DNA from: Acidimicrobiales bacterium | GTDB taxonomy: Bacteria; Actinomycetota; Acidimicrobiia; Acidimicrobiales; JBBSGY01 | Direction: 5' to 3' | Assembly: GCA_044220495.1 (NCBI GenBank) | Contig: JBGAQY010000004.1 | Coordinates: 11,069 to 75,068 of the forward strand | DNA length: 64,000 nt | Part shown: positions 1 to 64,000 of the stretch, in pieces | Layout: each line of letters begins with the position of its first letter | How positions within the stretch are numbered: the stretch's first letter is position 1 | Notes under the pieces: generated by a model | The model's database searches: none | What the model saw: the letters and a program-made list of their open reading frames with translations, nothing else | Told to the model about the DNA's origin: nothing | Program-made: the position numbers and the translations under genes

Positions 1-387
1 CCACGGCGCAGCCGTGTTGTAAAGCGTGTTTAGGTCGCCTTCGAACGGACCGTGATTGGTTGTCACGACAGGCACGTCTTTAACGCCTTGCGCGTAAAGC
101 GGGCCAAAGGTTGTGTTGTCGTGCACAACGTCGAAGCCTTCGAGTTGTGAGTACGCGGTAACTACGTAGCCAAGTTCGTGGCAAACCGGGCTGAATGCCC
201 AAGGCTGTGAGCCGTAAGGAATGATCGTTGTTGGTACATCGCAGGTTGAACCTACGAGTGCAAAAAGGTGAACGTCTTCGCCCGCACGCTTGAGCGCCCG
301 AGCCAAACCGTCAACCATCGACTCCGAGCCACCGTACTTAGAGGGCGGAATCGGATTCCACGGAGGAGCGATCAGTGCGACTCTCAC
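1..387 (-). CDS. glycosyltransferase family 4 (partial; gene continues past left edge)
   Basis: Reverse-strand translation from GTG (385-387) reads VRVALIAPPWNPIPPSKYGGSESMVDGLARALKRAGEDVHLF. This is paralogous to the N-terminus of the adjacent GT (MLVRIALVAPPWVPVPPVKYGGTEAIV). It is absent from the ORF track because there is no stop codon in the window. Confidence 0.75.
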   Translation of the reverse strand, partial: MRVALIAPPWNPIPPSKYGGSESMVDGLARALKRAGEDVHLFALVGSTCDVPTTIIPYGSQPWAFSPVCHELGYVVTAYSQLEGFDVVHDNTTFGPLYAQGVKDVPVVTTNHGPFEGDLNTLYNTAAPW

Positions 388-474
388 TACATTTGTCCTT
401 TTTTCGGGTTCGATCTCAGAGCTTGCGACGCAAGCCTTCGACCGAACTTGGGGTTTTCCGTTTACCGGAAATCA

Positions 475-1710
475 TTACGCCTGACCTCGGCTGCGCCTAA
501 TCCGCTGAGCCGGGTGATTGGTTTTCGCCTTCGCAACGCTGGGGCGAGCAAGTGGTTTCATGTTTGGCCGGCTGTCGATGGCGGAGGTGCCAATCGTGGT
601 GGGGGCGTGCGAGAACTTGAAAGGCGAGAGGTTGACACTCGATGGTTTCAAAACCGGGATGTCGAACTTGGCAGCGTCGTCTTGGTCGCGACGCAACAGC
701 TCGGTGAAGTAATCGAGGTATTCGTTCACCATTCTGTCGGCGCAGAAGTACTGCTCCATGATCTTGCGACAAAGCCCGCGGTTGAGCGTGTCAACCTCGG
801 CAATGCGCTCGATCATTTCGGCTTCGTTTGCGCACAAGAATCCAGTGACGCCGTCTTCGACAATTTCTGGGGCAGCGCCTTCGGGGAAGGCGAGCACCGG
901 AGTGCCGCATGCAAGCGCTTCGATCATCACGAGACCAAATGGTTCAGGCCACCTGATTGGGTTGATCAATGCACGAGCACCAGCAAGAAGACTCAGGCGT
1001 TCTTCGGCACTTACTTCGCCGACGTATTCAACGCCGTTGCCAAGCAATGGTTCAACGAATTCTTGGAAGTATTCGCGTTCGCCTTCGTTGTTGCTCATGC
1101 GTGCCGCGATCTTCAGCTTGACACCGGCGTCTCGCGCAACTTGCGCAGCGCGATGCGCGCCCTTGTTTGGCGACATGCGACCGAGGAACAAGAAGTAGTC
1201 GTCGGGGTCTGGATTGAAACGGAAGCGATCGGGTTCGAGACCGTGATGGATCACTTTTTCGATTTCGAGATCGGGAGCCGAACGTCGTTGTGATTCAGAC
1301 ACCGCAACAAGAGGAACACGGCCAGCACTTGCGCGAAATATGTCGCGGAAACTGTGGTCATAAGGGTGATGTTGCGTCGTTACGACCTTTAAGTCAGGAA
1401 AACGTTCGCTAAAAATCGGACCTAACAACGTGTGGTCATGAACAATGTCGAAGTCTTGAACTACCTCATAAGCATTAATGAGGTGGCGCAACTCGATTTC
1501 TGTCCAGTTCAATCGCCCCGAGTCAACTGAATCAAAGACAAACTTTCGGGGAACTGGGCATGTCGAGTCTGCCGTTGTAAACAACAAAACTTCGTGGCCT
1601 GCATTTTCAAAACCACGGGCTAAACAATCAACAATCGCTTCAGTTCCTCCGTATTTAACGGGCGGAACTGGAACCCAAGGCGGAGCTACCAGCGCTATAC
1701 GCACGAGCAC
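475..1710 (-). CDS. glycosyltransferase family 4 (GT-B, group 1)
   Basis: 411-aa ORF. The N-terminus is APPWVPVPPVKYGGTE and the C-terminal half contains PEPFGLVMIEALACGTPVLAF, typical of GT4 retaining transferases. It is a tandem paralogue of the 1..387 gene. Confidence 0.85.
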   Translation of the reverse strand: MLVRIALVAPPWVPVPPVKYGGTEAIVDCLARGFENAGHEVLLFTTADSTCPVPRKFVFDSVDSGRLNWTEIELRHLINAYEVVQDFDIVHDHTLLGPIFSERFPDLKVVTTQHHPYDHSFRDIFRASAGRVPLVAVSESQRRSAPDLEIEKVIHHGLEPDRFRFNPDPDDYFLFLGRMSPNKGAHRAAQVARDAGVKLKIAARMSNNEGEREYFQEFVEPLLGNGVEYVGEVSAEERLSLLAGARALINPIRWPEPFGLVMIEALACGTPVLAFPEGAAPEIVEDGVTGFLCANEAEMIERIAEVDTLNRGLCRKIMEQYFCADRMVNEYLDYFTELLRRDQDDAAKFDIPVLKPSSVNLSPFKFSHAPTTIGTSAIDSRPNMKPLARPSVAKAKTNHPAQRIRRSRGQA

Positions 1711-1833
1711 CTCGTACTTCGTTTGGCGGTAGTGGCCGCATTGCCGATGAAAGTGTAACTCTGGCGATTCGCCATTAGTCCAACTCCTTGTACGACTGGG
1801 CTCAGTCTAGGTGAAAGCACCCCAAGAAGGTGC

Positions 1834-2133
1834 TCAACAAACTGGCGATAAGAAGAACTTTGTGTCGGTTCCGCTACGAAATTTCTCGTAGTAGGCCAAA
1901 ACGGACTCATGATTCCTTGCTTGCCCAAATCGTGAATTGATCAAACCGTTGCGAATGTATTGATCGCTTGTTTGCGCCTTTTTACCTGGGCTTATTGCGT
2001 GTTGCATCACGACAACAAAACCTGAAGCTTTGTCATTGCGTTGGTTGAAAATGCATAGGACGCGCGAAGCACAAGTATTTGCGCAACCACCTTGGGCGTT
2101 CGAGAAGGTAATCATCTCGCAAAGCGTGAGCAC
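1834..2133 (-). CDS. hypothetical small protein (Cys-containing, low-GC ORF)
   Basis: 99-aa ORF in a ~47-50% GC wedge between trkA and the GT gene, on the same strand as both. No motif recognised and the start is uncertain (M1 or M7). Confidence 0.3.
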   Translation of the reverse strand: MLTLCEMITFSNAQGGCANTCASRVLCIFNQRNDKASGFVVVMQHAISPGKKAQTSDQYIRNGLINSRFGQARNHESVLAYYEKFRSGTDTKFFLSPVC

Positions 2134-2205
2134 GTATCGACAAACAGCGCGAGTGGTTGAAAGTCACTTGTTGCGTACGCGAGTGTCGACTGTTGGCGCC
2201 GTTAC

Positions 2206-2871
2206 TCAATCAGGCGCAGAAGCGAACTTTTCGACGTTTTTGATGTCACCAGCGATAACTATCAAGTCACCCGCTCGAATTTCGACGCCGTCATCAACCG
2301 TGAAGTTGCCGGCAGCCGGCTTGATGCTCACGATCGTTACGCCAAAAGTCGTTCTGGTGTGAGCACTGTGAATCGTTTGGCCAACGAGAGCCTTGGGGGC
2401 ACGTAATTTCGCCATTGCGAACCCACCGTCGAACTCTGTGAAGTCAATGAGTTCTCCGGTGAGCAATCGAGCCACGCGCGTACCTGCATCGCGTTCTGGA
2501 TACACAACATGCGATGCGCCGAGGCGTTCGAGAATGCGTCCGTGCGGTTCTGAGATGGCTTTCGCCCAAATTTCGGGGATCTTCAGGTCGACGAGCACTG
2601 ATGTACAAAGCACGCTTGCCTCAATAACAGTGCCGATTGCGACGGCAGCAATCTTGAATTCGTGCGCGCCGATCTGCTTGAGAGCGTCGACGTTTGTTGC
2701 ATCGACTTGCATCACGTGCGTCAACTTGCCCGACCACTCTTGAACAAGCTCGGGGTCTTCATCAATAGCGAGCACTTCGTGGCCCAACTTTTCTAGGCGT
2801 TCGGCTAACGCTCCACCGAAGCGACCTAAACCAACAACGAGTACAGCGTCATCTGCGGGTCTCTTAGCCAA
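2206..2871 (-). CDS. trkA: K+ uptake system NAD-binding subunit TrkA/KtrA
   Basis: 221 aa. Rossmann motif VVGLGRFGGALAERL followed by a TrkA-C-like C-terminal half. The start overlaps the trkH stop by 8 nt. Confidence 0.85.
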   Translation of the reverse strand: MAKRPADDAVLVVGLGRFGGALAERLEKLGHEVLAIDEDPELVQEWSGKLTHVMQVDATNVDALKQIGAHEFKIAAVAIGTVIEASVLCTSVLVDLKIPEIWAKAISEPHGRILERLGASHVVYPERDAGTRVARLLTGELIDFTEFDGGFAMAKLRAPKALVGQTIHSAHTRTTFGVTIVSIKPAAGNFTVDDGVEIRAGDLIVIAGDIKNVEKFASAPD

Positions 2872-4288
2872 CGATCAAATGCTCCTCGGGAAGCCGGTAA
2901 AGGCGTTGTCGTGAACGTAGTGCGAGGGCCGATGCAAGTGTGATTGTGCCGATGCGGCCGATAAACATCAGCACAACGAGTAGGTATTGCGCGCTTGGCT
3001 CAAGGGTTGGCGTAATGCCGGTCGAGAGTCCCGCCGTGCCAAAGGCGGAGGTAACTTCGAACAACACCTTGTCGAGGTCGAGCCCTGTCAGCGCAAGCAT
3101 TGCCATCGTTCCAAGAACCACAACGGCAATGCCGAGCAGCGCGACACTGATAGCCAAGCGCAACGTGGTGACAGGCATGCGGCGGCCAAACGCGTCGGCG
3201 TCGGCGTCGCCGCGAGCTTCAGCAACGATCGCAAAGAACAACACCATGAATGTCGTGACTTTGATTCCTCCAGCGGTGCCAGCACTGCCGCCCCCGATAA
3301 ACATGAGCACGTCGGTGCCGAGCCACGTGGTTTCGTGGAGTTGAGCGAAGTCGAGCGAGTTGAATCCGGCGGAGCGAGGTGTGACGCCTTGGAAGAAGCT
3401 CGCAAGCAACTTTCCGGGAACATCAAGCGGGCCAAGCGTTGCCGGGTTGGTCCATTCAAAGGCAGCAAACATGAAGGTTCCGCCGAGCACGAGTACGGCT
3501 GTGCCAAACACGGTGATTTTGGTGAGCATCGACCACAGCGATGGTCTGTGCAATTCGCGCACTAGCTCGAACAAAACTGGAAAACCCAGGCTCGACAAAA
3601 TGATGACGGCGGCAATTGGTATGCAGATGAACGGATCAGTCACGAACCCCATCAAGCTGTCGCTGTATAGCGAGAAGCCAGCGTTGTTTGCTGCCGACAC
3701 CGAATGAAACAAGCCTGAGAAAAATGCGTAACCCCACGGCGTGTCGTAGGCAAAGTGCAAACGCAGCGCGAGCATGAGCGCGAGTACCGATTCGATCGCA
3801 AGCATCGTGATTGCGACGTTCTTGAGAAGGCGTCTTACGTCACCAAGATCAAGCGAACGCGTTTCTGCTTGAGCCGTGAGTCGAGTGCGAAGGCCGAGCC
3901 GACGCGAGACAACAAGACCCAGCAACGACGCGATGGTCATGATGCCGAGACCACCGATCTGCATCGACACCAAGATCACGACCTCACCAAAGGCCGACCA
4001 ATGATTCGGTGTATCGACTGTCGACAAACCAATGACGCACAAAGCCGACGTGGCTGTGAACAGCGCTGTGTGAAATCCGGTCTGCACACCGGGTTCGCTG
4101 GCAACGGGGATCATCAACAGCGCCGTTGCTACCGCAATGGCGGCCGCGAAAGCTAGAGCTACGAACTGAGCTGGATGCCGCGGTTGGAGGATCTTTGGTA
4201 GGCCAGCCAACGGCTTTACATTCGCTCGAGTGTCTCGATGCCAAGCAGGCCTAGGCCCGTCTGCAGTACGCGGGCAGTCAGCGCGCAA
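2864..4288 (-). CDS. trkH: K+ transporter membrane subunit TrkH/KtrB
   Basis: Polytopic membrane ORF with selectivity-filter-like glycine motifs (MQIGGLGI, GGGSAGTAGGIKVTTF). The start is uncertain: ATG 4288 overlaps argS by 73 nt, and TTG at 4210 is an alternative. Confidence 0.8.
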   Translation of the reverse strand: MRADCPRTADGPRPAWHRDTRANVKPLAGLPKILQPRHPAQFVALAFAAAIAVATALLMIPVASEPGVQTGFHTALFTATSALCVIGLSTVDTPNHWSAFGEVVILVSMQIGGLGIMTIASLLGLVVSRRLGLRTRLTAQAETRSLDLGDVRRLLKNVAITMLAIESVLALMLALRLHFAYDTPWGYAFFSGLFHSVSAANNAGFSLYSDSLMGFVTDPFICIPIAAVIILSSLGFPVLFELVRELHRPSLWSMLTKITVFGTAVLVLGGTFMFAAFEWTNPATLGPLDVPGKLLASFFQGVTPRSAGFNSLDFAQLHETTWLGTDVLMFIGGGSAGTAGGIKVTTFMVLFFAIVAEARGDADADAFGRRMPVTTLRLAISVALLGIAVVVLGTMAMLALTGLDLDKVLFEVTSAFGTAGLSTGITPTLEPSAQYLLVVLMFIGRIGTITLASALALRSRQRLYRLPEEHLIVG

Positions 4289-5970
4289 AGGGCGAGGCGT
4301 GATGCGCGCGTTTCGCCGTCAGCGTTGAGCACTGGACAATTCTCATAGAACGCCGAGAACCGACCAGCAAGCTCGAACAGGTAGCTGCACAGGTGATGTG
4401 GCTCCCATGTTGTGAGCACGCGTTGCACGGCGGCGTCGAAGGCAGCAAGGTGCAACACCAGTTCGCGTTCGCTTGCCTCGGAAATGATGAATTCGGGCTT
4501 CGGGGCAGACTCGTTGGCCTTACGTAGAACCGATAGAGCGCGCGTTGTTGCGTATTGAATGTATGGCCCGGTGTTGCCGTCGAAAGATGTCATCGCTTCG
4601 AGATCGAAGATGTAGTTAGTGGCACGATCATTCTTGAGATCCATCCACTTGACTGCACCAATGCCAACCGTGCGTGCAATGTTGTCGAGCTCAGCGTCAT
4701 CGATGTCGTTAGCGCGTCCCGCGAGCACGGCCTTCGCGCGTTCTTCTGCTTCGTCGAGCAAGTCGGCGAGTCTGACGGTTCCGCCGTCGCGCGTCTTGAA
4801 CGGTTTGCCGTCTTTGCCAAGCACCATGCCGAAGGGAACGTGGCGCGCCGACATTTGATCGTCGAGCCAGCGAGCATCGCGGCCGGTGCTGATCACCATT
4901 GCAAAATGTTGTGCCTGGCGACCGTCGGTGACGTAGAGAACGACGTCGGCCTGGTCGTGATTGCGGTTGAATCGCAGTGCCGCCAGATCGGTGGCTGCGT
5001 AGCCATAGCCACCGTTGCTCTTTCGAACGATGAGTGGAAGTGGAGCGTTATTCGGCCCTTTGAACCCTTCGGGGAAGGTGCAGAGCGCTCCTTCGCTTTC
5101 TTGAATCAGACCCTTTTCATCCAACTCGGCAACGGTTGCGTCGAGCTGGTCGTTGTACATGCTTTCGCCGCGATAGTCATCATCAGTTAAGAGCGTGCCG
5201 AGTCGCCTGAAGATTTCGTCGAAGTGTTGTTTCGACTCGTCGACAAGAACGTTCCACAAGCGCACTGACTCTTCGTCGCCTGACTGCAGCAACACGACAC
5301 GTTTGCGTGCTCGTTCTTTGAAGTCTTCGTCGCCGTCGAAGTGTGTGCGAGCAGCGCGATATAGCGCTTCAAGGTCGTTGACGTTCATCGATTCGGCATT
5401 ACCGGTTGCCTGTTCGTCGAGCATGTGCTCGATCAACATGCCGAACTGCGTGCCCCAATCACCGAGATGGTTCTGACGAATGACGTGGTGGCCGGCAAAC
5501 ATAAGGATGCGTGTGATTGCGTCGCCAATGATTGTCGTGCGCAAGTGCCCTACGTGCATTTCTTTGGCCACGTTGGGGCCGCCGTAGTCGACGACGATTC
5601 GCTCCGGTGAACTAGTAAACGCAACACCCAAGCGATCGTCGGTAGCTTGACTTGCAGCAACCTTGGCGAGGAAGTCGTTTGTGAAGCTGACGTTGATAAA
5701 GCCAGGGCCTGCGACATCGGCAGCGGCGATCACATCTGGCCGCGCAAGCAAGTGGTTGGCAATGACTTCGGCAATCTCACGCGGGGGTCGACCAAGTGCC
5801 TTGCCGATTGGAAGTGCACCGTTGACTTGGTAGTCGGCAAATTTCGACGGACGAACAACGGGGTCGGCATCATCGGGCGCGCCAGCAATAGACGCTGCGA
5901 TTGCGTCGCGCACGAGCTTGTCGAGCATGCTTTCGAGGTCGGTAGTGCTTTGTTGGTCGAGGTGATTCAC
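4216..5970 (-). CDS. argS: arginine--tRNA ligase
   Basis: 584 aa. Class I HIGH-type motif (HVGHLRTTIIGD), an ArgRS-type anticodon-binding C-terminus, and a terminal ...LGIETLERM. Confidence 0.9.
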   Translation of the reverse strand: MNHLDQQSTTDLESMLDKLVRDAIAASIAGAPDDADPVVRPSKFADYQVNGALPIGKALGRPPREIAEVIANHLLARPDVIAAADVAGPGFINVSFTNDFLAKVAASQATDDRLGVAFTSSPERIVVDYGGPNVAKEMHVGHLRTTIIGDAITRILMFAGHHVIRQNHLGDWGTQFGMLIEHMLDEQATGNAESMNVNDLEALYRAARTHFDGDEDFKERARKRVVLLQSGDEESVRLWNVLVDESKQHFDEIFRRLGTLLTDDDYRGESMYNDQLDATVAELDEKGLIQESEGALCTFPEGFKGPNNAPLPLIVRKSNGGYGYAATDLAALRFNRNHDQADVVLYVTDGRQAQHFAMVISTGRDARWLDDQMSARHVPFGMVLGKDGKPFKTRDGGTVRLADLLDEAEERAKAVLAGRANDIDDAELDNIARTVGIGAVKWMDLKNDRATNYIFDLEAMTSFDGNTGPYIQYATTRALSVLRKANESAPKPEFIISEASERELVLHLAAFDAAVQRVLTTWEPHHLCSYLFELAGRFSAFYENCPVLNADGETRASRLALCALTARVLQTGLGLLGIETLERM

Positions 5971-6082
5971 TTATTGGCCGTCGCTATCGCTGTCGAGACT
6001 TTTAGGAGATTTCGCCAAGGCTAGGGCAGCGGCCTTGCGAGGTGTCACCACTACGCGCGGAATTGGGTAATCATCCACTCTG

Positions 6083-6601
6083 ATGGTGGCTCCTGATGAT
6101 CGAGACGAAACCGAGTTGCGCCGAACAGTGAGTGGGCGAGCAGCAGCAATTCTGATTGTTGTTGCCGCTGTCGCGGTGATGGTGGCGACGGTTGCCGGCG
6201 TTGCTGCTGTTCGTCACAAGGGTGAGTTGGATCGACTGCAGAAGAATTTGACCGACGGCAGCGTCGAGCAGTCCGCACTTCGGGCCAGTCAGAATCCAGC
6301 AAATCGTCACGTGACGCTTACCTCGGCAGACAAGCAGTACTACGTCGATGTGGTCGTTAGTGATGAGGGTCTTGGCTTTGTGCTTCGCTCGAATCTTCCG
6401 TCGCCGTCTGACGGTTACGACTATCAGTTGTGGGCCGACAGCGACGGTCACAAGATCTCGCTTGGTGTGATGGGCGGCAAAGTCGGCGCCACCGCCTTCA
6501 ATGTTCCTAAAGGTTCGACGGCGCTCAGCATCACGAAAGAACAAAGCGGTGGGTCGGTGTCGCCAAGCGAGCCACCCGTTGTGTTCAGCGCTATTGCTTG
6601 A
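6083..6601 (+). CDS. membrane protein with anti-sigma-K (RskA) C-terminal-like domain
   Basis: 172 aa. It has a short N-terminus, one TM helix (AAAILIVVAAVAVMVATVAGVAAV), then YQLWADSDGHKISLGVMGG...SITKEQSGGSVSPSEPPVV, resembling the RskA extracytoplasmic domain. No sigma factor gene is adjacent. Confidence 0.55.
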   Translation: MVAPDDRDETELRRTVSGRAAAILIVVAAVAVMVATVAGVAAVRHKGELDRLQKNLTDGSVEQSALRASQNPANRHVTLTSADKQYYVDVVVSDEGLGFVLRSNLPSPSDGYDYQLWADSDGHKISLGVMGGKVGATAFNVPKGSTALSITKEQSGGSVSPSEPPVVFSAIA

Positions 6602-6645
6602 GAGGTCGTTCGGTGAGCGTGTCGCACAGGCGTTAACGTGCACGC

Positions 6646-7380
6646 ATGAGTGACGATGCTGGCGAGGCAACTGGGCAGCAGGCGTTGCTGCGACTGCAAG
6701 AGTGCGACACGCACATCGATCAACTTCTTCATCGACGTGAGCACTTGCCCGAGCACGACCAGTTGGCTGATATCGCCAAACGTGCCGGCATATTGCGTCC
6801 TGAACTCACCGAAGCGACAAGCGTCCGCGATGAAAAGCGAAGCGCGCAAGCAGCACTCGAAGCAGAAGTTGATGCAATCGAACGACGAACTGCTGAGATA
6901 AATGTTCGGCTTTACGGGACGACGCCGATCTCGCCAAAAGACGCCCAAGCAATGGCGGCGGAAGTCGACCATCTGAAGCAGCGCCGCGACGGTTTGGAAG
7001 ATTCTGAGCTCGAGATCATGGATCAGTTAGAGCCACTCGATGCTGAGGTGCAACGTCTCGAAGGCGAAGCGGCCAAGCTTGGCGACGAACAACGTTCTGT
7101 TATGGCTGTTGTGAATGCAACACAAGCCGAGATCGACAATCAGTTAAAGGCCGAGCGCGCTCGTCGCGATGAGTTGGCCGCTCCGATTGCGTCGACACTG
7201 CTTGCTGAGTATGAGAAGTTGCGCGTGTCACTCAGGGGAGTGGCTGTTGCTGCGCTCGTTGGTAGCTCGTGTGGTGGATGTCACTTGACGCTTTCGGCCA
7301 GCGAGATGGCAGAGATCAAGAAGGCTCCAGCTGGCACTGTCATCCACTGCGAAGAGTGCGGGCGAATTCTCGTTCGGTAA
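6646..7380 (+). CDS. coiled-coil protein with C4 zinc ribbon (COG1579-like)
   Basis: 244 aa, with a long heptad-rich region and a C-terminal CGGCHLTLS...HCEECGRILV zinc ribbon. Confidence 0.75.
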   Translation: MSDDAGEATGQQALLRLQECDTHIDQLLHRREHLPEHDQLADIAKRAGILRPELTEATSVRDEKRSAQAALEAEVDAIERRTAEINVRLYGTTPISPKDAQAMAAEVDHLKQRRDGLEDSELEIMDQLEPLDAEVQRLEGEAAKLGDEQRSVMAVVNATQAEIDNQLKAERARRDELAAPIASTLLAEYEKLRVSLRGVAVAALVGSSCGGCHLTLSASEMAEIKKAPAGTVIHCEECGRILVR

Positions 7381-7428
7381 TTGATCGCGGGCGGCCTCAC
7401 GGCTCGCAATCCCGGTTAGCCTGCTGAG

Positions 7429-7770
7429 ATGAGTAACACTCCGCAGCAACCGATGTCAGCGCGATTCGCCATTCAAGTTCCTGAAGATGCGCGTGAAGGT
7501 CATTACGCAAACTTCTTGTCGGTATGGCATTCGCAGCACGATTTCACGCTCGACTTTGCGCTCACCGATCAGCCGGTGCCCGACGAGGCCAATCAGTTTG
7601 GCGAGATTGAATCAGTCACGGTGCCGTGCCAAGTTGTGACGCGCGTTCGCATCCCTGCAACCGTTGTCGAAGATGTGCTGCGCGCGCTTGCGCAAAATGT
7701 GAGCGAGTTCGAGAACACCGTTGGTCGCATCCGCCGGCCCGGTGAAGGTTCGGGAACAGTAGAGGGTTAA
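7429..7770 (+). CDS. DUF3467-like small protein
   Basis: 113 aa. The motif EGHYANFLSVWHSQHDFTLDFA resembles DUF3467-family proteins. Confidence 0.55.
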   Translation: MSNTPQQPMSARFAIQVPEDAREGHYANFLSVWHSQHDFTLDFALTDQPVPDEANQFGEIESVTVPCQVVTRVRIPATVVEDVLRALAQNVSEFENTVGRIRRPGEGSGTVEG

Positions 7771-8345
7771 GCACCCAAGATCTCGACACCGAACCGGCGC
7801 AAGACAACTGTGAGTGGCGCGAGCGGTAGGCCAATGATTGCTGAAACGTCTCCATCAACGCGTTCCACGAATGCACCTGCCACACCTTGCAATGCGTATG
7901 CACCCGCTTTGTCTAGCGGCTCGCCTCCGGCCACGTAACTTGTGATCTCCTCGGTTGTAAGAGCGCGCATCGTTACCGTGCTGACGATTGCAGTGCTGTG
8001 CTCGCGGTCACCCTGGGCAACTGCGAAGCCGGTGATTACTTGGTGGCTTCGTCCGCTCAGGCTTTTCAGCATGGCGATTGCGTGCTCGGCGTCTTTGGGT
8101 TTGCCAAGCAGAGAGTTGTCGAGAGCAAGAAAGGTGTCTGCGCCGATGACGACGTCGTTGGGCCGCGTCTTCGAAACTGAGAGCGCTTTGCCAAGCGCAA
8201 GTTCCGCAGCCAACTCATTGGGCGGCAGACGGTCGTCCATCACTTCTTCGTACTCAGGCTTGCAAACTTCGAACTCAATGTTGAGTTGACTCAAGAGGTC
8301 GTAGCGACGCGGCGAGGTGGAAGCGAGGATGACTTTGGGTGGCAC
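7767..8345 (-). CDS. maf: Maf-like nucleoside triphosphate pyrophosphatase
   Basis: 192 aa, with VILASTSPRRYDLLSQLNIEFEV, GADTFL and KAGAYALQG motifs. Confidence 0.85.
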   Translation of the reverse strand: MPPKVILASTSPRRYDLLSQLNIEFEVCKPEYEEVMDDRLPPNELAAELALGKALSVSKTRPNDVVIGADTFLALDNSLLGKPKDAEHAIAMLKSLSGRSHQVITGFAVAQGDREHSTAIVSTVTMRALTTEEITSYVAGGEPLDKAGAYALQGVAGAFVERVDGDVSAIIGLPLAPLTVVLRRFGVEILGA

Positions 8346-8487
8346 GCCGTCACGTTAGGGCTCGGCCAACGCACGTCGTGCCGGCCGGTCCGCCGGAGTC
8401 GCAGCCCAAAGCCCGTCCGCCGTCAAGCCTTGGCGCCCGGTGCTGCCGACCCACCCTTTCGGCCCGTCCGCCCTTCCGTCTCGGCGC

Positions 8488-8561
8488 CCTTTCAACTACG
8501 CGAAAGTGCCAAAAGTGCGCGCTTTCGGAGCCGTTTTTGGGCTTTTCGCGTGGTTGAAATG
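8488..8561. repeat. palindromic intergenic repeat, copy A (74 nt)
   Basis: The left arm is cctttcaactacgcgaaagtgccaaaag. The right arm gtttttgggcttttcgcgtggttgaaatg is its near-perfect reverse complement. It shares termini and length with the copies at 13714 and 33213. Confidence 0.8.
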
Positions 8562-8613
8562 AGAGCGGAGCCGCGCCGAGGGACGCGGTCTGGCGAGCGT
8601 GCTGGCGTCGGGG

Positions 8614-8811
8614 TTAGCGGTCGTTTGCTTTGGGCAACACGAGCTCTCGACGGGGCTGGATTAGGTCACGAAGGTGAGTCCACGCGTCGAGTTCTTGCAT
8701 AGAGGAAGCAGCGTCAGAGGTAAGAATTCGCTTTGTAGCAGTCATGGCCCCATTCATCGCCAGCCAGCTTCGAATCTGAAGGGTTTCAGCGATGTTTTCT
8801 AGGCTCGTCAT
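8614..8811 (-). CDS. hypothetical small protein (65 aa from internal ATG)
   Basis: Part of the 118-aa track ORF. Taking the ATG at 8811 avoids overlap with the pirin start. The region is ~50% GC, has no clear SD and no recognised motif. Confidence 0.25.
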   Translation of the reverse strand: MTSLENIAETLQIRSWLAMNGAMTATKRILTSDAASSMQELDAWTHLRDLIQPRRELVLPKANDR

Positions 8812-8956
8812 AGCTTTGCCATATTGGGAGACGAAATGGCCACGAGCAGCGAATATGCAGGGGAGTCGGCGGCTGCGCAGCGTGGTGCGCTGCGTGGGAA
8901 TGTTCGCACTGCAAGTATCGTTGCAGCCGGGCACAAGCAATCTTTTGGAGGCCACG

Positions 8957-9904
8957 ATGCCCGCAGTCACCGTTTCTGATCCGCTAACCCTTCCTCGAGT
9001 TTCGGTGCCCGAGATCGCTGCGTTGCCGCGTGGAGTCGTGTCGGTGACGACGGCACCGTCAGGCTACGAAGGCGAGGGCTTCCCCGTGCGCCGTGCCTTT
9101 GCTGGCGTGAGTCAGCGTTACCTCGACCCCTTCATCCACATGGACCAGATGGGTGAGGTCGAATATGCACCGGGCGAACCCAAGGGCACCCCGTGGCATC
9201 CACATCGAGGTTTCGAGACTGTCACGTATCTGCTCGATGGAACTTTTGTGCACCAAGATTCGAACGGTGGTGGCGGCGTCATCACCAACGGAGCAACTCA
9301 GTGGATGACGGCCGGCTCGGGTTTGCTGCACATCGAAGCTCCGCCTGAAGAGTTGGTTGTGAGTGGCGGACTGTTCCACGGAATTCAGCTGTGGGTGAAC
9401 TTGCCGTCTGCGTCGAAGATGACAACGCCGCGCTATCAAAACCTCGAAGCCGAAGAGGTGTCGTTGCTGACATCGCCCGATGGTGGTTCGCTCATTCGTT
9501 TGATCGCCGGTGAGCTTGGCGGTTACCGCGGACCGGGTTCTACACACAGCCCAATCACGTTCGTGCATGCAACCGTTGAGCCGGGCGCTGAACTCGAACT
9601 GCCGTGGGACCCTGAATTCAACGCACTTGTTTATGTGTTGTCGGGCCAAGGTGTTGTTGGCGCCGATTCGCGTCCGATTCATACCGGACAACTTGCTGTG
9701 TTGAGCGAGGGTGACACTGTTCGTGTGCGCGCCGATGAACAACAAGAGAGCCGTCATCCGGCCCTCGACGTGTTGGTGTTGGGTGGGCGGCCCATTGGTG
9801 AACCCGTTGCTTGGTATGGACCGTTCGTCATGAACACCGAAGCCGAAGTGCGTCAAGCAATGCTCGACTTTCACGCCGGCCGTTTGGGCACTATCCCGGA
9901 GTAA
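8957..9904 (+). CDS. pirin-family cupin protein
   Basis: Contains GFPVRRAF...DPFIHMDQMG...WHPHRGFETVTYLLDG...HQDS, the pirin metal-binding His cluster. I chose ATG 8957, preceded by GGAG at 8947-8950, over the track start at 8792. Confidence 0.85.
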   Translation: MPAVTVSDPLTLPRVSVPEIAALPRGVVSVTTAPSGYEGEGFPVRRAFAGVSQRYLDPFIHMDQMGEVEYAPGEPKGTPWHPHRGFETVTYLLDGTFVHQDSNGGGGVITNGATQWMTAGSGLLHIEAPPEELVVSGGLFHGIQLWVNLPSASKMTTPRYQNLEAEEVSLLTSPDGGSLIRLIAGELGGYRGPGSTHSPITFVHATVEPGAELELPWDPEFNALVYVLSGQGVVGADSRPIHTGQLAVLSEGDTVRVRADEQQESRHPALDVLVLGGRPIGEPVAWYGPFVMNTEAEVRQAMLDFHAGRLGTIPE

Positions 9905-9910
9905 GCGGCG

Positions 9911-10900
9911 CTAGGCGAGACTGAAGCTAGGTGCCTTGCCGGAGTCGACAAAGTCTTTGGGTAGTCGAAGATGTTTCGGCTGGAGCGGCTCGATGTGTAC
10001 GGGAGTGATTTCTGCCCGCTGCATCACCTGGCTTTGGCCGATTGCTAGTAAGGCTTCTTCTTCGGCGACTCGAATTCGGCGCTCCGCCGGCGAAAGCTGA
10101 TTCAGTTCCGCTTTTGGCGTGTGGAGAGGGAACAAGTAACGCACGTTGCCGGGCGACATGTAGGTTCTGACTCCGACGATGAACAGCGCGCGGTGATACC
10201 AGTCGAGTACGGGTTCGTCGGCTTGGCGTTCGGGTGCTCCGAACTCGAGCAGCCGTTCTTCAACTGAGTTGCCGGTGCCGTTTTTCAGCTTGTCGACTGA
10301 GCGCGGGTGAATCAGCGTGCCATCAGGCAACACAAGACAGCGATCTTTGCTCGCACGTCCGGTGCAGATGGCGTTACTGGCTCGATATATCTGGCCCCAA
10401 TGGCCGGGAAAGACAAGCTTTCCCGAGAGTGTTGTGCGCGGGACTGAATCAGACATGGCAACGACGCCGCGCACGCCAGCTTTGCGCGCCAGCTCAAAAC
10501 CGCGATTTAGAAACCACGTCTCTCCGTTGAATCCAACCTCGTCGAGCAGCACGAAACGGCCGAGCTCGAGACTCTGTGTGTACTTGGTGAGTTTGGGGAA
10601 GGCGTTTGTGAGTACAAGCGGTTGCACGGGCGACGACAGCACGGCAACGCCTTGAAGGTCGTCGCCTTTGAAGAGTCCGAAGCGATGCACGTCGGCTACA
10701 AACGATCCTGAGTAGTGGTGCGTGACTACAAAGTCTTTAGCGGTTCGAAAGTCGATAGGAGCAACGTCGTATTGCTTGCTGTCGAAGGGTTGGCGATGAC
10801 ACACCCACTTCGTCTTGCGCTCGCGAGTCCTTTGATCAACTTGGTGCTCGTTAACGCCAATGGGCAACTCGAGCTGTACGGCTCCGTATGAATTCACCAC
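9911..10900 (-). CDS. Mom-like / GNAT-fold acyltransferase-type protein (candidate nucleic-acid modification enzyme)
   Basis: 329 aa. The motif series is AKDFVVTHHYSGS ... FGLFKGDDLQGVAVLSSP ... SLELGRFVLLDEVGFNGETWFL ... VVAMSDS...GHWGQIYRASN ... VRYLFPL. This follows the pattern I recall for Mom-family (phage Mu) adenine-modification homologues. Recognition is by eye only. Confidence 0.5.
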   Translation of the reverse strand: MVNSYGAVQLELPIGVNEHQVDQRTRERKTKWVCHRQPFDSKQYDVAPIDFRTAKDFVVTHHYSGSFVADVHRFGLFKGDDLQGVAVLSSPVQPLVLTNAFPKLTKYTQSLELGRFVLLDEVGFNGETWFLNRGFELARKAGVRGVVAMSDSVPRTTLSGKLVFPGHWGQIYRASNAICTGRASKDRCLVLPDGTLIHPRSVDKLKNGTGNSVEERLLEFGAPERQADEPVLDWYHRALFIVGVRTYMSPGNVRYLFPLHTPKAELNQLSPAERRIRVAEEEALLAIGQSQVMQRAEITPVHIEPLQPKHLRLPKDFVDSGKAPSFSLA

Positions 10901-11193
10901 AACCCCGTCGTGTCTCTTCCTGGTGCATGCGCGGTGAGCACTCCAAAGAACAGATCAGGTTCGTTGTTTGCAACGGCTGTGGTTGGTCGTGCGCCGGTGA
11001 CGACTTCGCCATGATCATTACTAAAACGTGTTGCGACCGCGTGTGCAGTTTGGAGGGTCGCGTCACTAAGGCGGTATGCGCTTTCGGTGATTGGCCGCGA
11101 CCGAGGCACGCCGTTGTCGTCCCAGTGAACAACGAGAACACGCGTTCCGGGTTGCCAAGTGAGGTCGACGATCGAGCCGGCGTTTGTGCGCAT
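10894..11193 (-). CDS. hypothetical protein, translationally coupled to the Mom-like gene
   Basis: The stop overlaps the start of the downstream Mom-like gene by 7 nt. Sampled third-codon positions are mostly G/C (14 of 18). The start is either ATG 11193 (100 aa) or ATG 11310 (138 aa, which would overlap the upstream gene). Confidence 0.45.
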   Translation of the reverse strand: MRTNAGSIVDLTWQPGTRVLVVHWDDNGVPRSRPITESAYRLSDATLQTAHAVATRFSNDHGEVVTGARPTTAVANNEPDLFFGVLTAHAPGRDTTGLW

Positions 11194-11269
11194 GCACCAA
11201 GAGTGGGTCGGGGTCGGGGAGTGCACCGAGGAAGTTTGGAGGCGGTTGGCACGCGCACCAAATCCGGCG

Positions 11270-11887
11270 CTATGTCGTGATGGTTGACGACTCTGTGCTT
11301 TGTGGTGCACGACGCTGGCGCAGTTGTGAGCGCCGAACGATAAGCAGAGTCACGAGCACGACGTTCATAAGGCCGACCGCAGCGGGGTAGACGGCTGTTG
11401 CAAGTGAAAGCTTGGCGAGAGCGATGATCGAGAGAGCGTGCTTGAGCATGCTGAGTTGGTGGGTGATCAGTGTTTCTTCATGGGGCTTGTTCCATGACTT
11501 GCGCAGCGTCGGGCCAAACGCCAAGAGGTCGATCAGTGTGACGAGGATGATCGAGAGCAGCGGACCATCAGTGGCGAGCCAAGCAAGCCCGGCAATTGCG
11601 CAGCCGACGAGACTTAACCAGTCGCTTCGGGTGATCTGCTTCTCACCGTGACTGATGGCTAGCAAAGTGATTACAACGCAGAGGGCCGCTGTTGTTCCGG
11701 TCGCCCATGTTCCGGGGCCTCCGCCGCTGACGACTTGACCGGCGAAGGCAATCGCGGTCATCGCCGTCCAGACGATCCACGTAAAGAGATGCGGTCGAGT
11801 CTTGTCGAGCCACGTGTCGCGAATGTATGGAACAAGGCTGACGATCGAGATGACAGCGGCAAGCGCGCCGAGCAGTTCTTTACTCAC
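11270..11887 (-). CDS. integral membrane protein (about 6 TM), unknown function
   Basis: 205-aa hydrophobic ORF (LGALAAVISIVSLVPYI, FTWIVWTAMTAIAFAG, LSIILVTLIDLLAFG). It lies 36 nt downstream of the RCC1-repeat gene on the same strand. Confidence 0.65.
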   Translation of the reverse strand: MSKELLGALAAVISIVSLVPYIRDTWLDKTRPHLFTWIVWTAMTAIAFAGQVVSGGGPGTWATGTTAALCVVITLLAISHGEKQITRSDWLSLVGCAIAGLAWLATDGPLLSIILVTLIDLLAFGPTLRKSWNKPHEETLITHQLSMLKHALSIIALAKLSLATAVYPAAVGLMNVVLVTLLIVRRSQLRQRRAPQSTESSTITT

Positions 11888-11923
11888 CCGGCCAACGTAC
11901 AGCCAGATGCCTGTTGGTCGAAG

Positions 11924-13615
11924 TTAGAAGCTCGGAACCGCCGTGTAGACGACACTCGAGCTGTAAGAGCCTGCTGTTGAGGTCGCAGCAATGGCTACGC
12001 CGTAACCGACACAGCGACTCTTGCTCGTAGTTCCAGCGGTGCCAATCAACACAGCTGAGTCTGTGTTGGTGAGCTTGGCCCAGGTGTTCGACGTAAACGC
12101 GGTAGATGCATCGCTAGACGTGTAGCCAAAGCCAGCAGTGCCAGCAACTGGCGCAGCACCAGGCGACGCGTTGGTTCCAGGCACATCAGCAACTGTTGAA
12201 CCACCAGATGTACGGAACGAGTTAGGCGTAGTACCCGATGTGCGGATGTAAACGGTGAATCCGTTTGCCGCGTTAGTTGCAAGAGTTAAATCTTGAGCAG
12301 CACCAGCAACTGCTGCTGATGTGAGATGTCCAAGACTTACAGCAGTCGATGTTGAACCAGTTTGAAATCCAGTGCCTGACTGTCCATTGCAAACAGTTCC
12401 ACGACCGGCAACGGTGAATGTGAGTGAAGGATCGACGATGCCGGTGATTGTCACTGATCCAGTCCCGACGAATAACCATGCAACCGTGGGTGCCGCTTGA
12501 GTTGCAGTTGCGTTGTTGCCAACTTCTCCGTCACCGCCGTATCCCCAACACTTCACGCCGCCGCCATCGGTTACGCCGCACCCGAACGTTGAGCCCGCTG
12601 ATATACGTTGCCACTTATAACTGCCAGTCAAGATGGTTGGCTGGCCTTCAATGTTGTTGCCTGTGCCGAGACCGAATCCGAGCGACGAACCCCAGCAGTA
12701 ACCGTCGCCAGTTGTTGAAACTCCGCACGCGAACTGTGAACCAACCTCAATGGACGCAAATAGCACGCCGCCGAGTGGGGTCACGGGCGTTGACGAGTCG
12801 GTCCAGTCGTTGACGCCAGTACCGAGCTGGTGTCCGTTGTTGCGTCCCCAACACCACGCAACGCCACCGCCGGTGAGCGCGCATGAACTTCCTTCGCCGG
12901 CTTTGATGGAGGTGAAAGTGTGTCCGCCGGCAACTGCTGTTGGCACCAAGCGGTCAGTTGTAGACGCGTCGCCTAGCTGTCCGCCGTTGTTGCGTCCCCA
13001 GCAATAAGCGGCGCCGCCCGTTGTGAGACCGCAGGTGTGATACCTACCGCCGTCGACTGATGCGAAAGTTAGACCGCCAGAAACGAGCGTGGGGCTGAGC
13101 GATGCGGTGGTGCTGTTGTTTCCAAGCTGGCCGTAAGTGTTGTCACCCCAGCAGTAAACAGCGCCTGACTCGAGGCCGCAGGTGTGTTCCCATCCCGCTG
13201 AGATCACGGAGAAGGTGTGCCCGCCCGTAACGGCTTGAGGTACGTCTGATCCCGACGTGGTTCCTGTTCCCATGTTGTTGCCGTTGCCCCAGCAATAGGC
13301 AGCGCCGCCTGTGGTGAGGGCGCACGTCATCGTTCCGCCTGCGGTTATGGAGCTCCAGGTGTGTCCGCCGGCGACGAGGGTGGGTATCGACTTGTTTGAC
13401 GGAGTGCCCGTGCCGTCGCCGAGTTTGCCGTATCCGTTTTGCCCCCAGCAGTACGCATCGCCCGAGAGTTCGAGTACGCAGTTGTGTGACTCGCTGGAGG
13501 TGACAGTGGCGGTGGCACCGAGGGCGAAGGCCGGTTTGGCGGGCGCGATGGCTAGAAGCAGGGTCGTCAAGACCATGGCTGCTGCTGAGCTCGCGAGAAT
13601 CCGCCTTAAATCCAC
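11924..13615 (-). CDS. secreted RCC1/BLIP-II repeat protein with C-terminal beta-rich domain
   Basis: 563 aa. It has a signal peptide (...APAKPAFA/LG) and about 7 repeats of the YCWGxNxxGQLGxG type. The C-terminal ~190 aa are Gly/Thr/Ser-rich and end with SYSSSVVYTAVPSF. Confidence 0.8.
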   Translation of the reverse strand: MDLRRILASSAAAMVLTTLLLAIAPAKPAFALGATATVTSSESHNCVLELSGDAYCWGQNGYGKLGDGTGTPSNKSIPTLVAGGHTWSSITAGGTMTCALTTGGAAYCWGNGNNMGTGTTSGSDVPQAVTGGHTFSVISAGWEHTCGLESGAVYCWGDNTYGQLGNNSTTASLSPTLVSGGLTFASVDGGRYHTCGLTTGGAAYCWGRNNGGQLGDASTTDRLVPTAVAGGHTFTSIKAGEGSSCALTGGGVAWCWGRNNGHQLGTGVNDWTDSSTPVTPLGGVLFASIEVGSQFACGVSTTGDGYCWGSSLGFGLGTGNNIEGQPTILTGSYKWQRISAGSTFGCGVTDGGGVKCWGYGGDGEVGNNATATQAAPTVAWLFVGTGSVTITGIVDPSLTFTVAGRGTVCNGQSGTGFQTGSTSTAVSLGHLTSAAVAGAAQDLTLATNAANGFTVYIRTSGTTPNSFRTSGGSTVADVPGTNASPGAAPVAGTAGFGYTSSDASTAFTSNTWAKLTNTDSAVLIGTAGTTSKSRCVGYGVAIAATSTAGSYSSSVVYTAVPSF

Positions 13616-13713
13616 ACTTCGGTATCGACGCGATTGGTCGCAAGCTGGAGCCCGTTGTTGCCTGGCGGTTGCTCGTTGCTCGGCGGGCCGAGACCGCCTA
13701 GCCCGCCGAGCCG

Positions 13714-13787
13714 CCTTTCAACTACCCCAAAAGCCCAAATTTCCGCCCAGAAAGGCCCACTTTTGGGCTTCTTGGGTACTTGAAAGG
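13714..13787. repeat. palindromic intergenic repeat, copy B (74 nt)
   Basis: The arms are cctttcaactaccccaaaagcccaaat and acttttgggcttcttgggtacttgaaagg, which are reverse complements of each other with a few mismatches. It sits in the divergent intergenic region between 13615 and 13880. Confidence 0.8.
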
Positions 13788-13879
13788 GGTGGCCACTGAG
13801 TTTGAAACGCTGGCTCTAGTCGGCCGAGGCAACGGTGGTGCTTATCCAATCACGCTGATATGCGTGCAAGCATGGGTCG

Positions 13880-14419
13880 ATGGCGCTGTTTTGGGTGACC
13901 GGCCTTCCGGGGGCAGGAAAATCGACTGTGTGTGCCGAGTTGCGGAGCCGAGGCTTCGCTGCGCTCGATACAGATGACGGCGAAGGTTTGTGTGAATGGC
14001 AAGACGCGGCGACGGGCGAGCCGGTCGAGTTTGTCCCGGCGTCAGACCGGCCTGCTGGATGGATTGATCGCAATCACTGGAGAATGAGCTCCGAACGAAT
14101 TCGTGAGTTGTCTGCGGATGCGACAAAGCAGCAAATGTTTGTCTGTGGCTCGGTGTCTAACAATGCCGATGTATGGAACTTGTTTGACGGCATTGTCTTT
14201 CTTGCCCTTGATGACGACCAGCTGCGCACTCGACTTACCGATCGAACCAACAACGATTTCGGAAAAGCTCCGGGAGAGCTCGAGTCGATGTTGTCGCTAA
14301 ATCAAACCGAGGAACGTGAGTTTCGAGGCTACGGCGCCCAGATTGTCGACGCGTCACGACCTGTGTCAGCGGTAGTTGAGGATGTGTTGGCGGCCACGGT
14401 CTATTCATTGCCGACCTGA
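13880..14419 (+). CDS. P-loop NTPase / small-molecule kinase-like protein
   Basis: 179 aa, with an N-terminal Walker A motif (VTGLPGAGKSTV). Its size is typical of shikimate/gluconate-kinase-like AAA_33 proteins. Confidence 0.6.
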   Translation: MALFWVTGLPGAGKSTVCAELRSRGFAALDTDDGEGLCEWQDAATGEPVEFVPASDRPAGWIDRNHWRMSSERIRELSADATKQQMFVCGSVSNNADVWNLFDGIVFLALDDDQLRTRLTDRTNNDFGKAPGELESMLSLNQTEEREFRGYGAQIVDASRPVSAVVEDVLAATVYSLPT

Positions 14420-14482
14420 ATCAGCAATCCGCAAAGAGACACCACGAATGCGTAAAGCATGTCGAGAAGGTTGCGTGCGAGG

Positions 14483-15556
14483 ATGGACCCCGTGAAACAC
14501 CTCTTCTTCGACGACTACTCCGAAGGCGCTCACCCCGAAGTGTTGGCGGCAATTGCGGCTGCCAACGAGGGGCAGCAGGCGGGTTACGCCAACGACGCGT
14601 ACTGCGCCGCAGCGGCCGAGTCGGTGCGAGAGAGTTTTGGTTTCAGCAACGCCGATGTTCATTTCGTTTCCGGAGCCACGCAAGCCAATCTGGTCGGCCT
14701 CTCGTCGATGCTTCGCTCTTACCAAGGTGTCATTGCTGCCGACTCGGGCCACATTGCAGTGCACGAGGCGGGCGCGGTGGAGGCAACCGGCCACAAGATC
14801 CTGACAGTCAAACATGAGCAAGGGAAGATCACGCCTGCGCTCGTGGACGAAGCGATGGCTACCCACGAAGACGAGCATTGCGTGATGCCGAAAGTGCTCT
14901 ATCTCACTCAGGCCACAGAGCTTGGGACGGTATACACACGCTCCGAGTTGGTCGCGCTCATTGCATCGGCAAGGCGTCACAATCTTTTTACGTATCTAGA
15001 TGGTGCGCGTTTGGCGATGGCGCTAGCTGCTGACGGAGTAGGCGTGGCGGCCGCTGACGTTGCCGACATCGGCATAGATATGTTGTGTATTGGTGGCACC
15101 AAAGTTGGCGGCATGTTCGGCGAAGCAATCGTTATTGCGAATGACGAGTTGAAGAGCGACTTTCGCTACCAGATCAAGCAACGCGGCGCATTGTTGGCAA
15201 AGAGTCGATTCATGGGCGCCCAGTTTCAGCGCTTTTTCGGTGGAGATGGCTTGTGGTTCGCACTAGGTGCCGAGTCGAACAAGCGCACGGCTGCGCTCGC
15301 CGAGGGTCTGGCTGAGCATGGTGTTGAACCCGTCTATCCGTGCGAAACGAATCAGCTATTTGTTGCCTTACCGAGACAGCTTGTTGCTGAACTTCAAAAG
15401 CAATTCGGCTTCTACCTCTGGGAGCAACATGTCGACGGGCGAGACGTGGTCCGGCTGGTTTGCGACTGGTCTACGCCGTGGGAGGCCGTTGCGCAGTTCT
15501 TGGCCGACTTTGCCGACCTGAGCAAGCGCCTCGATCTCTCGGTCGCGAAGCCATAG
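14483..15556 (+). CDS. threonine aldolase / beta-eliminating lyase family PLP enzyme
   Basis: Contains FFDDYSEGAHPEVLAAI...YANDAY...VHFVSGATQANL and GGTKVGG (PLP-lysine region). The start is either ATG 14483 or ATG 14459. Confidence 0.7.
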   Translation: MDPVKHLFFDDYSEGAHPEVLAAIAAANEGQQAGYANDAYCAAAAESVRESFGFSNADVHFVSGATQANLVGLSSMLRSYQGVIAADSGHIAVHEAGAVEATGHKILTVKHEQGKITPALVDEAMATHEDEHCVMPKVLYLTQATELGTVYTRSELVALIASARRHNLFTYLDGARLAMALAADGVGVAAADVADIGIDMLCIGGTKVGGMFGEAIVIANDELKSDFRYQIKQRGALLAKSRFMGAQFQRFFGGDGLWFALGAESNKRTAALAEGLAEHGVEPVYPCETNQLFVALPRQLVAELQKQFGFYLWEQHVDGRDVVRLVCDWSTPWEAVAQFLADFADLSKRLDLSVAKP

Positions 15557-15592
15557 GGCTGACAGCTCGCTCTTGTCCAGCGGTGATGGCTT

Positions 15593-16177
15593 TCACGTGC
15601 GGCCCTGTCGCGCCGCTGACCCATTGTTCGGTGTGAGCTTCGGTGAGCGGCGCCTTACTCCTTCGTTGTCTTTGAGTTCCTCGACCCACACGACGCGTTC
15701 GGCACCGGGGCCAAAGAAGTTGTCGTCGGTCTGGTACCGATTCCCGTAGCGCCGGTCCCAAAACGGATATCCGTGCTCACGATTGCGCGAGCCACTAACG
15801 ACGATGAGATGTGAGCAACCCAGTTGACGGATTCGGCGTTCGAGTTCGTCGACGAGGATTGTTCCGTAACCACGGCCGCGCTCGTCGGCTGCAACGTAGA
15901 CGTTCACCAGTTCTGCAGGCCGTTTGAAGCGGGCGGCGAGAGTGTCGTCGATGCCAACGGTGGTGAAACCCCCGACGCCTACCACCGAACCTTGGTCGTC
16001 TTCGACAACGACGTAGCTCTTGTCGGAACTTTCGGCGCTCGCCATCATGCGGACAATTGCTTGCTCGACGTTGTGGGTTCTGACGGGCCCGCCGACTTCG
16101 TCGCGCATCCAAGTTTCTAGGATGGTCTTCACGTCTGATATGTCGTCAGCCTCAAGACTGCGAACCCGTGCTTGCAT
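15593..16177 (-). CDS. GNAT family N-acetyltransferase
   Basis: The acetyl-CoA binding motif is VYVAADERGRGYGTILVDEL. I chose ATG 16177 because the longer track ORF (to 16285) would run into the RNase P RNA 3' end. Confidence 0.75.
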   Translation of the reverse strand: MQARVRSLEADDISDVKTILETWMRDEVGGPVRTHNVEQAIVRMMASAESSDKSYVVVEDDQGSVVGVGGFTTVGIDDTLAARFKRPAELVNVYVAADERGRGYGTILVDELERRIRQLGCSHLIVVSGSRNREHGYPFWDRRYGNRYQTDDNFFGPGAERVVWVEELKDNEGVRRRSPKLTPNNGSAARQGRT

Positions 16178-16220
16178 CGCATCAGTCTTGCAGAGCGTTT
16201 GACTGGGTCGGCAGTCGATA

Positions 16221-16569
16221 GTGATGGTGAGTCGGCCTGTAGGCGGGGTTCTGTCTGGTGCTTGCGCACTTGGGTGACCATCCATCTAAGCGGCCTACCT
16301 GAGAACGTTGGGCGGGCAGCCCGATCTCTACTTGGCCTTGCTCCGGGTGGGGTTTACCGAGCCGAACGAGTTGCCCCGAACGCTGGTGCGCTCTTACCGC
16401 ACCTTTTCACCCTTACCTGTGTCGGCGAGCCGATCATCGGCGGTTTGTTTTCTGTGGCACTTTCCTGCAGATCACTCTGACTGGCTGCTAGCCAGCACCC
16501 TGCCCTGTGGAGCCCCGACCTTCCTCGACGAACACGTTCGCCGCGATCACCCGGCCAACTCACCATCAC
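16221..16569 (-). ncRNA. rnpB: RNase P RNA, bacterial type A
   Basis: The reverse strand contains GAGGAAGGUCGGGGCUCCACAGGGCA (P4 5' strand), CAGGAAAGUGCCACAGAAAA, GGUAAGGGUGAAAAGGUGCGGUAAGAGCGCACCAG, GUAAACCCCACCCGGAGCAAGGCCAAGUAG and ACAGAACCCCGCCUACAGG. The 5' end GUGAUGGUGAGUUGGCC pairs almost perfectly with the 3' end GGCCGACUCACCAUCAC to form P1. Confidence 0.9.
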
Positions 16570-16611
16570 GCCCATTCTTGCCGATCGGCGTGGGGCTTGC
16601 TGACCTGGCCA

Positions 16612-19600
16612 TCAAACGGCGAGTGCGCCGTCGACATCTGACGTGACCTTGATCGTCGAACCCTCGGCCCCTTTGACCACCTCGATGCCGACGGGGATGC
16701 GGCTGCGCAGTGCGTCGACGTGACTGATCACACCGACGAGACGACCGCCCTCGCGCAAGCGGTCGAGCTCGGCCATAGCTAGATCAAGCGTGTCGGCGTC
16801 GAGCGAGCCAAACCCTTCGTCGACAAACAGTGCTTCGATGGCAACTCCGCCTGCATGCTGTTGCACGACATCAGCAAGGCCCAGTGCGAGTGACAGTGAT
16901 GCCAAGAACATCTCACCGCCTGACAACGTGGAAACTTCGCGCTCGGTGCCGGTGTACGAGTCACTCACCAAAAGCGATAGGCCTGACGCCGCTTTGCGTT
17001 TCGCCAGCACATCGCTGTGACGCAACCGGTAGCGGCCGGCTGACATGAGCTGCAGGCGGATGCTCGCCGCGTCAGCAACCTCTTCGAGATACGACGCCAG
17101 CACGTAACGCTCAAGCGATATTCGACGAGCGTTTGATTGCTTGCCGTCGCATAACTGCGCCAGCGTGGTTAGACGATCACGCTCTGCCCTCAATGGTGCC
17201 AGCGATTCGTGTGAGTTGGCGAGTCGGTCGACAAGATCTACAAGCTCGTCGACTTGTGTTTCGAGTCGCGAAACAGACGCCACCAACTCTTGTGTTTGAT
17301 TGCGCGCAGTTTGTGCTCGCTGCTGTGTGCCGACAAGGTCGGGCGCCTCGGTGATTGTTTGGTGCGTCGGGTCGTCGAGTATTTGCTGTGCAGCCGATCG
17401 CGCGTGGTTCCAACGGTCGACTTGTTCGCGCATCAACTCGCGCTGATTGTCATCGCGCATTTGCAATGACAATTCGCCAGAGTCGACATCAGACATGCCG
17501 GCCGCATCCATTTCTTGGCGTAGCTGTGCAGCCGACTCAGCGCGTTGTTGCGAGCACATCTGCTCGTTGTGTTGGGCGCGCTCGAAACTGCCAATCAAGC
17601 TTGACAGCTTGGTCAACAATTTCAACCGACCGTCGACGTCGATTGCGGCAAAGTCGACATCAGGATTTTCAGCCTGCACACGCGCGAGCTCATCTCGCGC
17701 AGTCGTCACCTCGGTCTGTGCCTCGATGACAGCGTTGTGTACGGATTGCTGCTTGTCGTTAAGCACCTGAACTTGGGTTGTCAGTGATGCCAGCTGTTTC
17801 TGGAGGTCATTGCAACGTTCGAGATCTTGTGTGGCGTTAGCAAGTTGGGTGCGCATGTCATCGAGCTGCCGCTTGGCCGCACCGAGGTCGTCGACCGCCG
17901 CACCGGCGAGCGCGACTAGGCGATTGCACGCCGCTTGTTGCGCGGCGACGGCGTTAGTAGCGAGCTGTGACTTGCTCTGGGCGTTAGACCACTCGGCCTT
18001 GGCCTGAGCGACAGCTTTCTCATCGACGATGTCGTCAGACGCCGCTGGTTGCGGATGATCCAGTGAACCGCAGACCCGACAGGGGTCGCCGTCTTTTAAC
18101 CCGCGAGCGAGCTCGGAGGCCATCGTTTCGAGACGCCGTTGCAGTAGGTCTAGATATCGCTGCTGGAGATCGAGCGTGCGCTCGCTGGCGGCGCGCAGTT
18201 GAAGTTCTGCTGAGTCGAGCAGGCGGCGCTGTTCGACCAACTTCTGCCCAGCCTCGCACTGATCGGCGAGGCGAGAGACATCGGCCTGCAACCGATCTCG
18301 CAAGTCGGCCGATTGTCTGACTGTGCTGATCTCACGTTCGAGGTCGACTCGTTGATCTGATAGCGCATCGAGTTGCTGGTGACCGAGATCTAATTGCTGC
18401 GAGAGTTGGCTCAGCTTTACCTGTGCGGCGTTGACCAGTGAATGTTGTCGGTTGAATGCCAGCTTTGCGCTACCAAGAGCATGAGTGTCGGTTTCGGCGG
18501 CCCGGAGTTGTGACCACAATTCACCGCAGTCGTCAGACACCTCAGCAACGGCTGATCGAAGCGTGTCATCCCAGTCGAGATCGTTGCCAAGCGCGGCGAC
18601 CGCCGATTGGGCTGCAGCTCGCGCACCAGCAGCCTCGACAGCAGCGCGTTGGTTGGCAAGATGTGCGCGGTAGAGCGGACCCAGTGGAGCAACCCGATCG
18701 GCTCGCTCGAGTTCGATGCCAATGAGCTGCACCTCGTTGGCAGATTCGTCGAGAGCGGCAAGTCTCGTTTGAGCGCCGACCCGGCGTTGCCAGCGCTCGG
18801 TATCGAGTCGAACGGTCTGCAGCTGCTCATCGAGCACGTCGCTTCGTCGTTGGGCCTCGAGTAGTCGAGCGCGCTCACCAGCGAGTAGTGCTCGCGCATC
18901 ATGCGTGGCAGTCGCCATTTGCTGTAGCTCGCCGTCACGTTCACTGTCGGCGTGCGCCAAGGTGATGCCAAGCGCAGAGCAAAGTTCGTAGACGCGGCCC
19001 GCCCAGTGCCCGACGGCTTGCTCTTCGGCTGCGTAGTGATTGGCGGCCAACTCGGCTCGAGCGCGCAAACGTTCGGTGTAGACCTCAAAGCGCTCGGTGT
19101 GAAAGAGCGTGCGCAACAACTTCTCGCGGTCGTCAGCGCGTGCTTGAAGCGCGCGTGCGAATGCTCCTTGAGGGAGGACGACCACTTGCATGAACTGATT
19201 GGCGTCGAGCCCGATAAGTTCTTTGATGGCGGTGTCGACTTCGAGCACGACCGATGACACTGGCTGCCAGTCGTTGCCGACTCGCTTGAGCAGAGTTGCC
19301 TTGGCCCAATCGCGACGGACACCTTCGCCGCGTGACTTCGGACGATCTTGGGCCGGAGTGCGTGTGACTCGATAGTCATTGCCTTGAGCCGAGAACTCGA
19401 GCGTGGCGGTTGCTTGAGTGGCTAACGGTGCGTGATCGCTGCGCAGCTTGTCGGCGCTGCGAGGTGCCGGGATCTCGCCGTAGAGCGCAAAGCAAAGTGC
19501 GTCGAGCAAGGATGATTTGCCGGCGCCCGTCGGGCCGTGAATGTGAAATAGCCCGAACGGCGACAGCGCGTCGAAGTCAACAACGACATCACCCGCGTAT

Positions 19601-19638
19601 GAGCCCATGGCGGTGAATTCGAGTCGGTGTGGTCTCAC
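16612..19638 (-). CDS. sbcC: SbcC/Rad50-family exonuclease ATPase subunit
   Basis: 1008 aa. It has Walker A (GPTGAGKSS), a long coiled coil with a CxxC zinc hook (DPCRVCGS), the ABC signature (LSGGEMF) and Walker B (LFVDEGFGSLD). Confidence 0.9.
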   Translation of the reverse strand: MRPHRLEFTAMGSYAGDVVVDFDALSPFGLFHIHGPTGAGKSSLLDALCFALYGEIPAPRSADKLRSDHAPLATQATATLEFSAQGNDYRVTRTPAQDRPKSRGEGVRRDWAKATLLKRVGNDWQPVSSVVLEVDTAIKELIGLDANQFMQVVVLPQGAFARALQARADDREKLLRTLFHTERFEVYTERLRARAELAANHYAAEEQAVGHWAGRVYELCSALGITLAHADSERDGELQQMATATHDARALLAGERARLLEAQRRSDVLDEQLQTVRLDTERWQRRVGAQTRLAALDESANEVQLIGIELERADRVAPLGPLYRAHLANQRAAVEAAGARAAAQSAVAALGNDLDWDDTLRSAVAEVSDDCGELWSQLRAAETDTHALGSAKLAFNRQHSLVNAAQVKLSQLSQQLDLGHQQLDALSDQRVDLEREISTVRQSADLRDRLQADVSRLADQCEAGQKLVEQRRLLDSAELQLRAASERTLDLQQRYLDLLQRRLETMASELARGLKDGDPCRVCGSLDHPQPAASDDIVDEKAVAQAKAEWSNAQSKSQLATNAVAAQQAACNRLVALAGAAVDDLGAAKRQLDDMRTQLANATQDLERCNDLQKQLASLTTQVQVLNDKQQSVHNAVIEAQTEVTTARDELARVQAENPDVDFAAIDVDGRLKLLTKLSSLIGSFERAQHNEQMCSQQRAESAAQLRQEMDAAGMSDVDSGELSLQMRDDNQRELMREQVDRWNHARSAAQQILDDPTHQTITEAPDLVGTQQRAQTARNQTQELVASVSRLETQVDELVDLVDRLANSHESLAPLRAERDRLTTLAQLCDGKQSNARRISLERYVLASYLEEVADAASIRLQLMSAGRYRLRHSDVLAKRKAASGLSLLVSDSYTGTEREVSTLSGGEMFLASLSLALGLADVVQQHAGGVAIEALFVDEGFGSLDADTLDLAMAELDRLREGGRLVGVISHVDALRSRIPVGIEVVKGAEGSTIKVTSDVDGALAV

Positions 19639-19650
19639 TGCGCGACCGTT

Positions 19651-20844
19651 CTAAGCGGCTTGTTCGCGGCCGGGTACAACGGGCGCCTCGATGGCGTCGG
19701 CAAGATCGCCCATCTCTTCGGGTGACGGCGGGCGGTGTGCCATTTCGGTAAAGAAGTCGACGGTTAGATCGAGATCGTTCTTGCCTCGTACGCGCTCGGT
19801 GTAGGAAAGAGTTGCTCGAGTTTGAGCCGGTGGCTCGTGAACGAGGTGCACGGCGTGGGGAAAGCGACGACGCAATTGCGCCATTGGCTCGGCCGGCAAG
19901 ATTGCATCGGTAAGCACGGCTTGCACGTAACCCGCTTCGGCTTTCGCAAGTGAAGGATCGTGAAGCAACTGTTCGAGGTTGCCTCGAAGCTGGTGAAGCG
20001 AGCGCTGCACCGGATAGTCGATGCCTTCGACGCTCATCTCACCATTTATTGGTAGATCAACTAGCCACGCCCCCTTGGTATGAGCGTGCTCAGAGAATGA
20101 ATAGGCCATCAAAGACCCCGAATAACGCGACTTGCCTTTGCCGAGACTTTGGCGACCGTGCAGATGACCAAGCGCCCCGTAGTCAAAGCCCCGCAAACTA
20201 CCGAGGCCGACCTCGGCTGACCCACCGACAGCCAGCGCCAACTCGCTTTCACACGAAGTTCCGCCGGTGACGAAGGCATGCACGATGGCCACCGAACGCG
20301 TGCCAGGACGATTAGCCAAATCAGCGCGAGCACGGTCGAGAGCGAGACGCAGCAAACGCTCGTGTGAGCGCGCCTCAGGTTCGCCGAGTACATGACGCGC
20401 CGACTCGGGCTCGAGATAGGGAATGGGATAAAACGCAACGCACTCATCACCCGAGCGCTCGGGGATGAGAACCGGTTGACCGGCGAGGGCAATGTCGCCG
20501 CGCAGTGTGACACCACCAGCTGTGAGCATTCGCTCACCGAAACCGATGCGTGCTGCTGAGTCATGGTTGCCAGAAATGCCCACGATTCGGGCGCCGGCAT
20601 TGCGAATCTCACCAAGAGCGTGATCGAGCGCTTTAACTGCTTCGGCAGACGGAACCGCGCGGTCGTAGATATCGCCGGCCACAACGACGACGTCAACGGA
20701 TTCGGACTGCACGACGGCAGCTATGTGATCGAGCACTTGCACTTGGGCGTCGAGAAGTTGAACGCCGTGAAAGCTGCGCCCTAAGTGCCAGTCGGATGTG
20801 TGAAGAATTCGCACGTCATGAACGGTAATTAGGGGGTGTGACAT
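19651..20844 (-). CDS. sbcD: SbcD/Mre11-family nuclease subunit
   Basis: Phosphoesterase motifs ILHTSDWHLG, VVVAGDIYDR and ISGNHDS are present. The start is uncertain (ATG 20844 or ATG 20901). Confidence 0.85.
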   Translation of the reverse strand: MSHPLITVHDVRILHTSDWHLGRSFHGVQLLDAQVQVLDHIAAVVQSESVDVVVVAGDIYDRAVPSAEAVKALDHALGEIRNAGARIVGISGNHDSAARIGFGERMLTAGGVTLRGDIALAGQPVLIPERSGDECVAFYPIPYLEPESARHVLGEPEARSHERLLRLALDRARADLANRPGTRSVAIVHAFVTGGTSCESELALAVGGSAEVGLGSLRGFDYGALGHLHGRQSLGKGKSRYSGSLMAYSFSEHAHTKGAWLVDLPINGEMSVEGIDYPVQRSLHQLRGNLEQLLHDPSLAKAEAGYVQAVLTDAILPAEPMAQLRRRFPHAVHLVHEPPAQTRATLSYTERVRGKNDLDLTVDFFTEMAHRPPSPEEMGDLADAIEAPVVPGREQAA

Positions 20845-20962
20845 TTTGGTGGACGCCCACCGAGATTGGCCACAGAAATTCCGCTCGAAAATGCTGCACA
20901 TGGCTAGCTAACGACGCGCAATGATCCTGTTTTACGAAATTAGATGTGGAGTTGTTTTCAAA

Positions 20963-21880
20963 ATGTCAGTTGATCGTTTGGAGTTCGCCAATCTGTCCAA
21001 GCGTTACGGCGATGTAGTGGCGTTGGAGAATCTCGAGTTCGACGTCTCGGCCGGCGAGGTGTTTGGGTTCGTCGGGGGCAACGGGGCAGGCAAGACGACG
21101 GCGATGCGCATAGCCCTTGGAGTCGTAGAACCCGACCGTGGGCAAGTCAACTGGCGTGAGCACAAGGTCGACCTGCGAGCGTGGCGCCGATTTGGATACA
21201 TGCCCGAAGAACGTGGCCTTTACGCAAAAATGAAGGTGCGCGATCAGCTCGTATACCTTGCCGAACTTCACGGCATGAGCAACAAGGCCGCACATCAATC
21301 GGTTGAAGAGTGGGCCGAACGCCTTGGCGTTGCCCAGCGTCTCGAAGACGAGTTGCAGAAACTGAGCCTCGGCAACCAGCAACGCGTGCAACTGGCGGCT
21401 GCCCTCGTGCATCGCCCTGCCGTTTTGATTTTGGATGAACCGTTCTCGGGGCTTGACCCAATTGCCGTCGATGTCATGAGCAAGGTTTTGCGTAGCGAGT
21501 GTGATCGCGGGGTGCCGGTGTTGTTTTCGAGCCACCAACTCGACCTGGTCGAGCGAATCTGTGATCGCGTCGGCATCATCAATAAAGGCAGCATGATCGC
21601 TGTCGGCTCGGTCGACGAACTGCGCTCGTCGGGTGACTCGAGACTGGTGATCGAAGTCGATGGCGCGCCGGCTGATTGGTTGCAGCACATTGATGGGGTG
21701 CGGTCGTCGACGAACGAAGGTGGGCGGTTCGTGATCGAGCTCGACAGTCATGCCGACGAGCAAGCGATCTTGCAAAGGGCGATGTCATACGGCGGAGTCC
21801 GCGAATTCAGTCATCGCAAACCATCACTGACCGAACTCTTCCGCAATGTCGTGAGTGAAGAGGTGATCGAGCGTGTCTGA
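20963..21880 (+). CDS. ABC transporter ATP-binding protein (ABC-2/NatA-like)
   Basis: Walker A (GGNGAGKTT), signature (LSLGNQQR) and Walker B (LILDEPFSGLD) are present. I chose ATG 20963 over the track start at 20921. Confidence 0.85.
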   Translation: MSVDRLEFANLSKRYGDVVALENLEFDVSAGEVFGFVGGNGAGKTTAMRIALGVVEPDRGQVNWREHKVDLRAWRRFGYMPEERGLYAKMKVRDQLVYLAELHGMSNKAAHQSVEEWAERLGVAQRLEDELQKLSLGNQQRVQLAAALVHRPAVLILDEPFSGLDPIAVDVMSKVLRSECDRGVPVLFSSHQLDLVERICDRVGIINKGSMIAVGSVDELRSSGDSRLVIEVDGAPADWLQHIDGVRSSTNEGGRFVIELDSHADEQAILQRAMSYGGVREFSHRKPSLTELFRNVVSEEVIERV

Positions 21881-23084
21881 CGGCCAAGAAGACTTCACTC
21901 ATCTCACCAGGCGTCGCACTGTGTGGTTGGTCGCCCGGCGCGAGTTGTTGACACGCATGAAATCGAAAGCGTTCTTGGTGTCAACGGGCCTCACTGTCGC
22001 GGCCGTTGTGTTGACTTCGGTCTTGTTTCAAACGTTCAACAAGGAAGATGGCCCGCAACGAATTGCCGTCTCGGGTGGCGGGCAACAGCTCGAAACGTCG
22101 ATCGCGACAACAGCTGAGGCAGTCGGCCGCAAGGTGAATGTGCAGCCGGCGTTCGATGTGGCGAGCGCACGACAAGCCGTGCTCGATAGCCAGCTCGATG
22201 CGTTGGTAATCGACAACGGCGATCGCTTGCAGGTGGTTGTCAAAAGCAGCCTCAATGAACAACTAGAGAACGCGCTCAAGTTCGCAGCTGAGCGCGCCGC
22301 GCTTGATCGACAAATCACAGCCCTGGGTGGTGATCCGGTAGCCGTTACGCAGACGGTTTCGGCGGCGGGTGTCGATGTCGAAAAGTTGACACCACCGCGC
22401 GAATACAACAACGAACGGTTGGCGCTCGGCAGCATCGCCGGCATCCTCATCTACTTGATCTTGTTGATTACCGGCCAAATGGTTGCTCAGGGTGTCGTTG
22501 AAGAGAAGTCGAGTCGCATTGTCGAAGTGTTGTTGGCAACGATCCGCCCGGGTGAATTGATGACAGGCAAGGTGCTCGGCATTGGCATCGCTGGTTTGTT
22601 GCAAGTCTTTTTGATCGGCGTAGCTGGCGTGGGTTCAGGTTTGATTACAGGCGCGCTCAGCATTTCCGTGTCGGCCGCGGGCGGCGCGCTCGTTTGGTTC
22701 ATCGTGTGGTTCGTACTTGGGTTCTCACTGTTCTCGCTCGGCTTTGCAGCGTCGGCTGCACTCGTGTCGCGTCAAGAAGATGTGAACAGCGTCACCACGC
22801 CGATCATGAGTTTTCTAATCATTGGATACTTCGTGGGGATCGTTGTGCTTCCCAACGATCCGTCGAATCGGGTCGCCGAAGTTCTGTCACTAATCCCGGT
22901 GTTCGCACCGACGCTCATGCCGATGCGTCTCGCCATGGGTGGCGTTCCGGCATGGCAGGCCGCATTTTCTGCGCTGCTCGCACTTGCATGTATTCCAGCG
23001 CTCATGTGGTTGGCCGGTCGCATCTACCAACGGGCGATTGTCCGCACTGGTGGAAGGGTGAAACTCGCAGAAGTCTTGCGATAG
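21873..23084 (+). CDS. ABC-2 type transporter permease (NatB-like)
   Basis: 403 aa. It has an N-terminal TM helix, a large extracytoplasmic loop and a C-terminal block of 5-6 TM helices. It overlaps the ATPase gene by 8 nt. Confidence 0.75.
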   Translation: MSDGQEDFTHLTRRRTVWLVARRELLTRMKSKAFLVSTGLTVAAVVLTSVLFQTFNKEDGPQRIAVSGGGQQLETSIATTAEAVGRKVNVQPAFDVASARQAVLDSQLDALVIDNGDRLQVVVKSSLNEQLENALKFAAERAALDRQITALGGDPVAVTQTVSAAGVDVEKLTPPREYNNERLALGSIAGILIYLILLITGQMVAQGVVEEKSSRIVEVLLATIRPGELMTGKVLGIGIAGLLQVFLIGVAGVGSGLITGALSISVSAAGGALVWFIVWFVLGFSLFSLGFAASAALVSRQEDVNSVTTPIMSFLIIGYFVGIVVLPNDPSNRVAEVLSLIPVFAPTLMPMRLAMGGVPAWQAAFSALLALACIPALMWLAGRIYQRAIVRTGGRVKLAEVLR

Positions 23085-23092
23085 TCAACCTG

Positions 23093-23131
23093 TGTTCATT
23101 CATTTATCGACTAGTATGAATACTTATGCAC
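23093..23131. promoter_or_regulatory. tandem ARG boxes (ArgR operator) upstream of argC
   Basis: gtATGAATActtATGCAc (23114-23131) fits the ARG-box consensus TNTGAATWWWWATTCANW well. A weaker box, tgTTCATTcattTAtcga, lies at 23093-23110. Both are AT-rich in an otherwise GC-rich context, ~20-55 nt before the argC ATG, and argR closes the operon. Confidence 0.6.
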
Positions 23132-23148
23132 ATCGGTCGAGGCGCTAA

Positions 23149-24171
23149 ATGAAGGTGGGCGTCGTCGGCGCAAGCGGATATGTAGGCGGTGAGCTGCTGC
23201 GTTTGCTGTGCGACCATCCCGACGCCGAGATCGCCGCAGTGACGGCCGCCTCGAACGCGCACACATTGATTGGTGAGCACCATCCGCATCTCGTTCCGTT
23301 GCTAAACACCGAGATCCAAGAGACAACGGTCGACGCGTTGGCGCGCTGCGAAGTTGTGTTTCTGGCTCTTCCGCATGGCAACTCAGCAGCGCTGGCCGCA
23401 AGTTTGGGTGATGGTGTTGTTGTAATCGACTGTGGTGCTGACTTTCGTCTTGCTGAAGAGGCCGATTGGGTTACGTATTACGGGGGTGAACACGCCGGCA
23501 CGTGGCCATACGGTTTGCCCGAGTTTCCAGGCGCGCGCGACAAGCTCAAAGGTGCGCAGCGCATCGCCGTGCCGGGCTGCTATCCGACGGCGGCCACACT
23601 TGCGATGTGGCCTGCATTTGCAGCTGGGCTTGCCGAGCCAGACGTAGTTGTCATTGCTGCGTCAGGAACATCAGGTGCCGGGCGTTCGCCAAAACTCAAC
23701 TTGCTTGGCAGTGAAGTAATGGGCGCGATGAGTGCGTATGGGGTGGGTGGTCAACATCGCCACACACCAGAGATTCGACAAAACCTTTCGTCGGTGGCTG
23801 GGCAGCGCGTCACCGTGTCGTTCACGCCAATGCTTGCGCCGATGAGTCGTGGCATCTTGGCGACGGCAACGGCATCAGCGACCGCGAACGCAACTACTGC
23901 AGATGTAAGGCGCGCGTACGAAGACGCCTACGACACGGAAGCCTTCGTCACGCTGCTGCCCGAATCTCAATGGCCAACCACGGCCGCAGTTGCTGGTTCT
24001 AACTCGGCTCACGTTCAAGTTGCGTTCGATACTGGAGCTAACCGCATTGTGTCGGTGTGCGCGATCGACAACCTAACGAAAGGCACAGCCGGTGCCGCTG
24101 TGCAATCGATGAACCTCGCACTCGGTTTACCTGAAGGTCTTGGACTAACAACGATTGGAGTTGCTCCATGA
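23149..24171 (+). CDS. argC: N-acetyl-gamma-glutamyl-phosphate reductase
   Basis: 340 aa, with [20 protein letters not shown] and the active-site region VPGCYPTAA. It is the first gene of the argCJBDFR cluster. Confidence 0.9.
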
Positions 24172-25328
24172 GCATCACTACGCCCAAAGGATTTCGCGCC
24201 GGTGGCGTATCCGCCGGCCTAAAACCATCGGGCAATCCTGATGTTGCCCTCGTCATCAACGACGGCCCGGTATTCGCCGGCGCCGGAGTGTTCACAACGA
24301 ATCGAGTGAAGGCAGCGCCGGTCACTTGGTCGCAAAATGCCGTGCTCGATGGTGTGGTGCGCGCTGTTGTATTGAACTCTGGTGGCGCAAACGCATGCAC
24401 GGGCCCGAGTGGATACGACGACACGCAAACAACTGCAGGGCACGTCGCTCAGCTGTTGAACATTGAAGATGCCAACGACGTTGTTGTTTGCTCGACAGGT
24501 TTAATCGGTGAGCGCTTGCCAATGGCCAAACTGATTGCTGGCGTCAGTGCATGTGCCTCTCAGTTGTCGGCCGACGACGCCGGCGGAGCAGCGGCAGCGC
24601 AAGCGATCATGACAACCGACACGGTTCCAAAGGCAGCGATTGCTAACGGCACGGGTTACTCAGTTGCTGGCATGGCAAAAGGCGCGGGCATGCTCGCGCC
24701 TAGTCTCGCCACGATGCTGGTTGTGCTCACCACCGACGCTGATGTTGACGCAATCACGCTTGATGGCGCGTTGCGCAACGCAACGTCGCAGACTTTTGAT
24801 CGCCTCGACTCTGACGGATGTATGTCAACGAACGACACTGTGTTGCTACTGGCGTCAGGTGCGTCACAAGTGAGTCCGCAGACGGCCGAGTTCTACGACG
24901 CAGTGCAGACAGTTTGCGCTGACCTTGCTCGACAACTGATGGCAGATGCTGAGGGAGCAAGTAAGAACATCGCAATTCGTGTGCTCCACGCAGCGTCAGA
25001 GTCAGATGCTGTCGAGGTAGGGCGAGCTGTTTCGCGTAGCAACCTGCTGAAGTGTGCGATCCACGGCGAAGACCCAAACTGGGGGAGGGTGCTGTCTGCG
25101 GTGGGCACCACCCAGGCATTGTTTGACCCCGACCGCATTGACGTTGCCATTAACGGCATCTGGGTGTGTCGCTCTGGTTCGGTGGGTGAAGACCGAACAA
25201 AAATCGACATGAGTGCTCGCGATGTCGAGATCATTGTCGACCTCGATTCAGGCGATCACGAAGCCACCATTCTCACTAATGACTTGACGGCTGCGTACGT
25301 CCACGAAAATTCGGCCTATTCGACATGA
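24168..25328 (+). CDS. argJ: bifunctional ornithine acetyltransferase / N-acetylglutamate synthase
   Basis: 386 aa, with [14 protein letters not shown] and the autoprocessing-site region ([14 protein letters not shown]). Its start overlaps the argC stop by 4 nt. Confidence 0.9.
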
Positions 25329-26173
25329 GCGACTCCACCGCTCCGTTGAATGCCCAAGCCCTCGAGGCTTATGTAGGCAAGATCGTTGTCGTGAAGCTTG
25401 GCGGCAATGCAATGACTGATCCCGAACTCGAACAGGCTTTTGCCGACGACATAGCGATGATGCACGCAGCGGGTGTTTTACCGATCGTTATGCACGGTGG
25501 AGGTCCGCAGATCAATCAACATCTGCAACTGCTGGGCATGCAGTCGGCATTCATTGCCGGTATGCGCATCACTACGCCAGAAGTGATGCATGTTGCGCGC
25601 ATGGTGTTAACCGGAACCATCCAGCGCGACATCGTCAACAACATCAACCGACATGGCCCGATTGCGATTGGGCTATCGGGAGAAGACGCACATCTGCTCG
25701 TCGCTGAAGCGCGCAAAGTAATGATTGATGGCATCGGTGTCGATGTTGGTTTGGTGGGTGATGTCGTCGACGTCAATACCAACTTGCTCTACTCACTTCT
25801 GCAACAAGGTTTTGTGCCCGTCGTCACAGGTATTGGGCGAGGCAGTGACGGCACGGTTTACAACGTCAATGCCGATTCAGCGGCAGCCGCAGTTGCGATC
25901 GCGATGAACGCGCAACGACTGGTGATGCTCACTGATGTGCCTGGCCTCTATGCCGATTGGCCAGAGAGGAAGAAGTTGATCGCAACGCTGACTGCTGTGG
26001 AACTCGAAGAAATGTTGCCCGATATCAGCAGTGGGATGGCTCCAAAAATGGAGGCTTGCTTGCGCGCTGTCGATGGCAAGGTTGGGGCTGCGCACGTTCT
26101 CGACGGGCGCCTACCTCACGCGGCAGTGCTGTCGTTGACCGCTCCCGATTTTGGAACGACGGTAGTTCCATGA
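25325..26173 (+). CDS. argB: acetylglutamate kinase
   Basis: 282 aa, with VVVKLGGNAM, VMHGGGPQI and YNVNADSAA motifs. Confidence 0.9.
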   Translation: MSDSTAPLNAQALEAYVGKIVVVKLGGNAMTDPELEQAFADDIAMMHAAGVLPIVMHGGGPQINQHLQLLGMQSAFIAGMRITTPEVMHVARMVLTGTIQRDIVNNINRHGPIAIGLSGEDAHLLVAEARKVMIDGIGVDVGLVGDVVDVNTNLLYSLLQQGFVPVVTGIGRGSDGTVYNVNADSAAAAVAIAMNAQRLVMLTDVPGLYADWPERKKLIATLTAVELEEMLPDISSGMAPKMEACLRAVDGKVGAAHVLDGRLPHAAVLSLTAPDFGTTVVP

Positions 26174-27369
26174 CGGCCGAGAACGAACTGCAACAGCGTT
26201 GGCAAAAGGTGATGATGATGGGCGCCGTGCAGTCGCCGTCGTTGGCGTTGGTAAAAGGCGAGGGTTGCACGGTGTGGGATGCCCACGGCCGGCAATACAT
26301 CGATCTCATGGCTGGCGTCGCCGTTAACGCTCTCGGTCACGGCCACCCAGCAATCATTGACGCGGTCACGCGACAGATGAAGACGATCGGTCACGTGTCG
26401 AATCTTTATGCGTCAGAACCGGCAGTCGCACTTGCAGAGAAGCTCACACAGCTATTGGCAAGTAACGGCACGGGTCGCGTGTTCTTCACAAACTCAGGCG
26501 CTGAGTCAAACGAAGCAGCTTTCAAGATTGCGCGTCGCACCGGTCGTAAAAAAATAGTCAGCGCAATGTGGTCGTTTCATGGTCGCACGATGGCGGCTCT
26601 TGCTCTTACTGGTCAGCCCGATAAACAAGCCGGTTTTGAGCCGTTGCCAGGGCCGGTTGAACACGTGCCCTACGGCGATGTAGACGCGTTGCAAGCGATG
26701 GTCGACGGCGATACCGCTGCTGTGTTTCTGGAAGTTGTTCAAGGCGAAGGCGGTGTTATTCCTGCCCCTGCAGGCTATTTAGAGGCAGCGCGCTCAATTT
26801 GCGACAGCGCAGGCGCGTTGTTGGTGTTTGACGAAGTACAAACGGGCATTGGGCGCACCGGCGAATGGTTTGCGCATCAGCGCGCAAACGTGCGACCCGA
26901 TGTCATCACGTTGGCAAAAGGTCTGGGCGGCGGATTTCCGCTCGGCGCTTGCGTAGCTTTCAACGACACTGCGGAACTTCTCGGCAAAGGACAGCACGCA
27001 AGCACCTTTGGCGGAAACCCCGTTGCTGCGGCCGCCGCAAATGCCGTGATTGACACGATTGCCAAAGACGACTTGCTTACGAACGTGCAGGCGCAGGGCA
27101 AAGCACTGATGGCGGGCATCGAATCAATAGAGCATCCGCTCATTGATCACGTACGCGGGTTGGGGCTGATGTTGGGCATCGTTCTCACGACCGACAACGC
27201 AGTAGCGATCGAGCGTATTGCTCAACAGCAGGGTTTTCTCGTCAACCCGGTTAGGCCTGATGTCGTTCGTCTCGTGCCGCCGTTGATCATCAACGAGGGC
27301 GAGGTCGCACAGTTCGTCGACCAGCTGCCGGCAATTCTCGACGAGGCCCAAAAAGCGGTGACGACGTGA
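26170..27369 (+). CDS. argD: acetylornithine aminotransferase
   Basis: ATG 26170 overlaps the argB stop (ATGA). Class III aminotransferase motifs are present (FFTNSGAESNEAA, DEVQTGIGRTG, TLAKGLGGGFP). The track's upstream extension from 25957 lies inside argB in another frame. Confidence 0.9.
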   Translation: MTAENELQQRWQKVMMMGAVQSPSLALVKGEGCTVWDAHGRQYIDLMAGVAVNALGHGHPAIIDAVTRQMKTIGHVSNLYASEPAVALAEKLTQLLASNGTGRVFFTNSGAESNEAAFKIARRTGRKKIVSAMWSFHGRTMAALALTGQPDKQAGFEPLPGPVEHVPYGDVDALQAMVDGDTAAVFLEVVQGEGGVIPAPAGYLEAARSICDSAGALLVFDEVQTGIGRTGEWFAHQRANVRPDVITLAKGLGGGFPLGACVAFNDTAELLGKGQHASTFGGNPVAAAAANAVIDTIAKDDLLTNVQAQGKALMAGIESIEHPLIDHVRGLGLMLGIVLTTDNAVAIERIAQQQGFLVNPVRPDVVRLVPPLIINEGEVAQFVDQLPAILDEAQKAVTT

Positions 27370-28289
27370 CACGCCACTTCATCCGCGACGACGATCTGAC
27401 GCCGACCGAACAGCTGGAAATCTTGGATCTGGCAGACGAACTCAAGCGAGATCGTCTTGCGCGTCAACCGTTGGCTGGCCCCAAGACCGTGGCGCTGTTG
27501 TTCGACAAACCCTCAACTCGTACGCGCGTTTCTTTCTCGGTCGGTGTTACTGAGCTCGGTGGTGTGCCGATGGTGCTTGATTCGCAGACGACACAAGCCG
27601 GACGCGGCGAGCCCGTTGAAGACACCACGCGTGTGCTTGATCGGCAAGTTGCACTGATTGCGTGGCGCACTTACGAGCAGTCGAACCTCGAACGCATGGC
27701 AGCCATCAGTCGTGTGCCGGTGATCAACACCTTGAGCAACGTGTTTCATCCGTGTCAGCTACTTGCCGACCTGCAAACGATTCGCGAGTCAAAGGCGAGG
27801 TTAAAGGGCTTGACGCTTTCGTACTTTGGCGACACCAGTAACAACATGGCTCAGTCATATGTGTTGGCGGGCGCGGCGGCGGGCTTGCACGTGCGCCTCG
27901 CAGGGCCCGAACAACGCCAACCCGACGACGATGTCATCAAACTCGCGCGTGTCGCAGCAGAAAAGAGTGGTGGGTCAGTCGAATTCGTCACTGATGCAAA
28001 GACAGCTGCCTACGGTGCCGATGTGTTGGCGACCGACACATGGGCGTCAATGGGATCGGCTGCACTCGACGGTCGTGAGTTGGCGGCGTTGCGTCCGTTC
28101 ACGATTGACGCTGATCTGCTTGACGTTGCTGGTCCCGACGCAATCGTCTTGCACTGCTTGCCGGCGACGCGTGGCAAAGAGATCACCGGCGAGGTTCTCG
28201 ACGGTCCGCAAAGCAGGGCCTGGGACCAAGCCGAAAACCGTCTTCATGCGCAGAAGGCGCTAATGACGTGGCTGTTGGAGAAAGCATGA
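27366..28289 (+). CDS. argF: ornithine carbamoyltransferase
   Basis: 307 aa, with carbamoyl-phosphate binding STRTR (FDKPSTRTRVSF), HPCQLLAD and HCLPA motifs. Confidence 0.9.
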   Translation: MTRHFIRDDDLTPTEQLEILDLADELKRDRLARQPLAGPKTVALLFDKPSTRTRVSFSVGVTELGGVPMVLDSQTTQAGRGEPVEDTTRVLDRQVALIAWRTYEQSNLERMAAISRVPVINTLSNVFHPCQLLADLQTIRESKARLKGLTLSYFGDTSNNMAQSYVLAGAAAGLHVRLAGPEQRQPDDDVIKLARVAAEKSGGSVEFVTDAKTAAYGADVLATDTWASMGSAALDGRELAALRPFTIDADLLDVAGPDAIVLHCLPATRGKEITGEVLDGPQSRAWDQAENRLHAQKALMTWLLEKA

Positions 28290-28320
28290 TCTTGGCGTTT
28301 GCAATGAACCACGTGACAGG

Positions 28321-28857
28321 ATGCCCACGATGAGTAAATCAATCCCCAACACACCCGTTGCTCGGCGAAGACGCATCGTCGAGCTGTTGGCCAAAGAGCA
28401 GGTCAAGTCGCAAGGGCAGCTCGAAAGATTATTGAGTGACGACGGCCTCGAAGTCACGCAGGCAACACTCTCTCGCGACCTAGAAGAAGTTGGCGCAGTG
28501 AAAATTCGTGACGAGCAGGGCGCACTTATGTATGCAGTACCCGAAGGAGTCGTGGGTGTGGGTGGCCGGCCAAATGCAGCTGAAATCTTGCCCGAGAGCC
28601 GGCTGGCCCGGTTGTGCGAAGAGCTGCTGATTTCGGCCAATCCGTCGGCGAACCTCGTTGTGGTGCGCACGCCTCCTGGTGCCGCTCAATTCTTTGCTTC
28701 GGCTCTCGATCAAGCCGAGATCGAAGGCCTGATTGGCACGATCGCCGGCGACGACACCGTGCTCGTGATCAGTGCCGACCCCGTGGGCGGTCCTGGCCTC
28801 GCTCGCTACCTGACTGGTCTCGCGGAAGGCGCTTATCGCAGATCAAACGACGCTTGA
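28321..28857 (+). CDS. argR: arginine repressor
   Basis: 178 aa. It has an N-terminal winged-helix region (RRRRIVELL...VTQATLSRDLEE) and a C-terminal oligomerisation domain (GTIAGDDTVLVI). Confidence 0.85.
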   Translation: MPTMSKSIPNTPVARRRRIVELLAKEQVKSQGQLERLLSDDGLEVTQATLSRDLEEVGAVKIRDEQGALMYAVPEGVVGVGGRPNAAEILPESRLARLCEELLISANPSANLVVVRTPPGAAQFFASALDQAEIEGLIGTIAGDDTVLVISADPVGGPGLARYLTGLAEGAYRRSNDA

Positions 28858-29054
28858 GCCAAGCCGTCGACTGGTAAACGATCCGACCGGATCACCGGTT
28901 TGTCCGATTTTCTCTGCGAGCAGCCGGCAGACCGCCTAGGTTTTCGGGGCGCTCTTGCGTGTTTGCCTGATCGTCGGCGATGGATAGGTGCTTCTGGCGC
29001 CCTTCCGTAGTCGAGGTGGGTGAGCGAGAATAAACAGGGAAGGAGGGCTTTGCG

Positions 29055-29873
29055 ATGCCACGACCACTATGGAATGGATCGATCAGCTTCGGTTTGGTGA
29101 ATGTGCCGATCAAGCTGTTCAAGGCGCAGGCCCCAAAAGACGTTCGTTTCCACCAGCTGCATCAAAAAGACGGGGTTCGCATCCAGCAAAAGCGGGTGTG
29201 TCCAGCGGATGGTGAAGAGGTCGCTTACGACGAGATCGTCAAGGGATACGAAATCTCATCCGACCGATACGTCTTGATCGACCCTGAGGAACTTGCCTCG
29301 CTTGATCCCAAGGCAACCCACACGATTGAGATCCTCGACTTCGTTGACCTCGACGAGATCGACCCGGTGTATTTCGACAGCGGCTATTACGTCATCCCCG
29401 ACACGCGCGCTGAAAAGCCCTACGCGTTGTTGGTTGCCGCGATGGATGCCACGCACAAAGTCGCCATTGCTCGCTTTGTGATGCGCACCAAAGAGTATTT
29501 GTGTGCCGTGCGTCCGAAAGATGGCGCTCTTGTGCTCGAAACGATGTTCTACGCCGACGAGATTGTTTCGACTAGCGAGTTCGAGCTGGGTTCTGGCGAC
29601 CTCGAGCCGCCGGCCGAGCGCGAGCTCAAGATGGCTACTTCGCTAATCGAGTCTCTTTCAGGCGACTTCGAGCCCGAGAAGTATCGCGATGAATACCGCG
29701 ACAAGGTCATGGCGATGGTCGAGGCCAAGGCCGAGGGCAACGAGATCGTTACGCAGTCTGATGTTGCTGAGCCGGCGCCGATCGTCGACCTGATGGCTGC
29801 ACTCGAAGCAAGTTTGGCGGCTGCGAAAGAAAAGAAGGATGCCGAGCCCAAGGCTAAGCGGGCTCATGCATGA
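29055..29873 (+). CDS. ku: Ku DNA end-binding protein (NHEJ)
   Basis: 272 aa, with MPRPLWNGSISFGLVNVPIKLF at the N-terminus and a basic C-terminal tail. GGAAGGAGGG lies upstream of the ATG. No ligD gene is in the window. Confidence 0.9.
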   Translation: MPRPLWNGSISFGLVNVPIKLFKAQAPKDVRFHQLHQKDGVRIQQKRVCPADGEEVAYDEIVKGYEISSDRYVLIDPEELASLDPKATHTIEILDFVDLDEIDPVYFDSGYYVIPDTRAEKPYALLVAAMDATHKVAIARFVMRTKEYLCAVRPKDGALVLETMFYADEIVSTSEFELGSGDLEPPAERELKMATSLIESLSGDFEPEKYRDEYRDKVMAMVEAKAEGNEIVTQSDVAEPAPIVDLMAALEASLAAAKEKKDAEPKAKRAHA

Positions 29874-31546
29874 GCCGAGGTAGTCGCCACCGACGGGCAC
29901 ACACGCCTCAGCACGCGCGATTCACGTTGCGAGGCTTTTTCGGTCTTGCCAACTCGAGCGCGTTTAGCGAACGCACGTTGCACCCGAGCCTCGTCGCTAC
30001 ATACCGTTTGCGAACGGTCGCTGTTGGTGCGCTCATAACCGCAGCGGCGCTCGTCAATCTCGTGATCTACATGTTTTTCAGTGGATCAGACGGTATGTCG
30101 CAGAGTGGCTTCTTGACGGTAATGGTCTCGGGGATTGCCGCCCTCGCCGGCATCATTCTGACGCCGTGGAATCGCGTGCTCGTCACGAAATGGGCGTTGC
30201 GCGCGTTGTACGCGTGGTCTGTTTGCGGAATCTTGCTCATCAATTTGAGCATCTACTTCGACGGCGGTGGCGAGTCGGTTCTCTACGCAATGCTGCCAAT
30301 ACTCATTGTGTTCTTCGCGATTGCCTATCCGCAGCGAGCTCAGGCGCTGTTGTTTCTCGTTACGGTCGGCGCTTACTGCCTTGCTGTTGCACTGCGCGGT
30401 TGGGATCTCACCGCTGCTGAGGTCTACGTGCGCATGGCCAGTCTGGTGATGATGGCGTATGTCGCAAGTGTGTTGTCAGGTTGGTTGGCCACTGAGATGC
30501 GAGATCGCGCGCATTCATCCACGACTGCCGAACAGCGTGCTGGAATGCTCGACACCGTTGCCCGTGCTGCTCGACGCATCAGCTCGCTCGACGCCTCGCA
30601 CGTGCTCGGGGGAGCGTTGTCGGGCGCAATGGAACTTGGTTGTTTCGAGGCTGAAGTGTGGTTGCTCGACGGTGATCCTCCGATCCTCACTCTGCAGCGC
30701 CGCATTGCGATGGAACTCTCGTCTCCCCACGAAGAACTTGCCTCCAAGCTGTTCGGCCAAGCGCGCCTTCTTGGCACAACGCAGATCACCGAAGTCGGAA
30801 CCGACCGCGTTGTCGCTTGTTTGTTGCATCGCGAAGGCGAGCCGGCCGGCATCTTTTTGGTGCGCATGACTGAGAACGACAGCGAAGACCTATTGGTCAT
30901 CGAGTGTGTGGAGTTGCTGTCGGCGCAAGTGAGTGCGGGTCTCGATGTTGCTCGTAACGTCGCTGAGCGCCGCGGCCTTGAAGAGCGACTTGCTCACTGG
31001 GCGTTTCACGACTCGCTTACCGATCTGCCAAATCGCGTTTTGTTTGCCGACCGTCTGGAGCTCGCACTGGCTCGAACAGCGCGCGATGGCACCAAGGTCG
31101 CCGTGCTCTTCCTCGATCTCGACAACTTCAAGACGATCAACGACACATTGGGACACAGCGCGGGCGATGAGTTACTGCACGCGGTGGCGCACCGTTTGCA
31201 TGCATGTTTGCGACCCAATGACACCCTCGCTCGTTACGGCGGCGACGAGTTCGTCGTTTTGGTCGAACACGTCGAAAGTCCAGATGCCGCAGTGCTCGTC
31301 GCCCAACGCATCCTCGATTCGCTGAGCCGCCCGATATCTGTTGCCGGACACGACTTGTTGGTCAAAACGAGTATCGGAATTGCAATGACAGGAGCGCGTC
31401 CTGGTGCTGATTCAGACGTTCTGCGCAGAGCCGACATTGCGATGTATGACGCAAAAGCACGTGGCGGATCTTGCTATGTGCTTTCAAATACGCCTGCTTC
31501 AGACCTTCAATCCGTTAAAGATCCGCACCAAGAAGAGGCGAGTTAG
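29870..31546 (+). CDS. membrane-anchored diguanylate cyclase (GGDEF domain)
   Basis: 558 aa. It has about 6 N-terminal TM helices, a central GAF-like region and a C-terminal GGDEF domain. The active site (RYGGDEFVV) is intact and an RxxD I-site (RPND) lies 5 residues upstream. The ATG overlaps the ku stop (ATGA). Confidence 0.85.
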   Translation: MSRGSRHRRAHTPQHARFTLRGFFGLANSSAFSERTLHPSLVATYRLRTVAVGALITAAALVNLVIYMFFSGSDGMSQSGFLTVMVSGIAALAGIILTPWNRVLVTKWALRALYAWSVCGILLINLSIYFDGGGESVLYAMLPILIVFFAIAYPQRAQALLFLVTVGAYCLAVALRGWDLTAAEVYVRMASLVMMAYVASVLSGWLATEMRDRAHSSTTAEQRAGMLDTVARAARRISSLDASHVLGGALSGAMELGCFEAEVWLLDGDPPILTLQRRIAMELSSPHEELASKLFGQARLLGTTQITEVGTDRVVACLLHREGEPAGIFLVRMTENDSEDLLVIECVELLSAQVSAGLDVARNVAERRGLEERLAHWAFHDSLTDLPNRVLFADRLELALARTARDGTKVAVLFLDLDNFKTINDTLGHSAGDELLHAVAHRLHACLRPNDTLARYGGDEFVVLVEHVESPDAAVLVAQRILDSLSRPISVAGHDLLVKTSIGIAMTGARPGADSDVLRRADIAMYDAKARGGSCYVLSNTPASDLQSVKDPHQEEAS

Positions 31547-31851
31547 CCAACTTCTCAGGTAGTCCTTAGGCCCTGAAAAACGCCGCTAAATCGAGCTGAA
31601 TCGATCTTTTGTGCATCATCATGAAAATCGCTGTCACAAAGCGCGTTCTTTTCGAAAAAGCCTAAAAAAGATATAGACAAGCGCCACTTGGCTCATCAAT
31701 ACTGTGTGCCATTCCGGTTGGACAAGCGAGTGGTTCCAGCGCGTGCGCACGGGAACACATGGTGTTCTATCGGAATTGTTGCAGTTCTGAAATTGTTGAA
31801 GCGTTGTAATTCTTTTTTGTTATTCAACCGTGCTGAGGATGTGAGCTTGTA

Positions 31852-32085
31852 ATGAAGAAGTTGTCATGGCAGAACCGTGCGGCCTGTCGCGGCATCGACA
31901 CAGAAATCTTCTTCCCAATCTCTGATGAAGAGGCTGAGCCTGCGAAGGCTGTGTGTGGTGCTTGTCCCGTGCGTGAAGCGTGTCTCGAACACGCCCTTGC
32001 TGACCGCGAACGTGAAGGCGTTTGGGGTGGAGCGACCGAGCGCGAGCGTCGGCGCATTATCCGCCAGCGCAGGAAGTCCGCGTAG
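31852..32085 (+). CDS. WhiB-family transcriptional regulator
   Basis: 77 aa, with a four-Cys cluster (AACRG...CGACPVREAC), a GVWGG turn and a basic tail. It is preceded by a ~300 bp AT-rich leader. Confidence 0.9.
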   Translation: MKKLSWQNRAACRGIDTEIFFPISDEEAEPAKAVCGACPVREACLEHALADREREGVWGGATERERRRIIRQRRKSA

Positions 32086-32091
32086 TCGAAC

Positions 32092-33177
32092 TTGCCTGGG
32101 CTCGAGCCGTTCGGCGGATGGTCAGGTGTTCTTAGCCGCGTAATTGCGGGTGAGCGTCTCACCACCGCTGAGGCTTCAGGAGTTATGACCGATGTATTGC
32201 AAGGCAATGCAACGGCATCACAATTGGCGGCGCTTTTTTGCGTAATGCGTTCTCGTGGCGAAACCGTCGACGAGTTAAGCGGATTAGCGCAAGCACTATT
32301 AGAAGCGGCGGTTCCGCTCGACGGTCTCGCCGCTTCTACGCGTGAACGCCTGGTCGACACATGCGGCACCGGCGGCGATCGCAGCGGCACGATCAACGTG
32401 TCGACCATGGCGGCATTGGTTGTTGCTGCCGCGGGTGTGCCTGTGGCCAAACATGGCAATCGAGCGGCGTCGTCACAGACGGGTTCGGCCGATGTGCTCG
32501 AAGCTCTCGGCGTCGCCATCGATCTTGGTGCTGAGTCGGTCGTGCATTGCATCGAAGCAGCGAACATGGGCTTTTGCTTGGCGCCGCGATTCCATCCTGG
32601 CTTCCGTCACGTTGCCCCGATTCGTCGCGAGCTCGGCGTTGGCACTGCGTTCAATTTCTTGGGCCCGCTCATCAATCCGGCGCGAGTTGTGCGTCAAGTC
32701 ATTGGCGTGAGTGATCCGTCTGTTGCTGAGCTCATGCTCGGCGTGTTGCGTGAAAACGGCGCTATGCACGCGATGGTGCTCTATGGCCACGACGGGCTCG
32801 ACGAACTAACAACAACGACAACGTCAACCATTCATGAGTTGCGCGACGGCGCCGTAAATGTTTACGAGGTCGACCCCACGAAGCTGGGTATTTCGCCGGC
32901 CGACCCTGCGTCACTGAGAGGTGGTGCGCCCGCCGACAACGCTGAACGAGTGCGTCACATTTTGAGCGGCGAGCAAAGCCCGCAGTCAGAGATAGTGGCG
33001 TTGAATGCAGCGGCTGCCCTCGTCGTCGGCGGAGCGGCAAGCAATATCGAAGAAGGTTTCGCCAAGGCGAGCGAAGTCTTGGCCTCAGGCGAGGCGGCCA
33101 CGGTGCTCGCTCGTCTCGCCGAGCAGTCGCAAGTAGAGCGTGAACGCGAAGACTTTCTGCGCAACGAAGCTCGCTAG
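32092..33177 (+). CDS. trpD: anthranilate phosphoribosyltransferase
   Basis: 361 aa, with CGTGGDRSGTINVST, HGNRAASSQTGSADVLEALG and NFLGPLINP motifs. The TTG start lies 6 nt after the whiB stop. Confidence 0.85.
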   Translation: MPGLEPFGGWSGVLSRVIAGERLTTAEASGVMTDVLQGNATASQLAALFCVMRSRGETVDELSGLAQALLEAAVPLDGLAASTRERLVDTCGTGGDRSGTINVSTMAALVVAAAGVPVAKHGNRAASSQTGSADVLEALGVAIDLGAESVVHCIEAANMGFCLAPRFHPGFRHVAPIRRELGVGTAFNFLGPLINPARVVRQVIGVSDPSVAELMLGVLRENGAMHAMVLYGHDGLDELTTTTTSTIHELRDGAVNVYEVDPTKLGISPADPASLRGGAPADNAERVRHILSGEQSPQSEIVALNAAAALVVGGAASNIEEGFAKASEVLASGEAATVLARLAEQSQVEREREDFLRNEAR

Positions 33178-33212
33178 CTCTTGGTTCGCATAGCGCAGGC
33201 CTCACTGGCCAG

Positions 33213-33288
33213 CCTCTTTCAACCACGCGATATAACCAAACACAGGCGTGTCCGTTGCTGTTTTTGGCCTTATCGCGTGGCTGAAAGG
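33213..33288. repeat. palindromic intergenic repeat, copy C (76 nt)
   Basis: The arms are cctctttcaaccacgcgatataaccaaa and tttttggccttatcgcgtggctgaaagg, which are reverse complements of each other. An outer ccagcc/ggctgg pairing extends the stem. The copy lies just downstream of trpD. Confidence 0.8.
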
Positions 33289-33333
33289 TGATGGCTGGTA
33301 TCGCAGTCTGGGGCACTGTCACACCCCCTCGTC

Positions 33334-33558
33334 ATGATGGTCGGTATGGCAGAAATGACGATTAGTTGCACCGACTGTGCGTTGGCTGACGACGAAGCGG
33401 CCAAGGCTGAACATTGCGCAGATTGCATTGTCACGTTTATTAGCGGCCGAGATCCCGACGACGCCCTCGTAATCGACGCCGCCGAGGCGAGGGCCATGCG
33501 GTTGCTGGCAAACGCAGGTTTGATTCCTCGGTTGCGCCACGAGCGACGAGCGGGCTGA
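33334..33558 (+). CDS. small Cys-containing protein (CxxC...CxxC)
   Basis: 74 aa, containing ISCTDCALADDEAAKAEHCADCIV. It ends 13 nt before the GT4 gene. The start is uncertain because there are several Met codons in the first 8 residues. Confidence 0.45.
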   Translation: MMVGMAEMTISCTDCALADDEAAKAEHCADCIVTFISGRDPDDALVIDAAEARAMRLLANAGLIPRLRHERRAG

Positions 33559-33571
33559 CAGACTCGCAGGT

Positions 33572-34711
33572 GTGAGGCACTTGCTCGTCACCAACGACTT
33601 TCCACCCAAGCTTGGCGGCATTCAGTCGTATCTGTGGGAGCTGTGGCGGCGACTTCCGCCCGACGATGTGACCGTTCTTACGAGTCGCTACGAGGGGGCC
33701 GCTGAATTCGACAATCAACAGGCGTTTCGTGTCGTGCGAGCCAAAGAGTGGTGGTTGTTGCCGACGCCAAGACTAATTAGGCAAATAAACGATTTGGCCG
33801 ATGAAGTAGGCGCTCGATTTGTGGTGCTCGATCCGGCGTTGCCACTTGGCCTTGTCGGTCCGCACCTACGCAAGCCGTATGTCGTGATTGGGCACGGTGC
33901 TGAGTTCGTTATTCCGGCGCGCTTGCCGATTGCGCGCCAAGCACTGTTGAGAGTGGTGCGAAGTTCAGTGGCAGTCATTGCGAGTGGTGCGTACGTAGAG
34001 CGTGCTGCGCGCAGCCTTGGGCTTCCAGCCGGCATCGAATGCGTTTCGGTTCCGCCTGGGGTTGATCCGCAGCGATTTCATCCTTTGACAGGTCAGCAGC
34101 GAGCAGCGGCGCGCAGGCGTTACGGTGTCGGCGACGACGTGCCTCTTGTCGTTGGCGTGTCGCGATTGGTTCCGCGCAAAGGCTTCGACCGATTGATCCG
34201 CGCTAGCGCCCAGTTGCGCAGCGACGGTGTAAAGCTGCAAGTACTCATTGCCGGCAAGGGCCGCGAAGCAAAGCGTTTGCAGCAGCTAATCGACACACTC
34301 GAAGCGCCTGTGCGCATGCTCGGTCGCGTTGAAGACGACGATCTGCCTGAATTGCTGGGTGCGGCTGATGTGTTCTGCATGCCGTGTCACGACCGCTGGA
34401 TGGGCCTCGAGCGCGAAGGCTTTGGCATCGTCTTCGTCGAGGCTGCAGCAGCGGGGGTGCCTTCGGTGGCGGGTGACAGCGGCGGCTCAGCCGAGGCAGT
34501 CGAGAACAACAAGACGGGTTTGCTCGCACGCGGAAAGGTGACGTCAGGCGACGTTGCCCAAGCAATCCGGCGACTTATCGAAAGCGACGAAGCTCGAATC
34601 GAGATGGGCAGGGCCGCTCGCCGGGGTGCTGAAAGCACCTTTTCTTACGACCACCTTGCCGAACGCCTCTTGAACTTCCTCGATCAAATCGGGAAAGGCG
34701 TCCAGAGTTAG
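33572..34711 (+). CDS. GT4 glycosyltransferase, PimB'-like mannosyltransferase family
   Basis: 379 aa with a GTG start. The N-terminus LLVTNDFPPKLGGIQSYLWEL resembles actinobacterial PIM mannosyltransferases, and the C-terminal E-x7-E region is EGFGIVFVEAAAAGVP. Confidence 0.8.
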   Translation: MRHLLVTNDFPPKLGGIQSYLWELWRRLPPDDVTVLTSRYEGAAEFDNQQAFRVVRAKEWWLLPTPRLIRQINDLADEVGARFVVLDPALPLGLVGPHLRKPYVVIGHGAEFVIPARLPIARQALLRVVRSSVAVIASGAYVERAARSLGLPAGIECVSVPPGVDPQRFHPLTGQQRAAARRRYGVGDDVPLVVGVSRLVPRKGFDRLIRASAQLRSDGVKLQVLIAGKGREAKRLQQLIDTLEAPVRMLGRVEDDDLPELLGAADVFCMPCHDRWMGLEREGFGIVFVEAAAAGVPSVAGDSGGSAEAVENNKTGLLARGKVTSGDVAQAIRRLIESDEARIEMGRAARRGAESTFSYDHLAERLLNFLDQIGKGVQS

Positions 34712-34860
34712 GTCTCGAAAACGCGAAGTTGGTGCCAACTAACAATGTGGCGTCGATTAAGAGCCCATATCCAGCGTCGTTTGCCCAGAATCGGTGTAAA
34801 GCCGGCGAACGCTAAGCGCCCCTTGCTACGCTCGGGCCCAAATCTGGGTCCAGAAAGCAG

Positions 34861-35301
34861 ATGCCAATGATGGAGCAAGCGACTGAACGCGTAATGGTCA
34901 AGGCACCACCGCAACGTTGCTATGACATCGCCACTGATTTCGAGGCTTACGCCGACTGGTCGAGCGCCATTCAAAAGGTTGAAATCGTTGAGCGCGACAA
35001 CGAAGGTCGCGCCGAGTTGGTTCGTTTTCAGGCCGAGTCGATGGGTCGCAGCACACAGTTCACTCTTAGGTACGACTACTCCAATGCGCCGACGCGCCTC
35101 AGCTGGCAGCTCGATGAAGGAGACATTGAACGACGTGTTGACGGTGAATATTTTTTTGAGCCGGTTGACGATCAAACCGAGTTGACTTACCACCTGGTGA
35201 TCGAGCTTCGCGTTCCTATGCCGGGGTTCTTGAAACGACGCGCTGAAGGTCAAATCCTCGGAGCCGCTCTTCGAGAACTCAAGGAGCGAGCAGAATCCTG
35301 A
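34861..35301 (+). CDS. SRPBCC (cyclase/dehydrase-like) ligand-binding protein
   Basis: 146 aa. Contains VKAPPQRCYDIATDFEAYADWSSAI...YHLVIELRVPMPGFLKRRAE, typical of polyketide_cyc2/SRPBCC proteins. Confidence 0.75.
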   Translation: MPMMEQATERVMVKAPPQRCYDIATDFEAYADWSSAIQKVEIVERDNEGRAELVRFQAESMGRSTQFTLRYDYSNAPTRLSWQLDEGDIERRVDGEYFFEPVDDQTELTYHLVIELRVPMPGFLKRRAEGQILGAALRELKERAES

Positions 35302-35362
35302 GCGTGCTTCAAAAGTTCTTTCAACAGTCGGTGCAACGCGAGTTCAGCGGCGGTAGATCAGC

Positions 35363-37288
35363 GTGATCCTCATTGAGTTGCAAGATGCTGTGCGTCGAAA
35401 GTTTCACCTTGAGTTTCATCCGCGACTCACCGTTATTCCAGGGCTCGCTGAAGATCAGCGCGGTGATCTCATTCGACACATCACGACAGCTTTTGATGGC
35501 AAGCAAGTCGAGATGGCATTCAATGTTGACGTTGGTGGACAGCCACAACCCTTGACGCCCGCGTTGATGATGGCGATTGGGCTCGCCAACAGCGGCATCG
35601 ACAACGTGATGGGGCCGGCCGACCTGCCTGGTGCTCGCATTCCTGGTGTCGCTGGCGCGCCCAGTGAGCCGGTGGTTCCGGCGTCAGAGGCCACCGCGCG
35701 CGACGCGGAGATTTCCTCAGTGCGTACCGAGATCGCGCGCTTAGAACGTCAGCGCGATGAGCTGGCGGTTGAAATACAACGCACACGCGACTCAACCGAT
35801 GATGACGACGTGCAAACACTCGATAACGCGCAGCGCGAGTTTGCTGCGGCTGATGTTCGCGTCGGTGAGCTGAAACGCGCGTTGGGTGAAGCGTCAGAAC
35901 GTGAACCGAGTGAAGACAAACGCGAACGCCTGTTGCGTGTGCGCGAAGCAATCGAAAGCAAGCTCGAAGATCTAAAGGCTGAACTAGCGCAACCTGTTCC
36001 CGACACCGAACCGGTTTGGCTTGCTTGGAACGCGGCCAATGATGCGCGCGAGGGCGACGGGTTGGCAGCCCTTCCAATCGGTAGTGCTGCGATTGCTGAA
36101 GAATGGGCGGCGAAACAAAAGGCGGTTCGTCGACTGCAAGAAGATGTAGCGCCCCCCGCTTGGTTGCTGCAACAGGTGCAAGACGAATACGACGAAGCAT
36201 TGGCTCGTCTCACGGCCATGCGTATTCAGAGCAGTGAAGACATCGACGTGGGTACGCAACTCGCCAAGGCAGAGACCCGTTTTGCCGACGCCGAGGCGGC
36301 ACTGGTCGAGCTGAAGTCAAGTAATGACGACGAAGTTGCAAGCCTTCGGGCCGAGATAGCTCACCTGAAGCAGCAGGCGGTTGCGCTACTCGGTGATGAT
36401 CCAGGCGATGATCAACTCGAAGCAGCGTTACTAGAACACGCGCGCACAACTCCGCCCGTGCTCACGCCTATGCAAGCCCTTCAGGCTGCTTTGGCCGAAG
36501 TGGGGCGAATGGTTGCCGAAGAAGACGCCCTTCAGAAGGGCGCCGCTTGGCTTGATGAAGTTCGCGTAGCAATCGAGCGCAAAGCCGTTGTTCAAGAAGA
36601 GTTTGCCGCTGCGACCCTTGACTACGGCGATGTGAAAGCGCAACTAGCCGCGCTCGACGAAGTGAGCACTTTGGGCTTGGATGTCGACGAGGCGGGGCTC
36701 CGCGACGCGCTTGTTCAAGCTGAAGCAGATCTTCAAGCGGCAGTCGAAAAGCGCACCCGTGCGCGTGACTCTATTGATCAAGGTCGGTCAGATGTGGCCG
36801 AGCGCATTGCCGAACTTCAACGAGAACATGAATCTACGTCGACAGAATTGGCGAGAGCGCTAGAAGAACTTGAAGATTTGATGTCGGCACAGGCATCAAA
36901 TCTTGTTGCTCAACACGGTGCGTCGAGTGATCGTCAAGACCGTCCGTGGTGGGAGGGTGGCGGCGCAAAGTTCGAGCGCCGGCGTACACCCAAGAAGTAT
37001 TCAGGTGTTGTTGACGTTTCTCACGTTTCTGTCGACGACGTCGGTCTTTACGTGTTGTCGCGAGCTGCGGGTCTGCGGCGAGCAGGGCGAAGTGAAAGTG
37101 TTCCCTTGATAATCGATGCCGCTTTTGACGGTTTAGGGGCGCACGCAGTGACCACTCTTCTCGATGCATTGCTGAGAGTGGCGCCGATTGTGCAGATCAT
37201 CTACTTCTCCACAAGCCGAGTTGCAGAAGAGTGGGCAACGCGCCAAGACGAGATGATGGTGGCCGTTTGCCGGCCCGAACCGCTCTGA
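35363..37288 (+). CDS. SMC/Rad50/RecN-like coiled-coil protein with degenerate Walker A/B motifs
   Basis: 641 aa with a GTG start. The N-terminus FHLEFHPRLTVIPGLAEDQRGDLIRHI occupies the position where GxxGxGKS/T is expected. About 450 aa of heptad-rich Ala/Glu/Leu/Arg sequence follows. The C-terminus has VPLIIDAAFDGLG...IVQIIYFS where Walker B and the D-loop are expected. Confidence 0.55.
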   Translation: MILIELQDAVRRKFHLEFHPRLTVIPGLAEDQRGDLIRHITTAFDGKQVEMAFNVDVGGQPQPLTPALMMAIGLANSGIDNVMGPADLPGARIPGVAGAPSEPVVPASEATARDAEISSVRTEIARLERQRDELAVEIQRTRDSTDDDDVQTLDNAQREFAAADVRVGELKRALGEASEREPSEDKRERLLRVREAIESKLEDLKAELAQPVPDTEPVWLAWNAANDAREGDGLAALPIGSAAIAEEWAAKQKAVRRLQEDVAPPAWLLQQVQDEYDEALARLTAMRIQSSEDIDVGTQLAKAETRFADAEAALVELKSSNDDEVASLRAEIAHLKQQAVALLGDDPGDDQLEAALLEHARTTPPVLTPMQALQAALAEVGRMVAEEDALQKGAAWLDEVRVAIERKAVVQEEFAAATLDYGDVKAQLAALDEVSTLGLDVDEAGLRDALVQAEADLQAAVEKRTRARDSIDQGRSDVAERIAELQREHESTSTELARALEELEDLMSAQASNLVAQHGASSDRQDRPWWEGGGAKFERRRTPKKYSGVVDVSHVSVDDVGLYVLSRAAGLRRAGRSESVPLIIDAAFDGLGAHAVTTLLDALLRVAPIVQIIYFSTSRVAEEWATRQDEMMVAVCRPEPL

Positions 37289-37368
37289 AGCTTGCAGGTG
37301 AAATTACCGATGGTGGAAGTGTTTTTTGGCGGTTAACCTCGGGTAATCAAACCCCCGGAGGTGGTCGA

Positions 37369-38508
37369 GTGACAGATCTCAGCGCCGAACTGGTACAGCG
37401 TCTCGCACGATATGGAGCAGGCGAAAATCCCGTTGTTTCGCTCTTCTTGAATATCGATGGAAGGCAAAAGGTTCGACCGGAGGATTACCGACTTCACCTC
37501 GAAGCGATGCTGAAGGATGCGTTAGAGAAGTCACCGGCAAAGTCGGCGCAAGCTGTGCTCACACGAATTTCTGATTTCGTTACCAACGAGTTCGAGCGTC
37601 AAAACATGCGCGGACTCGCAATCTTTGGTTGCGGCGACGAACTCTGGGAAGTGGTTGTGTTGCCAGTTCCCGTCGACGATCAACTTGTTGTCAACCGCAC
37701 GCCTTACATTCGACCGCTCGAAACGATTCTCGACGAATACGAAAGCGTCGGTGTGTTGCTAACTGACAAACAGCGCGCGCGGGTGTTGGTGATCGAGCTT
37801 GGTCGCATTGTCGAGCGTTCTGAAATATTCGATCCGTTGCCGCGTCACGATGACGACAAAGGCGACTGGCGCAAAGATCACGTCAAGGCTCATTCGACCG
37901 TTGCTGCGCAACATCACTTCCGTAACGCGGCGCAGGCAATGTTTGACCTCTATCAACGTCGTCCGTTTCAACACGTTTTGTTGTGCGTGGCTGAAGAGTC
38001 GACGCCAGAACTCGAGCGTCAGCTGCATGCGTACCTTCGCAACCGTGTGATCGGTCGTTGCAACCTTGGTGTCAATGCAACTGACGACGATGTGATTGCT
38101 ACTGCCTTTGAGTTCGCACAAAGGGCCGAGCGCAAGCAAGAGTCTGAGTTCGTCTCGAAGTTGCGCGCCGGCGTGGCATCAAACGCGGCAGCAGGGCGCA
38201 CCAACGGCAATTCGATCGGCGCGGTGGCGGGGCTCGAACACACGTTAAATGCGGTCTTTGAAAAGCGGGTGGATACGTTGCTGGTCTCTGAGGGCTACGC
38301 CGCCGAAGGCTGGCGTTGTACTTCATGTTCGTACATCGCAACGATGGGCCGTAAGTGCCGTATGTGCGGGTCAGAGATGTCTTTGGTCGAAGATGTGGTC
38401 GAAGAAGCCGTCGAAGATGCGCTTGGCCAGAGCTGCCGTGTCGAATTTTGTTCAGAAAATGCTGACCTAGATGTCCTCGGTCGCATCGGAGCCTTGTTAC
38501 GTTTCTGA
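37369..38508 (+). CDS. archaeo-eukaryotic release factor (eRF1/Pelota)-like protein with Zn-ribbon insert
   Basis: 379 aa from GTG 37369, with GGAGG 9 nt upstream. The C-terminal domain has GLEHTLNAVFEKRVDTLLVSEGY and the terminal ...DVLGRIGALLRF, matching the eRF1_3/Pelota domain-3 hallmarks. A CTSC-x9-CRMC knuckle lies between them. No GGQ motif is visible. Confidence 0.65.
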   Translation: MTDLSAELVQRLARYGAGENPVVSLFLNIDGRQKVRPEDYRLHLEAMLKDALEKSPAKSAQAVLTRISDFVTNEFERQNMRGLAIFGCGDELWEVVVLPVPVDDQLVVNRTPYIRPLETILDEYESVGVLLTDKQRARVLVIELGRIVERSEIFDPLPRHDDDKGDWRKDHVKAHSTVAAQHHFRNAAQAMFDLYQRRPFQHVLLCVAEESTPELERQLHAYLRNRVIGRCNLGVNATDDDVIATAFEFAQRAERKQESEFVSKLRAGVASNAAAGRTNGNSIGAVAGLEHTLNAVFEKRVDTLLVSEGYAAEGWRCTSCSYIATMGRKCRMCGSEMSLVEDVVEEAVEDALGQSCRVEFCSENADLDVLGRIGALLRF

Positions 38509-38509
38509 C

Positions 38510-39481
38510 GTGACCTCAAAATCGATCGATCTCGCGGTGGGTGTGGACTTCGGCGGCACCAAGGTCTTGGGCACCCTTGTCGACCCTCAGGGCAACATCG
38601 TGGCCGAGCAGCGGGTTCGCACCCCTTACGACGGCGACCAGCTGATCGAGGTAATGACCGAGCTAGTTGGCGCCTTTGAAGAGAAGGCTGGTGGTCCCGT
38701 TGCCGGCATTGGCGTCGGGGCTGCTGGCTTGGTCGATCGCAATGGCGTTCTGCACTACGGCCCTAATGTTGGTGGTGTTACCGACGTTGATCTCAAGAGC
38801 GGCATAGAAGCGCGGTTGCCGGGCAAAACAGTTGTGATCGACAACGATGCCAACGTTGCTACCTGGGCCGAACATCTTTTCGGCGCTGGTAAAGGCGCGC
38901 GAGAGATGGTCATGGTGACGCTCGGCACCGGTATCGGTGGCGGAATTGTCGTCGGTGGCCAACTGTTTCGTGGATACAACGGGTTCGCAGCCGAAGTCGG
39001 ACACATGACTCTGGTTGCCGGCGGTGTGCAGTGCGCGTGTGGCAAGCAAGGTTGTTGGGAGGCTTATGCATCAGGGCGCGCCCTGGGCCGTCTCGGTCGT
39101 GATGCGGCTGAAGATGCAGCCTTCCCGCGTGCGATCGAACTAGCGGGAAGTATCGATGCCATTCGCGGCGAACACGTGACTGCTGCTGCGCGCGAAAAAG
39201 ATCCCACCGCTCTCGCTGTGCTCGATGAGTTCTCACGTTGGTTGGCAATTGGCGTTACCAACCTCATCGCGTTGTTCGATCCGCAGACCGTTGTGATTGG
39301 TGGGGGATTGGCCGAAGAAAGCGAGCTCTTTCTCGACTCTGCCAAGCGGCACCTCGCCGATCTCACTTTTGGTTCTACCAACCGTCCCGAAGTGCCACTT
39401 GTCGTTGCCACGTTGGGCGAACGCGCCGGAGCGATTGGCGCCGCAATGACTGTGCACGGATACCAAATCTCAGAAGTGTGA
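38510..39481 (+). CDS. ROK-family glucokinase
   Basis: GTG start immediately after the upstream stop. Contains VGVDFGGTKV, GTGIGGGIV and the ROK zinc motif GHMTL...CACGKQGCWEAYASG. Confidence 0.85.
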   Translation: MTSKSIDLAVGVDFGGTKVLGTLVDPQGNIVAEQRVRTPYDGDQLIEVMTELVGAFEEKAGGPVAGIGVGAAGLVDRNGVLHYGPNVGGVTDVDLKSGIEARLPGKTVVIDNDANVATWAEHLFGAGKGAREMVMVTLGTGIGGGIVVGGQLFRGYNGFAAEVGHMTLVAGGVQCACGKQGCWEAYASGRALGRLGRDAAEDAAFPRAIELAGSIDAIRGEHVTAAAREKDPTALAVLDEFSRWLAIGVTNLIALFDPQTVVIGGGLAEESELFLDSAKRHLADLTFGSTNRPEVPLVVATLGERAGAIGAAMTVHGYQISEV

Positions 39482-40182
39482 AGCTCGGGGTTCTAGTCCC
39501 ACAGTTGCGCGACAATCACCGCGCCGCGCTTGAGACTGCAAAACGAGCCGAAGATTGCGGCCTCGATGGTGTGTTCGTGTTCGATCACCTTTGGCCGCCC
39601 GGGTCGCCAAGCGGAAACGCTCTGTCAACGTTTCCGCTGTTAGGGGCCATCGCTGGCGCTACACGTTCTGTGACGGTCGGCACCCTTGTTGCGCGTGTTG
39701 GAATAGTTCACAACGACGCACTTACAAACGAGTTTCGCTCGGTCATCGACATTGCGGGGTCGCGACTGTTGGCCGGCCTTGGCACCGGCGACCGCATGAA
39801 TCGTCCCGAGGATGATGAATACGGTGTGCCGCATCTCACTTTCGATCGACGCGTCGAGTTGCTAAACGAAGCTTGCGAGCAATTGGTGAGTGAAGGCGTG
39901 CGCGTCTGGTTGGCCGGATCGTCAGAAGCGGTGCGCACTGCGGCCGAACTGCACGGCGTGCCAGTTCACTTGTGGCAGCCGGGTGAAGAACGATTGGCTG
40001 TTGGTGGATTGCGTCCGTTTACGTGGGGCGGCTTTGTTGAAGGCTCGGCCGACGAGATCGCTGTTCAGTTGAACCATCCGCTGCGAGCGGGCGCAAGTTG
40101 GAGTGTTTGTGCAACAAAAGGCGGGACCGACACCCCGGGATTTATCGAGAAGTTGATGTTGGCAAAAGCCCGTCTCGGGTAG
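39478..40182 (+). CDS. luciferase-like monooxygenase (LLM) family oxidoreductase
   Basis: The GTG start overlaps the glucokinase stop (GTGA). Contains KLGVLVPQ...[16 protein letters not shown]...LGTGDRMN, typical of LLM/F420-dependent enzymes. It is short at 234 aa. Confidence 0.65.
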
Positions 40183-40202
40183 CGGCGCACTACATTGCCT
40201 TT

Positions 40203-41378
40203 ATGCAATTCCGTCGAATTAACGACCTGCCGCCGTACGTTTTCACAATCATCAATCAGCTGAAAATCGACGAGCGTCGCGCCGGTGCCGATGTTGTCGA
40301 TCTTGGATTCGGTAATCCCGACATTCCGTCGTCGCCCGTTGCCGTTGAGAAGTTGATTGAAGCGGCTCAAAACGGCCGCAACCATCGCTACTCGTTGAGT
40401 CGAGGCATTCCCAAACTGCGCGAGGCCGTTGCTGCGCGTTACTCACGACAATTCAACGTTGAGCTCGACCCAGAAACCGAAGTCATTGCGACCATCGGTG
40501 CCAAAGAAGGTTTGTCGCATTTGATGTGGGTGACATGCGAGCCGGGTGACGTAGCCATGGTGCCTACGCCGTCATATCCAATACACATCTACGCACCGCT
40601 GTTTGCTGGCGCGCAGGTGCGTCACGTTCGCATGGGCCCTGGCGTTGACTTTGTTGCAAACATGAAAGAGGCGTGGGAGACCAGCCACCCCAAGCCGCGC
40701 GTTGCCATCGTGTCGTTCCCGCACAATCCGACAACCTATTGCGTCGATCTTGCTGAGATGACCGCAATTGTTGACTTCGCTCGTGAGCACGACATGTTGT
40801 TGGTGCACGATTTTGCTTATTCCGACAATGGTTTCGACGGCTACCAACCGCCATCAATACTCCAAGTTCCCGGCGCAAAAGATGTTGCGGTAGAGCTTTG
40901 GACGACCACAAAGAGTTTTTCGATGGCCGGCTGGCGTATGGCGTTCATGGTGGGTAACGCAGAAGTTGTTGCTGCATTGGCCAAGTTGAAGAGCTACCTC
41001 GATTACGGAACGTTCCAACCAATCCAGATCGCAACAACAGTTGTGATGAATGAAGACCCTGACTATCCAAAAGAAGTGAACGCGATTTACCAGTCGCGTC
41101 GCGATGTTTTGTGCGACGGCCTGAAGCGCATCGGCTGGGACATTGAAAAGCCACGCGGGTCGATGTTTGTCTGGGCCCCAATTCCTGAGCCTTATCTCGA
41201 GCTCGGTTCGATTGAGTTCGCCAAGTTGCTCATTACTGAAGCCAAGGTCGCAACGTCGGTTGGCGTGGGCTTTGGTCCTGGGGGCGAAGGTGCCGTGCGC
41301 TTTGCCTTGATCGAAAACGAACAGCGCATTCATCAAGCACTTCGGGGCATGAAGAAGGCACTAACAAAACTGACATGA
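40203..41378 (+). CDS. class I/II PLP-dependent aminotransferase (COG0436, AlaC/AspC-like)
   Basis: Contains [21 protein letters not shown]...[10 protein letters not shown] and the PLP-lysine region [13 protein letters not shown] chose ATG 40203 over the track start at 40098. Confidence 0.85.
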
Positions 41379-42022
41379 AGCGTTACGTGCTGCGGCTGTG
41401 GTTGCCCGATGTGCCTGGTGCGCTCGGTCGAGTTGCGGGTGCTTTGGGCTCCGTCGATGCGTCTCTCACAGGCATTGACATTCTCGATCGTGGTGCTGGC
41501 TGGGCCATTGACGAACTTGTTGTCGAGTTGGCAAATAACAGCGCGTCAGTTGATCAATTGGTTGACGCGATTTCACAAGTCGAGGGCGTCAAAATCGAAG
41601 ACATTCGCGCCGCTCCGTCGGATCCCGTCGACCCGCGTGTTGATGCACTTGAATCTGCTGCACAACTGATCGAACAGCGAAGCGCGAGCTCTTTGCGCGA
41701 AATGTTGGTCGATCATGTCTTGCATGACCTTTCGGCTGACTGGGTTGCACTCAGTCGACTAGACGCTGAAGACACAGTTATTGCGCGCGGCGCTCCGCCG
41801 AGTGCAGCGTGGCTGAGTGCGTTCGTTGCTGGCAGTCGTTCGGCGGGAGCAAGTCAAAATCGTGAGCATGGGCCGTCAGATATTGCATGGGCCGAGCTCA
41901 CCAACGATGCAGCCGCTTTGATCGTCGGGCGTGATGGCCGACCTTTCCATGCACGCGAGCGGCGGCAACTTGATGCTCTGGTTCGCATAGCCGATCAAAG
42001 GCTCAGTGACCTCTCAGCGTGA
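41375..42022 (+). CDS. ACT domain protein with C-terminal GAF-like region
   Basis: 215 aa. The N-terminal ACT-like fold motif is [20 protein letters not shown]. The ATG overlaps the aminotransferase stop (ATGA). Confidence 0.55.
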
Positions 42023-42419
42023 TAGCTGCAGGCCAACGACTGCTGTGAGTGGAGCTTGTCTTCATCTGTTAACGATTTCGTTATTGCAACCGGCGAGCTG
42101 ATCGGAAAGACTGGCGACAGCAAGAACAAGTACCCCAGTTTTGGGAGAGTGCATGAGATTGCAAAGCGCAAAAATGGCAACACCGGTCTTTCGAAGACAT
42201 ATCTTCGAGCACCTGAGGTCTCCTCCGCTTCGAGAATGAGGGCAGAGCGTCAGCTCTTACGTCTTGAGTGTTCGAATGTGCTGAGTCCCGAACATCTGGC
42301 TGTCTTTGGGCAACCTTCGGTGTCCGTATGAAGCCCCAAACCAAGTTCGGTTAACCGGTGCGAAGAACACTGACCCACTTGATGAATTATTCCCTTGACT
42401 CTGTGAAGGAGAATGTGTG

Positions 42420-42455
42420 AAAAGAGGGCGCCTTCGGGCGCCCTCTTTTTGTTTG
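42420..42455 (+). terminator. rho-independent terminator
   Basis: A perfect 10-bp GC-rich stem, agagggcgcc/ggcgccctct, with a UUCG tetraloop (42423-42446), is followed by tttttgtttg. An A-run upstream makes it potentially bidirectional. Confidence 0.8.
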
Positions 42456-42523
42456 TGGGATTACTCGGCCAGGTGGGTACTGTTCTTTCATTCACAGATG
42501 TCAATGACAGTTAAGGAGTCATT

Positions 42524-43027
42524 TTGCCCACTCATTTCACGCTCCCCGGGATGACGCAAGAGAACGGCGACAAGGTTGCAGAGATCTTGCAAGGCCGTTT
42601 GAGCGCATTGATCGATACTCAATTGACGCTCAAGCACATCCACTGGAATGTGGTCGGTGCCAACTTCATTGGTGTTCATGAAATGCTCGATCCGCAGTAC
42701 GCCGCAGTGAGCGAAATGTCTGACGTGATCGCCGAACGCATTGCTGCACTTGGACATGAGCCGATGGGTACACCAGGTTTCGTCGCCAAGAACCGCACGT
42801 GGGATGACTATTCGCTTGGCCGCGCTCGCACCATGGAGCACCTGCACGCGCTCGACCAGGTCTACGCGGGGTTGATTGGCGACCATCGCAAAGCAATGAG
42901 CGAACTCGACGACCTCGACATGGTCTCGCAAGACGTGATCATTGGTCAGCTCGAGACACTCGAGAACTTCCACTGGTTCGTGCGCGCACACCTTGAAGAC
43001 GACAAAGGCAACATCACCGCCGGCTGA
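42524..43027 (+). CDS. dps: Dps-family DNA-binding ferritin-like protein
   Basis: 167 aa with a TTG start, 6 nt after AAGGAG. Contains LKHIHWNVVGANFIGVHEMLDPQ and the ferroxidase-site residues. Confidence 0.9.
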   Translation: MPTHFTLPGMTQENGDKVAEILQGRLSALIDTQLTLKHIHWNVVGANFIGVHEMLDPQYAAVSEMSDVIAERIAALGHEPMGTPGFVAKNRTWDDYSLGRARTMEHLHALDQVYAGLIGDHRKAMSELDDLDMVSQDVIIGQLETLENFHWFVRAHLEDDKGNITAG

Positions 43028-43030
43028 TAT

Positions 43031-43561
43031 CTACTTGAGCATCGCAGTTCGGTAGTACTTCAGTTCTTCGATGCTCTCGCGTATGTCGTCGAGCGCCCTG
43101 TGAGTGGTCTGTTTCTCCGGGGCGCTCGCCAGCACATCTGGATACCAACGACGAGCTAGTTCTTTGAGCGTCGACACGTCTACTGATCGGTAGTGCAAAA
43201 ACTCTTCGATTTCGTGCCAGTGTGTTGATAGGAATCTACGGTCGGTTCCAATCGAATTGCCCGCAAGCGGAACGGTGCGCGCTTCGGGTATGTACTTCTT
43301 GAGAAACGCCATCGTTTCGCGACGTGCGTCGCTCTCGCTGTTTGGTGATGCTTTGATCGCGTCGACTAGTCCACTGGTCGTGTGCATCTTGCGGACGAAG
43401 TCGTCCATGGTTGAGAGTTCTTCGTCGGTTCGTTTGATCACGATGTCGGGACCAAGTGCAACAACATTTAGATCGTCATCGGTGACGATGGTGGCAACCT
43501 CGACAATGCAGTGGTGCTGAGGGTCGAGGCCGGTCATTTCAAGGTCCATCCAGGCGAGCAT
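43031..43561 (-). CDS. orn: oligoribonuclease
   Basis: 176 aa of the DEDDh exonuclease type, with LAWMDLEMTGLD, GNSIGTDRRFL and HRALDDIRESI motifs. Confidence 0.9.
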   Translation of the reverse strand: MLAWMDLEMTGLDPQHHCIVEVATIVTDDDLNVVALGPDIVIKRTDEELSTMDDFVRKMHTTSGLVDAIKASPNSESDARRETMAFLKKYIPEARTVPLAGNSIGTDRRFLSTHWHEIEEFLHYRSVDVSTLKELARRWYPDVLASAPEKQTTHRALDDIRESIEELKYYRTAMLK

Positions 43562-43643
43562 GCACCGCAGCGTAGGCGTTCATCGCTGTATCGACGCGTA
43601 CACGGTTAGCCGTTCAAAGCCGCTAGCCGTCTAGAATTCGTGC

Positions 43644-44105
43644 GTGATTACGATCTTTGTGAAACGTCTTGTTGATGATGACCTGGCTCTGCCGTCCTAT
43701 GCCCGTTTAGGTGACGCCGGGGCCGACCTGATAGCAGCCGAGCCCGCCGAACTCGCACCAAATGGGGGTCGCGCGTTGATTCCCACTGGTGTTGCCATTG
43801 CGATTCCACACGGTTATGCAGGTTTCGTTCAGCCTCGAAGCGGCCTTGCCGCGAAACACGGCGTGACTGTTTTAAACAGTCCCGGCCTTATCGACGCTGG
43901 TTACAGGGGAGAGCTCAAGGTTGCCCTTATCAACACCGACCCAACGGCGGTGTTCAAGATCGAGCGCGGCGACCGCATTGCGCAGCTTGTTGTGCAGGCT
44001 GTCGAAGAAGCTGAGTTTTCGGTTGTAGACGAGTTGCCTCAAGATGAAGAGACGCCGGGTGGTCGCGCAATTCGTGGTGCCGGTGGGTTCGGTCACAGCG
44101 GCTAG
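43644..44105 (+). CDS. dut: dUTP diphosphatase
   Basis: 153 aa with a GTG start. Contains GDAGADL, PRSGLAAKHG, GLIDAGYRGE and a C-terminal RGAGGFGHSG. Confidence 0.9.
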   Translation: MITIFVKRLVDDDLALPSYARLGDAGADLIAAEPAELAPNGGRALIPTGVAIAIPHGYAGFVQPRSGLAAKHGVTVLNSPGLIDAGYRGELKVALINTDPTAVFKIERGDRIAQLVVQAVEEAEFSVVDELPQDEETPGGRAIRGAGGFGHSG

Positions 44106-44110
44106 TAAGC

Positions 44111-44986
44111 ATGCCTGAGCTCCCCGAGGTCGAGTCGTTGCGCGTGTTTATGGCGCAACGCGTTGTGGGGCTCACCATCACGCGCGTCGAGCTAGCTGCG
44201 TTCTCTGCGCTCAAGACATTCGCCCCGCCGCTCGAGGGCTTGATTGGTCGACGCGTCAGTGATGCAGAGAGGCGCGGCAAACACGTCATCCTCAAAACAG
44301 AGTCTGACGACAGCGCTGCGGTGTATCTGGTTACGCACCTGGCGCGAGGCGGGTGGATGCAGTGGCGAGAAGAACTTACGAAAACGCGCGCAAAGCCCGG
44401 CAAAGGTCCACTTGCATTGCGCGTCGGCTTTTCTGACGGCTCGGGCGTCGACATCACCGAGGCGGGCACTGAGAAGCGACTCGCGGTCTGGGTCGTCAAC
44501 TCGGTTGATGACATTGAAAACGTGAAGACCCTTGGCCCCGATCCTCTCGAACTGCGAGGAGACGTTGAGCACATCGCCCGCATCCTCAAGTCAAACAAAG
44601 GTCAGATCAAGAAAGTTCTCACTGACCAGCGAGTGTTGGCCGGTGTAGGGAACGCCTACTCAGATGAGGCGCTGCATGTCGCCCGACTTTCGCCGTTCAA
44701 GGCGGCTGACAAGCTCTCTGACGACGAGGCCCAAGCTCTCGCTGCGGCCCTTGTAGAGGTGCTCAGCGACGCTGTGAAGCGTTCTGAAGACGTGCCTGTA
44801 TCGGGGCTGAAGTCTGAGAAGAAGTCGGGCATGCGGGTTCACGGGCGGGCTGGTCAGCAATGTCCGGTTTGCGGCGATACGGTGCGAGAGGTGTCGTTTG
44901 CCACGAAGTCACTCCAGTACTGCCCAACTTGTCAGACTGGTGGCAAGCCCTTGGCCGACCGAAGAATGTCGAGGCTATTGAAATGA
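44111..44986 (+). CDS. Fpg/Nei-family DNA glycosylase/AP lyase
   Basis: 291 aa, with the N-terminal MPELPEVE catalytic motif and a C-terminal zinc finger CPVCG...YCPTCQ. Confidence 0.85.
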   Translation: MPELPEVESLRVFMAQRVVGLTITRVELAAFSALKTFAPPLEGLIGRRVSDAERRGKHVILKTESDDSAAVYLVTHLARGGWMQWREELTKTRAKPGKGPLALRVGFSDGSGVDITEAGTEKRLAVWVVNSVDDIENVKTLGPDPLELRGDVEHIARILKSNKGQIKKVLTDQRVLAGVGNAYSDEALHVARLSPFKAADKLSDDEAQALAAALVEVLSDAVKRSEDVPVSGLKSEKKSGMRVHGRAGQQCPVCGDTVREVSFATKSLQYCPTCQTGGKPLADRRMSRLLK

Positions 44987-46416
44987 ATCTTCCCTTCAAA
45001 AAACCGAAGACAAACGCAACGCCGCTGCGCATGGGCCATCTTGATGCTGCACTGTTTGCGCTCGAGACAAGCACCAATCACATGAACTTGGGCTTGTTGG
45101 CGACGTTCGATGCCGCACCGGCCGATACCGACATCGCGCAGCTATTGCGTGAACGCTTGGGTGACGCCCGCTACACCAACCTTCGACTTTTAGTGCGTCC
45201 GTCGCGCGTTGGCTTGACAGCTCCGCGGTTGGTTGACGGCGGAGCGATCGACACGAGCTATCACGTTCAAGGCGTGCACCTCGGCGACCTGAGCGATCGC
45301 GCGGTCGACGAGTGGGTTGCCAGTGAGTTGTCTGTTCAGCTCGATCGCGCAAAGCCTCTGTGGCAGATGTTTGTGTTGACGAGTTCGGTTGATAGTCGCT
45401 TTGCTGTATTTCTCAAGAGTCATCACGGCGTGATGGATGGTGTTGCTGCGCTGCACACGGCCACACAAATCCTCGACGGCGCTGGTCGCACGAAGCCCGA
45501 CAAATACAAGGTTGGGTTCTTGCAGGGTCGTGGCGGGCGTATTGGCTCTTATGTCGGCGGTCTGCTCGATTTCGTTCGTTGGCCGGCGCGCGTCGGGCGT
45601 CTTGTTGCCGATCCGTCGCGTCACGCTGTTCGTTTGGCTTCCTTGCCAACCCGCCCATTGATGTTCACCGCTCCTCGTACGGCCCTTAATTGCAGCATTA
45701 GTTCAGATCGGGTCATTGCGCGTGCCGAGCTGTCGCTCGATGAACTCAACAAAGTGCGACGCGATACCGGTGTCATTGGCACCGACGTCGTGATTGCAAC
45801 AGTCTCATCAGCCGTGCGCCGTGTGTTGTCCAACAAAGGGCGCATCCCGCGTCGTCCATTGGTAGCCATAGTGCCGGCGGCACAGACGGGTAGTGATTGG
45901 CGCAAACGGTCGGGCAACCGCGTTGCCTTTGAGTTCGTGTCGATGGCAACGAACGTTGAGCGTCCGATTGATCGCTTGCTTACCATCGCGCAGTCAACGC
46001 GGGTGGCGCGCGAAGTTGCGCGTTTGCGTGGGGCTGATTTGTGGGAGCGCTACGCAGCCATTGTTCCGCCCGGCCCTTTGCACGCGATTGCGACGGTTGC
46101 TGAGCGACTAAAAGTGTCTAACCGCATCCGCCCACTGGGTTCGTTGATCGTCTCGTATCTCACGGGGCCGCGTGCGCAAATGACGCTCGGTGGCGCGCCG
46201 CTCACGGGCTTGTATCCCTTTGGCCCACCCAAAGACGGGGGAGCCATCAACGTCACCATGCTGAGCTATCAAGATCGACTTTTTGTCGGCGTCGTTGGCG
46301 ATCAAGCCCTTGCCAGCGAGACGACTCAGTTGGCCGCTTCACTGCCGTTGTCGCTGCACGAGCTGGCTGGTAGCGACGTTTCCGCCAGCGTTCATACGTC
46401 GTCGGGCACCCGCTGA
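44983..46416 (+). CDS. wax ester synthase/diacylglycerol acyltransferase (WS/DGAT) family
   Basis: ATG 44983 overlaps the upstream stop (ATGA). The catalytic HHxxxDG motif (SHHGVMDG) is present. Confidence 0.8.
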   Translation: MNLPFKKPKTNATPLRMGHLDAALFALETSTNHMNLGLLATFDAAPADTDIAQLLRERLGDARYTNLRLLVRPSRVGLTAPRLVDGGAIDTSYHVQGVHLGDLSDRAVDEWVASELSVQLDRAKPLWQMFVLTSSVDSRFAVFLKSHHGVMDGVAALHTATQILDGAGRTKPDKYKVGFLQGRGGRIGSYVGGLLDFVRWPARVGRLVADPSRHAVRLASLPTRPLMFTAPRTALNCSISSDRVIARAELSLDELNKVRRDTGVIGTDVVIATVSSAVRRVLSNKGRIPRRPLVAIVPAAQTGSDWRKRSGNRVAFEFVSMATNVERPIDRLLTIAQSTRVAREVARLRGADLWERYAAIVPPGPLHAIATVAERLKVSNRIRPLGSLIVSYLTGPRAQMTLGGAPLTGLYPFGPPKDGGAINVTMLSYQDRLFVGVVGDQALASETTQLAASLPLSLHELAGSDVSASVHTSSGTR

Positions 46417-46438
46417 CCTTGCTAAGGTAATGGCCGCT

Positions 46439-46513
46439 GCGGACGTGGCTCAGTGGTAGAGCACAACCTTGCCAAGGTTGGGGTCGCGGGTTCGAATCCC
46501 GTCGTCCGCTCCA
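46439..46513 (+). tRNA. tRNA-Gly (GCC)
   Basis: Cloverleaf structure: acceptor gcggacg/cgtccgc, anticodon loop cuuGCCaa, T-arm gcggg-uucgaau-cccgu, and an encoded CCA. Confidence 0.95.
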
Positions 46514-46752
46514 ATTTTTTGCCTTCTTGCGAACCCTCATCGAGGCACCTTCGCCTCAGGACGCGCTTGTCGCGTACTGGCCGCTGAAGCGGCCGTTTCC
46601 CGCCGTTGCAACGGGCTTTTACGCTCCATGCGTCGCGAGCAGGCCGATGCTTTGACGGAGGGCAGAATTTCCTTGTTAAGTCAGCGAACCCTTGGTTGCG
46701 ACTTGCGGCCGTCGCGTCGTTGTTGTGAGGCCTGGTGTTCCGAGCCGCTCGG

Positions 46753-47565
46753 TCAGCGCAGGTCGCGCAGACGGGCCCAGCGCAGGCTTGCGAGTAGCAA
46801 CACGATGGCGAAGCTGCATAACGCCAGCGAGTCGCGAGTTGAAATTGACTCTGCGACAAGCGCGTCGGCCGGTCGGTAGTAGTGAAATGGTGTGATCCAT
46901 TGAGCGAATCGAGCCGGGTGCCATGCCACTGACACGAAGTTGATGGCATAGGCGAGCGCGGCTGATCCGCCCACGATGAAGAAGACGGTGCTTCGTTGGC
47001 GCGCTGCGCATCCGGCCGCGAACGCGATGCTAATGAACGCAAATAGCAGGCAGAAACACGCGACTGTCATCGTCACTACGCCGAGAAAATCAATGGCGAT
47101 ACGGATGTTGTGAACCGTGAGTGACGCAACTGCGATAGGCAGCACCGACGCGACTGTAAGTAGGAGTGTTGCGAATATCATTGCTGCGAATCGTTGCAAA
47201 GTGACGCGAGCAATCGATATAGGTCGTGTTGCGATCAGTTCGATAGTGCCGCGCTCAACATCAGCCGCAAGTACTGCCGCCCCGAGTGATGCAATCGCGC
47301 TGATCTGCATTGCAATCCAAAAAGGGTGCAACATTCCGGCGCCGATCAAGCCAGCAATAGAAGCAAGACTGACTTCGCCGCTCGACCCGCTAAACGCTTG
47401 AAAAGAATTGGGCATTGGCTTTGCTGCAAAGAGTTGATCGGTTGGAACGGCCGCAGTTATTGCAACGATGAGAGTCTCAAACGCAATCAACGCTCCACAG
47501 AGTGAAATCAACATGCGTTTGCGTTCGACAAGAGCAAGGCGAAACAGAGGCCACGTTCTAGTCAT
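46753..47565 (-). CDS. ABC-2 type transporter permease
   Basis: About 270 aa from ATG 47565, which overlaps the upstream ATPase stop by 8 nt. It has six hydrophobic segments. Confidence 0.65.
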   Translation of the reverse strand: MTRTWPLFRLALVERKRMLISLCGALIAFETLIVAITAAVPTDQLFAAKPMPNSFQAFSGSSGEVSLASIAGLIGAGMLHPFWIAMQISAIASLGAAVLAADVERGTIELIATRPISIARVTLQRFAAMIFATLLLTVASVLPIAVASLTVHNIRIAIDFLGVVTMTVACFCLLFAFISIAFAAGCAARQRSTVFFIVGGSAALAYAINFVSVAWHPARFAQWITPFHYYRPADALVAESISTRDSLALCSFAIVLLLASLRWARLRDLR

Positions 47566-48487
47566 GTCGAGTTCCGTAGAGCTGAAGCAACGCGGATTCG
47601 AGCCCAGGCTCTTCGACGAGCACGTCGACAACTGGGTACTGAAGTAGTTGCCGTAGCACCGATGCAATTTCGCTTGCGGGAACACTGATCGTGAGTCGTG
47701 AGTCTTGCCAGTGTTCGTTGCTCGCTGACCCGATGACCAGATTGGTGTGGTCGAAGTTGGGCTCGAACAGCACCGTCACGTTTCTCGTGTGTCCGTTGCG
47801 CAGGCTCGAGACTGCTTCAACAGAAATCAGTTCACCCGACTTGATAATTGCCGCGCGGTCGCACGTTTGTTGAACCTCAGACATGATGTGACTCGATAGA
47901 AGGATCGACGTTCCCTTTGCTCGCTCGGCGGCGATCAGGTCGAAAAAGATTTGTTGGATCAGGGGGTCAAGGCCTTCAGTTGGCTCGTCAAGCAACACAA
48001 CCTCGGGGTTGTGTTGAAAGGCTTGAACGATGCCAATCTTCTGCTTCATGCCACGCGAGTAACTGCGGATCGGCTTGTGCAAGTCGCGCTCGTTTAGTTG
48101 CAATTCGTCGCAGAGTGATTGTTGACGATCGCATGGCGCACCTTGCAAGTCAGCGAGCAATCGCAAGTGCTCAAGGCCGGTGAGATGATCGTAAAGGCGC
48201 AGTTCTCCCGGTAGATAGCCAAGCACTTTGAGCACTTCTTGCTCGGTCGCCGGATTGCGCCCGAGGATCGTGACGTGCCCCGAGGTTGGTCGCAGCAGAC
48301 CGGCAATACATCGAAGGGTCGTCGATTTACCGGCTCCGTTGGCACCGAGAAACCCCATTACCTCGCCGCGCTCAATCGTCAGGTCGACTTGATTGATCGC
48401 CGTGAACGTTCCAAATGTTTTCGTTAGTCGAGAGACTTCGATAACAGGTGTCATGGGTTTATGAGGTTGTGATTCAACCGTCACCAC
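47558..48487 (-). CDS. ABC transporter ATP-binding protein
   Basis: 309 aa, with Walker A (GANGAGKST), signature (YSRGMKQK) and Walker B (VLLDEPTEGLD). Confidence 0.85.
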   Translation of the reverse strand: MVTVESQPHKPMTPVIEVSRLTKTFGTFTAINQVDLTIERGEVMGFLGANGAGKSTTLRCIAGLLRPTSGHVTILGRNPATEQEVLKVLGYLPGELRLYDHLTGLEHLRLLADLQGAPCDRQQSLCDELQLNERDLHKPIRSYSRGMKQKIGIVQAFQHNPEVVLLDEPTEGLDPLIQQIFFDLIAAERAKGTSILLSSHIMSEVQQTCDRAAIIKSGELISVEAVSSLRNGHTRNVTVLFEPNFDHTNLVIGSASNEHWQDSRLTISVPASEIASVLRQLLQYPVVDVLVEEPGLESALLQLYGTRHD

Positions 48488-48505
48488 TTGACGCTAGTCG
48501 AGCGG

Positions 48506-49492
48506 TCAGCCTTGAGTCAGCGAGAGAGCTTGTTGGGCCATCACAAGCTCTTCGTTGGCAGGCACGATCTCGACTGTGAATGGTCGCAGAATGCTGAGTG
48601 AATCGACGATGCGCGCGCGAACTTCGTGAGAGTTTTCACCGATGCCGCCTGTGAATACAAGTGTGTCGACGCCACCAAGTGTGGTCGCGTACGCACCGAT
48701 GAACTGCACGACGCGATAACAGAACATTTCGACAGCAAGGCGAGCATCAGTGTCGGTGCGCTGGAGAAGATCTCGCATGTCTGGCGTGCCGGCAATCGCG
48801 GCGAGGCCAGCCTCGTGATTGATGGTGTTGGCGAGGTCGCGTGCGCCGTTGCCGTGCTCGATTAGGTACAACATCAAGCCGGGGTCGAGGTCGCCCGGTC
48901 GAGTTGCCATGACGAGTCCGCCAGCGGGAGTGAAGCCCATTGAATTGTCGACCGACTCGCCGTTGCGGACGGCCGTGACACTGCACCCGCTGCCCAAGTG
49001 AGCAATGACGCAGCGACGGGTGCTGTCTTCACCAAGGGTACGCACTACGTGCTCACAGGAAAGCCCGTGAAATCCGTAACGCCGAATTTCGGGACCAATC
49101 AAACTTCTAGGCAGGGCATAGGTGGCTGCAACATCGGGGATTGTGTGATGGAACGCAGTGTCGAAGCAAGCAACGTGAACTGCTTCAGGAAACATCTGTC
49201 TCGCTTCGTCGAGCGCATCTAAGGCTGGTGGCAGGTGCAGTGGAGCGAGCGGCGACAGCCGGTGCAGTTCTTTGATCAGTTCTTCGTCGATGACGACTGG
49301 CTTTGAGTGATTTGGCCCACCGTGAACGAGTCGATGCGCGACCACCGCTGGCGCGCGGCCAATGTGTTTCAACGCAGAAATGTCTGGATGCACGGCGCGC
49401 CCTAACTCGTTCAGGTTTGTGTCGAACAACGCTGTCTTCACAGTCGACGAGCCAACGTTGACGCACAAGATGTCGTTCATGACGACGACCAC
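48506..49492 (-). CDS. ackA: acetate/propionate kinase family protein (compact)
   Basis: Contains ILCVNVGSSTVKTALFD, AHRLVHGG, LSPLAPLHLPPAL, CFDTAFHHT, FTGGIGENS and IVPANEEL. At 324-328 aa it is shorter than typical ~400-aa AckA. The start is ATG 49492 or ATG 49480. Confidence 0.75.
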   Translation of the reverse strand: MVVVMNDILCVNVGSSTVKTALFDTNLNELGRAVHPDISALKHIGRAPAVVAHRLVHGGPNHSKPVVIDEELIKELHRLSPLAPLHLPPALDALDEARQMFPEAVHVACFDTAFHHTIPDVAATYALPRSLIGPEIRRYGFHGLSCEHVVRTLGEDSTRRCVIAHLGSGCSVTAVRNGESVDNSMGFTPAGGLVMATRPGDLDPGLMLYLIEHGNGARDLANTINHEAGLAAIAGTPDMRDLLQRTDTDARLAVEMFCYRVVQFIGAYATTLGGVDTLVFTGGIGENSHEVRARIVDSLSILRPFTVEIVPANEELVMAQQALSLTQG

Positions 49493-51828
49493 GTCCAGTC
49501 GCGAACTTCGGGCATATCTTCAAGGTGCTCGACAACAAAGCGACGGTGGTCATCGAGCTTCGCCTTGCATCGCTCAATAAACTGATCACCGTCGGCCATG
49601 GTGCGGCGCGAACGACGTACGGCTTCCATTGCCAGGTGATAGCGGCTGACTTCGTTGAGCACAACCATGTCGAACGGCGTCGTCGTAGTGCCTTGCTCAC
49701 CAAAACCGCGTACATGAAAACGCCCCGGATGTGGACGGCGATGGATGACGTGGTGCATGGCCTGCGGATATCCATGAAAGGCAAACACAACATCAGTGTC
49801 GTGGGTGAACAGTTGGGCGAAGTCTGCATCGCTCAAACCGTGTGGATGTGCGTCAGGCGCGTATAGCTTCATCAAGTCGACGACATTCACAACACGTACC
49901 TTGAGATCAGGCAGCTGGTCGCGCAATAGTTCCGCTGCGGCGAGAGTCTCCATCGTCATGACATCGCCAGCGCAACCAAGAATGACGTCAGGCTCACCGT
50001 CGTCATTCGACGCCCACTGCCAGATGCCCGCTCCCGCTGCACAATGTGCAGTGGCAGAGTCGATATCGAGGTATTGGAGCTGTGATTGTTTGTCAATCAC
50101 CATCAAGTTCACGTAATCAGTGCTCCGCAAGCAATGGTCAGCGACGCTGAGCAGGCAGTTGGCGTCAGGCGGAAAGTACACACGCGCAACCGAACTCCTC
50201 ATCGACATCACTACATCAATGAGTCCGGGGCCTTGGTGGCTAAAGCCGTTGTGATCGTTACGCCAACAGGTTGATGTCAGCAGAACGTTTAGCGATGCAA
50301 CTGGAGCGCGCCACGGCACGTTGCGCGCTTCTTCGAGCCATTTTGCGTGTTGCACGGTCATCGACGCCGACACCATTGCAAACGCTTCGTAGGTGGCGAA
50401 TACGCCGTGGCGACCGGTGAGCAGATAACCCTCAAGCCATCCTTCGCAGAGGTGCTCGCTCAAGACTTCGAGCACGCGTCCGTCATTTGATTCAAAGTCG
50501 TCGGTGTCTAGTACTGGAAGCATGGTCATACGGTTCTCGGTCTCGAACACTGAGCCGAGCCTGTTTGACAGAGTTTCATCGGGGCAAAACAACCGAAAGT
50601 TCGCCTCGCGTGCGTTGTGCGCAAAAGTGTCGCGCAGCATCTCGCCAAATTGCCGCGTCGATTCACGGTGTACGGTGCCCGGCGATTCGACATCGATCGC
50701 ATAGTTCTCATAGGGCGGCAACTTGATCGGCACGCGAACTCGCCCGCCGTTTGCTTGCGGCAACGCGCCCATTCTCTTGTCGCCAACCGGTGCAAGTATT
50801 TGTAGACGTTTAACAAGGGTGCCGTTGTCGTCGAAGAGTTCTTCAGGACGGTAACTGCGCATCCACGACTCGAGCATTTGCAGATGCTCGATGTTGTCTT
50901 TGACGCCCGAGAGCGGCACTTGATGTGCTCGAAATGTGTCTTCGACTTGTACGCCGTCTACCGTGTGTGGGCCTGTCCATCCCTTGGGGGTGCGCAGAAT
51001 GATTGCCGGCCATGCAATATCGCGAGTGTCTCCATTGATGCGCGCTCGGTGTTGGATCGCTCGAATGTCTTGGTGACATGTGTTGAGCGTTTGCGAAAAG
51101 GCAGCGTGCACAGAGAGCACGTCCTTACCCTCGACGAAATGAGGGGCATATCCTTGTGCCTCGAAAAATTGCCGCAAACGGTTGTTAGACCAGCGACCCA
51201 TCACCGTCGGGCCAGAGATCTTGTATCCGTTGAGATGCAAGATCGGTAGAACGGCGCCGTCGCGCGCGGGGTTCAAGAAGTCAACGCTCTTCCACGAAGC
51301 GGCGAGCGGACCAGTCTCGGCCTCCCCATCGCCGACGACACAGGCCACGAGTAGGTCGGGGTCGTCGAACGCAGCGCCGAAAGCATGAACGAGCGCGTAA
51401 CCCAACTCGCCACCCTCATGGATTGAGCCGGGAGTGGGAACGCTGACATGACTCGGGATGCCGCCTGGTGCTGAGAAGCGACGTATTAAACGAACGAGCC
51501 CAGCATTGTCTTGACTGACAGTGGGGTAGACCTCTGAGTAGCTGCCTTCGAGGTAAGTGTTGGCGACGATGGCAGGGCCGCCGTGGCCGGGTCCGGTTAC
51601 ATATAAGACCTTGCTGTCAGTGTCGTTAATCAGCTTGTTGAGGTGAACATAGACAAGATTGAGGCCCGGCGACGTGCCCCAGTGGCCGAGCAGGCGGGGC
51701 TTGATGTGCTCGGCTCGCAGCGGTTGCCGTAGTAGCGGGTTGTCTTGCAAATAGATCTGGGCAACGGTCAAATAGTTGGCTGCGTTCCAATATTCGATGA
51801 TCTCGTCGAGGCTGGTCTCTTGTTTCAC
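49477..51828 (-). CDS. xfp: xylulose-5-phosphate/fructose-6-phosphate phosphoketolase
   Basis: 783 aa, with LLGHWGTSPGLN, the signature HEGGELGYAL and GDGEAETGP (ThDP binding). Confidence 0.9.
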   Translation of the reverse strand: MKQETSLDEIIEYWNAANYLTVAQIYLQDNPLLRQPLRAEHIKPRLLGHWGTSPGLNLVYVHLNKLINDTDSKVLYVTGPGHGGPAIVANTYLEGSYSEVYPTVSQDNAGLVRLIRRFSAPGGIPSHVSVPTPGSIHEGGELGYALVHAFGAAFDDPDLLVACVVGDGEAETGPLAASWKSVDFLNPARDGAVLPILHLNGYKISGPTVMGRWSNNRLRQFFEAQGYAPHFVEGKDVLSVHAAFSQTLNTCHQDIRAIQHRARINGDTRDIAWPAIILRTPKGWTGPHTVDGVQVEDTFRAHQVPLSGVKDNIEHLQMLESWMRSYRPEELFDDNGTLVKRLQILAPVGDKRMGALPQANGGRVRVPIKLPPYENYAIDVESPGTVHRESTRQFGEMLRDTFAHNAREANFRLFCPDETLSNRLGSVFETENRMTMLPVLDTDDFESNDGRVLEVLSEHLCEGWLEGYLLTGRHGVFATYEAFAMVSASMTVQHAKWLEEARNVPWRAPVASLNVLLTSTCWRNDHNGFSHQGPGLIDVVMSMRSSVARVYFPPDANCLLSVADHCLRSTDYVNLMVIDKQSQLQYLDIDSATAHCAAGAGIWQWASNDDGEPDVILGCAGDVMTMETLAAAELLRDQLPDLKVRVVNVVDLMKLYAPDAHPHGLSDADFAQLFTHDTDVVFAFHGYPQAMHHVIHRRPHPGRFHVRGFGEQGTTTTPFDMVVLNEVSRYHLAMEAVRRSRRTMADGDQFIERCKAKLDDHRRFVVEHLEDMPEVRDWTWSSS

Positions 51829-51882
51829 GTCGCGATCATGTCGCGGATGAACCGGGCTTGCTGCGCAAGCGCCGCTACCGAC

Positions 51883-52155
51883 TTAGAGGCCGAGAAATGG
51901 TTCTCGCGGACGCCGCCGAGCGTTGCGAGCTCTCGTTTCTTCAATCATGTCGATCATCTCGGCCGCCAAATCGATCGGGCCCTCCGTGGCTACTTCGAGG
52001 CTGGCGTCTGAGGAGCGGTGCTCGTCGGATCCGGTCGCCGCAATTTCGGGTTGTTCACTCAAGGGAGTCTCCACGGTCGTGTAGTCGAGGTGATGGCCAA
52101 AGGCCGGCTGGAACAACGGTATCGGCCGACCTGGCCCACGGCAACGGTTGCTCAA
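51883..52155 (-). CDS. hypothetical acidic small protein (weak call)
   Basis: 90-aa ORF whose ATG overlaps the ArdC-like stop by 4 nt. Third-position GC is not clearly better than in the other frames (about 68% vs 68% and 54% over 50 codons). Confidence 0.25.
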   Translation of the reverse strand: MSNRCRGPGRPIPLFQPAFGHHLDYTTVETPLSEQPEIAATGSDEHRSSDASLEVATEGPIDLAAEMIDMIEETRARNARRRPREPFLGL

Positions 52156-53189
52156 AGGCTCATTGCTGCCTCGTTGTGAGTGGATTCCGCGAGAGCGGCC
52201 ATTTCGGCGTCGAGATCGTCGGTTGATTCGTGTGTTTGTTCAACGCCGCGACCGAGTCCGAGGATGTAGTTAGCTGCTTTTTGCCCAGCGGTTGCGGCGA
52301 GGGCAATTGCCTTGGGGTCGTTGCGCAACACCTGTAGCCAGTTCGCCAAATAGTCCGCATGATGCAGTGTTGGTTGATCTTCGATTCCCGTAGTCGCGCA
52401 CAAGAATGCCGAACTGAGTTCAGCGATCAGTTCTTCTTCGGCGTAACTCGTGCTGCCAAAGCGTCCTCCTGTTGCACGACCCACGCGACGATCGTTCGAC
52501 GTCGAATGCGAAAGTTCGTGAAACATTGTGCTGTAGAAGCGGTCAGCTGACGGGAACGCGTTCATTGGTGGCGTCACGATCATGTCGTCAGACGGCGAGT
52601 AAAACGCCCTGTCGATTTCTTGATGACGAATAGTCAGCCCGTCGTTACGCATGGCGGCGATGAGCCGCTCGGCGATGTCAAGTCGTTCGTGTTCGGGTCG
52701 GTTCGGCGGCGCCCACTTGTAACCATCGACGACGGCTGCATTGAAAACACAGAAGCCGGTGGGTACACGTTTGGTTCTCGGGGTGCTGTCGTCGCTCAGT
52801 GACGGCAACCTGCGTTCGCGTGATGGCGTCGAAGTTGTGCGACTGCGACGCGATGTCGAGCCTGTCGCTCCATCGCGAGGCTTGACATCAACCCACCGGA
52901 TCAAATGGACCCCTGCACCTTTTGCTTCACCGTTGCTTTTGAGCTTGTAGCCAGCATCGTGCCACTGCTTGAACGTTGCCCAGACGGGAGCCTCATAGCC
53001 ACGAGACCCAGCAACGAGTGACAGCAGCAGCTGGTTGAGCCCGTGGTACGGATTATCGGTTGTTGCGTTGAAATGTCCTTTGGTCATTACTGACCACGGC
53101 TTTCGCCAGCCGTCGGGATCGGCAATTCCTTGTTCGATCAGTTGCACTAGCTGACCAGTAACTGATGTGTAAATGTCGTCGGCTTTCAT
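52152..53189 (-). CDS. ArdC-like antirestriction protein (ssDNA-binding N-domain + zincin metallopeptidase)
   Basis: 345 aa. The N-terminal region is PWSVMTKGHFNATTDNPYHGLNQLLL...WATFKQW and the C-terminal HExxH motif is MFHELSHST. A Ser/Thr/Arg-rich linker (GATGSTSRRSRTTSTPSRERR) separates them. Confidence 0.7.
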   Translation of the reverse strand: MKADDIYTSVTGQLVQLIEQGIADPDGWRKPWSVMTKGHFNATTDNPYHGLNQLLLSLVAGSRGYEAPVWATFKQWHDAGYKLKSNGEAKGAGVHLIRWVDVKPRDGATGSTSRRSRTTSTPSRERRLPSLSDDSTPRTKRVPTGFCVFNAAVVDGYKWAPPNRPEHERLDIAERLIAAMRNDGLTIRHQEIDRAFYSPSDDMIVTPPMNAFPSADRFYSTMFHELSHSTSNDRRVGRATGGRFGSTSYAEEELIAELSSAFLCATTGIEDQPTLHHADYLANWLQVLRNDPKAIALAATAGQKAANYILGLGRGVEQTHESTDDLDAEMAALAESTHNEAAMSL

Positions 53190-53445
53190 GGCGGGTCCTA
53201 TCGAGTTGTCGCTTCGAGGCGGAACGTATGCCCGTCGTGTTTTCGGAAAAAAATTTCATGTTTACCGAGGTTCCACAGTGCGTCTCGACACGAGTGAGAT
53301 GACACGTAAGACAATCCGTGTTCCGCAACGCGGTTGACGAATCGACATCCGCTAACAGGTTGCAATCAGCGCATATGTCATTTTCGGGCGTCACGCTGAG
53401 TCAGGTTTTCTCATACGTAACCGCTGCGGGTCGATAGAACTTGCG

Positions 53446-55077
53446 ATGTTTTTGGCGCAAGGTTTTTCGACGTTCAAGCGAATCGCAGTCGTTGCGGTGG
53501 TCGCCGCGATCGTGAGTGTGATGTTGCCGTCGAGCATCGTGCGTGCGGCTGACAACTACGTCGGTTCGGCGATGCGCCCAAATGGTGATGGTTACTGGCT
53601 TACAACGGCTACTGGGTTTGTCACGGCGTCGCCCGGCGCGCCGTTCCATGGCGACCTGCGTCGAGCGTCTCTCAACCGTCCCGTAGTCGCGATGGCGGCG
53701 ACAAAGACGGGCAACGGTTACTGGTTGGTCGCCAGTGATGGAGGAATCTTCAGTTTCGGGGATGCCGCTTTCTACGGATCTACTGGTGCAATTCAGCTGA
53801 ACAAGCCAATAGTTGGGATGACGGCGACACCTTCGGGTCGCGGTTATTGGATGGTTGCTAGCGACGGAGGAATCTTCAGCTTCGGCGATGCCGCTTTCTA
53901 CGGATCAACCGGTGCTATCCGTCTCAACAAACCCGTCGTTGGCATGTCGGCTGCGGCGGATGGCCTTGGCTATTGGCTCGTGGCCACTGATGGCGGAATT
54001 TTTAGTTTTGGATCATCGCGATTCTTCGGATCAACCGGTGCGCTCGACTTGAATCAACCAATTGTTGGCATGACGACTACAGCCAACGGTTCTGGCTACT
54101 GGTTGGCTGGCGCCGACGGAGGCGTGTTCAGTTTTGGCGACGCGCAGTTCCGCGGAGCGACGGCCGATGGTGATGCTGCACGCGCAATCGCAATCTTGCG
54201 CGACAGCAACGGCGGTTACTCGTTGATACGCGCCGATGGTTCGGTTGATCAACGCGCCGTTGGCGTGGCTGTTGGCACACCTGCTGTAACACCCGGCGCC
54301 GAGGCTGCCGCGCCGACAACAAGTGTGCCGCCCGTGATCGGCTCGCCAACGACGACCTCGCCTGTTGTCAGTTCTCCGCCAACCACAGTCCCATCGCCGA
54401 TCTCGACAGCTCCGACCACCACTGCGCCGACGGGTCATCCGCTCGGTTGGGTGCTCAAAGCACAAGACGATTTCTACGGAACCGCTCTTGCCTCGCGCTG
54501 GGCTGTGTACGACGGGGCGGGAACTGCAGGCATTGGCATTCGTCGTCCCTATGTCGTGTCAGTGAGCGACGGTGCAATGCACATCAACGCGCGTGACTTG
54601 GTGACGGGCGGAATCTGCTGGTGTCTCGGAGGCGAAGGCAGTCAGACGTACGGCAAGTGGGAGATTCGAGCTCGCATGGATAACGGCAAGGGTTACGGTC
54701 CTGCGATCTTGCTGTGGCCCGACTCAGAACGCTGGCCCATTGATGGCGAGATCGACATTGCTGAAATGTCGGAGCCCTATCGCAATCAAACGCATTTCAC
54801 ATTGCACTGGGGCGCCAACAATTCGCAGATCCAACACACTGAGGTTGGTGACTTCACGCAGTGGCACACCTACGGCGTCGACTGGCAGCCGGGCTACATC
54901 AAGTACTACCTAGACGGCGTGTTGAAGTACACCAACGTCATGCCTGCAGCGATCCCCACAAACCCGATGCATCTTGCGCTACAAGTCGACGCCGGTGACG
55001 GTCGCTGGATGAACGCCCCCGACCCGGGTGTGACGTCGGGACTTCATGTCGACTGGGTGAAGATGTACCTGCCGTAA
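53446..55077 (+). CDS. secreted protein: ~6x 42-aa GYW...DGGIFSFGDA repeats + Pro/Thr linker + GH16 glycoside hydrolase domain
   Basis: It has a signal peptide (...SSIVRA/ADN). Repeats with period 42 aa span aa 47-267. The linker is PVIGSPTTTSPVVSSPPTTVPSPISTAPTTTAP. The GH16 catalytic motif is GEIDIAE (ExDxxE). Confidence 0.8.
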   Translation: MFLAQGFSTFKRIAVVAVVAAIVSVMLPSSIVRAADNYVGSAMRPNGDGYWLTTATGFVTASPGAPFHGDLRRASLNRPVVAMAATKTGNGYWLVASDGGIFSFGDAAFYGSTGAIQLNKPIVGMTATPSGRGYWMVASDGGIFSFGDAAFYGSTGAIRLNKPVVGMSAAADGLGYWLVATDGGIFSFGSSRFFGSTGALDLNQPIVGMTTTANGSGYWLAGADGGVFSFGDAQFRGATADGDAARAIAILRDSNGGYSLIRADGSVDQRAVGVAVGTPAVTPGAEAAAPTTSVPPVIGSPTTTSPVVSSPPTTVPSPISTAPTTTAPTGHPLGWVLKAQDDFYGTALASRWAVYDGAGTAGIGIRRPYVVSVSDGAMHINARDLVTGGICWCLGGEGSQTYGKWEIRARMDNGKGYGPAILLWPDSERWPIDGEIDIAEMSEPYRNQTHFTLHWGANNSQIQHTEVGDFTQWHTYGVDWQPGYIKYYLDGVLKYTNVMPAAIPTNPMHLALQVDAGDGRWMNAPDPGVTSGLHVDWVKMYLP

Positions 55078-55181
55078 TAGGGAATGTGCGCCGCAATGAC
55101 GGCGTACGGCCCGAATGACGACCGATTTCTGGTTACACTCGCCGAGTCAGGGATTTCGCTGCGTGCGTCTTCCATTTATTT

Positions 55182-55256
55182 GGCGGCGTAGCCGAGTGGT
55201 TCAGGCAGGGGCCTGCAAAGCCTTGTACACGGGTTCGAATCCCGTCGCCGCCTCCA
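55182..55256 (+). tRNA. tRNA-Cys (GCA)
   Basis: Acceptor ggcggcg/cgccgcc, anticodon stem ggggc/gccuu with loop cuGCAaa, T-arm acggg-uucgaau-cccgu, discriminator U and an encoded CCA. Confidence 0.95.
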
Positions 55257-55314
55257 TATTGTTTGGCTTGTACACGGGTTCCCGAGTTCCATGGCCGCCT
55301 CCATATTGTTTGGC
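55223..55314 (+). repeat. tandem duplication of the tRNA-Cys 3' half (att-like scar)
   Basis: R1 (55223-55267) is ttgtacacgggttcgaatcccgtcgccgcctccatattgtttggc. R2 (55268-55314) is ttgtacacgggttcccgagttccatggccgcctccatattgtttggc. The flanks are identical and the T-arm is diverged in R2. Confidence 0.85.
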
Positions 55315-55454
55315 CTTTACGTACTTCTCAGCGTTTGTCGCGAAAGGGACGTTAGGCCGGGGTGGCTTCGCCGCCCAACGGCTATTACGTTCCATTCGCA
55401 GTGAAGCCGTCACTGCTGAATTGTCCGTTGGTCTGATCCGAAGTCGCGTGGGTT

Positions 55455-57917
55455 TTGGTCGGGTTTGTGCCCTGGTCGTACCGTGCTTCGGTGCCTTCTC
55501 AAAACCCGGAACTCGATGCAATTCTGAACGGCGAATGCAGCGCTCGCGAAGGGGTCGCCGCTCTATTTGGCAGCGGATCAGTAAACCTCGTGTCTGCTGT
55601 CGACCAATTCTTGAGTTCGTCGCCGAGCGACCTCGACCACGCAACGTTGCGTGTTGTGGCTGCAGCAGCGCCGTACTTCCACCCAAATCAAGTTGCAGAG
55701 TTGATCAGGCGAATGCCGGTCACCGGCGTGCAAATGAAAGTGGCGCCAGTTCATATACCGGAGCTCTCGGCCGCCTTTGGTGAAATCATTGGGCGCTACA
55801 AACCTGACACTCGCTTCTCGCTTGTCAGTGATCTCATCCACACCCAAGTGGCCGAGACGATCGACTTGGTGCCAAGTGCCAGCATGACCGAACGAGGTCG
55901 CCTCGTGCTTGCTGAACTTCTTGCGTCTCGAGCAAAGCAGGGTGGCTGGACCGCCAAGCGCGACGTCGTGCGACACAAGTTTTCGACCCCGGCGATTTAT
56001 GCAGACGTTGTGGGGGAGTTTTGTCGCCGAGGCCCACGGATCGATGCCGATACTTACGCGCGGACCTTCAAAGACCTTGCCAGCAGTCGCCATGCTGACG
56101 ATCACGCGCGTACGCGATTGTTCGCGAGCGCACTAAAGGTCGCTAACACGCCGGAGCTGTTCTCCTTGCTCAACTCGATCACTCGTGGCGTGCCGACCGA
56201 GTTGCTCACCAAGGCCGTGCTGACAGCGCGCGCAAAAGGTTTCAAGTGTGACGGCGTGAACGACGAGCTTGCCTCCCGCGTCGACGCGCCATCACATGTT
56301 GTTCGCTACATAGCCACGGTTGGTCGCGTACCTGCGCTCATGAACATCTTGCGGCGCAACGACGTTTCGCAAGCAACAGTTCGCATTTCCTCCGAGCGCC
56401 TCGCCAACAAGGTTGGACTGACCGAGACCATGCGCAGGGCCTTGGTGCGCGAACGTCTTACGGCGATCGTGGAACCCGATGACAGTCGAATGCCCGAGTC
56501 GACAGCAGTGGCTCACATACCGCTGGCTTGGCGAGACTTTCTGATCAGAATTTCGAGCCCAACATTGCTCGCACAGTTTGCAACCCAGGAATCGTTGGGA
56601 CGCCCGTACGCGCTGACGCACATCAACACGCCTCAAGCCGTACAAGTAGAAGCAATTTCCCAGGGTGGGGAGAAGCTAGCCAACTGGGTGTGTTCTGCTA
56701 TCGACATAGACGCGACCCTGCTCGATAAGGCGATCGCAGCGGCGAGTCGCGAGGGTCTGGAGCGCGTGGCGAACCGAGTTGATGTAACCGATGCACAACT
56801 AAGTGTGGTGGCTAAAGCGTTGAGCCGCCGCAAAGAGCTCAACACTGAACGCAAGCGAGCCATTCTGTCGAACGCAAACGTGGGCCGCGATCTTGTTATG
56901 TCGCTCATCACGCCAGCGTTTGTGGCCCAAGCAGCTCGGCCTTCGAGTGTGTTGGCAGCTGAGTATTTTGAGCAGGTCCAAGCTGAGATGGCTGTGTCTC
57001 GCAACCGTGCTCACTATGCAGAAGAAGCGACACGACTGGTCGAAAACCTAAGTCTGAAATCGTACGGTGGTGCCTACGCAGTCACCGACGCTCAACGACT
57101 CTTTCGGTACTTCGACGAGGGCGATCGCGAGAGAGTTGGCGCTGCACTTCGTGGCAACCCTCGAGCTGTCGCCGAAGCGTTGGCGGCGGGAGATCACGAG
57201 GCAGCGTTGCGTAGTGCGCCTGAACGTTATGCATTTATTGCGGGCCTAGGTCTACTCGATAAGCGCGTTTGGCGCTTTGCCACGGCATCGCCTTTCCGTC
57301 GCTCGGCTGCCTGGCTTGCTTGTCAGCCAGATGCGCCTGCGAGCGAGTTTCAGCATCTTGCTGCTGAAGCAGTTGACACCACAATAGAGATGGGTCGCAA
57401 GTTAGCTGCGACCGTTCAGTACCCCAACGATGAAAGCAACATGCGATGGCAGCAATTGCCCAACAAGAGTGACCTTCCGTTCAAAGACACCGACGCGCGA
57501 CGCTTGACTCGCTCGATGACCGCTGGTGGGTTGACAGGGACGTTGATCAGCTCGCCGCGGCAACTAAGGGCACTTGCCTTGCGCATGGGCAACTGCCTTG
57601 CTGTCTACGAGAGTTCGCTCAGTTACGGACATTCAATTGCTGTCGCGTTTGAAGACCCGACCCAAAGCGACGTGCACGTTGCCATGTGGGATACGCGGCA
57701 TGTCCATGAGACTCAGCAACTCACACTCCGCCATCTTGAGTCGAAGTATGAGCAGCACACCTATCCACCTGAACTGAAGCGAGAATTGCGCAGATTGGTC
57801 ACAGAGATCAATCGCAACCTTCGCGACGGAGTTGTTGAGCCAGTCGTGACTGCTGACAAGATTTCGCTGCCCACCAGTGCGCGCAGCGGTCAAGTCAACT
57901 TGAGCCTTGGCGCATGA
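55455..57917 (+). CDS. large helical-repeat protein with PcfJ-like C-terminal region
   Basis: 820 aa and predominantly alpha-helical, rich in Ala/Leu/Arg. The C-terminal LISSPRQLRALALRMGNCLAVYESSLSYGHSIAVAF resembles the PcfJ motif (L..EG..M.HCV..Y), with Asn replacing His. Recognition is by eye only. Confidence 0.45.
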   Translation: MVGFVPWSYRASVPSQNPELDAILNGECSAREGVAALFGSGSVNLVSAVDQFLSSSPSDLDHATLRVVAAAAPYFHPNQVAELIRRMPVTGVQMKVAPVHIPELSAAFGEIIGRYKPDTRFSLVSDLIHTQVAETIDLVPSASMTERGRLVLAELLASRAKQGGWTAKRDVVRHKFSTPAIYADVVGEFCRRGPRIDADTYARTFKDLASSRHADDHARTRLFASALKVANTPELFSLLNSITRGVPTELLTKAVLTARAKGFKCDGVNDELASRVDAPSHVVRYIATVGRVPALMNILRRNDVSQATVRISSERLANKVGLTETMRRALVRERLTAIVEPDDSRMPESTAVAHIPLAWRDFLIRISSPTLLAQFATQESLGRPYALTHINTPQAVQVEAISQGGEKLANWVCSAIDIDATLLDKAIAAASREGLERVANRVDVTDAQLSVVAKALSRRKELNTERKRAILSNANVGRDLVMSLITPAFVAQAARPSSVLAAEYFEQVQAEMAVSRNRAHYAEEATRLVENLSLKSYGGAYAVTDAQRLFRYFDEGDRERVGAALRGNPRAVAEALAAGDHEAALRSAPERYAFIAGLGLLDKRVWRFATASPFRRSAAWLACQPDAPASEFQHLAAEAVDTTIEMGRKLAATVQYPNDESNMRWQQLPNKSDLPFKDTDARRLTRSMTAGGLTGTLISSPRQLRALALRMGNCLAVYESSLSYGHSIAVAFEDPTQSDVHVAMWDTRHVHETQQLTLRHLESKYEQHTYPPELKRELRRLVTEINRNLRDGVVEPVVTADKISLPTSARSGQVNLSLGA

Positions 57918-58918
57918 CACCAAAATCTGCGACCTCACGCTTTCGAGACACCGAGGCACTGCGTTCGTATTACCGCGATGGCGGCGACGAGTCGCTTCCC
58001 GAACGCCAGCGTTCGTACCTGCGCAAGCTCGCCGAAATGGACGTGACCTTGTCGGCTAATGGCGATTGGACACTTATCCAACATGGTCGCGGTAACTGGC
58101 AGGTCGTGCCCGCCGGCACCGCACTGATGCTACGGGCCGACCAGGTCGACGTTGGTTCAGTGGGTTCTAAGACTGCTGCTGTCAAGTTGGCAGCCTGGCT
58201 TAGCGACAACGTGCGGGTGGTCGATGGCACTGCTGTCGATTGGTCGAGTCCCTCGGTGTATCACGTCGTTGAGTCGCTGAGGGCGTTTGGCAATGAGCAA
58301 GAACTGGCGCTCATTGCTGCGCGCGCGAGATTTGACGAGCTCACGAACGAGAAGTTCAGTCACGCCGGTGATGTGTTCAAGCGCATCGGCAGACTGTCGT
58401 CACGCGAAGACCTTCCTGAAGGACAGAAGTATGCCGACGAACTGCGATCGGGCGACGCTTTGGTCACTCGTGGCAACAAGCTTGTACGCATTGCGCAAGT
58501 CGAAGAGCGCGCGGGGTATTACTTCGTGACAACGGGCGCTGGCGAGCGAACTCAGTTCAGTCGCAATGCGCCAGTTCCTGCAGTGAACGCCGCTGACTTA
58601 GTCGTTTGCGATAACGACGGGCAACGTATTGGCGAATGGGTGTCTGATAACGAACTCAAAGCAGGCGACGAGATCACGTTTGTGATTAGCGGAGAGCGTA
58701 TTGATCCGATGAATCGCTATGGCTGGCGCAAGTATGCGCGTATCGATGTGCTCGATGTGTGGTTGCCAGAACGTGTCGTCAGGCTCGACTCTCTTGAACG
58801 ACCAACAGCGAAACTCAAAGTAACGACAGAACGAGAAGTTCAGTCTGCGGTAACACCTGCGCAACGGCCTTCAGCGGCTCGAGAATCAGTTGGCGAGATT
58901 CAGCGCACGCTGTTCTAA
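57914..58918 (+). CDS. hypothetical protein, translationally coupled to the 820-aa gene
   Basis: 334-aa ORF whose ATG overlaps the upstream stop (ATGA). No motif recognised. Confidence 0.55.
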   Translation: MTPKSATSRFRDTEALRSYYRDGGDESLPERQRSYLRKLAEMDVTLSANGDWTLIQHGRGNWQVVPAGTALMLRADQVDVGSVGSKTAAVKLAAWLSDNVRVVDGTAVDWSSPSVYHVVESLRAFGNEQELALIAARARFDELTNEKFSHAGDVFKRIGRLSSREDLPEGQKYADELRSGDALVTRGNKLVRIAQVEERAGYYFVTTGAGERTQFSRNAPVPAVNAADLVVCDNDGQRIGEWVSDNELKAGDEITFVISGERIDPMNRYGWRKYARIDVLDVWLPERVVRLDSLERPTAKLKVTTEREVQSAVTPAQRPSAARESVGEIQRTLF

Positions 58919-58924
58919 CAAGAG

Positions 58925-59854
58925 CTAAGCGACGTCGGCGTCGGGCTTGGGATTGTCGGCGGGCACCCGCGGTGACGACAGTCCGGCCTTCAATCCTGAC
59001 GCAACGGTGGTGCGCGTTTCGCGGTCGTTGAGGCCAATGGCGATGCCGGTATCGATAAGTGCCATCTCGACTGCGTCGTAGTCAAGTGACCCGCCGCCGA
59101 CAATTTGCCCAAGTTTGAATGCGCAACGGTTGAGCGTGAAGTTGCGGGCACCGACAGGCGCTCGATGCAACTCGTCGAGTTCGTCTTCGAGAGCACTCAA
59201 CGCCCAGCGATTGCTCGCACGCACCGGACGACGAGGAACGATTGACGGGCGCGGCTGCTCTTGTTCTTTGAGCAGTTCGAGTAACCAACTGGGCAAGTCA
59301 GCAAGTGGCTCATCTGAAGTGATGTGGTAGCGGCGTCCGCTGGCATGCAGGCTTGGGGGCGCAATTACGTAACCACCGTCGCCGCGAATGTCGAGCCCGG
59401 GGCCAAGTCGACGTCCGGCGTCGTTGGGAATGCGCACGTTTGGGTGCGCGAAATAGAAGTGCAGTCCGTCTGAGCCCGTTGCAACCGTAAACGTATGAGG
59501 CAGCGCACCGTATTGCTCACGCAACTTCTGCAAAGAGTCGAGTCCACCGTGTGCCGGATCGACATCAACGACAACGAACCCACTCTCGGCTCCGCTTCTA
59601 ATACCGACATTCGCGTGCGGCCAACGCTTCCACCATCGTTTGATCTGCTCGCGATCGGTAACCGCTGACTTGAGACCATGTGCGACGATCGGGTGCTTCG
59701 ATGGCGAGGCGCAATCCGAAAATCCGCACGAACAATTGCTGGCGCCCTCTTTCACGACGTGACACGGAAAGACAGCCCAGCCGCGTGCGCCATAAGTAAG
59801 TGCTGCCTGCAGGGGGGTTTTAAAGTGCGGGGCCCTGGTTTGGCGGTCAGACAT
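58925..59854 (-). CDS. bifunctional DNA primase/polymerase (Prim-Pol, AEP superfamily)
   Basis: 309 aa, with GWAVFPC, KHPIVAHGLKSAT-like, the catalytic VVVDVDPAHGG motif and GLHFYFAHP. The C-terminal helical region is typical of plasmid/ICE Prim-Pol proteins. Confidence 0.8.
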   Translation of the reverse strand: MSDRQTRAPHFKTPLQAALTYGARGWAVFPCHVVKEGASNCSCGFSDCASPSKHPIVAHGLKSAVTDREQIKRWWKRWPHANVGIRSGAESGFVVVDVDPAHGGLDSLQKLREQYGALPHTFTVATGSDGLHFYFAHPNVRIPNDAGRRLGPGLDIRGDGGYVIAPPSLHASGRRYHITSDEPLADLPSWLLELLKEQEQPRPSIVPRRPVRASNRWALSALEDELDELHRAPVGARNFTLNRCAFKLGQIVGGGSLDYDAVEMALIDTGIAIGLNDRETRTTVASGLKAGLSSPRVPADNPKPDADVA

Positions 59855-59978
59855 AACGAGGATCGATTGTCGCTGGCAGGCTCGACATAACCCAATTTCG
59901 TCACACCTCGACGTAGCCGACGCCGGAATATCTCGATGTCACCGCCTGCGGTCACGTTGGTTGGCTACGTTGTGAGGA

Positions 59979-62111
59979 ATGAAAGTTTGGCCTGGTCAGG
60001 CGCTTCCGCTCGGCGCTCATTTTGATGGTGTCGGCACCAATTTCTCGTTGTTCTCAGAAGTTGCTGACCGTGTTGAGCTCTGCCTGTTCGACGACGCAGG
60101 CAATGAGACGCGAATTGACTTGCCTGAGGTCACGGCCTTTCAGTGGCATGGGTACGTGCCCAACGTTGGTGTTGGTCAGCGCTACGGATTCCGTGTGCAT
60201 GGTCCGAGCGACACCTCGCAAGGTTTGCGTTGCAATCCAAACAAGCTGTTGCTCGATCCGTATGCAAAAGCGGTTGACGGCGAAGTGTCGTGGGACCCCG
60301 CCCTGTTTAGCTACGACTTCGGTGCGCCCGACGGCGCTCTCAACACAGACGATGACGCTGCGTTGATGCCGAAGTCGGTCGTTGCGAGCCCGTGGTTCGA
60401 CTGGGACATGGATCGTCTGCCGCGCACGCCGTGGGCAAGCACCGTTCTCTACGAGGTGCACGTGAAGGGTTTCACGCAACTGCACCCGGGCATTCCAGAA
60501 GAGCTGCGTGGAACTTATGCGGGGCTTGGTTCGCCTGAAGCGATCGAACACTTCAAGTCGCTTGGTGTTACGGCAATTGAGCTGTTGCCTGTGCATCAGT
60601 TCATTCATGACGAGACCTTGTTTCGCCGTGGGTTGCGCAACTATTGGGGTTACAACTCGATCTGTTACTTAGCGCCGCACAATGCGTACAGCTCGGCAGG
60701 GCAACGCGGACAGCAAGTACAAGAGTTCAAGCAAATGGTGAAAGAACTTCATCGGGCGGGCATCGAAGTGATTCTCGACGTGGTTTACAACCACACGGCC
60801 GAGGGCAATCATCTCGGCCCGACGTTGTCTTACAAGGGCATTGACAATCCGTCGTATTACCGCTTGATGCCCGATCACCCGCAGTACTACATGGATTACA
60901 CGGGCACTGGCAACAGCCTCAACATGCGTAGCCCGCACGTGTTGCAGATGATCATGGATTCACTGCGTTACTGGGTTACAGAAATGCACGTCGACGGTTT
61001 CAGGTTCGACTTGGCAGCAACGCTTGCCCGCGAACTTCACGATGTCGATCGGCTGTCAGCCTTCTTTGACCTGATTCAGCAAGACCCCGTGGTGAATCAA
61101 GTGAAGCTGATCGCCGAGCCTTGGGATGTTGGCGAAGGTGGTTATCAAGTCGGCAACTTCCCGCCGCTGTGGTCTGAGTGGAACGGTAAGTATCGCGATT
61201 GCGTACGCGACTTCTGGCGTGGTGAAGATCAGACACTGGCCGAGTTTGCGTATCGCTTCACGGGCTCGTCAGACCTTTACGAAAGCACGGGGCGTCGTCC
61301 ATCGGCGTCGATCAACTTCATCACCGCTCACGACGGCTTCACGCTTGCTGACCTTGTGTCGTACGACCAAAAGCACAACGACGCGAATGGTGAACAGAAC
61401 AAAGATGGCGAGTCGCACAACCGTTCGTGGAATGGTGGCGCTGAGGGGCCGACCGACGATCCCGAAATCAACGCCACGCGGCAACGTCAACAGCGCAATT
61501 TCTTGGCGACTCTGTTTTTGAGCCAGGGCATTCCGATGATCTTGGGTGGCGACGAGTTCTCGCGCACGCAACGCGGTAACAACAACGCGTACTGCCAAGA
61601 CAACGAAATCTCGTGGTTCGACTGGACGTTGGTGGCCGACAACGAAGCACTCACGCAATTCGTTGCGTCGCTGGCGCGTCTGCGCGCGAAGCATCCAGTA
61701 CTTCGGCGTCGCAACTTCTTTCAAGGCCAACCGGTGTTTGGTGAAAGCGTTAGCGACATCGCTTGGATGAAGCCCGACGGTTCATTGATGAAAGACGAAG
61801 ACTGGACCAAAGGCTTCGCCAAATCCATCACCATCTTCCTGAACGGCGATCAGATAGAAGGTCTCGATGAGCGCGGCGATCGCGTGCTCGACGACAGCTT
61901 TCTCGTGATGTTCAACGCCCACTACGGATCACTGAGCTTTTCAATTCCCGACGACCGTTTCGGCATGCAGTGGGAAGTGATGTTTGATACGGCAGTCGGC
62001 GTATTTGAACGGCGCCAGGGCAGTGGCACCACGCTCAAGCCCGGTGACCAGATCGAGCTTGAAGACCGATCATTGGTGCTTTTGCGGCGGGTTGAACGCT
62101 CCAGCGACTAG
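59979..62111 (+). CDS. glgX: glycogen debranching enzyme
   Basis: 710 aa of the GH13 family, with VYEVHVKGFT, DVVYNHT, GFRFDLA, AEPWD and FITAHDGFTL motifs. Confidence 0.9.
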   Translation: MKVWPGQALPLGAHFDGVGTNFSLFSEVADRVELCLFDDAGNETRIDLPEVTAFQWHGYVPNVGVGQRYGFRVHGPSDTSQGLRCNPNKLLLDPYAKAVDGEVSWDPALFSYDFGAPDGALNTDDDAALMPKSVVASPWFDWDMDRLPRTPWASTVLYEVHVKGFTQLHPGIPEELRGTYAGLGSPEAIEHFKSLGVTAIELLPVHQFIHDETLFRRGLRNYWGYNSICYLAPHNAYSSAGQRGQQVQEFKQMVKELHRAGIEVILDVVYNHTAEGNHLGPTLSYKGIDNPSYYRLMPDHPQYYMDYTGTGNSLNMRSPHVLQMIMDSLRYWVTEMHVDGFRFDLAATLARELHDVDRLSAFFDLIQQDPVVNQVKLIAEPWDVGEGGYQVGNFPPLWSEWNGKYRDCVRDFWRGEDQTLAEFAYRFTGSSDLYESTGRRPSASINFITAHDGFTLADLVSYDQKHNDANGEQNKDGESHNRSWNGGAEGPTDDPEINATRQRQQRNFLATLFLSQGIPMILGGDEFSRTQRGNNNAYCQDNEISWFDWTLVADNEALTQFVASLARLRAKHPVLRRRNFFQGQPVFGESVSDIAWMKPDGSLMKDEDWTKGFAKSITIFLNGDQIEGLDERGDRVLDDSFLVMFNAHYGSLSFSIPDDRFGMQWEVMFDTAVGVFERRQGSGTTLKPGDQIELEDRSLVLLRRVERSSD

Positions 62112-62132
62112 ACCACGCAGAGGGGGATTGCG

Positions 62133-64000
62133 ATGACGTTTGAAGACTTCACCTCAGTGCCGCTTGTCGCGACTTATCGGGTTCAGTTTCGTGCGGAGTT
62201 TGGTTTCGCGTCGGCGGTAGAAATTGTTGACTATTTAGCCCAGCTCGGCGTCAGTCACCTGTATGCATCGCCATATTTGCAAGCGACGCCGGGCAGTACT
62301 CACGGATACGACATCGTTGATCACGGTCATGCAAACGATGAGCTTGGTGGTGAAGTCGGGCGCAAAGCAATGGTCGACGCATTGCGTGCGAATGATCTCG
62401 GTCAAGTGCTCGACATTGTGCCGAACCACATGGCGATTGGCGGACGCAACAACAAGTGGTGGTGGTCGATTTTGGCGAGTGGGCGCGAGAGCCCTTACTG
62501 CGACTACTTCGACATCGATTGGCGAGCCCCCGAAGAGCTTGGCCGTGATGTCGTGCTTATGCCTGTACTCGGCGACCACTATGGAAAAGAGCTTGACCGT
62601 CGGCGGCTTCAGCTCGGCAAGCATGACGACGAGGTTGTTGTTCGCTATTTCGAGAGTGAGTTTCCGATCAGCACACGCTCACTCCAAGAGATGAGTGTCG
62701 ACGTGTCTGAGGGTGGGCTTGCCGCGCTGAACGATGATCCGACCGCGCTCGACGCTTTGTTGGAGCGCCAGCACTACCGGCTTTGTTACTGGCGGGTGGC
62801 TGACTCAGAACTCGACTACCGCCGCTTCTTTGACATCAACAGTCTGGTCGGTTTGCGAGCTGAGCGCGACGACGTTTTCGAAGACACTCACCGGCGTATT
62901 CTCGATTGGATTGACGAGGGGAGTGTCAGCGGACTTCGTATTGATCATGTTGACGGTCTCGCTGATCCGCTTGGATATTTGCGTCGACTGCGCAGCCGCG
63001 TCGGCGAGCGGCAGGCCTTGTTCGTCGAGAAGATTCTTGAGTCAGGCGAACGTCTGCCAGCCTCTTGGCCTGTAAGTGGCACGACGGGCTATGACGCGTT
63101 GAATCTCATTGATGGTTTGTTTATCGAGCCCACGGCGGCCAGTGGGCTCGCCGACTTCTATCGGACGTTTACCGGCAACGAGTTGTCGTGGCGTCAACAC
63201 GTGCGCGATGGCAAGCGGTATGTGATCGAGCGCTTGCTTCGTAGCGACGTGGCGCGCGTGACCGACGTGCTGATGCGCTTTTCTAGGTCGCGCCGCCAAT
63301 ATCGCGATTACACGCGCGACCAGCTTCACGTTGCGCTTTGCGCGTTGCTGGTCGAGCTGCCTGTGTATCGCACTTACACCGCGCCGTCAGGCAATCAAGT
63401 CACCCGCATCGATCGCGAGATCGTGCGCCGCGCTGTCGAGCAAGCAAAACACGACAGCACAGTCGAACCCGATCTACTTGACCTGCTCGATGATTTGCTG
63501 GCGCTGGCATTTGACGACGCAGTTGCGACTGAGTTCGTTGTGCGCTTTCAGCAACTATCGGGCCCAGTGATGGCGAAAGGTGTTGAAGACACGGCGTATT
63601 ACCGCTATCTGAGTTTCGTCGCCCTCAACGAGGTGGGCGGAGATCCGGGCGAGTTTGCCGTACGCCCCGACGACTTTCATGAGGCCTGCGCAGAGCGTCA
63701 ACGTTCGTCACCGTCGGCAATGAATGCATCAACAACTCACGATACAAAGCGCAGCGAAGACGTTCGCTGGCGCCTTGCAGTACTCACCGAGATGGCTGAC
63801 AAATGGACGACAGCGGTTGCGCGCTGGTCAGCAATGAATGAGCGCCATCGCCGCCTTCGTGATCCCGCTGATTCAGCTAGCGAGCGGTTTCCTGATCGCA
63901 ACATGGAGTATCTGCTGTATCAAACGCTCGTGGGCGCATACCCAGTATCGGTTGAGCGTTTGACTGAATACGCGATCAAGGCGGCGCGTGAAGCGAAACA
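62133..64000 (+). CDS. treY: malto-oligosyltrehalose synthase (partial; continues past right edge)
   Basis: The frame is open from ATG 62133 to the window end. Contains ATYRVQFRAEFGFASAVEIVDYLAQLGVSHLYASPYLQATPGSTHGYDIVDH and later GLRIDHVDGLADP. It is absent from the track because there is no stop in the window. Confidence 0.85.
   Translation, partial: MTFEDFTSVPLVATYRVQFRAEFGFASAVEIVDYLAQLGVSHLYASPYLQATPGSTHGYDIVDHGHANDELGGEVGRKAMVDALRANDLGQVLDIVPNHMAIGGRNNKWWWSILASGRESPYCDYFDIDWRAPEELGRDVVLMPVLGDHYGKELDRRRLQLGKHDDEVVVRYFESEFPISTRSLQEMSVDVSEGGLAALNDDPTALDALLERQHYRLCYWRVADSELDYRRFFDINSLVGLRAERDDVFEDTHRRILDWIDEGSVSGLRIDHVDGLADPLGYLRRLRSRVGERQALFVEKILESGERLPASWPVSGTTGYDALNLIDGLFIEPTAASGLADFYRTFTGNELSWRQHVRDGKRYVIERLLRSDVARVTDVLMRFSRSRRQYRDYTRDQLHVALCALLVELPVYRTYTAPSGNQVTRIDREIVRRAVEQAKHDSTVEPDLLDLLDDLLALAFDDAVATEFVVRFQQLSGPVMAKGVEDTAYYRYLSFVALNEVGGDPGEFAVRPDDFHEACAERQRSSPSAMNASTTHDTKRSEDVRWRLAVLTEMADKWTTAVARWSAMNERHRRLRDPADSASERFPDRNMEYLLYQTLVGAYPVSVERLTEYAIKAAREAK

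Follow-up and report, generated by a model that had tools for sequence, protein, structure and literature searches.

A solitary Mom-family gene among core genes of an Acidimicrobiales chromosome

The locus and its neighbouring genes

The window, a stretch of 64,000 nucleotides from an Acidimicrobiales bacterium, carries a gene of the Mom family on its minus strand (Table 1). In the public gene call this gene starts one codon later, at GTG 10897, giving a protein of 328 residues. A pirin gene converges on it, the stop codons lying 6 nt apart, and on the other side a spacer separates it from the gene for a membrane protein, which is followed 36 nt further upstream by a gene for an RCC1-repeat protein. 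An earlier note on this DNA had placed a membrane protein and a secreted RCC1-repeat protein upstream on the same strand, and the hydrophobic segments of the first and the signal-like segment of the second confirm both.

Table 1. Features at the Mom-family locus, in window positions.
Feature	Position	Strand	Remarks
Pirin	8957..9904	+	Pfam Pirin and Pirin_C; gene call on contig L001; neighbour only
Mom-family (PF25680) gene	9911..10900	-	329 aa from GTG 10900; Pfam, PHROG, fold
C-terminal tail of Mom protein	9914..10114	-	residues 263-329; alignment and pLDDT
Insertion between last GNAT strands	10157..10339	-	residues ~188-248; alignment and model
GNAT core	10340..10771	-	residues 44-187; carries H62/Y63, R115, T128, D151, R155, Y172
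Small ORF of the earlier note	10894..11310	-	138-aa open frame, 100 aa from first ATG; TGA stop; probably not a gene
Spacer, membrane-protein gene to Mom	10901..11269		369 nt; no supported gene or RNA
Membrane protein	11270..11887	-	205 aa; 6-7 hydrophobic segments (hydropathy); uncharacterised family; neighbour only
RCC1-repeat protein, secreted	11924..13615	-	Pfam RCC1/RLD; signal-like N-terminal segment; neighbour only

A conserved neighbourhood was considered and rejected: in tblastn searches of 160 Mom loci, the membrane protein, the RCC1-repeat protein, pirin and a nearby kinase match only a near-identical contig (L001) from an independent sample. The RCC1-repeat protein has no homologue among the 160 related loci. 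The membrane protein has 129 homologues, none of them with a Pfam domain, and a link between it and Mom was likewise rejected, as Mom is absent from three homologue contexts in which its family occurs, two of these with glycosyltransferase neighbours.

Core genes fill the 10 kb on each side of Mom. One flank holds TrkA/TrkH, ArgRS, a CT398-type zinc-ribbon protein, Maf and pirin, and the other an AAA_18 kinase, a beta-eliminating lyase, a GNAT and SbcC/SbcD. Over about 10 kb in both directions there are no genes for capsid, tail, integrase, Dam or Com, so the absence of such genes that had been noted before holds over this distance, and the site is chromosomal with no prophage around it. None of the 3130 neighbour proteins collected from related loci finds a match within 10 kb of Mom.

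Much further off in the window, two genes of the mobile-element type were observed, ArdC (52152..53189) and Prim-Pol (58925..59854).

A divergent relative of phage Mu Mom

The protein encoded by the Mom-family gene is a true but divergent relative of phage Mu Mom, a GNAT-fold DNA-modifying enzyme. Pfam PF25680 matches it with 74 bits against a cut-off of 27.1 (E=1.7e-20), residues 44-209 aligning to profile positions 2-156 of 202, and PHROG 1384 ('Mom-like DNA modification protein') matches with E=7.9e-27. Across Pfam, NCBIfam and PADLOC, Mom is the sole family matched and no toxin GNAT family appears, and the PADLOC defence-system search returned no significant matches. An AF2 model (pLDDT 82, pTM 0.76, with a confident core of 195 residues at pLDDT >= 90) finds the Mu Mom crystal structure 8bv8 as its top PDB match in Foldseek (E=1.3e-9, TM 0.65 on the target), generic GNATs ranking at least 1000-fold weaker. 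Its top match in BFVD is Mom of Salmonella phage FSL SP-031 (E=2.2e-14, TM 0.76, rmsd 3.3 A). All the motifs listed for this frame in the earlier note are present, in the order given there, and the resemblance to Mom proposed there is borne out by the agreement of profile matches above curated threshold, fold search and active-site residues. The profile and structure comparison proposed in that note accordingly gives PF25680 above its cut-off and Mom as nearest structural neighbour.

The best structural match, Mu Mom (NP_050657; PDB 8BV8), is a Gly-tRNA-dependent DNA adenine N6 aminoacyltransferase in which R111, S124, D149 and R151 are essential (PMC13219725). In the alignment, the window protein retains H58/Y59, R111, D149 and Y159 of Mu Mom in the form of H62/Y63, R115, D151 and Y172. 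S124 is replaced by T128, which retains the hydroxyl group, at a column where Ser and Thr alternate across the clade of relatives described below, and we assume that the threonine stands in functionally for serine. Four of the residues, R115, D151, R155 and Y172, are invariant in the alignment of 42 clade members. The D-E-R motif of Mu Mom, whose D149 aligns with the invariant D151, has the form D-x-x-P-R in the clade and is followed there by an 11-aa insertion; the alignment is ambiguous at this point, and from the sequences R155 is likely the equivalent of R151. Two tryptophans of Mu Mom are not conserved. W48, at the dimer interface, is R52 in the window protein at a column that varies in the clade, and is probably a feature of the Mu protein and not of the whole family, while W181, inside the HTH-like insertion, is a leucine.

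Both proteins have a GNAT fold in which an extra insertion precedes the last strands, and both begin with a basic N-terminal segment. The HTH-like insertion of Mu Mom (residues 175-209), which is needed for activity (PMC13219725), has its counterpart in the insertion listed in Table 1, about 25 aa longer and modelled as helices 199-206, 212-219 and 231-242 between strands 186-190 and 245-249. With identity to Mu Mom at only 25%, the window protein is further set apart by the 11-aa insertion after the Asp motif and by its extra C-terminal tail. A stretch of about 30 aa within this tail is missing from all 41 aligned relatives (41/41), and pLDDT falls below 50 over residues 293-322. The genetic setting differs as well: in Mu, mom belongs to an operon within a phage genome in which com, encoding a Cys4 zinc finger, overlaps the mom start, whereas around the window gene there is neither a phage nor Com nor a control region of the Dam/OxyR type. 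The locus is not a Mu-type mom operon.

The small overlapping frame and the spacer

The start of the Mom gene overlaps by 7 nt (4 nt, GTGA, with the public start) the stop of a small open frame, as the earlier note had described, and this frame also lacks any recognisable motif, with nothing found in Pfam, NCBIfam, PHROG or PADLOC at E<=1. A stop/start overlap of the GTGA kind is typical of coupled genes, com overlaps the mom start in Mu, and GNAT toxins of the TacT/AtaT type likewise have a small upstream antitoxin gene and bind aminoacyl-tRNA too. Such likenesses speak for a translationally coupled two-gene unit, in which the small frame would encode a Com-like translational regulator or the antitoxin to a GNAT toxin. 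The composition of the frame argues against it. Its third-position GC, previously called good, is 0.58 against about 0.63 in the annotated genes, and its values by codon position (0.63/0.58/0.58, against about 0.65/0.45/0.63 in annotated window genes) lack the coding pattern. Of the six frames of the spacer three are open, the other two with similar GC values, and all three look non-coding in their GC by position. The encoded residues, poor in K/E/I/Y and rich in T/A/S/R/H/P, look equally non-coding, and the codon-usage fit is 6th worst of 48. Neither candidate start is preceded by a Shine-Dalgarno-like sequence, the frame is not in the public gene call on the near-identical contig, and its single cysteine excludes a Com-type zinc finger.

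Conservation, which the earlier note had proposed as a check, was not found. An exhaustive phmmer search of 1.84e9 representative proteins yielded no true homologue; its four matches share a short 'LTWQPG'-type motif in repeat proteins, and the small ORF was rejected as a conserved protein. A tblastn search with three frames across the 160 Mom loci matched only the near-identical contig. Comparison with type II toxin-antitoxin pairs (TacT/AtaT, DUF1778) leads to the same result: a GNAT fold binding aminoacyl-tRNA and a small ORF overlapping its start are common to both, but here the larger protein matches Mom and not the toxin GNAT families, and the small ORF has neither a DUF1778/RHH match nor homologues. 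The locus is not a GNAT toxin/DUF1778 antitoxin pair.

Other candidates for the spacer were rejected. For an RNA element, Rfam gives no match at E<=1, the fold z-score is -1.0, no promoter consensus was found and terminator-like sites are at chance level. For a pseudogene remnant of a usual neighbour, blastx against the 3130 neighbour proteins from related loci reaches no better than E=0.53. Neither the small ORF nor the upstream membrane protein is a partner of Mom. The proposal of a modification module with an unknown partner therefore fails, since the small ORF is not conserved, an outcome that the earlier note itself had set against its proposal, and has no coding signature, and since relatives of the membrane protein are unlinked to Mom.

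Relatives on mobile elements and the standing of the chromosomal copy

The closest relatives form a clade of long-form proteins annotated 'Mom family adenine methylcarbamoylation protein' (e.g., WP_254401029.1 from Streptomyces sp. AC555_RSS877), found on actinobacterial, Chloroflexota and myxobacterial plasmids, viral contigs and islands. They belong to the same Pfam family as the window protein, are 40-53% identical to it over about 240 residues, and share with it the residues invariant in 42 members. They occur on at least 101 IMG/VR contigs and in 92 plasmid records, 39 of these from Streptomyces, and every relative in this identity range that could be examined comes from a phage contig, a plasmid or a phage-like gene array. 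The three closest (50-53% identity) all sit in phage-like arrays with RusA, DUF5131, an HTH repressor, and methyltransferases or PAPS reductase. At least 84 of the 160 loci carry one or more of 14 annotated DNA-modification or mobile-element clusters, and the cassette genes beside the clade Moms include C5 and N6 methyltransferases, DpdA, PAPS-reductase-like genes, ArdC and DUF5131. Apparent fusions of Mom to a PAPS-reductase-like domain (L018/L029) are frame artefacts with no Pfam match. The clade is thus overwhelmingly carried by phages and plasmids. Unlike its members, which lie in mobile-element modification cassettes, the window gene is alone among core genes. The earlier description of the gene as host-encoded stands insofar as the site is chromosomal with no prophage around it; given where the clade resides, a gene of mobile-element origin, stranded on its own in the chromosome, is the better reading.

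We infer the mobile-element origin from this distribution. No integrase, att site or compositional anomaly (GC, codon usage) marking an insertion was found. An island bounded by two 72-nt palindromes that bracket 8561-13712 was rejected, as a third copy at 33217-33290 indicates a dispersed REP-like repeat. Delimiting an island by comparison also failed, the nearest ArgRS-bearing contigs being too distant (ArgRS <=64%) to provide an empty site; in other ArgRS-bearing contigs, synteny is lost past the zinc-ribbon and DUF3467 genes. The family is already named; the location of this member among core genes is unusual.

In our best explanation, to which we assign a probability of about 0.72, the locus holds a solitary Mom gene of mobile-element origin with host-like codons, probably still encoding a Gly-tRNA-dependent DNA adenine-N6 modifier. 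The gene would have arrived on a mobile element and then been left behind or kept in the chromosome of an uncultivated bacterium, whose ArgRS by its similarity suggests, though not decisively, a place in Actinomycetota. If expressed, the enzyme would act as Mu Mom does (Silva et al. 2026, PMC13219725), taking glycine from Gly-tRNA(Gly) and attaching it at N6 to an adenine flipped out of double-stranded DNA, after which a rearrangement of the glycyl adduct on the base would yield N6-carbamoylmethyl-adenine. The cell's own DNA would thereby become resistant to some restriction enzymes. Mom without regulation is toxic in E. coli (PMC7261163), and an unregulated chromosomal copy is therefore no obvious fit.

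The divergence of the protein raises a different prospect, namely that the gene is what remains of a phage or plasmid cassette since lost, inactive and drifting towards a pseudogene. Among the 42 aligned members, the window protein diverges most (mean identity 44%, against 52 +/- 2.5% for the others), and its branch is the longest in the clade. Of 85 highly conserved columns, 14 have a non-consensus residue in this protein, and at two of these 14 all 41 relatives agree (Gly replaced by Thr at 209, His replaced by Ser at 249). Its low-confidence C-terminal insertion is its own. Taken together, these features suggest that it may be decaying or changed in function. In keeping with decay, the usual neighbours (methyltransferases, DpdA, PAPS-reductase-like genes) are all lost, and among 5.8 billion proteins there is no close orthologue except in the near-identical strain. 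Several observations nevertheless make a relic unlikely: the 329-codon frame is intact and without a frameshift, the Mu-essential residues that can be aligned are kept (S124 as Thr), the model has a core of very high confidence, and the codon-usage fit is host-like, above the median at 33rd of 48. Moreover, the independent sample encodes an identical protein, and over 8700-11888 the near-identical strain shows 2 SNPs, both in the adjoining spacer and none in the Mom gene.

A gene domesticated by the host would be compatible with the intact frame, catalytic residues, host-like codons, core flanks and two-sample identity. That the chromosome is marked with N6-carbamoylmethyl-adenine or a related aminoacyl-derived adduct seems rather doubtful to us, as does, to the same degree, a standing tRNA-dependent hypermodification that serves as a shield against incoming nucleases or as a self/non-self mark. 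Still less probable is a changed function, in which the Mom fold and aminoacyl-tRNA chemistry would serve a host process with another acceptor (RNA, protein or small molecule) or another aminoacyl-tRNA. Such a change would agree with a solitary chromosomal gene that has host-like codons, substitutions at conserved positions and a novel segment at its C-terminus, and substrates of GNATs are not predictable from structure according to the authors of PMC13219725. On the other hand, the longer insertion, the basic N-terminus and the DxxPR motif that differ from Mu are common to the whole clade, which sits among DNA methyltransferases and DpdA in a DNA-modification setting, and the neighbourhood gives no hint of an alternative pathway. 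The two-gene unit discussed above is close to refuted.

Mom-type modification has so far been a phage counter-defence, demonstrated for Mu and two metavirome homologues only; these homologues had been picked at random for the assays (PMC13219725). Mom-family genes normally reside on phages and plasmids, whereas the window copy stands alone among ordinary chromosomal genes. If this copy were active, adenine in the genome of a cell would be hypermodified in a tRNA-dependent way, with a bearing on restriction, DNA glycosylase defences and sequencing chemistry in the host organism. The survey also maps the uncharacterised long-form clade, which occurs widely on plasmids of actinobacteria and on viral contigs from soil and makes a better experimental target than a single stray copy. 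Its habitual position next to C5 methyltransferases, DpdA and PAPS-reductase-like genes points to a part in stacked anti-restriction cassettes.

Family assignment and comparison with phage Mu Mom

Mom moves glycine from Gly-tRNA(Gly) to adenine N6 in double-stranded DNA. The glycyl adduct undergoes rearrangement on the base, and the product, N6-carbamoylmethyl-adenine, blocks many restriction enzymes (PMC13219725); this work supersedes the mechanism proposed earlier, in which acetyl-CoA and iron took part (PMC7261163). The motif series from which the earlier note proposed a Mom-like gene is present in full and in the order stated, and membership of the Mom family is borne out by profile HMMs, fold search and residue alignment with Mu Mom. 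The Pfam Mom profile (PF25680) scored 74 bits (gathering score 27.1) and PHROG 1384 ('Mom-like DNA modification protein') matched at E=7.9e-27, while plain phmmer over PDB sequences matched Mu Mom weakly (E=0.086). The PDB structure closest to an AlphaFold2 model of the protein, built with 42 homologues as input (pLDDT 82, pTM 0.76), is Mu Mom 8BV8 (E=1.3e-9), generic GNATs being weaker matches by a factor of 1000 or more. The Mom of Salmonella phage FSL SP-031 heads the matches to predicted viral structures (E=2.2e-14, TM 0.76, rmsd 3.3 A).

The window protein shares about 25% identity with Mu Mom (sequence taken from NC_000929). Among the residues important in the phage enzyme (Silva et al. 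2026; PMC13219725), H58/Y59, R111, D149 and Y159 are kept as H62/Y63, R115, D151 and Y172, and S124 is conservatively replaced by T128, Ser and Thr alternating across the clade. R151 probably corresponds to the invariant R155 in an ambiguous alignment of Mu DER with the clade's DxxPR plus an 11-aa insertion; W48, at the dimer interface, and W181 are not kept (R52 and L196). The insertion preceding the last strands, essential in Mu Mom (PMC13219725), has a counterpart that is about 25 aa longer. Its place in the Mom family thus has good support. The model (m0865b3e750b5) also matched many Myoviridae proteins of 500-700 aa in BFVD that carry a Mom-fold domain (E down to 5e-12) and are annotated 'endonuclease-like' or 'homing endonuclease'; in large phages, Mom-like domains thus appear, judging from predicted structures, to be fused to nuclease-like domains.

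Features of the window near the Mom gene and at the outlying ArdC and Prim-Pol genes
Feature	Position	Strand	Remark
Palindromic element, copy 1	8487-8560		intergenic
Pirin	8957..9904	+	converges on Mom stop
Mom-family gene	9911..10900	-	329 aa from GTG start
Small ORF	10894..11310	-	open frame ending in TGA inside GTGGTGA
Spacer	10901..11269		369 nt
Membrane protein	11270..11887	-	205 aa; 6-7 hydrophobic segments
Secreted RCC1-repeat protein	11924-13615	-	563 aa; signal-like N-terminus; 36 nt upstream of membrane-protein gene
Palindromic element, copy 2	13713-13788		intergenic
Palindromic element, copy 3	33217-33290		intergenic
ArdC-type anti-restriction protein	52152-53189	-	ArdcN + zincin peptidase domain
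tRNA-Cys	55182-55256	+	between ArdC and Prim-Pol
820-aa ORF	55455-57917	+	no Pfam or PHROG match; between ArdC and Prim-Pol
Prim-Pol primase/polymerase	58925-59854	-	

Mobile-element setting of the clade

A word-indexed search returned 1400 relatives. Leaving the self-match aside, the best of them have 45-53% identity, lengths of 260-300 aa and, in every case, PF25680; in NCBI and UniRef such proteins already bear the name 'Mom family adenine methylcarbamoylation protein'. GTDB species representatives yielded 100 confirmed relatives (80 loci kept) from Chloroflexota, Actinomycetota (many Streptomyces), Myxococcota, Acidobacteriota, Planctomycetota, Gemmatimonadota and Proteobacteria. At least 101 relatives (36-48% identity) occur on IMG/VR viral contigs and 92 records on PLSDB plasmids, 39 of them from Streptomyces; isolated phage genomes hold distant relatives only (identity at most 31%).

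From 160 Mom loci, 3130 ORFs were clustered and recurrent clusters annotated. A C5 DNA methyltransferase recurs directly upstream of Mom, and a homologue (PF23859) of DpdA, the transglycosylase inserting 7-deazapurines into DNA, lies directly downstream in 15 loci (including L024:10851-11663 and L066:10985-11755). Other recurrent neighbours are PAPS-reductase-like proteins, Dam-type and N4/N6 methyltransferases, DUF5131, RadC, DprA, DnaB, integrase, portal protein and ArdC. One or more of 14 annotated clusters occur in at least 84 of the 160 loci, a lower bound because annotation covered those clusters only. Each of the nearest three relatives whose contigs were usable (P0004, P0005 and P0006; 50-53% identity) lies in a one-directional array of small genes, among which are RusA, DUF5131, an HTH repressor, methyltransferases or PAPS reductase. 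These neighbours and arrays mark the clade as part of the anti-restriction cassettes of phages and plasmids, and the combination of DpdA downstream, C5 methyltransferases upstream and PAPS-reductase-like genes nearby suggests cassettes that stack several modifications. Three Chloroflexota MAG contigs with the closest named relatives (L002, L003 and L071) share an element within 6 kb either side of Mom comprising an extra DnaN sliding clamp, a prokaryotic ubiquitin-like protein with a ThiF-type E1, a DUF6094 methyltransferase, an AAA ATPase and a radical-SAM protein.

The window copy and its interpretation

The window Mom stands apart from such cassettes. Its flanks of about 10 kb hold TrkA, TrkH, ArgRS, a CT398-type zinc-ribbon protein and Maf on one side and an AAA_18 kinase, a beta-eliminating lyase, a GNAT, SbcC and SbcD on the other; the absence of phage context was confirmed, no phage, integrase, Dam or Com gene lying among them. 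When all 3130 neighbour proteins were compared with the window by tblastn, no clade neighbour family was found within 10 kb of Mom; besides Mom itself, only an ArdC 41 kb off and generic genes at scattered places gave matches. No repeat, tRNA or integrase marks an insertion at the gene, and its GC and codon usage are ordinary (its fit to the codon usage of the window ranks 33rd of 48). The order pirin-Mom-spacer-membrane protein recurs with an identical Mom protein on L001, a near-identical strain's Logan contig from an independent sample. This identical protein (P0001), found on a 125.5-kb NCBI contig and the 4-kb Logan contig, is called one codon later in public annotation (GTG 10897). For the window ArgRS, three contigs show 64% identity; MAGs labelled Acidimicrobiales or Actinomycetota, and likewise Sorangium, reach about 55%, and the sole syntenic contig loses synteny past the zinc-ribbon and DUF3467 genes; with no close sequenced relative of the host, no empty site could therefore be located.

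With family, fold, residues and context in hand, we read the gene, at a probability of about 0.7, as a stray mobile-element-derived gene that probably still encodes a DNA adenine modifier and has no partner; within this reading, activity and decay are roughly evenly balanced. If expressed, the enzyme would be expected to follow the chemistry of Mu Mom, and, with no phage attached to it, the DNA that it modifies would be that of the host. Decay of the gene as the whole explanation is unlikely. The window protein diverges most among the 42 aligned (mean identity 44% versus 52 +/- 2.5% for the rest). It departs from the others at 14 of the 85 highly conserved columns, including two at which all relatives are invariant, and has a C-terminal insertion of about 30 aa, unique among those aligned and of low confidence in the model; the residues kept from Mu Mom stand beside these departures. 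A changed substrate seems to us very improbable.

A domesticated Mom hypermodifying a cellular chromosome, of which our literature search found no published description, is improbable here. The family is already Pfam-curated and NCBI-named and its chemistry was solved in 2023-2026; the window gene is a new and divergent addition to it, atypically placed, rather than a system of a new type.

An approximately 72-nt palindromic element (arms about 26 nt, core TTTCAACyACsCGAwA, inverted copy about 22-30 nt away) occurs three times, two copies bracketing the pirin-Mom-membrane-RCC1 segment. A 27-nt indel relative to L001 (8573-8588) adjoins the first copy. No Rfam family matched the scanned copy, and the element looks like a dispersed REP/MITE-like repeat or operator. 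Stray mobile-element-type genes, ArdC-type and Prim-Pol, lie 41-49 kb from Mom, and no integrase was identified; in the related locus L111, ArdC is directly upstream of Mom.

Proposed partner genes

The earlier note had proposed a module with an unknown partner. The small ORF does overlap the Mom start by 7 nt (4 nt under the public start), and its supposedly good third-position GC is the one descriptive point of the note that did not hold up: GC1/2/3 is 0.63/0.58/0.58 versus about 0.65/0.45/0.63 in annotated window genes, and two other spacer frames are also open with similar values. It has no Pfam, NCBIfam, PHROGs or PADLOC match at E<=1, no counterpart among the 160 Mom loci, no gene call on L001 and no Shine-Dalgarno-like sequence ahead of either start. 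Its composition (high T/A/S/R/H/P, low K/E/I/Y) is typical of translated non-coding GC-rich DNA. Across 8700-11888 the window and L001 differ at just two positions, both inside the spacer; the numbers are small, yet they point in the same direction, against the ORF being a gene. When 1.84 billion representatives were searched exhaustively with HMMER, four matches came up, rejected as short motif matches within unrelated repeat proteins, and a Com-like protein was rejected because of the single Cys. The spacer has no Rfam match, no unusual folding (z=-1.0) and no detectable remnant of the usual clade neighbours.

The same-strand membrane-protein and RCC1-repeat genes upstream are as described. 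The membrane-protein family (129 members detected, no Pfam domain) is scattered among CPR (Microgenomates/Daviesbacteria) and alphaproteobacterial MAGs; no Mom lies near its homologues in three contexts examined, two of which have glycosyltransferase neighbours. With the small ORF lacking gene evidence and the membrane family lacking a nearby Mom, the module is therefore not supported, and a two-gene unit of Mom and small ORF, for all their overlap, is highly improbable. The C-terminal third of the RCC1 protein (residues 422-563) bears a weak likeness to the C-domain of the CPR 'Pam pilus system pilin subunit' (NF058581; E=4e-4, 20 bits, below the cut-off of 55), and the membrane protein gives a faint PnuC-like hint (phrog_1880, E=0.11).

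Follow-up and report, generated by a model that had tools for sequence, protein, structure and literature searches.

Bacterial MITEs and palindromic repeats such as the Correia elements, ERIC/IRU, RUP, and Nezha are short, non-coding, intergenic sequences with terminal inverted repeats, whose transcripts can form hairpins. The attC sites of integrons have RYYYAAC and GTTRRRY ends with an invariant GTT, carry extrahelical bases or an unpaired spacer, and are found in cassette arrays next to intI. REPs are short imperfect palindromes present in tens to hundreds of copies per genome, together with a gene for a cognate Y1/HUH transposase (RAYT) that usually has REPs on its flanks. In REPINs, the inverted ends are conserved; the interior is less so, but its length and its capacity to form a hairpin are maintained (Bertels and Rainey, PMC3116915). 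A defining trait of a REP is a GT[AG]G tetranucleotide placed 5' of the hairpin foot, at a distance of 0-2 nt (PMC6006769). REP families are mostly found in Proteobacteria, and subclasses of RAYT are also abundant in Cyanobacteria and Bacteroidetes (PMC6006769).

We analyzed three dispersed palindromes present in a stretch of 64 kb of actinobacterial DNA, hereafter called the window. They form a genuine and previously undescribed family of an ordinary kind, i.e., a small dispersed palindromic repeat.

Three copies of a palindromic unit

The initial annotation reported three loci with a common architecture. Reading the sequences bears this out, except that the start assigned to copy C (33213) was 2 nt too early, the in-register start being 33215. 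The copies and the two boxes that characterize their arms are as follows.

Copy A: 8488-8561, with arms at 8488-8515 and 8534-8561 and a centre at 8516-8533
Copy B: 13714-13787, with arms at 13714-13741 and 13760-13787 and a centre at 13742-13759 (the copy singled out by the initial annotation)
Copy C: 33215-33288, with arms at 33215-33242 and 33261-33288 and a centre at 33243-33260
Box 1 (terminal): CTTTCAACYAC, for example at 8489-8499 in the left arm of copy A
Box 2 (subterminal): CCAAA[A], with the partner TTTTGG on the opposite arm, for example at 8509-8513 in the left arm of copy A

Each copy has 74 nt and the three align without gaps (MAFFT), the unit being made of two inverted arms of 28 nt around a centre of 18 nt. 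When the six arms are pooled, the consensus of the half-site is CCTTTCAACYAC-gCgAnAagn-CCAAAa. Box 1 is found on all six arms with zero or one mismatch, and box 2, located 9 nt inward of box 1, is invariant in all of them. The inner CCAAA/TTTTGG pair and the variable centre described earlier are thus recovered: of the 56 columns of the arms, 37 do not vary among the three copies, compared with 3 of the 18 columns of the centre. The termini had also been described as conserved. This stands in the sense that the terminal 12-mer is present at the six ends with at most one mismatch, and not in the sense of strict identity, since copy A ends in GAAATG, copy B has GTAC in place of GTRG, and copy C starts with TCTTTC. 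The copies are 55-72% identical to each other over their full length, and their 30-nt flanks are 20-43% identical, which is the level of random sequences. In copy C, complementarity that is specific to this copy lengthens the palindrome to around 33208-33295. The sequence of copy B is identical in Logan contig L001 (SRR28480386). Spurious ORFs run across all three copies; the family can be mis-called as coding sequence.

The terminal 12-mer CCTTTCAACYAC has 7 matches with at most one mismatch in the 64-kb window, against 0.40 expected, and none of 100 shuffles reached this number. Six of the seven matches are the six termini of the element. The arm pattern CTTTCAACYAC-N9-CCAAA, allowing up to three mismatches, matched exactly the six arms (0.58 matches expected), and this two-box search revealed no solo arm in the 64-kb window. 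The observation is real and well beyond chance. As had been proposed, we used the three copies to build a covariance model; run with filters off, it found no fourth copy in the 64-kb window and none in the relatives described below. At 2150-2164, a lone intergenic sequence, CGAGTGGTTGAAAGT, is close to the right terminus of the element, from which it differs at 2 of 15 positions. We did not count it as a solo terminus: the chance probability of such a match is around 0.2, and the model does not recognise the site.

Gene neighbourhood

Pfam scans show that all three copies are intergenic and lie in a region of the core chromosome. Their spacers, and the small gene next to copy C, are the following.

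Spacer of copy A: between maf (- strand, start 8345) and pirin (+ strand, ORF start 8792, likely true start around 8957)
Spacer of copy B: between an RCC1-repeat gene (- strand, start 13615) and an AAA_18 kinase gene (+ strand, start 13880)
Spacer of copy C: between the stop of trpD (33177, 38 nt before the copy) and a small CxxC gene (46 nt after the copy)
Small CxxC...CxxC protein gene: 33334-33558, + strand, 74 aa, no Pfam match

Copies A and B are placed between divergent gene starts, as had been stated for copy B, and only copy C follows a stop codon. Since the small CxxC gene is also kept after trpD in a relative (L153), copy C is in a co-directional intergenic spacer. A motif of around 20 nt upstream of the small CxxC gene, ACTGTCACACCCYCTCGTCA, is also conserved between the two (window 33316-33558; L153 3281-3509).

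The genes identified in the window with Pfam include argS, trkAH, maf, pirin, a Mom-family gene, the RCC1-repeat gene, sbcCD, argCJBDF, ku, a GGDEF gene, trpD, a GT4 glycosyltransferase, a phosphoketolase, and ackA, and an Rfam search identified the RNase P RNA. A Logan contig (SRR28480386) shows whiB and also argR. Several of these loci deserve a mention in their own right. The Mom-family protein (329 aa, 9911-10900, - strand; PF25680, E 1.7e-20) is encoded amid housekeeping genes. The genes sbcC and sbcD (16612-20901), encoding a nuclease of hairpins and palindromes, are in the same window as the palindromes, and the imperfect arms and the 18-nt centre may let the repeats evade cleavage by SbcCD. 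Three tandem repeats of 126 nt (100/76/63% identity) are found at 53671-54048, in the ORF (53446-55077) that encodes a GH16-domain protein. After a tRNA-Cys (55182-55256), its 3' end recurs as a degenerate direct duplicate of 47 nt (55236-55273 vs 55283-55320, 84% identical). Around this tRNA there are an ArdC-N/zincin gene (52152-53189, - strand), a Prim-Pol gene (58925-59854, - strand), and two large ORFs lacking Pfam matches (55455-58918). The region 52152-59854, with the duplicate of the tRNA-Cys, may be an integrated element or the remnant of an att site.

Hairpin folding and covariation

The initial annotation described one imperfect hairpin of around 27 bp per copy. Our results agree with it: the arms pair in register as an ungapped helix of 28 pairs. 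Of its 84 cells, 84.5% hold standard pairs, a share that falls to 35-51% once the partners are slid. The RNA folds of the copies range from -36 to -47 kcal/mol, with z-scores of -3.4 to -7.9 on either strand relative to shuffled sequence, and the z-scores of the ssDNA folds are between -4.5 and -6.7. Judging from these folds, the unit can adopt a stable 28-bp hairpin in either form, RNA or ssDNA. Self-pairing within single arms was found only in the left arm of copy A (5 bp, CTTTC/GAAAG); the other arms have none.

The same annotation argued that the changes between arms preserve pairing and that this reflects selection on structure. This was not supported. Only 3 pairs have changed on both sides among the three copies, and 154 of 500 column shuffles equal that number. 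The identity between arms within a copy (22.3 of 28) is near that between arms of different copies (20.6 of 28), and the true pairing of the arms merely ties for the best among the 15 possible pairings. Hence, the derivation of both arms from a single palindromic consensus, from which they have since diverged, explains the pairing, and with three copies the statistics do not support compensatory evolution. The covariation seen in the sequence of copy B (CCCC/GGG vs GCG/CGC) is suggestive, not demonstrated. Asymmetry in G-U pairs favours the + strand in copy A and the - strand in copies B and C, and does not point to one transcribed strand.

Signals of mobility and transcription

We searched for target-site duplications at the ends of the three copies, a check that had been proposed, and found neither a conserved target nor, at boundaries consistent across copies, any direct repeat of 3 nt or more. 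Pfam scans of the ORFs of the window (every non-overlapping ORF of 120 aa or more, with one exception) revealed no transposase, integrase, Y1/HUH protein, or tyrosine recombinase. There are no further pairs of the terminal motif in the window and no IS with matching ends. The remark that the palindromes are not classical terminators was confirmed, in that the search for U-tract terminators scored none in the three spacers; the same applies to promoters of the sigma-70 type. A reading of the termini as small ORFs or as SD/anti-SD sequences was rejected, because the start codons after GAAAGG are 2 nt off or absent and are inconsistent among copies. The Logan contig carrying trpD (L141, SRR28480386) ends at position 33182 of the window, 33 nt short of copy C, which could be due to a drop of coverage at the hairpin or to heterogeneity in the population.

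Occurrence in collections and relatives

The collections were scanned with an exact pattern common to all three copies. It had 64 matches in 185,579 species-representative GTDB genomes and 75 in the JGI metagenomes, none of which is a member of the family according to the model. They are isolated chance matches in unrelated organisms. The source genome itself is absent from the scanned genome and metagenome collections. The pattern revealed nothing relevant in the viral contigs of IMG/VR, and BLAST searches of plasmids and phages with the copies as queries were negative. The initial annotation was aware of no named family with these termini, and this is consistent with the covariance models of Rfam 15, none of which matches the copies, either at the gathering threshold or with E<=10. 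A search of the literature for the strings of the termini returned only primers and shRNAs, and we found no paper on palindromic repeats in Acidimicrobiia.

The source falls in Actinomycetota, judging from its WhiB and Ku neighbours and from the named TrpD homologues (Actinomycetota, Acidimicrobiales); it is the MAG of an uncultured, Acidimicrobiia-like bacterium. The nearest homologue of TrpD is 68% identical, which indicates that the collections contain no close relative. Around 70 kb of sequence from the relatives L142, L143, L144, L153, and L154 (56-68% protein identity) contained no copy when searched by the model with filters off. The region 29-44 kb of the window is syntenic with L144 (60% TrpD identity), where a 4-nt overlap of trpD with the GT4 gene leaves no spacer. 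In L153 (68% TrpD identity), the homologous small CxxC gene comes after trpD, and the 300-nt spacer between them has neither the element nor a significant hairpin. As the element is missing downstream of trpD in both relatives, copy C represents a gain specific to this lineage. At the depth of these relatives, the family does not constitute a conserved cis-element. At the loci of copies A and B, the relatives are not syntenic (kinase 45-51% identity; Maf 56%, on two contigs).

The relatives have other hairpins. L142 has a long intergenic palindrome at 11366-11438, with 27-nt arms and a 19-nt centre, and L143 has a 19-bp hairpin, 95% complementary, directly after the stop of trpD (11102-11141). 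Both are unrelated to our element. The palindrome of L142 and a hairpin at 16142-16202 in L144 were considered as members of the family and rejected, since they are not homologous to it.

Origin and possible functions

Three options had been put forward for these palindromes: a REP/MITE-like element, a small RNA, and a protein-binding palindrome. As an origin, the evidence favours the first, given the constant length, the lack of homology in the flanks, the unrelated loci, the absence at the orthologous trpD site, and the REPIN layout, although the unit departs from the canonical definition of REPs. The alignments show that the copies share one ancestral sequence and came to lie at intergenic sites unrelated to each other. 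Their identical length, complex consensus of 2x28 nt, non-homologous flanks, and unrelated neighbours require that they arose from one another by copying, and the independent origin of a 2x28-nt motif with such a fixed geometry is implausible. Hence, the explanation we favour, to which we give about an even chance of being correct, is a lineage-specific, non-autonomous, REPIN/MITE-like palindromic repeat that has spread by copying and whose boxes are recognised by a trans-acting protein. The repeat would have been dispersed by transposition-like copying, with a protein acting in trans as the catalyst; this protein would recognise both boxes and probably also the foot of the hairpin. Since there is no target-site duplication, a single-strand mechanism of the HUH/Y1 type, RAYT-like, or another non-duplicating mechanism would fit better than a DDE cut-and-paste transposase. 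Any effects on neighbouring genes, by an RNA hairpin or by protein binding, would be secondary. The copies are only 55-72% identical, which suggests that the family is old or inactive, or else that the boxes are under selection at the level of the host. The latter would favour a role in protein binding. More generally, high divergence together with strict conservation of the boxes leaves real room for a host-level function, either in protein binding or as an RNA hairpin.

In the case of protein binding, the unit would be a cis-acting palindrome of the host, whose two boxes are bound by a lineage-specific regulator or a nucleoid-associated protein, as a dimer or a tetramer, and the copies would be operators or insulators within spacers that contain promoters. 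The conservation of the sequence does outweigh covariation, with two boxes near-invariant in the six arms, a fixed spacing of 9 nt, and a free centre, and the boxes persist even if the copies are old. Besides, the three copies are 46-231 nt or more upstream of the start of a gene on the + strand, two of them between divergent starts. We nevertheless regard this explanation as unlikely. A site of 2x28 nt, where the half-sites of box 1 are around 52 nt apart, is far above the size of known operators, the neighbours of the copies share no theme (maf/pirin, RCC1/kinase, small CxxC protein/GT4), the orthologous trpD spacer lacks the site in relatives, and no sigma-70-like promoter overlaps the copies. 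Furthermore, the origin of three units of equal length would still require a mechanism of copying.

A function at the RNA level, where the hairpin would be a U-less terminator, a stabiliser of 3' ends, a site of RNase processing, or a small RNA, seems to us similarly improbable. It would account for the very stable RNA folds (z down to -7.9) and for the position of copy C just downstream of trpD, and the unrelated 19-bp hairpin of L143 at the same position suggests that a hairpin may be functionally wanted there. There are also U-rich runs after the inner CCAAA/TTTGG stem, on both strands. However, copies A and B have no upstream gene to terminate, the spacers have no scored U-tract terminator, the preferred strand of the G-U pairs is inconsistent, covariation is not significant, Rfam gives no match, and the element is not conserved in relatives. 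The mycobacterial RNA polymerase needs a U-tract according to one report (PMC3993855). This statement, together with the position of two copies between divergent starts, weakens the version of this explanation that involves termination.

One could go further than a generic mobile repeat and suppose a REPIN/RAYT-like system native to a deep-branching, Acidimicrobiia-like lineage, which would have persisted vertically or been domesticated, in which a dedicated protein recognises the two-box hairpin and the repeat has been co-opted at divergent promoters. We see this as a rather doubtful scenario. If true, it would reveal a partnership between a hairpin repeat and a transposase outside the phyla with described systems, with a geometry of recognition unlike that of the GT[AG]G foot.

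Finally, the copies might be taken for solitary attC-like recombination sites of integrons, because they are imperfect palindromes of 74 nt, inside the attC length range, with conserved end boxes, a variable middle, and AAC...GTT-like termini (TTTCAAC at the left end of all copies matches RYYYAAC at 6 of 7 positions and GTTGAAA of copy A matches GTTRRRY equally well), but this is very improbable and effectively refuted by a GTT triplet present only in copy A (the right ends being GTTGAAA in A, CTTGAAA in B, and GCTGAAA in C), by arms whose in-register pairing leaves neither extrahelical bases nor an unpaired spacer, and by copies lying 5 and 20 kb apart among housekeeping genes with no cassette array, in addition to a first base of TTTCAAC that is not R and to the lack of an integrase or another tyrosine recombinase among the scanned ORFs of the window.

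On present evidence, the family is a routine feature of genomes, with no bearing on open questions. If confirmed genome-wide, it would add an undescribed family of palindromic repeats from a poorly sampled actinobacterial lineage, and it could point to the enzyme that mobilises it.

Comparison with known systems

The geometry of the element is not fitted by the CRISPR-repeat-like, parS-like, and operator motifs known to us. It also differs from a canonical intrinsic terminator, where a GC-rich hairpin is followed by a U-tract of 7-9 nt at the 3' end of a gene.

The element also resembles MITEs. It is a short non-coding intergenic unit that can sit upstream of genes, and it has terminal inverted repeats, in the form of 28-nt arms ending in the terminal 12-mer, found at the six ends with zero or one mismatch. 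Unlike MITEs that depend on DDE transposases, it has no target-site duplication, and the window has no parent IS with matching ends. With 74 nt, it is smaller than most MITEs, and its copies are strongly diverged outside the two boxes.

There is a further likeness with REPINs, hairpin-forming doublets of REPs mobilised by RAYT/TnpA-REP (e.g., GI-GIII of Pseudomonas fluorescens SBW25; PMC3116915; PMC6006769). Like them, the element is a symmetric unit in the range of around 70-110 nt, whose two inverted end regions are conserved and whose interior is less so, the whole folding into one long hairpin. It is also extragenic, specific to its species in sequence, and devoid of target duplications. 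The differences concern the foot and the arms. The 4 nt located 5' of the foot are GCGC, GCCG, and AGCC, instead of GT[AG]G, and the CYAC/GTRG pair of the element is 8 nt inside the stem, paired to itself. The single arms, unlike REPs, are not themselves palindromic. The scanned ORFs of the window do not include a RAYT, the known copies are three, all within 64 kb, and the host is an actinobacterium. Classical REPs are uncommon between divergent gene starts, where two of the three copies are found, a difference that is not significant at n=3. To judge from its sequence, the element would thus work like a REPIN or a MITE, and we file it next to the REP family but outside of it, since its foot and arms depart from those of canonical REPs.

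Follow-up and report, generated by a model that had tools for sequence, protein, structure and literature searches.

Among described proteins, the closest relatives of the downstream protein of the gene pair reported here are the Balon-type hibernation factors. In the Balon report (Nature 2024; PMC10901736), Balon of Psychrobacter urativorans (PDB 8rd8, 8rdv, 8rdw; NCBIfam NF052287) and its mycobacterial homologues Msmeg1130 and Rv2629 (PDB 8v9j, 8v9l, 8v9k; NCBIfam NF052288, NF052289) are structurally and biochemically characterised as hibernation factors. That report describes the function of Balon and its dependence on EF-Tu, a bL27-trap loop, and a beta-hairpin of the C-domain through which Balon contacts EF-Tu; it shows Msmeg1130 to inhibit translation and to act in hibernation, and it places Balon-coding genes typically in stress-response operons. 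For bacterial relatives of archaeo-eukaryotic release factor 1 (aeRF1) more generally, Burroughs and Aravind (PMC6514570) noted that the loop at the GGQ position shows a "striking lack of constraint" in its length, most of all in the Gln-less baeRF-1 families, and picked out family 10 as potentially catalytic. The first-pass annotation of our locus had held that bacterial aeRF1-like proteins are without experimental function. This statement is outdated, because Balon, Msmeg1130 and Rv2629 have been characterised and Msmeg1130 belongs to the same Pfam family as the protein described below.

The locus consists of two co-directional genes, here called ORF-A and ORF-B. The window is the whole 64-kb stretch of DNA that was analysed, and the features discussed in this report are as follows.

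35363..37288, + strand: ORF-A, GTG start, 641 aa
35363..35647, + strand: N-terminal half-head of ORF-A (aa 1-95), modelled with a loop at the P-loop position that follows three strands and precedes a helix and two strands
35441..35464, + strand: degenerate Walker A position G27-LAEDQ-R33-G34, from alignment column counts
35684..36916, + strand: helical arms of ORF-A (aa 108-518, about 410 aa), from the model
36995..37288, + strand: C-terminal half-head of ORF-A (aa 545-641), with the signature, Walker B and H-loop positions
37289..37368, + strand: gap between ORF-A and ORF-B, exactly 80 nt, containing GGAGG
37369..38508, + strand: ORF-B, GTG start, 379 aa, a Balon-type three-domain protein of bacterial aeRF1 family 10
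37837..37893, + strand: loop LPRHDDDKGDWRKDHVKAH of the middle domain, located where eRF1 has its GGQ loop, without Gln
38317..38367, + strand: zinc ribbon with four Cys (C317, C320, C330, C333), an insertion in the C-terminal domain of ORF-B
38470..38508, + strand: C-terminal DVLGRIGALLRF motif and stop codon, resembling the GGIGAILRY-type end of aeRF1/Pelota

ORF calling and translation confirmed the original observation, namely the two ORFs, the 641-aa length, the 80-nt gap and the quoted motifs, all of which were found in the translations (GLEHTLNAVFEKRVDTLLVSEGY, CTSC-x9-CRMC, DVLGRIGALLRF at the C-terminus, PRHDDDKGDWRKDHVKAH, RLTVIPGLAEDQRGDL and PLIIDAAFDGLG). The longest ORF at ORF-B starts at 37231 and encodes 425 aa. 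Some 120 homologues have lengths of 365-385 aa, with starts that match the position of the GTG at 37369, and a GGAGG (37357-37361) lies 7 nt 5' of this codon. Sequence scans detected neither a terminator-like site between the two genes nor a sigma-70-type promoter-like site in 34600-39000. GC content is flat across the locus, its setting is housekeeping rather than island-like, and defence-system models (PADLOC) match nothing here, including ORF-A. The downstream ROK ORF, as called, starts at 38471 and overlaps the C-terminal segment of ORF-B.

ORF-B is an aeRF1-superfamily protein and a clear member of baeRF_family10, with both fold and family membership established computationally. It matches PF18854 (baeRF_family10) with 99.3 bits (cutoff 27.1) over residues 112-248; a sequence search returned more than 1100 homologues, and PF18854 is carried by 120/120 of those listed. 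The AlphaFold (AF2) model (pLDDT 88.4) has the three-domain aeRF1-type architecture, that is, an N domain, an RNase-H-like middle domain and a Pelota-type C domain. In Foldseek searches, this model aligned over its full length with ribosome-bound Msmeg1130 (8v9l_z; E 9e-28, TM 0.82, rmsd 3.5 A), and the matches that followed were aRF1, P. urativorans Balon, Rv2629, eRF1 and Pelota. At the sequence level, ORF-B finds the Msmeg1130 Balon in the PDB with phmmer (E 3e-10), an alignment of the ORF-B family profile to Msmeg1130 spans the full length (E 1.2e-19), and a fragment of Msmeg1130 itself matches PF18854 at 125 bits, which places the two in one Pfam family. Scores against the NCBIfam equivalogs NF052287, NF052288 and NF052289 (41-47 bits) lie far under their cutoffs of 320-480, as does that against TIGR03676 (28.4 bits, cutoff 234.7), and the match to Pfam eRF1_3 is weak (18.9 bits, under the 25.8 cutoff). 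Neither GGQ, whose absence had been noticed at the outset, nor NIKS occurs in the translation. The proposal of an eRF1/Pelota-like protein is thus borne out by the family match, the fold and the top structural matches.

In the C-terminal domain, what had been described as a zinc knuckle is a true zinc ribbon: 120/120 homologues have its CxxC..CxxC pattern, which aligns with that of the ribbon in the C-domain of Methanosarcina mazei aRF1 (3ir9), and the corresponding segment of Msmeg1130 is Cys-less. The chain ends in G.[IV][GA]A.LR[FYW] in 119/120 homologues, and the distance from the start of the GLEHTL motif to this terminal motif is about 80 residues, not about 110 as first estimated.

ORF-A represents a real, conserved and uncharacterised Acidimicrobiia family that is shaped like SMC/Rad50. 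Among 1.84 billion representatives, 77 relatives were found at E<=1e-3, 14 of these at E<=1e-30. Its initial description as an SMC/Rad50/RecN-type protein holds for the head/coiled-coil/head architecture, which the model and Foldseek support, but not for sequence. Profile searches, which recovered a baeRF family for ORF-B, found nothing for ORF-A in Pfam, NCBIfam or the PDB sequences, and ATPase family profiles (SMC_N, AAA_23 and similar) match neither ORF-A nor any of 44 family members. SMC_prok_A reaches 21 bits in the coiled coil only, and a profile of the head has 0 PDB matches at E<=10. In the AF2 model (pLDDT 89), residues 1-95 and 545-641 form a head with the strand-helix order of P-loop NTPases of the ABC type, and the helical arms are somewhat shorter than the roughly 450 aa first proposed. 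The top PDB matches in Foldseek are Rad50 (E 4.8e-7), MukB, JetC, LmuB and an Smc head, at low TM (~0.2) and with the coiled coil contributing; together with this single AF2 model, they suggest that the head is ABC-like. The apex (about aa 344-385) comprises two short helices. The model and sequence reveal no SMC hinge domain there, nor a CxxC zinc hook as in Rad50, since the apex contains no Cys.

The Walker motifs of ORF-A had been called degenerate from one sequence, and an alignment of 44 family members (A6) extends this to the family. At the Walker A position, Arg replaces Lys, with loss of the second Gly and of the Ser/Thr: 34/44 sequences conserve G27 and 38/44 conserve R33, a single one of the 44 has Lys, and GK[ST] occurs in 0/44. 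The N-terminal half-head closes with a conserved DLPGA (aa 87-91). The ABC signature position reads YVLSRAAGLR (YVL[AS]R in the family, with no LSGG). The Walker B position, PLIIDAAF, keeps the Asp (D585, 38/44) but has the catalytic Glu replaced, the following residue being D in 18 sequences, A in 11, G in 5, S in 4 and E in 3. The H-loop position, VQIIYFS, is without His, and Q611 (43/44) and W624 (44/44) are almost or entirely invariant. The sole hhalign alignment with Escherichia coli RecN, which is weak (E 0.016), places aa 578-623 in register on Walker B, D-loop and H-loop. The Walker A Lys, catalytic Glu and H-loop His are therefore lost family-wide, with other positions strongly conserved, and because of these losses ORF-A most likely serves as a scaffold or dimeric coiled-coil adaptor without ATPase activity.

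Synteny was read within +/-5-7 kb of each locus, and gene absences given below refer to that span. The genes lie in a conserved block with the order GGDEF, WhiB, TrpD, GT4, SRPBCC, a variable slot, baeRF10, ROK, aminotransferase, ACT, Dps, Orn and Dut. Of 12 ORF-A lineages with a readable downstream gene, baeRF10 follows ORF-A in 9; in these, the ORF-A proteins are 22-35% identical, and the two genes are co-directional with gaps of 22-247 nt. Two of the three remaining lineages (L022-L024 and the P0193 locus) have ROK directly after ORF-A, and in the third (L025) ORF-A resides in an unrelated context. Conversely, 8 baeRF10 loci are without ORF-A and have an ArsA gene and a small-protein gene upstream of baeRF10 instead. 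The order ArsA, small protein, ORF-A appears in L003, L022-L024, L027 and the P0193 locus, and so persists where baeRF10 is missing; in L027, these three genes overlap by 4 nt each. ORF-A is found without ArsA in the slot in the window and in L001, L015, L016, L018 and L026, and a search of the full 64-kb window and of the stretches examined for those other lineages turned up no ArsA either. Both ORF-A and baeRF10 families are confined to the same Actinomycetota/Acidimicrobiia lineages.

We infer an ancestral order of an ArsA/Get3-like ATPase with an HSP20 domain, a small helical protein, ORF-A, baeRF10 and ROK. Adjacency of the pair holds for most ORF-A lineages but fails at the loci where either gene occurs without the other, and ORF-A and ORF-B are frequent neighbours, not obligate partners. 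Their adjacency is accounted for by membership of an old Acidimicrobiia array within a conserved housekeeping block, because the surrounding genes are all equally syntenic. A functional link would also be expected to preserve adjacency in 9/12 lineages despite deep divergence, and in genomes apparently without one of the genes the partner may have been relocated elsewhere.

The reading that we favor, with a probability of roughly 60%, is that ORF-B is a Balon-type A-site hibernation factor, that ORF-A is an ATPase-dead scaffold or adaptor, and that the two are non-obligate neighbors in this array. ORF-B would most likely bind the ribosomal A site as a non-hydrolytic mimic of tRNA or a release factor, with its N-domain at the decoding centre, its conserved middle-domain loop directed toward the peptidyl-transferase centre and its C-domain facing EF-Tu; such binding would silence and protect ribosomes under stress. 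The zinc ribbon would be an ancestral, aRF1-type element that was kept where Balon has a beta-hairpin. Genes of the ArsA, small protein, ORF-A, baeRF10, ROK array would have been lost independently, one by one. We infer ribosome and EF-Tu binding from Msmeg1130, Rv2629 and Balon, and at about 20% identity to Msmeg1130 this amounts to a transfer of function by analogy.

ORF-A might instead belong with the genes on its other side. SMC-like proteins usually have small accessory subunits as partners, and the persistent gene order described above, with its overlaps in L027 and its survival where baeRF10 is absent, is what would be expected if ORF-A, the ArsA/Get3d-like ATPase with its HSP20 domain and the small helical protein formed a module with no relation to translation, acting either as chaperone/scaffold or in the organisation of the chromosome or cell. 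In that case, the ArsA and small-protein genes would have been lost from their place in the window lineage or moved elsewhere. We regard such a module as possible but doubtful, given the six loci, including the window, in which ORF-A has no ArsA in the slot, the absence of ArsA from the whole window and from the stretches examined for the other five, and the 8 loci that have ArsA and the small protein but no ORF-A.

A two-component module for translation surveillance or conflict, in which ORF-A and ORF-B act together on stalled ribosomes in the manner of eRF1/Pelota and ABCE1, was the interpretation of the first-pass annotation. Its description of an eRF1/Pelota-like ORF-B and an SMC-shaped ORF-A stands, but the ABCE1 analogy finds no support, and the claim about function is outdated. 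The co-directional pairing across divergent lineages and the shared taxonomic range are consistent with such a module. However, the 8 baeRF10 loci with no ORF-A in the slot, the 3 ORF-A lineages without baeRF10 and the equal synteny of all surrounding genes argue against it, as do the flat GC content, the housekeeping setting and the lack of any defence-system match. ORF-A is also coupled more tightly to the ArsA and small-protein genes, as in L027, than to baeRF10. Furthermore, it has no features of ABCE1, and with its nucleotide-binding motifs lost it would be unable to supply ATP-driven splitting. We therefore consider this module unlikely.

In ORF-B, the loop at the GGQ position reads LPRHDDDKGDW. 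Its core, LPRH(D/E)DDxGD, is near-invariant in the Acidimicrobiia clade (alignment A1; motif counts over 120 homologues), although the sequences are just 45-70% identical overall; the loop Trp and second His vary in about 10% of homologues, and in the model the loop has the lowest pLDDT (56-79). With this loop and the retained zinc ribbon, the ORF-B clade is a distinct Balon variant, and since both features are foreign to characterised Balons, they could signal another activity or another GTPase partner. One alternative is that ORF-B acts enzymatically in the A site, as a peptidyl-tRNA hydrolase or as a Vms1-like factor that cleaves the CCA end of tRNA; it would use the LPRH(D/E)DDxGD(W)xxDH loop with Gly-Asp, possibly with bound metal, in place of the GGQ Gly-Gln. 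This would suit the near invariance of a loop whose length is otherwise lax (PMC6514570), the potentially catalytic status given to family 10 in that work and the archaeal-type ribbon. It is quite improbable, considering that the Gln itself is missing, that two loop residues vary, that ORF-B matches no hydrolase or nuclease family, and that Msmeg1130, its closest characterised relative, carries AGQ and yet inhibits translation as a hibernation factor (PMC10901736).

ABCE1 (Rli1) resembles ORF-A only in that the fold of the head is loosely ABC-like: ABCE1 combines two complete nucleotide-binding domains with an Fe-S (4Fe-4S) domain at its N-terminus and lacks a coiled coil, whereas ORF-A has one split, motif-degenerate head, long helical arms and a single Cys in the whole protein, and neither an Fe-S domain nor a second nucleotide-binding domain. 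The predicted split head on long helical arms, and the strand-helix order of that head, are shared with SMC, Rad50, RecN, MukB, JetC and LmuB, and the RecN register of Walker B, D-loop and H-loop aligns weakly. ORF-A differs from these proteins in its shorter arms, in lacking a hinge domain and zinc hook, in the loss of GK[ST], catalytic Glu, LSGG and H-loop His, and in having no profile match.

ORF-B shares with aRF1, eRF1 and Pelota/Dom34 its domain architecture, the C-domain ribbon of M. mazei aRF1, the C-terminal motif and the weak eRF1_3 match, but it departs from classical aeRF1/Pelota in lacking GGQ and NIKS and in scoring under the TIGR03676 and eRF1_3 cutoffs. P. urativorans Balon has the same overall fold (Foldseek E 1e-18, TM 0.68), likewise lacks GGQ and NIKS, and presumably binds the A site in the same mode. 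Its identity to ORF-B is 12-14%, and where Balon has the Cys-less beta-hairpin that contacts EF-Tu, ORF-B has a CxxC-x9-CxxC ribbon. ORF-B lies in a housekeeping block, as against the stress-response operons of Balon genes. In Msmeg1130, only about 20% identical to ORF-B, a Cys-less hairpin stands against the four-Cys ribbon and ..QERAGQ.. (AGQ) against LPRHDDDKGDW; the two proteins nevertheless have in common PF18854, the absence of NIKS, an ..A.LR[FW] end and a three-domain fold in the ribosome-bound conformation.

Both open reading frames proposed in the first-pass annotation appear in the ORF listing of the window, and every peptide string quoted there is found in their translations. These frames and the surrounding features are as follows.

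Window 16224-16562, minus strand: bacterial RNase P RNA, class A (265 bits)
29870-35301, co-directional genes: 5' part of a housekeeping array (GGDEF, WhiB at 31852-32085, TrpD, GT4 glycosyltransferase, SRPBCC)
35363..37288, plus strand: ORF-A, GTG start, 641 aa
37369..38508, plus strand: ORF-B, GTG start, 379 aa
38471-39481: ROK-family (glucokinase-like) ORF downstream of ORF-B, starting 38 nt before the ORF-B stop
38471-44105: 3' part of the housekeeping array (ROK, LLM oxidoreductase, aminotransferase, ACT, Dps, oligoribonuclease on the minus strand, dUTPase)
46439-46513, plus strand: tRNA-Gly(GCC)
55182-55256, plus strand: tRNA-Cys(GCA)

The RNase P RNA and the tRNAs are consistent with a chromosomal, non-mobile context, and GC content is flat across the region. 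A promoter/terminator scan of 34600-39000 returned no promoter-like sites and a single terminator-like site, which lies within ORF-B. The longest reading of ORF-B starts at 37231 and encodes 425 aa. However, the homologues of ORF-B (about 120 among the matches listed) are 365-385 aa in length and begin at the residue corresponding to the GTG at 37369, which is preceded by GGAGG at 37357-37361. These N-termini and the GGAGG site indicate that the 379-aa reading is the correct one, with a true start at 37369 and a gap after ORF-A of exactly 80 nt. The public ORF-B protein (P0002) is deposited in the 425-aa form, whose reading from the upstream GTG shares 58 nt with the end of ORF-A.

ORF-B is a further variant of the recently characterized Balon, or baeRF family 10, kind. 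Balon-type factors are a recently found third family of bacterial hibernation factors. In a Pfam scan, PF18854 (baeRF_family10) matches ORF-B at 99.3 bits (cutoff 27.1), and eRF1_3 gives a sub-threshold match at the C-terminus; no PADLOC model matches. The NCBIfam "ribosome hibernation factor" families MSMEG_1130, Rv2629 and AOC03_06830 score 41-47 bits, versus cutoffs of 320-480. With ORF-B as a single-protein query, the only PDB sequence match is the mycobacterial homologue Msmeg1130, "Ribosome hibernation factor Balon" (8v9j/8v9l; E 3e-10), which a 26-sequence ORF-B family profile aligns along its entire length (E 1.2e-19). Because residues 24-302 of Msmeg1130, rebuilt from the PDB-search alignment, match PF18854 at 125 bits, ORF-B and a structurally characterized Balon homologue belong to one Pfam family. 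The AlphaFold2 model of ORF-B (pLDDT 88.4, pTM 0.78) has ribosome-bound Msmeg1130 as its best Foldseek match in the PDB (E 9e-28, TM 0.82, rmsd 3.5 A), followed by aRF1, Balon of P. urativorans, Rv2629, many eRF1 entries and Pelota/Dom34. The Pfam and Foldseek matches thus bear out the proposal that ORF-B is eRF1/Pelota-like. Its GLEHTL motif lies about 80 residues before the C-terminal motif and not about 110.

As described in the Balon report (PMC10901736), the hibernation factor Balon occupies the A site of the ribosome independently of mRNA, is without NIKS and GGQ, and has EF-Tu as its partner; Msmeg1130 and Rv2629 bind the ribosome in the same manner and inhibit translation in vitro. The earlier view that bacterial aeRF1-like proteins have no experimental function is therefore outdated. 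We favor, with a probability of roughly 0.6, the reading that ORF-B is a Balon-type A-site factor and that ORF-A is an ATPase-dead SMC-like scaffold, a common but dispensable neighbor. ORF-B would sit in the A site, where it would silence and protect ribosomes, and ORF-A would serve as a scaffold that ORF-B can do without. Family membership and fold come from the matches to ORF-B itself; binding to the ribosome and EF-Tu is predicted by analogy with Msmeg1130, Rv2629 and Balon.

ORF-A has no Pfam, NCBIfam, PDB-sequence or PADLOC match beyond coiled-coil noise. Recovering its family took an exhaustive HMMER search over 1.84 billion representatives, which gave only 77 relatives (14 at E<=1e-30). 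Word-indexed searches did not recover it, because words from the coiled coil crowd the list of candidates: queried at full length, ORF-A retrieved only itself, and a heads-only profile retrieved two fragments. Among the longer relatives (~570-920 aa) are some that match ORF-A at one end or at both, and shorter ones match its N- or C-terminal part only. None of the 44 aligned family members matches any ATPase family, and a PDB search with the heads-only profile is empty at E<=10. ORF-A is nevertheless a real protein under selection, and represents an undescribed family with a known architecture.

That architecture, the head/coiled coil/head layout of SMC/Rad50 proteins anticipated in the first-pass annotation, is supported by an AlphaFold2 model built on the 44-sequence alignment (pLDDT 89; the pTM of 0.40 is expected because the molecule is elongated) and by Foldseek. 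In the model, residues 1-95 fold into three strands, then a loop, a helix and two more strands; long helices span residues 108-518; and residues 545-641 alternate helix, strand, helix, strand, helix, strand. This predicted order of elements is that of an ABC/SMC head, in which the P-loop position falls after strand 3 and before helix 1, and the Walker B position at the end of the strand at 582-585. The helical arm is about 410 aa, somewhat less than the ~450 aa originally estimated, and its apex carries neither Cys nor a hinge domain. The top Foldseek matches are Rad50 (E 4.8e-7), MukB, JetC, LmuB, Smc head with coiled coil, and condensin, with generic coiled-coil proteins ranked below them. 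These matches favor an SMC-like architecture, short of proving homology, because TM is ~0.2 and the coiled coil contributes. The sole hhalign alignment between the family and E. coli RecN is weak (E 0.016, probability 2.8%). It places residues 578-623 on the Walker B (LIFDE), D-loop and H-loop (QVMCVTH) of RecN in the predicted register, and serves to set the register of the motifs without proving homology.

Column counts across the 44 sequences confirm that the Walker positions are degenerate. At Walker A, G27 is present in 34/44 and R33 occupies the Lys site in 38/44 (Lys in 1/44), with no GK[ST]. At Walker B, D585 is present in 38/44, and the next residue is D (18), A (11), G (5), S (4) or E (3). 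The H-loop has no His. Strong conservation is seen elsewhere, at H19, P20, D87-L-P-G90, Y563, R567, R572, P581, Q611 and W624. Judging from these counts, the degeneracy is ancient and fixed, and the head is almost certainly unable to hydrolyze ATP canonically. A 640-aa homologue (P0124, from JGI) is automatically annotated as "chromosome segregation ATPase"; this name is probably a coiled-coil-driven over-annotation, because the family is without the Walker A Lys and the catalytic Glu.

The locus is part of a housekeeping block of the chromosome whose gene order is conserved in Acidimicrobiia MAGs: GGDEF, WhiB, TrpD, GT4, SRPBCC, a variable slot, baeRF10, ROK, (LLM), aminotransferase, ACT, Dps, Orn and Dut. 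We scanned all fetched loci with HMMs of the ORF-A heads and of baeRF10 and with queries for an ArsA/Get3-like ATPase and a small protein. Four loci came from a genome-contig scan, 10 from a metagenome-contig scan and most from exact-protein look-ups.

Occupancy of the slot upstream of baeRF10, and other contexts of ORF-A
ORF-A directly upstream of baeRF10 (n=9): window, L001, L015, L016/17, L018/19, L003, L021, L026, L027
ArsA (ArsA_ATPase + ArsA_HSP20) and a 76-110-aa helical protein upstream of baeRF10, no ORF-A (n=8): L004, L006, L007, L008, L009, L011, L013, L020
ORF-A followed directly by ROK, no baeRF10 (n=2): L022-L024, P0193 locus
ORF-A in an unrelated context (n=1): L025
ORF-A, downstream gene not read (n=1): P0159 locus
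baeRF10, upstream slot without ORF-A and without ArsA (n=1): L005
baeRF10, upstream slot not assigned (n=1): L002

In L002, a 411-aa ORF upstream of baeRF10 was considered as a divergent ORF-A and rejected, as it is Arg/Pro-rich, looks out of frame and matches no profile. At L025:6001-8754, a 917-aa ORF-A family member stands alone, outside the block, amid metabolic genes (CoA-transferase, amidohydrolase); the family thus also occurs away from baeRF10.

The small protein (76-110 aa, helical, with a conserved "HLQAAA.." motif) directly follows the ArsA/Get3-like ATPase, which has a C-terminal HSP20-like domain (L020:5534-6933; L022:4438-5954; L027:2-660; L003:2612-4013). In many Acidimicrobiia loci, the pair directly precedes ORF-A and/or baeRF10; it is absent from the 64-kb window, which contains no ArsA. 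The full set of four genes occurs in L003 and L027. L003, from an Acidimicrobiales MAG, carries two tandem ORF-A paralogues with shorter arms between the small protein and baeRF10 (L003:4073-5413 and L003:5480-6964; 446 and 494 aa). Read most simply, these arrangements would descend from an ancestral array of four genes that lost single members cleanly in separate lineages; in the lineage of the window, ArsA and the small protein would have gone from the slot. As ORF-A and ArsA occupy the same slot in some loci, we considered whether ORF-A is a diverged ArsA/Get3, and rejected this because L003, L022, L027 and the P0193 locus carry both genes and the modeled head topology is ABC-type, not SIMIBI-type.

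The ArsA, small-protein and ORF-A genes of L027 run into one another with 4-nt overlaps, whereas gaps of 22-247 nt separate ORF-A from baeRF10. This tighter coupling makes it possible, if somewhat unlikely, that the partners of ORF-A are the ArsA/Get3d-like ATPase and the small protein; many lineages, however, retain one without the other. The adjacency of ORF-A and ORF-B is itself common and of long standing. It is not obligate, because within the +/-5-7 kb inspected either gene occurs without the other, although a missing partner may have moved elsewhere in the genome, and it is indistinguishable from block synteny. ORF-B is also packed against ROK at least as tightly as against ORF-A, because the ROK ORF overlaps the end of baeRF10 in the window and the called ROK gene does likewise in L018. 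The two-gene translation-surveillance or conflict module first suggested is thus not established; that ORF-A and ORF-B form a true surveillance module is improbable, given their independent presence and absence and the ABCE1 features missing from ORF-A.

At the GGQ position, the middle domain of ORF-B has the loop LPRHDDDKGDWRKDH, which links the third strand to the long helix. The core LPRH(D/E)DDxGD is nearly universal in the ORF-B clade, and the Trp and the final His vary in ~1/10 of the sequences. The loop is the least confident stretch of the model (pLDDT 56-79), as expected if it would order only on the ribosome. Msmeg1130 reads ..ERAGQ.. at this position, with Gly-Gln in place of the Gly-Asp of the Acidimicrobiia clade; its Gln is probably the "well-conserved glutamine" flagged for family 10 by Burroughs and Aravind (PMC6514570). 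In baeRF-1 families without the catalytic glutamine, as the literature describes them, the loop is far less constrained than in the ORF-B clade. Such unusual constraint could mean that ORF-B is enzymatically active through the invariant loop, but the missing Gln and the behavior of the closest characterized relative make this distinctly improbable. We regard as a long shot the joint reading in which the zinc-ribbon clade is a distinct A-site factor whose His/Asp-rich loop, with Gly-Asp for Gly-Gln, would act chemically at the peptidyl-transferase center or read a specific ribosome state, and in which a ribosome-associated complex for quality control or hibernation, of a type not recognized before, would comprise the ATPase-dead SMC-like ORF-A, the small protein and the ancestral Get3d-like/HSP20 chaperone.

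The C-domain of ORF-B carries a CxxC-x9-CxxC insert, found in 120/120 homologues among the matches listed. In profile alignments, this ribbon aligns Cys-for-Cys with the C-domain zinc ribbon of M. mazei aRF1 (3ir9). A two-strand insert occurs at this site in many bacterial aeRF1 families (PMC6514570), and the Balon report describes a unique C-domain beta-hairpin insertion suggested to shape EF-Tu engagement (PMC10901736). We infer that this hairpin is the two-strand insert, and therefore that ORF-B retains the ancestral ribbon where Balon has a derived hairpin.

Because it combines the retained aRF1 ribbon with a tightly constrained loop at the GGQ position, the ORF-B clade provides a concrete test case for how EF-Tu recognition evolved and for whether peptidyl-transferase-center chemistry is kept in some bacterial aeRF1 homologues, and it bears on the repurposing of the release-factor scaffold. 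The ORF-A family recurs beside a ribosome factor and a Get3d-like chaperone, and is a further case of an SMC/Rad50-shaped protein maintained by selection after the loss of every canonical ATPase residue.

Compared with known systems, the ORF-B clade has a four-Cys zinc ribbon where Msmeg1130 has the Cys-less segment GTVGADGSLYADGEIAPHSHA, and thus keeps the archaeal aRF1 ribbon at the position where Balon touches EF-Tu. Since its N and middle domains resemble those of Balon and it retains this ribbon, the clade looks like an intermediate.

Follow-up and report, generated by a model that had tools for sequence, protein, structure and literature searches.

Organization of the locus

The DNA analyzed here is a 64,000-nt stretch (the window) of an Acidimicrobiales bacterium (GCA_044220495.1, JBGAQY010000004.1:11069-75068). 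The interval 51883-59854 contains a tRNA-Cys gene with an ArdC-like gene to its 5′ side and a big ORF, a 334-aa ORF and a primase-polymerase (Prim-Pol) gene to its 3′ side, with coordinates and gene content as given in a preliminary description of the locus (Table 1). The segment was also described as wedged between xfp-ack and glgX-treY, and profile matches confirm both flanks: genes for phosphoketolase and acetate/propionate kinase lie on one side, and those for GlgX (TIGR02100, 1014 bits) and TreY (TIGR02401, 944 bits) on the other.

The interval is 92.5% coding. Its only non-coding gaps measure 256, 104, 234 and 6 nt, too short to leave room for pseudogenes. The GC content and codon usage of its genes are indistinguishable from those of the rest of the window, in keeping with the earlier remark that GC does not differ from the flanks.

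Table 1 Features of the interval, with positions counted from the first letter of the window
Feature	Position	Strand	Basis
90-aa ORF	51883-52155	-	Overlaps ArdC stop by 4 nt (TTGA); ORF listing
ArdC	52152-53189	-	Pfam ArdcN and MPTase-PolyVal, PHROG, PDB 6i89
Secreted repeat protein, C-terminal GH16, 543 aa	53446-55077	+	PF00722
tRNA-Cys (GCA)	55182-55256	+	ARAGORN; Rfam RF00005, 64.3 bits
Degenerate copy of tRNA-Cys 3′ part and 11-nt trailer	55267-55314	+	Original at 55222-55267
808-aa solenoid, distantly PcfJ-like protein (plausible)	55491-57917	+	Homologue N-termini, Logan gene call, AlphaFold2
334-aa orphan ORF	57914-58918	+	Overlaps 808-aa gene stop by 4 nt (ATGA)
Prim-Pol (archaeo-eukaryotic primase superfamily, AEP), 309 aa	58925-59854	-	PF09250, PHROG

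ArdC and the genes beside it

The gene 5′ of the tRNA had been taken for an ArdC with an ssDNA-binding N-domain and an HExxH peptidase, an assignment on which Pfam, PHROG and alignment to a known structure agree. The N-terminal ssDNA-binding domain (ArdcN, PF08401) matches over residues 5-113 (E = 1.9e-19, 70.5 bits against a cut-off of 22.6), the peptidase domain matches MPTase-PolyVal (PF18818; E = 5.9e-40, 136.7 bits), and the protein matches the PHROG anti-restriction family phrog_7245 (E = 1.3e-66). It aligns over its full length with R388 ArdC (PDB 6i89; E = 1.2e-32), the N-terminal domain pairing with residues 8-97 of that structure. The active site of R388 ArdC comprises H201/E202/H205, E228-E229 of the glutamate helix, and Y255 (PMC7213743). 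The segments hELsH, yaEEEliaE and adYlanWL are in register between the two proteins, so that HExxH (MFHELSH), the glutamate-helix EE and the Tyr are all conserved.

Relatives of this ArdC at ~35% identity occur in 2821 plasmid records, of which 1597 represent conjugative plasmids. The gene is identical across two strain contigs. No transfer gene lies near it in the interval or the immediate flanks, its neighbors being the phosphoketolase gene and that of the GH16 protein.

A possibly coupled 90-aa ORF had also been proposed. Its 4-nt overlap with the ArdC stop is there, but it has no homologue and no Pfam, NCBIfam, PHROG or PADLOC match, and its exact sequence is absent from a collection of 15 billion proteins. 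The GC1/GC2/GC3 pattern is compatible with coding; that the ORF is a real gene is nonetheless unsupported.

The GH16 gene between ArdC and the tRNA had been omitted from the preliminary description. Its C-terminal domain matches PF00722 with E = 1.2e-16, and the gene contains three 126-nt repeat units at 53671-54048. The repeat domain has homologues on two contigs: L054, from an Acidimicrobiaceae MAG, and L086, a taxonomically unassigned metagenome contig. The gene is host-like, not mobile-element-like.

A duplicated tRNA tail

Directly downstream of tRNA-Cys, the 3′ part of the tRNA gene is duplicated head-to-tail, a feature that had gone unmentioned. The two copies abut without a spacer and overlap by one base. 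The downstream copy departs from the original only in the T-loop/T-stem, a segment of 11-13 nt with 4 substitutions and a 2-nt insertion; the 15 nt before it and the 21 nt after it match exactly. By chance, 0 such duplications are expected, and the tandem junction is also present in a contig from a second sample (L122). No direct repeats flanking 51883-59854 were found. There is likewise no third or distal copy of the tail in the window, either with up to three mismatches or by local alignment, so no element boundary can be drawn. The duplicated tail looks like the scar of an attachment site; as its copies abut without a spacer, replication slippage explains it as easily as integration does.

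The 808-aa protein and the 334-aa ORF

The big ORF had been read as 820 aa, from TTG 55455. It most likely starts at GTG 55491 and encodes 808 aa, a start that agrees with the N termini of homologues and with the Logan gene call. The 734-aa gene call of NCBI is too short. The corrected gene model is a useful by-product of the analysis.

The protein consists of a conserved N-terminal helical domain, a middle α-solenoid (HEAT/LRV-like) and a C-terminal α/β domain with an invariant MGNCL motif; in the family alignment (A1), W665, L668, M711, N713 and C714 are invariant. Its AlphaFold2 model has a mean pLDDT of 76, with both ends above 90. Foldseek searches with this model returned solenoids only from the PDB, and LRV and PcfJ phage proteins from BFVD; neither search gave a recombinase, nuclease or ATPase fold.

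The preliminary description assigned the protein a PcfJ-like C terminus, and this claim stands in part. The window protein has no match to the PcfJ family of Pfam (PF14284; PcfJ of Enterococcus plasmid pCF10), even at E ≤ 10 and whether the search uses the full length or just the last 300 aa. However, 7 of 35 homologues do match PF14284 on the corresponding C-terminal domain (best E = 1.4e-4), with the best score, 22.1 bits, still below the gathering cut-off of 25. The BFVD matches include the PcfJ protein of Listeria phage LP-064 (E = 8e-4, probability 0.99) and six further PcfJ-like phage proteins; TM-scores on the query are low (0.1-0.2) because the search used the complete multidomain model. 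The support for a PcfJ-like C terminus, from homologue profiles and the predicted fold, is indirect, and a distant relationship of that domain to PcfJ is plausible.

Only 36 relatives of the protein, all distant, were found among 1.84 billion representatives; 72,556 plasmids and 50,697 phages yielded none. Elsewhere the family forms tandem arrays of paralogues beside metabolic genes in other uncultured organisms; the arrays adjoin Pyr_redox, Ldh_2, ThiF and His_Phos_1 genes, look chromosomal, and have no Prim-Pol or relative of the 334-aa protein next to them. This distribution speaks against a typical plasmid gene, and the 808-aa gene may belong to the lineage instead of having arrived as cargo. 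So rare a family of solenoid, PcfJ-like proteins in tandem arrays offers a possible handle on the function of the PcfJ domain.

The overlap of the 808-aa gene stop with the 334-aa ORF suggests that the two may be translationally coupled. In line with its earlier description as unknown, the 334-aa ORF matches no known family: it has no Pfam, NCBIfam, PHROG, PADLOC, PDB or viral match, and among 5.8 billion clusters it matches only itself. A single-sequence AlphaFold2 model is unusable (pLDDT 36). In other strains the ORF encodes 371 aa through an in-frame 111-bp indel that leaves the reading frame open.

A stand-alone Prim-Pol

A convergent Prim-Pol (AEP) gene with the motif VVDVDPAHGG had been noted, and both gene and motif are borne out. 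The protein matches PF09250 across all profile positions (1-158 of 158; E = 4.7e-51, 173.8 bits against a cut-off of 22.8) and seven PHROG primase/polymerase families; there is no sequence match in the PDB. Inspection of the translation identifies VVDVD (DxD), GLHFYF and LDIRGDGGY as the acidic, His and Asp motifs. The protein is stand-alone with a C-terminal helical extension, and its gene converges with the 334-aa ORF, 6 nt from stop to stop, and diverges from glgX. No helicase is fused to it or lies beside it, its neighbors being the 334-aa orphan and glgX.

Over its full length it is 30-35% identical to proteins annotated as ‘bifunctional DNA primase/polymerase’ in 344 plasmid records, mostly of Streptomyces. 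Matches also occur in 591 phage records and, at 40-49% identity, in IMG/VR contigs. On small Streptomyces plasmids, such Prim-Pols lie beside TraB and a P4-type primase/helicase.

Mobility functions

The preliminary description reported no int, xis, FtsK/TraB-like or relaxase gene, and profile searches of the ORFs agree. Among ORFs of at least 200 aa in the interval and immediate flanks there is no integrase, relaxase, FtsK/TraB-type or other transfer gene, and Pfam, NCBIfam and PHROG detect no relaxase, T4CP, T4SS or TraB/FtsK-type translocase. PADLOC has no match in the interval. A cryptic recombinase in the big ORF or the 334-aa ORF had been envisaged; no site-specific recombinase (tyrosine, serine or DDE) was detected by profile in the interval ORFs, these two included, nor by fold in the 808-aa protein. 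Of the three assignments put up for profile search, those of ArdC and Prim-Pol hold, whereas PcfJ finds no Pfam match in the window protein.

Strains, relatives and selection

Strain contigs (L001 and L122-L124; 98.7-100% identity) all carry the genes. The 334-aa gene (pN/pS 0.25; 6 non-synonymous and 8 synonymous changes) and Prim-Pol (0.26) are under purifying selection between strains, and the 808-aa gene has 0 non-synonymous changes and 1 synonymous. SNP density is ~10 times higher in the 334-aa/Prim-Pol part, where the indel also lies; raised SNP density and indels are often seen in accessory DNA. One contig (L124) spans 55331-60007; in its sample, the Logan contigs are interrupted on either side of the three-gene block. 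Since L001 continues across the Prim-Pol/glgX junction without a gap, these breaks are better explained by strain SNPs.

Among 185,579 species genomes, the closest GlgX relatives are only 62-70% identical. ArdC, the 808/334 pair and Prim-Pol are all absent from 80 GlgX loci of other lineages, and the combination of these genes recurs in none of the 33 ArdC/Prim-Pol loci fetched nor in the 808-family loci. In one Acidimicrobiales MAG, 2.8 kb separate a tRNA-Cys from glgX, and other genes occupy that space. An empty-site genome was not found; the available relatives are distant (GlgX ≤ 70%) and the strain contigs all carry the genes.

Origin of the interval

The analysis establishes the domain identities, intact active-site motifs, lack of mobility genes, host-like composition and purifying selection between strains, while the integration history and the present roles are inferred. 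Most simply, the interval would be an old remnant of integrated mobile DNA, which is fairly ordinary. More fully, and with about even confidence, we read it as long-resident genes of mobile-element origin, now non-mobile, that lie in two separate patches within an otherwise ordinary stretch of chromosome, the second patch being an integration remnant. The first patch would be the solitary ardC-type gene, its predicted active site intact, set apart from the tRNA by the GH16 gene. The second would be the packed block 3′ of tRNA-Cys, an 808/334 operon and a convergent lone Prim-Pol, left by an element once integrated into the 3′ end of the tRNA gene. The degenerate tandem tail would then be the scar of site-specific integration, and the integrase, excisionase, transfer and replication-helicase genes would have been cleanly deleted along with the distal attachment site. 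As to present roles, ArdC may be an ssDNA-binding, DNA-dependent metalloprotease, for which the family trait of shielding incoming DNA against type I restriction in a recipient is putative; Prim-Pol may serve as a primase or repriming polymerase detached from the replicon it once belonged to; and the 808/334 pair may form a scaffold protein complex.

By sequence matching, relatives of ArdC and Prim-Pol lie overwhelmingly on plasmids and phages, which supports this history, as do the PcfJ-like evidence from homologues and fold, the place of the block next to a tRNA with a non-chance tail duplication, and the differing gene content near glgX in other lineages. The preliminary description had offered two alternatives, a decayed element whose surviving genes are retained and a non-canonical mobile module. 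The former fits better, because the genes are intact, packed and held at pN/pS ~0.25 and a copy of the tRNA tail adjoins the three-gene block; the latter lacks a distal repeat and a recombinase.

Against the two-patch reading, nothing in the host-like composition points to a foreign source, no distal attachment-site copy exists in the window, and the 808-aa family is without plasmid or phage matches and forms arrays elsewhere. The same observations favor a history without integration, which we hold to be possible but rather unlikely: accessory or lineage-specific chromosomal genes, from families that happen to be frequent on mobile elements, acquired separately long ago, beside a tRNA tail duplicated by slippage. 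It would suit the composition and codon usage shared with the rest of the window, the lack of an integrase or pseudogene remnant, the head-to-tail abutment of the tail copies, the purifying selection, and the fact that the only contigs with relatives of the 808-aa protein carry them in tandem beside metabolic genes. However, it leaves three mobile-element-enriched families and one or two orphans gathered within 8 kb of a tRNA, differences confined to the T-loop/T-stem between exact stretches of 15 and 21 nt rather than uniform drift, and an excess of SNPs with an indel, as in accessory DNA.

Conjugative plasmids and ICEs in general carry ArdC, PcfJ-like and Prim-Pol functions together, and here all three lie within 8 kb. 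A single decayed conjugative or integrative element spanning the tRNA from the 90-aa ORF to Prim-Pol, and possibly importing the tRNA, is nevertheless improbable. Insertion into the 3′ end of a tRNA gene places DNA only downstream of it, a host-like GH16 gene separates ArdC from the tRNA, no repeats bound the interval, and none of the fetched loci has the gene combination. The earlier view of one module straddling the tRNA is abandoned on the first two grounds.

It is decidedly improbable, too, that the 808/334 pair, perhaps with Prim-Pol, is not inert cargo but an undescribed functional unit (a conflict/defense or establishment module) from a very rare, tandem-diversifying family in little-sampled uncultured organisms. 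Least probable of all is a functional non-canonical module, either an integrase-less island mobilized in trans with Prim-Pol as initiator or a defense/anti-defense system of 808/334 and Prim-Pol: intact and constrained genes, the 4-nt overlap and abutting Prim-Pol, tandem, fast-diverging paralogues resembling conflict-related genes, and the contig breaks at both block ends would suit it, but PADLOC gives no match, the 808-aa model shows none of the folds of a recombinase, nuclease or ATPase, there is no delimiting repeat and no Prim-Pol or 334-aa relative beside the homologue arrays, and with L001 continuous across the Prim-Pol/glgX junction strain SNPs better explain the breaks.

The locus is a cautionary case for annotation: to find genes labelled ArdC, Prim-Pol and PcfJ-like close to a tRNA is not enough to call an ICE, and here the genes so labelled are immobile and adapted in composition, and appear to be kept by selection. 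If selection does keep a solitary chromosomal ArdC and Prim-Pol, they would be candidates for domesticated functions in DNA repair or damage tolerance.

Comparison with known systems

The closest parallel for the block as a whole is with degenerate tRNA-linked islands and with remnants of actinomycete integrative and conjugative elements (AICEs) of the pSAM2/SLP1 type. As in these, the block is immediately 3′ to a tRNA gene whose 3′ end is partly repeated, and the Prim-Pol is of plasmid type, like those of small Streptomyces TraB plasmids. Unlike them, it lacks genes for an integrase, excisionase, TraB/FtsK translocase, Nudix protein or regulator as well as a distal attR, its two repeat copies adjoin each other, and its composition is fully host-like.

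Prim-Pol itself resembles the pRN1-type bifunctional primase/polymerases (PF09250) in its full AEP domain and its DxD and downstream His/Asp motifs, but it is only 309 aa long with no helicase fused or adjacent, whereas the Prim-Pol of Streptomyces plasmid L085 is accompanied by a neighboring P4-family primase/helicase. ArdC differs from its R388 counterpart (IncW; PDB 6i89 and 6sna; PMC7213743) in being chromosomal and solitary, outside any conjugative-element leading region, and ~35% identical with a Ser/Thr/Arg-rich linker insertion of ~40 residues; the two share the two-domain architecture and the metal ligands, catalytic Glu, glutamate-helix EE and Tyr.

The 808-aa protein departs from PcfJ of pCF10 and large phages in its own conserved N-terminal domain, its relatives in tandem paralogue arrays, its lack of a Pfam or plasmid/phage sequence match and the sub-gathering scores of its homologues. 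Nevertheless, it too has a C-terminal α/β domain, its model matches several phage PcfJ proteins and one LRV phage protein, and some phage PcfJ proteins are likewise ~800 aa long with a helical N-terminal part.

Gene content of the interval

The interval at 51883-59854 is flanked by phosphoketolase and acetate kinase genes on one side and by GlgX and TreY genes on the other, and surrounds a tRNA-Cys gene. TreY (TIGR02401, 944 bits) is the next gene after GlgX.

Features of the interval and its immediate flanks
Feature	Position	Strand	Remarks
Phosphoketolase	49477-51828	-	XFP domains and NCBIfam phosphoketolase
90-aa ORF	51883-52155	-	
ArdC-family gene	52152-53189	-	
543-aa secreted repeat protein	53446-55077	+	GH16 domain
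tRNA-Cys(GCA)	55182-55256	+	
Large ORF	55455/55491-57917	+	alternative starts
334-aa ORF	57914-58918	+	4-nt overlap with large ORF
Prim-Pol gene	58925-59854	-	convergent, 6 nt from 334-aa ORF
GlgX	59979-62111	+	TIGR02100, 1014 bits

The preliminary description had found no mobility genes here, and profile and PHROG searches agree: there is no integrase, excisionase, relaxase, coupling protein or TraB/FtsK. Because the interval is 92.5% coding and its sole gaps measure 256, 104, 234 and 6 nt, there is no space for remnants of such genes. A PADLOC search gave no defence-system match, and Rfam, promoter and terminator scans found nothing extra besides two tRNAs. The composition does not deviate either, as had been noted, with the GC, GC3 and codon usage of every interval gene falling within the range of the ~40 other genes of the window, which is about 58% GC throughout.

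Missing from the earlier gene list was the GH16 gene between ardC and the tRNA. The N-terminal half of its product contains three tandem 126-nt (42-aa) repeats (53671-54048; [22 protein letters not shown]-type), and repeats of this type also occur in an Acidimicrobiaceae MAG and on a further contig (L086). For the 90-aa ORF, the open frame is the sole support after Pfam and exact-protein look-ups.

On the left flank, the acetate kinase ORF (48506-49492) is short: its 328 residues match the 405-position ackA model from position 89 to 356 only, its score falls slightly short of the NCBIfam cut-off (288 versus 293 bits), and 16 nt of it overlap the stop of xfp. The stretch 46439-51828 also includes a tRNA-Gly(GCC), 8.7 kb upstream of the tRNA-Cys gene; between the two tRNA genes are an ABC-2 transporter pair, where GC falls to 0.535 at 47-48 kb, followed by ack and xfp.

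ArdC and Prim-Pol are recognizable family members

The assignment of ArdC is unambiguous, with Pfam matches to ArdcN (1.9e-19) and MPTase-PolyVal (5.9e-40) and a full-length match to PHROG anti-restriction family 7245 (1.3e-66). The protein aligns with the sequence of the R388 ArdC crystal structure (6i89) at 1.2e-32, and the HExxH motif, the EE of the glutamate helix and the substrate-stabilising Tyr, whose roles were described for R388 ArdC (PMC7213743), are in register. Matches in plasmids number 2821 records at ~35% identity, 1597 of them predicted to be conjugative.

Prim-Pol is equally clear, as PF09250 is covered over the whole profile (4.7e-51) and seven PHROG primase/polymerase families also match. 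Homologues were found in 591 phage records and in 344 plasmid records, the latter mainly from Streptomyces and Pseudonocardia, at 30-35% identity and full-length coverage. A PDB sequence search gave nothing meaningful. In a 13.5-kb Streptomyces plasmid, the homologue sits beside TraA/TraB, a recombinase and a P4-type primase/helicase, whereas the Prim-Pol of the window is solitary and has no helicase. Judged by domain and motif, ArdC and Prim-Pol are members of their families outside the families' usual genomic setting.

A rare solenoid protein with a possibly PcfJ-like C-terminus

The large ORF had been described as encoding 820 residues from TTG 55455. This start is not favoured; GTG 55491, which gives 808 residues, fits the N-termini of homologues (e.g. 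VSDVNPELE), which align with its product MPSQNPELD. An independent gene caller produced exactly the same 808-aa product on a Logan contig, and exact-protein look-ups found this version on record, with the 820-aa, 734-aa and 334-aa versions absent. The 734-aa NCBI call is too short, since the conserved N-terminal domain starts upstream of it. The part of this domain dropped by NCBI (window 55455-55713) is confidently modelled.

The family is very rare. Only 36 relatives (25-31% identity, 430-1150 aa) were recovered when 1.84 billion representatives were scanned exhaustively with HMMER, and the large ORF has no sequence match in plasmids or phages. Word-indexed searches with the 820-aa ORF and with the alignment of distant relatives, like one with the 334-aa ORF, returned the query alone. 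In the alignment, the N-terminal domain is conserved and the helical middle is variable, scoring as LRV/HEAT in many members. The C-terminal domain contains five invariant residues, W665, L668, M711, N713 and C714, with an MGNCL motif.

This C-terminal domain had been called PcfJ-like. The protein itself has no Pfam match, PcfJ being absent even at E<=10, so that membership by the Pfam criterion does not hold, but a distant relationship is plausible. Seven of 35 family members have sub-threshold matches to PcfJ (PF14284; best 1.4e-4, 22.1 bits versus a cut-off of 25), and these fall on the same domain as MGNCL. An AlphaFold2 model built with the alignment has pLDDT >90 at residues 11-290 and 590-790. 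Its hits among viral models were an LRV protein from a phage (3.5e-5) and, at 8e-4 or weaker and with probabilities reaching 1.0, several phage proteins that contain a PcfJ domain; among PDB structures it matched HEAT/ARM solenoids only, and a PDB sequence search with the alignment gave nothing meaningful. A cryptic recombinase is ruled out by these HEAT/ARM-type fold matches, and the protein hides no recombinase, nuclease or ATPase. Essentially no literature on PcfJ was found. This family is the sole part of the locus with some potential for novelty.

Every contig fetched for relatives (L082-L084, L086 and L087 from SRR32051204; L088 from NCBI MAG GCA_017884265.1) carries two or three paralogues in tandem, with 26-41% identity between full-length copies. 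The arrays adjoin ordinary genes (Pyr_redox, Ldh_2, ThiF/rhodanese, His_Phos_1) at 59-62% GC, and one array contig also has a homologue of the GH16-protein repeat domain. The context of the family looks chromosomal and lineage-specific, not plasmid-like.

An orphan gene and strain variation

The 334-aa ORF is a true orphan, with no match in profile, protein, PDB sequence, viral-contig, PHROG or PADLOC searches. Single-sequence AlphaFold2 gave an unusable model (pLDDT 36). In other strains, an in-frame 111-bp (37-aa) insertion at 58750/58751 (contig L001, 6720-6830; L124, 3418-3531) leaves the ORF open and yields a 371-aa product; the inserted sequence corresponds to no evident repeat and no known element.

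Four Logan contigs from two samples (L001, L122, L123, L124), 98.7-100% identical to the window, jointly cover 49732-55276 and 55331-64000, and all four carry interval genes. Compared with L124, the 334-aa gene has six non-synonymous and eight synonymous differences (pN/pS 0.25), Prim-Pol four and five (0.26) and the 808-aa gene none and one; ArdC is identical between strains. The counts are small, but they indicate that the genes are constrained and not decaying. SNP density against L124 is ~10-fold higher at 58448-59739 (the 3' half of the 334-aa gene and Prim-Pol) than in the 808-aa gene, with pS of 2-3% versus 0.16%, an indication that this sub-segment has recombined or has had a different history.

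L122 and L123 end at window positions 55276, 55222 and 49732, and L124 at 55331 and 60007. The two contigs on the left stop at an identical position within xfp, and breaks also occur at the tRNA tail repeat, probably owing to strain variation in the assembly graph. The breaks at 55222/55276/55331 and 60007 were not accepted as evidence for island ends, since L001 runs across the junction on the right and more than one strain is present in the samples.

Every protein tested, housekeeping enzymes included, is a singleton at 90% identity. In 185,579 species genomes, the best GlgX relatives are 62-70% identical (Actinomycetota, Acidimicrobiia, Acidobacteriota MAGs), and since all 80 GlgX loci are <=70% identical, the window's genome and genus are absent from the collection; the lineage is poorly sampled. 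None of the 80 loci carries ArdC, the 808-aa gene, the 334-aa gene or Prim-Pol. In one Acidimicrobiales MAG (L043, 7080-12136), tRNA-Cys lies in opposite orientation 2.8 kb upstream of glgX, separated by a CopD-like gene and glycogen phosphorylase, which would agree, if weakly, with an old tRNA-Cys/glg neighbourhood whose content varies.

Duplication of the tRNA-Cys tail and origin of the locus

A feature overlooked previously is a head-to-tail duplication of the last part of tRNA-Cys together with 11 nt of trailer (55222-55267, repeated at 55267-55314). The copies share 15 exact nt, then an altered T-loop/3' T-stem segment to which all differences are confined (four substitutions and a 2-nt insertion), then 21 exact nt. 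Shuffles predict zero such matches by chance, and the junction recurs in L122, from a second sample. Integrase-mediated insertion into a tRNA gene usually leaves a partial repeat of the tRNA 3' end as its footprint. This repeat delimits nothing, because its copies abut and there is no third copy anywhere in the window. The lone metagenome match to the 21-nt att-like core was a chance one, inside an unrelated gene without a tRNA.

We put at about even chances that the locus comprises two separate patches of old mobile-element-derived genes, now immobile and retained. The first would be ardC, alone on the tRNA's 5' side and separated from it by a host-like gene; the second would be the block of three genes that immediately follows tRNA-Cys on its 3' side and is probably what was left, after stripping, of an element integrated there, the tandem tail copy being the putative scar of that event. 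The main rival, a less probable one, holds that nothing integrated: the genes would be accessory or lineage genes only, and the tail duplication a product of slippage. The single element spanning the tRNA that was first proposed is improbable: it does not fit the geometry of insertion at a tRNA, and the GH16 gene lies in between. An active non-canonical module or new system, for which there is no positive support, is the least probable reading.

Compared with known systems, the locus is unlike ICEs, AICEs and IMEs in each defining feature tested, as recombinase, delimiting repeats and transfer genes are all lacking. It resembles instead degenerate tRNA-linked islands and AICE remnants, and would be a genomic-island remnant, a known kind of locus.
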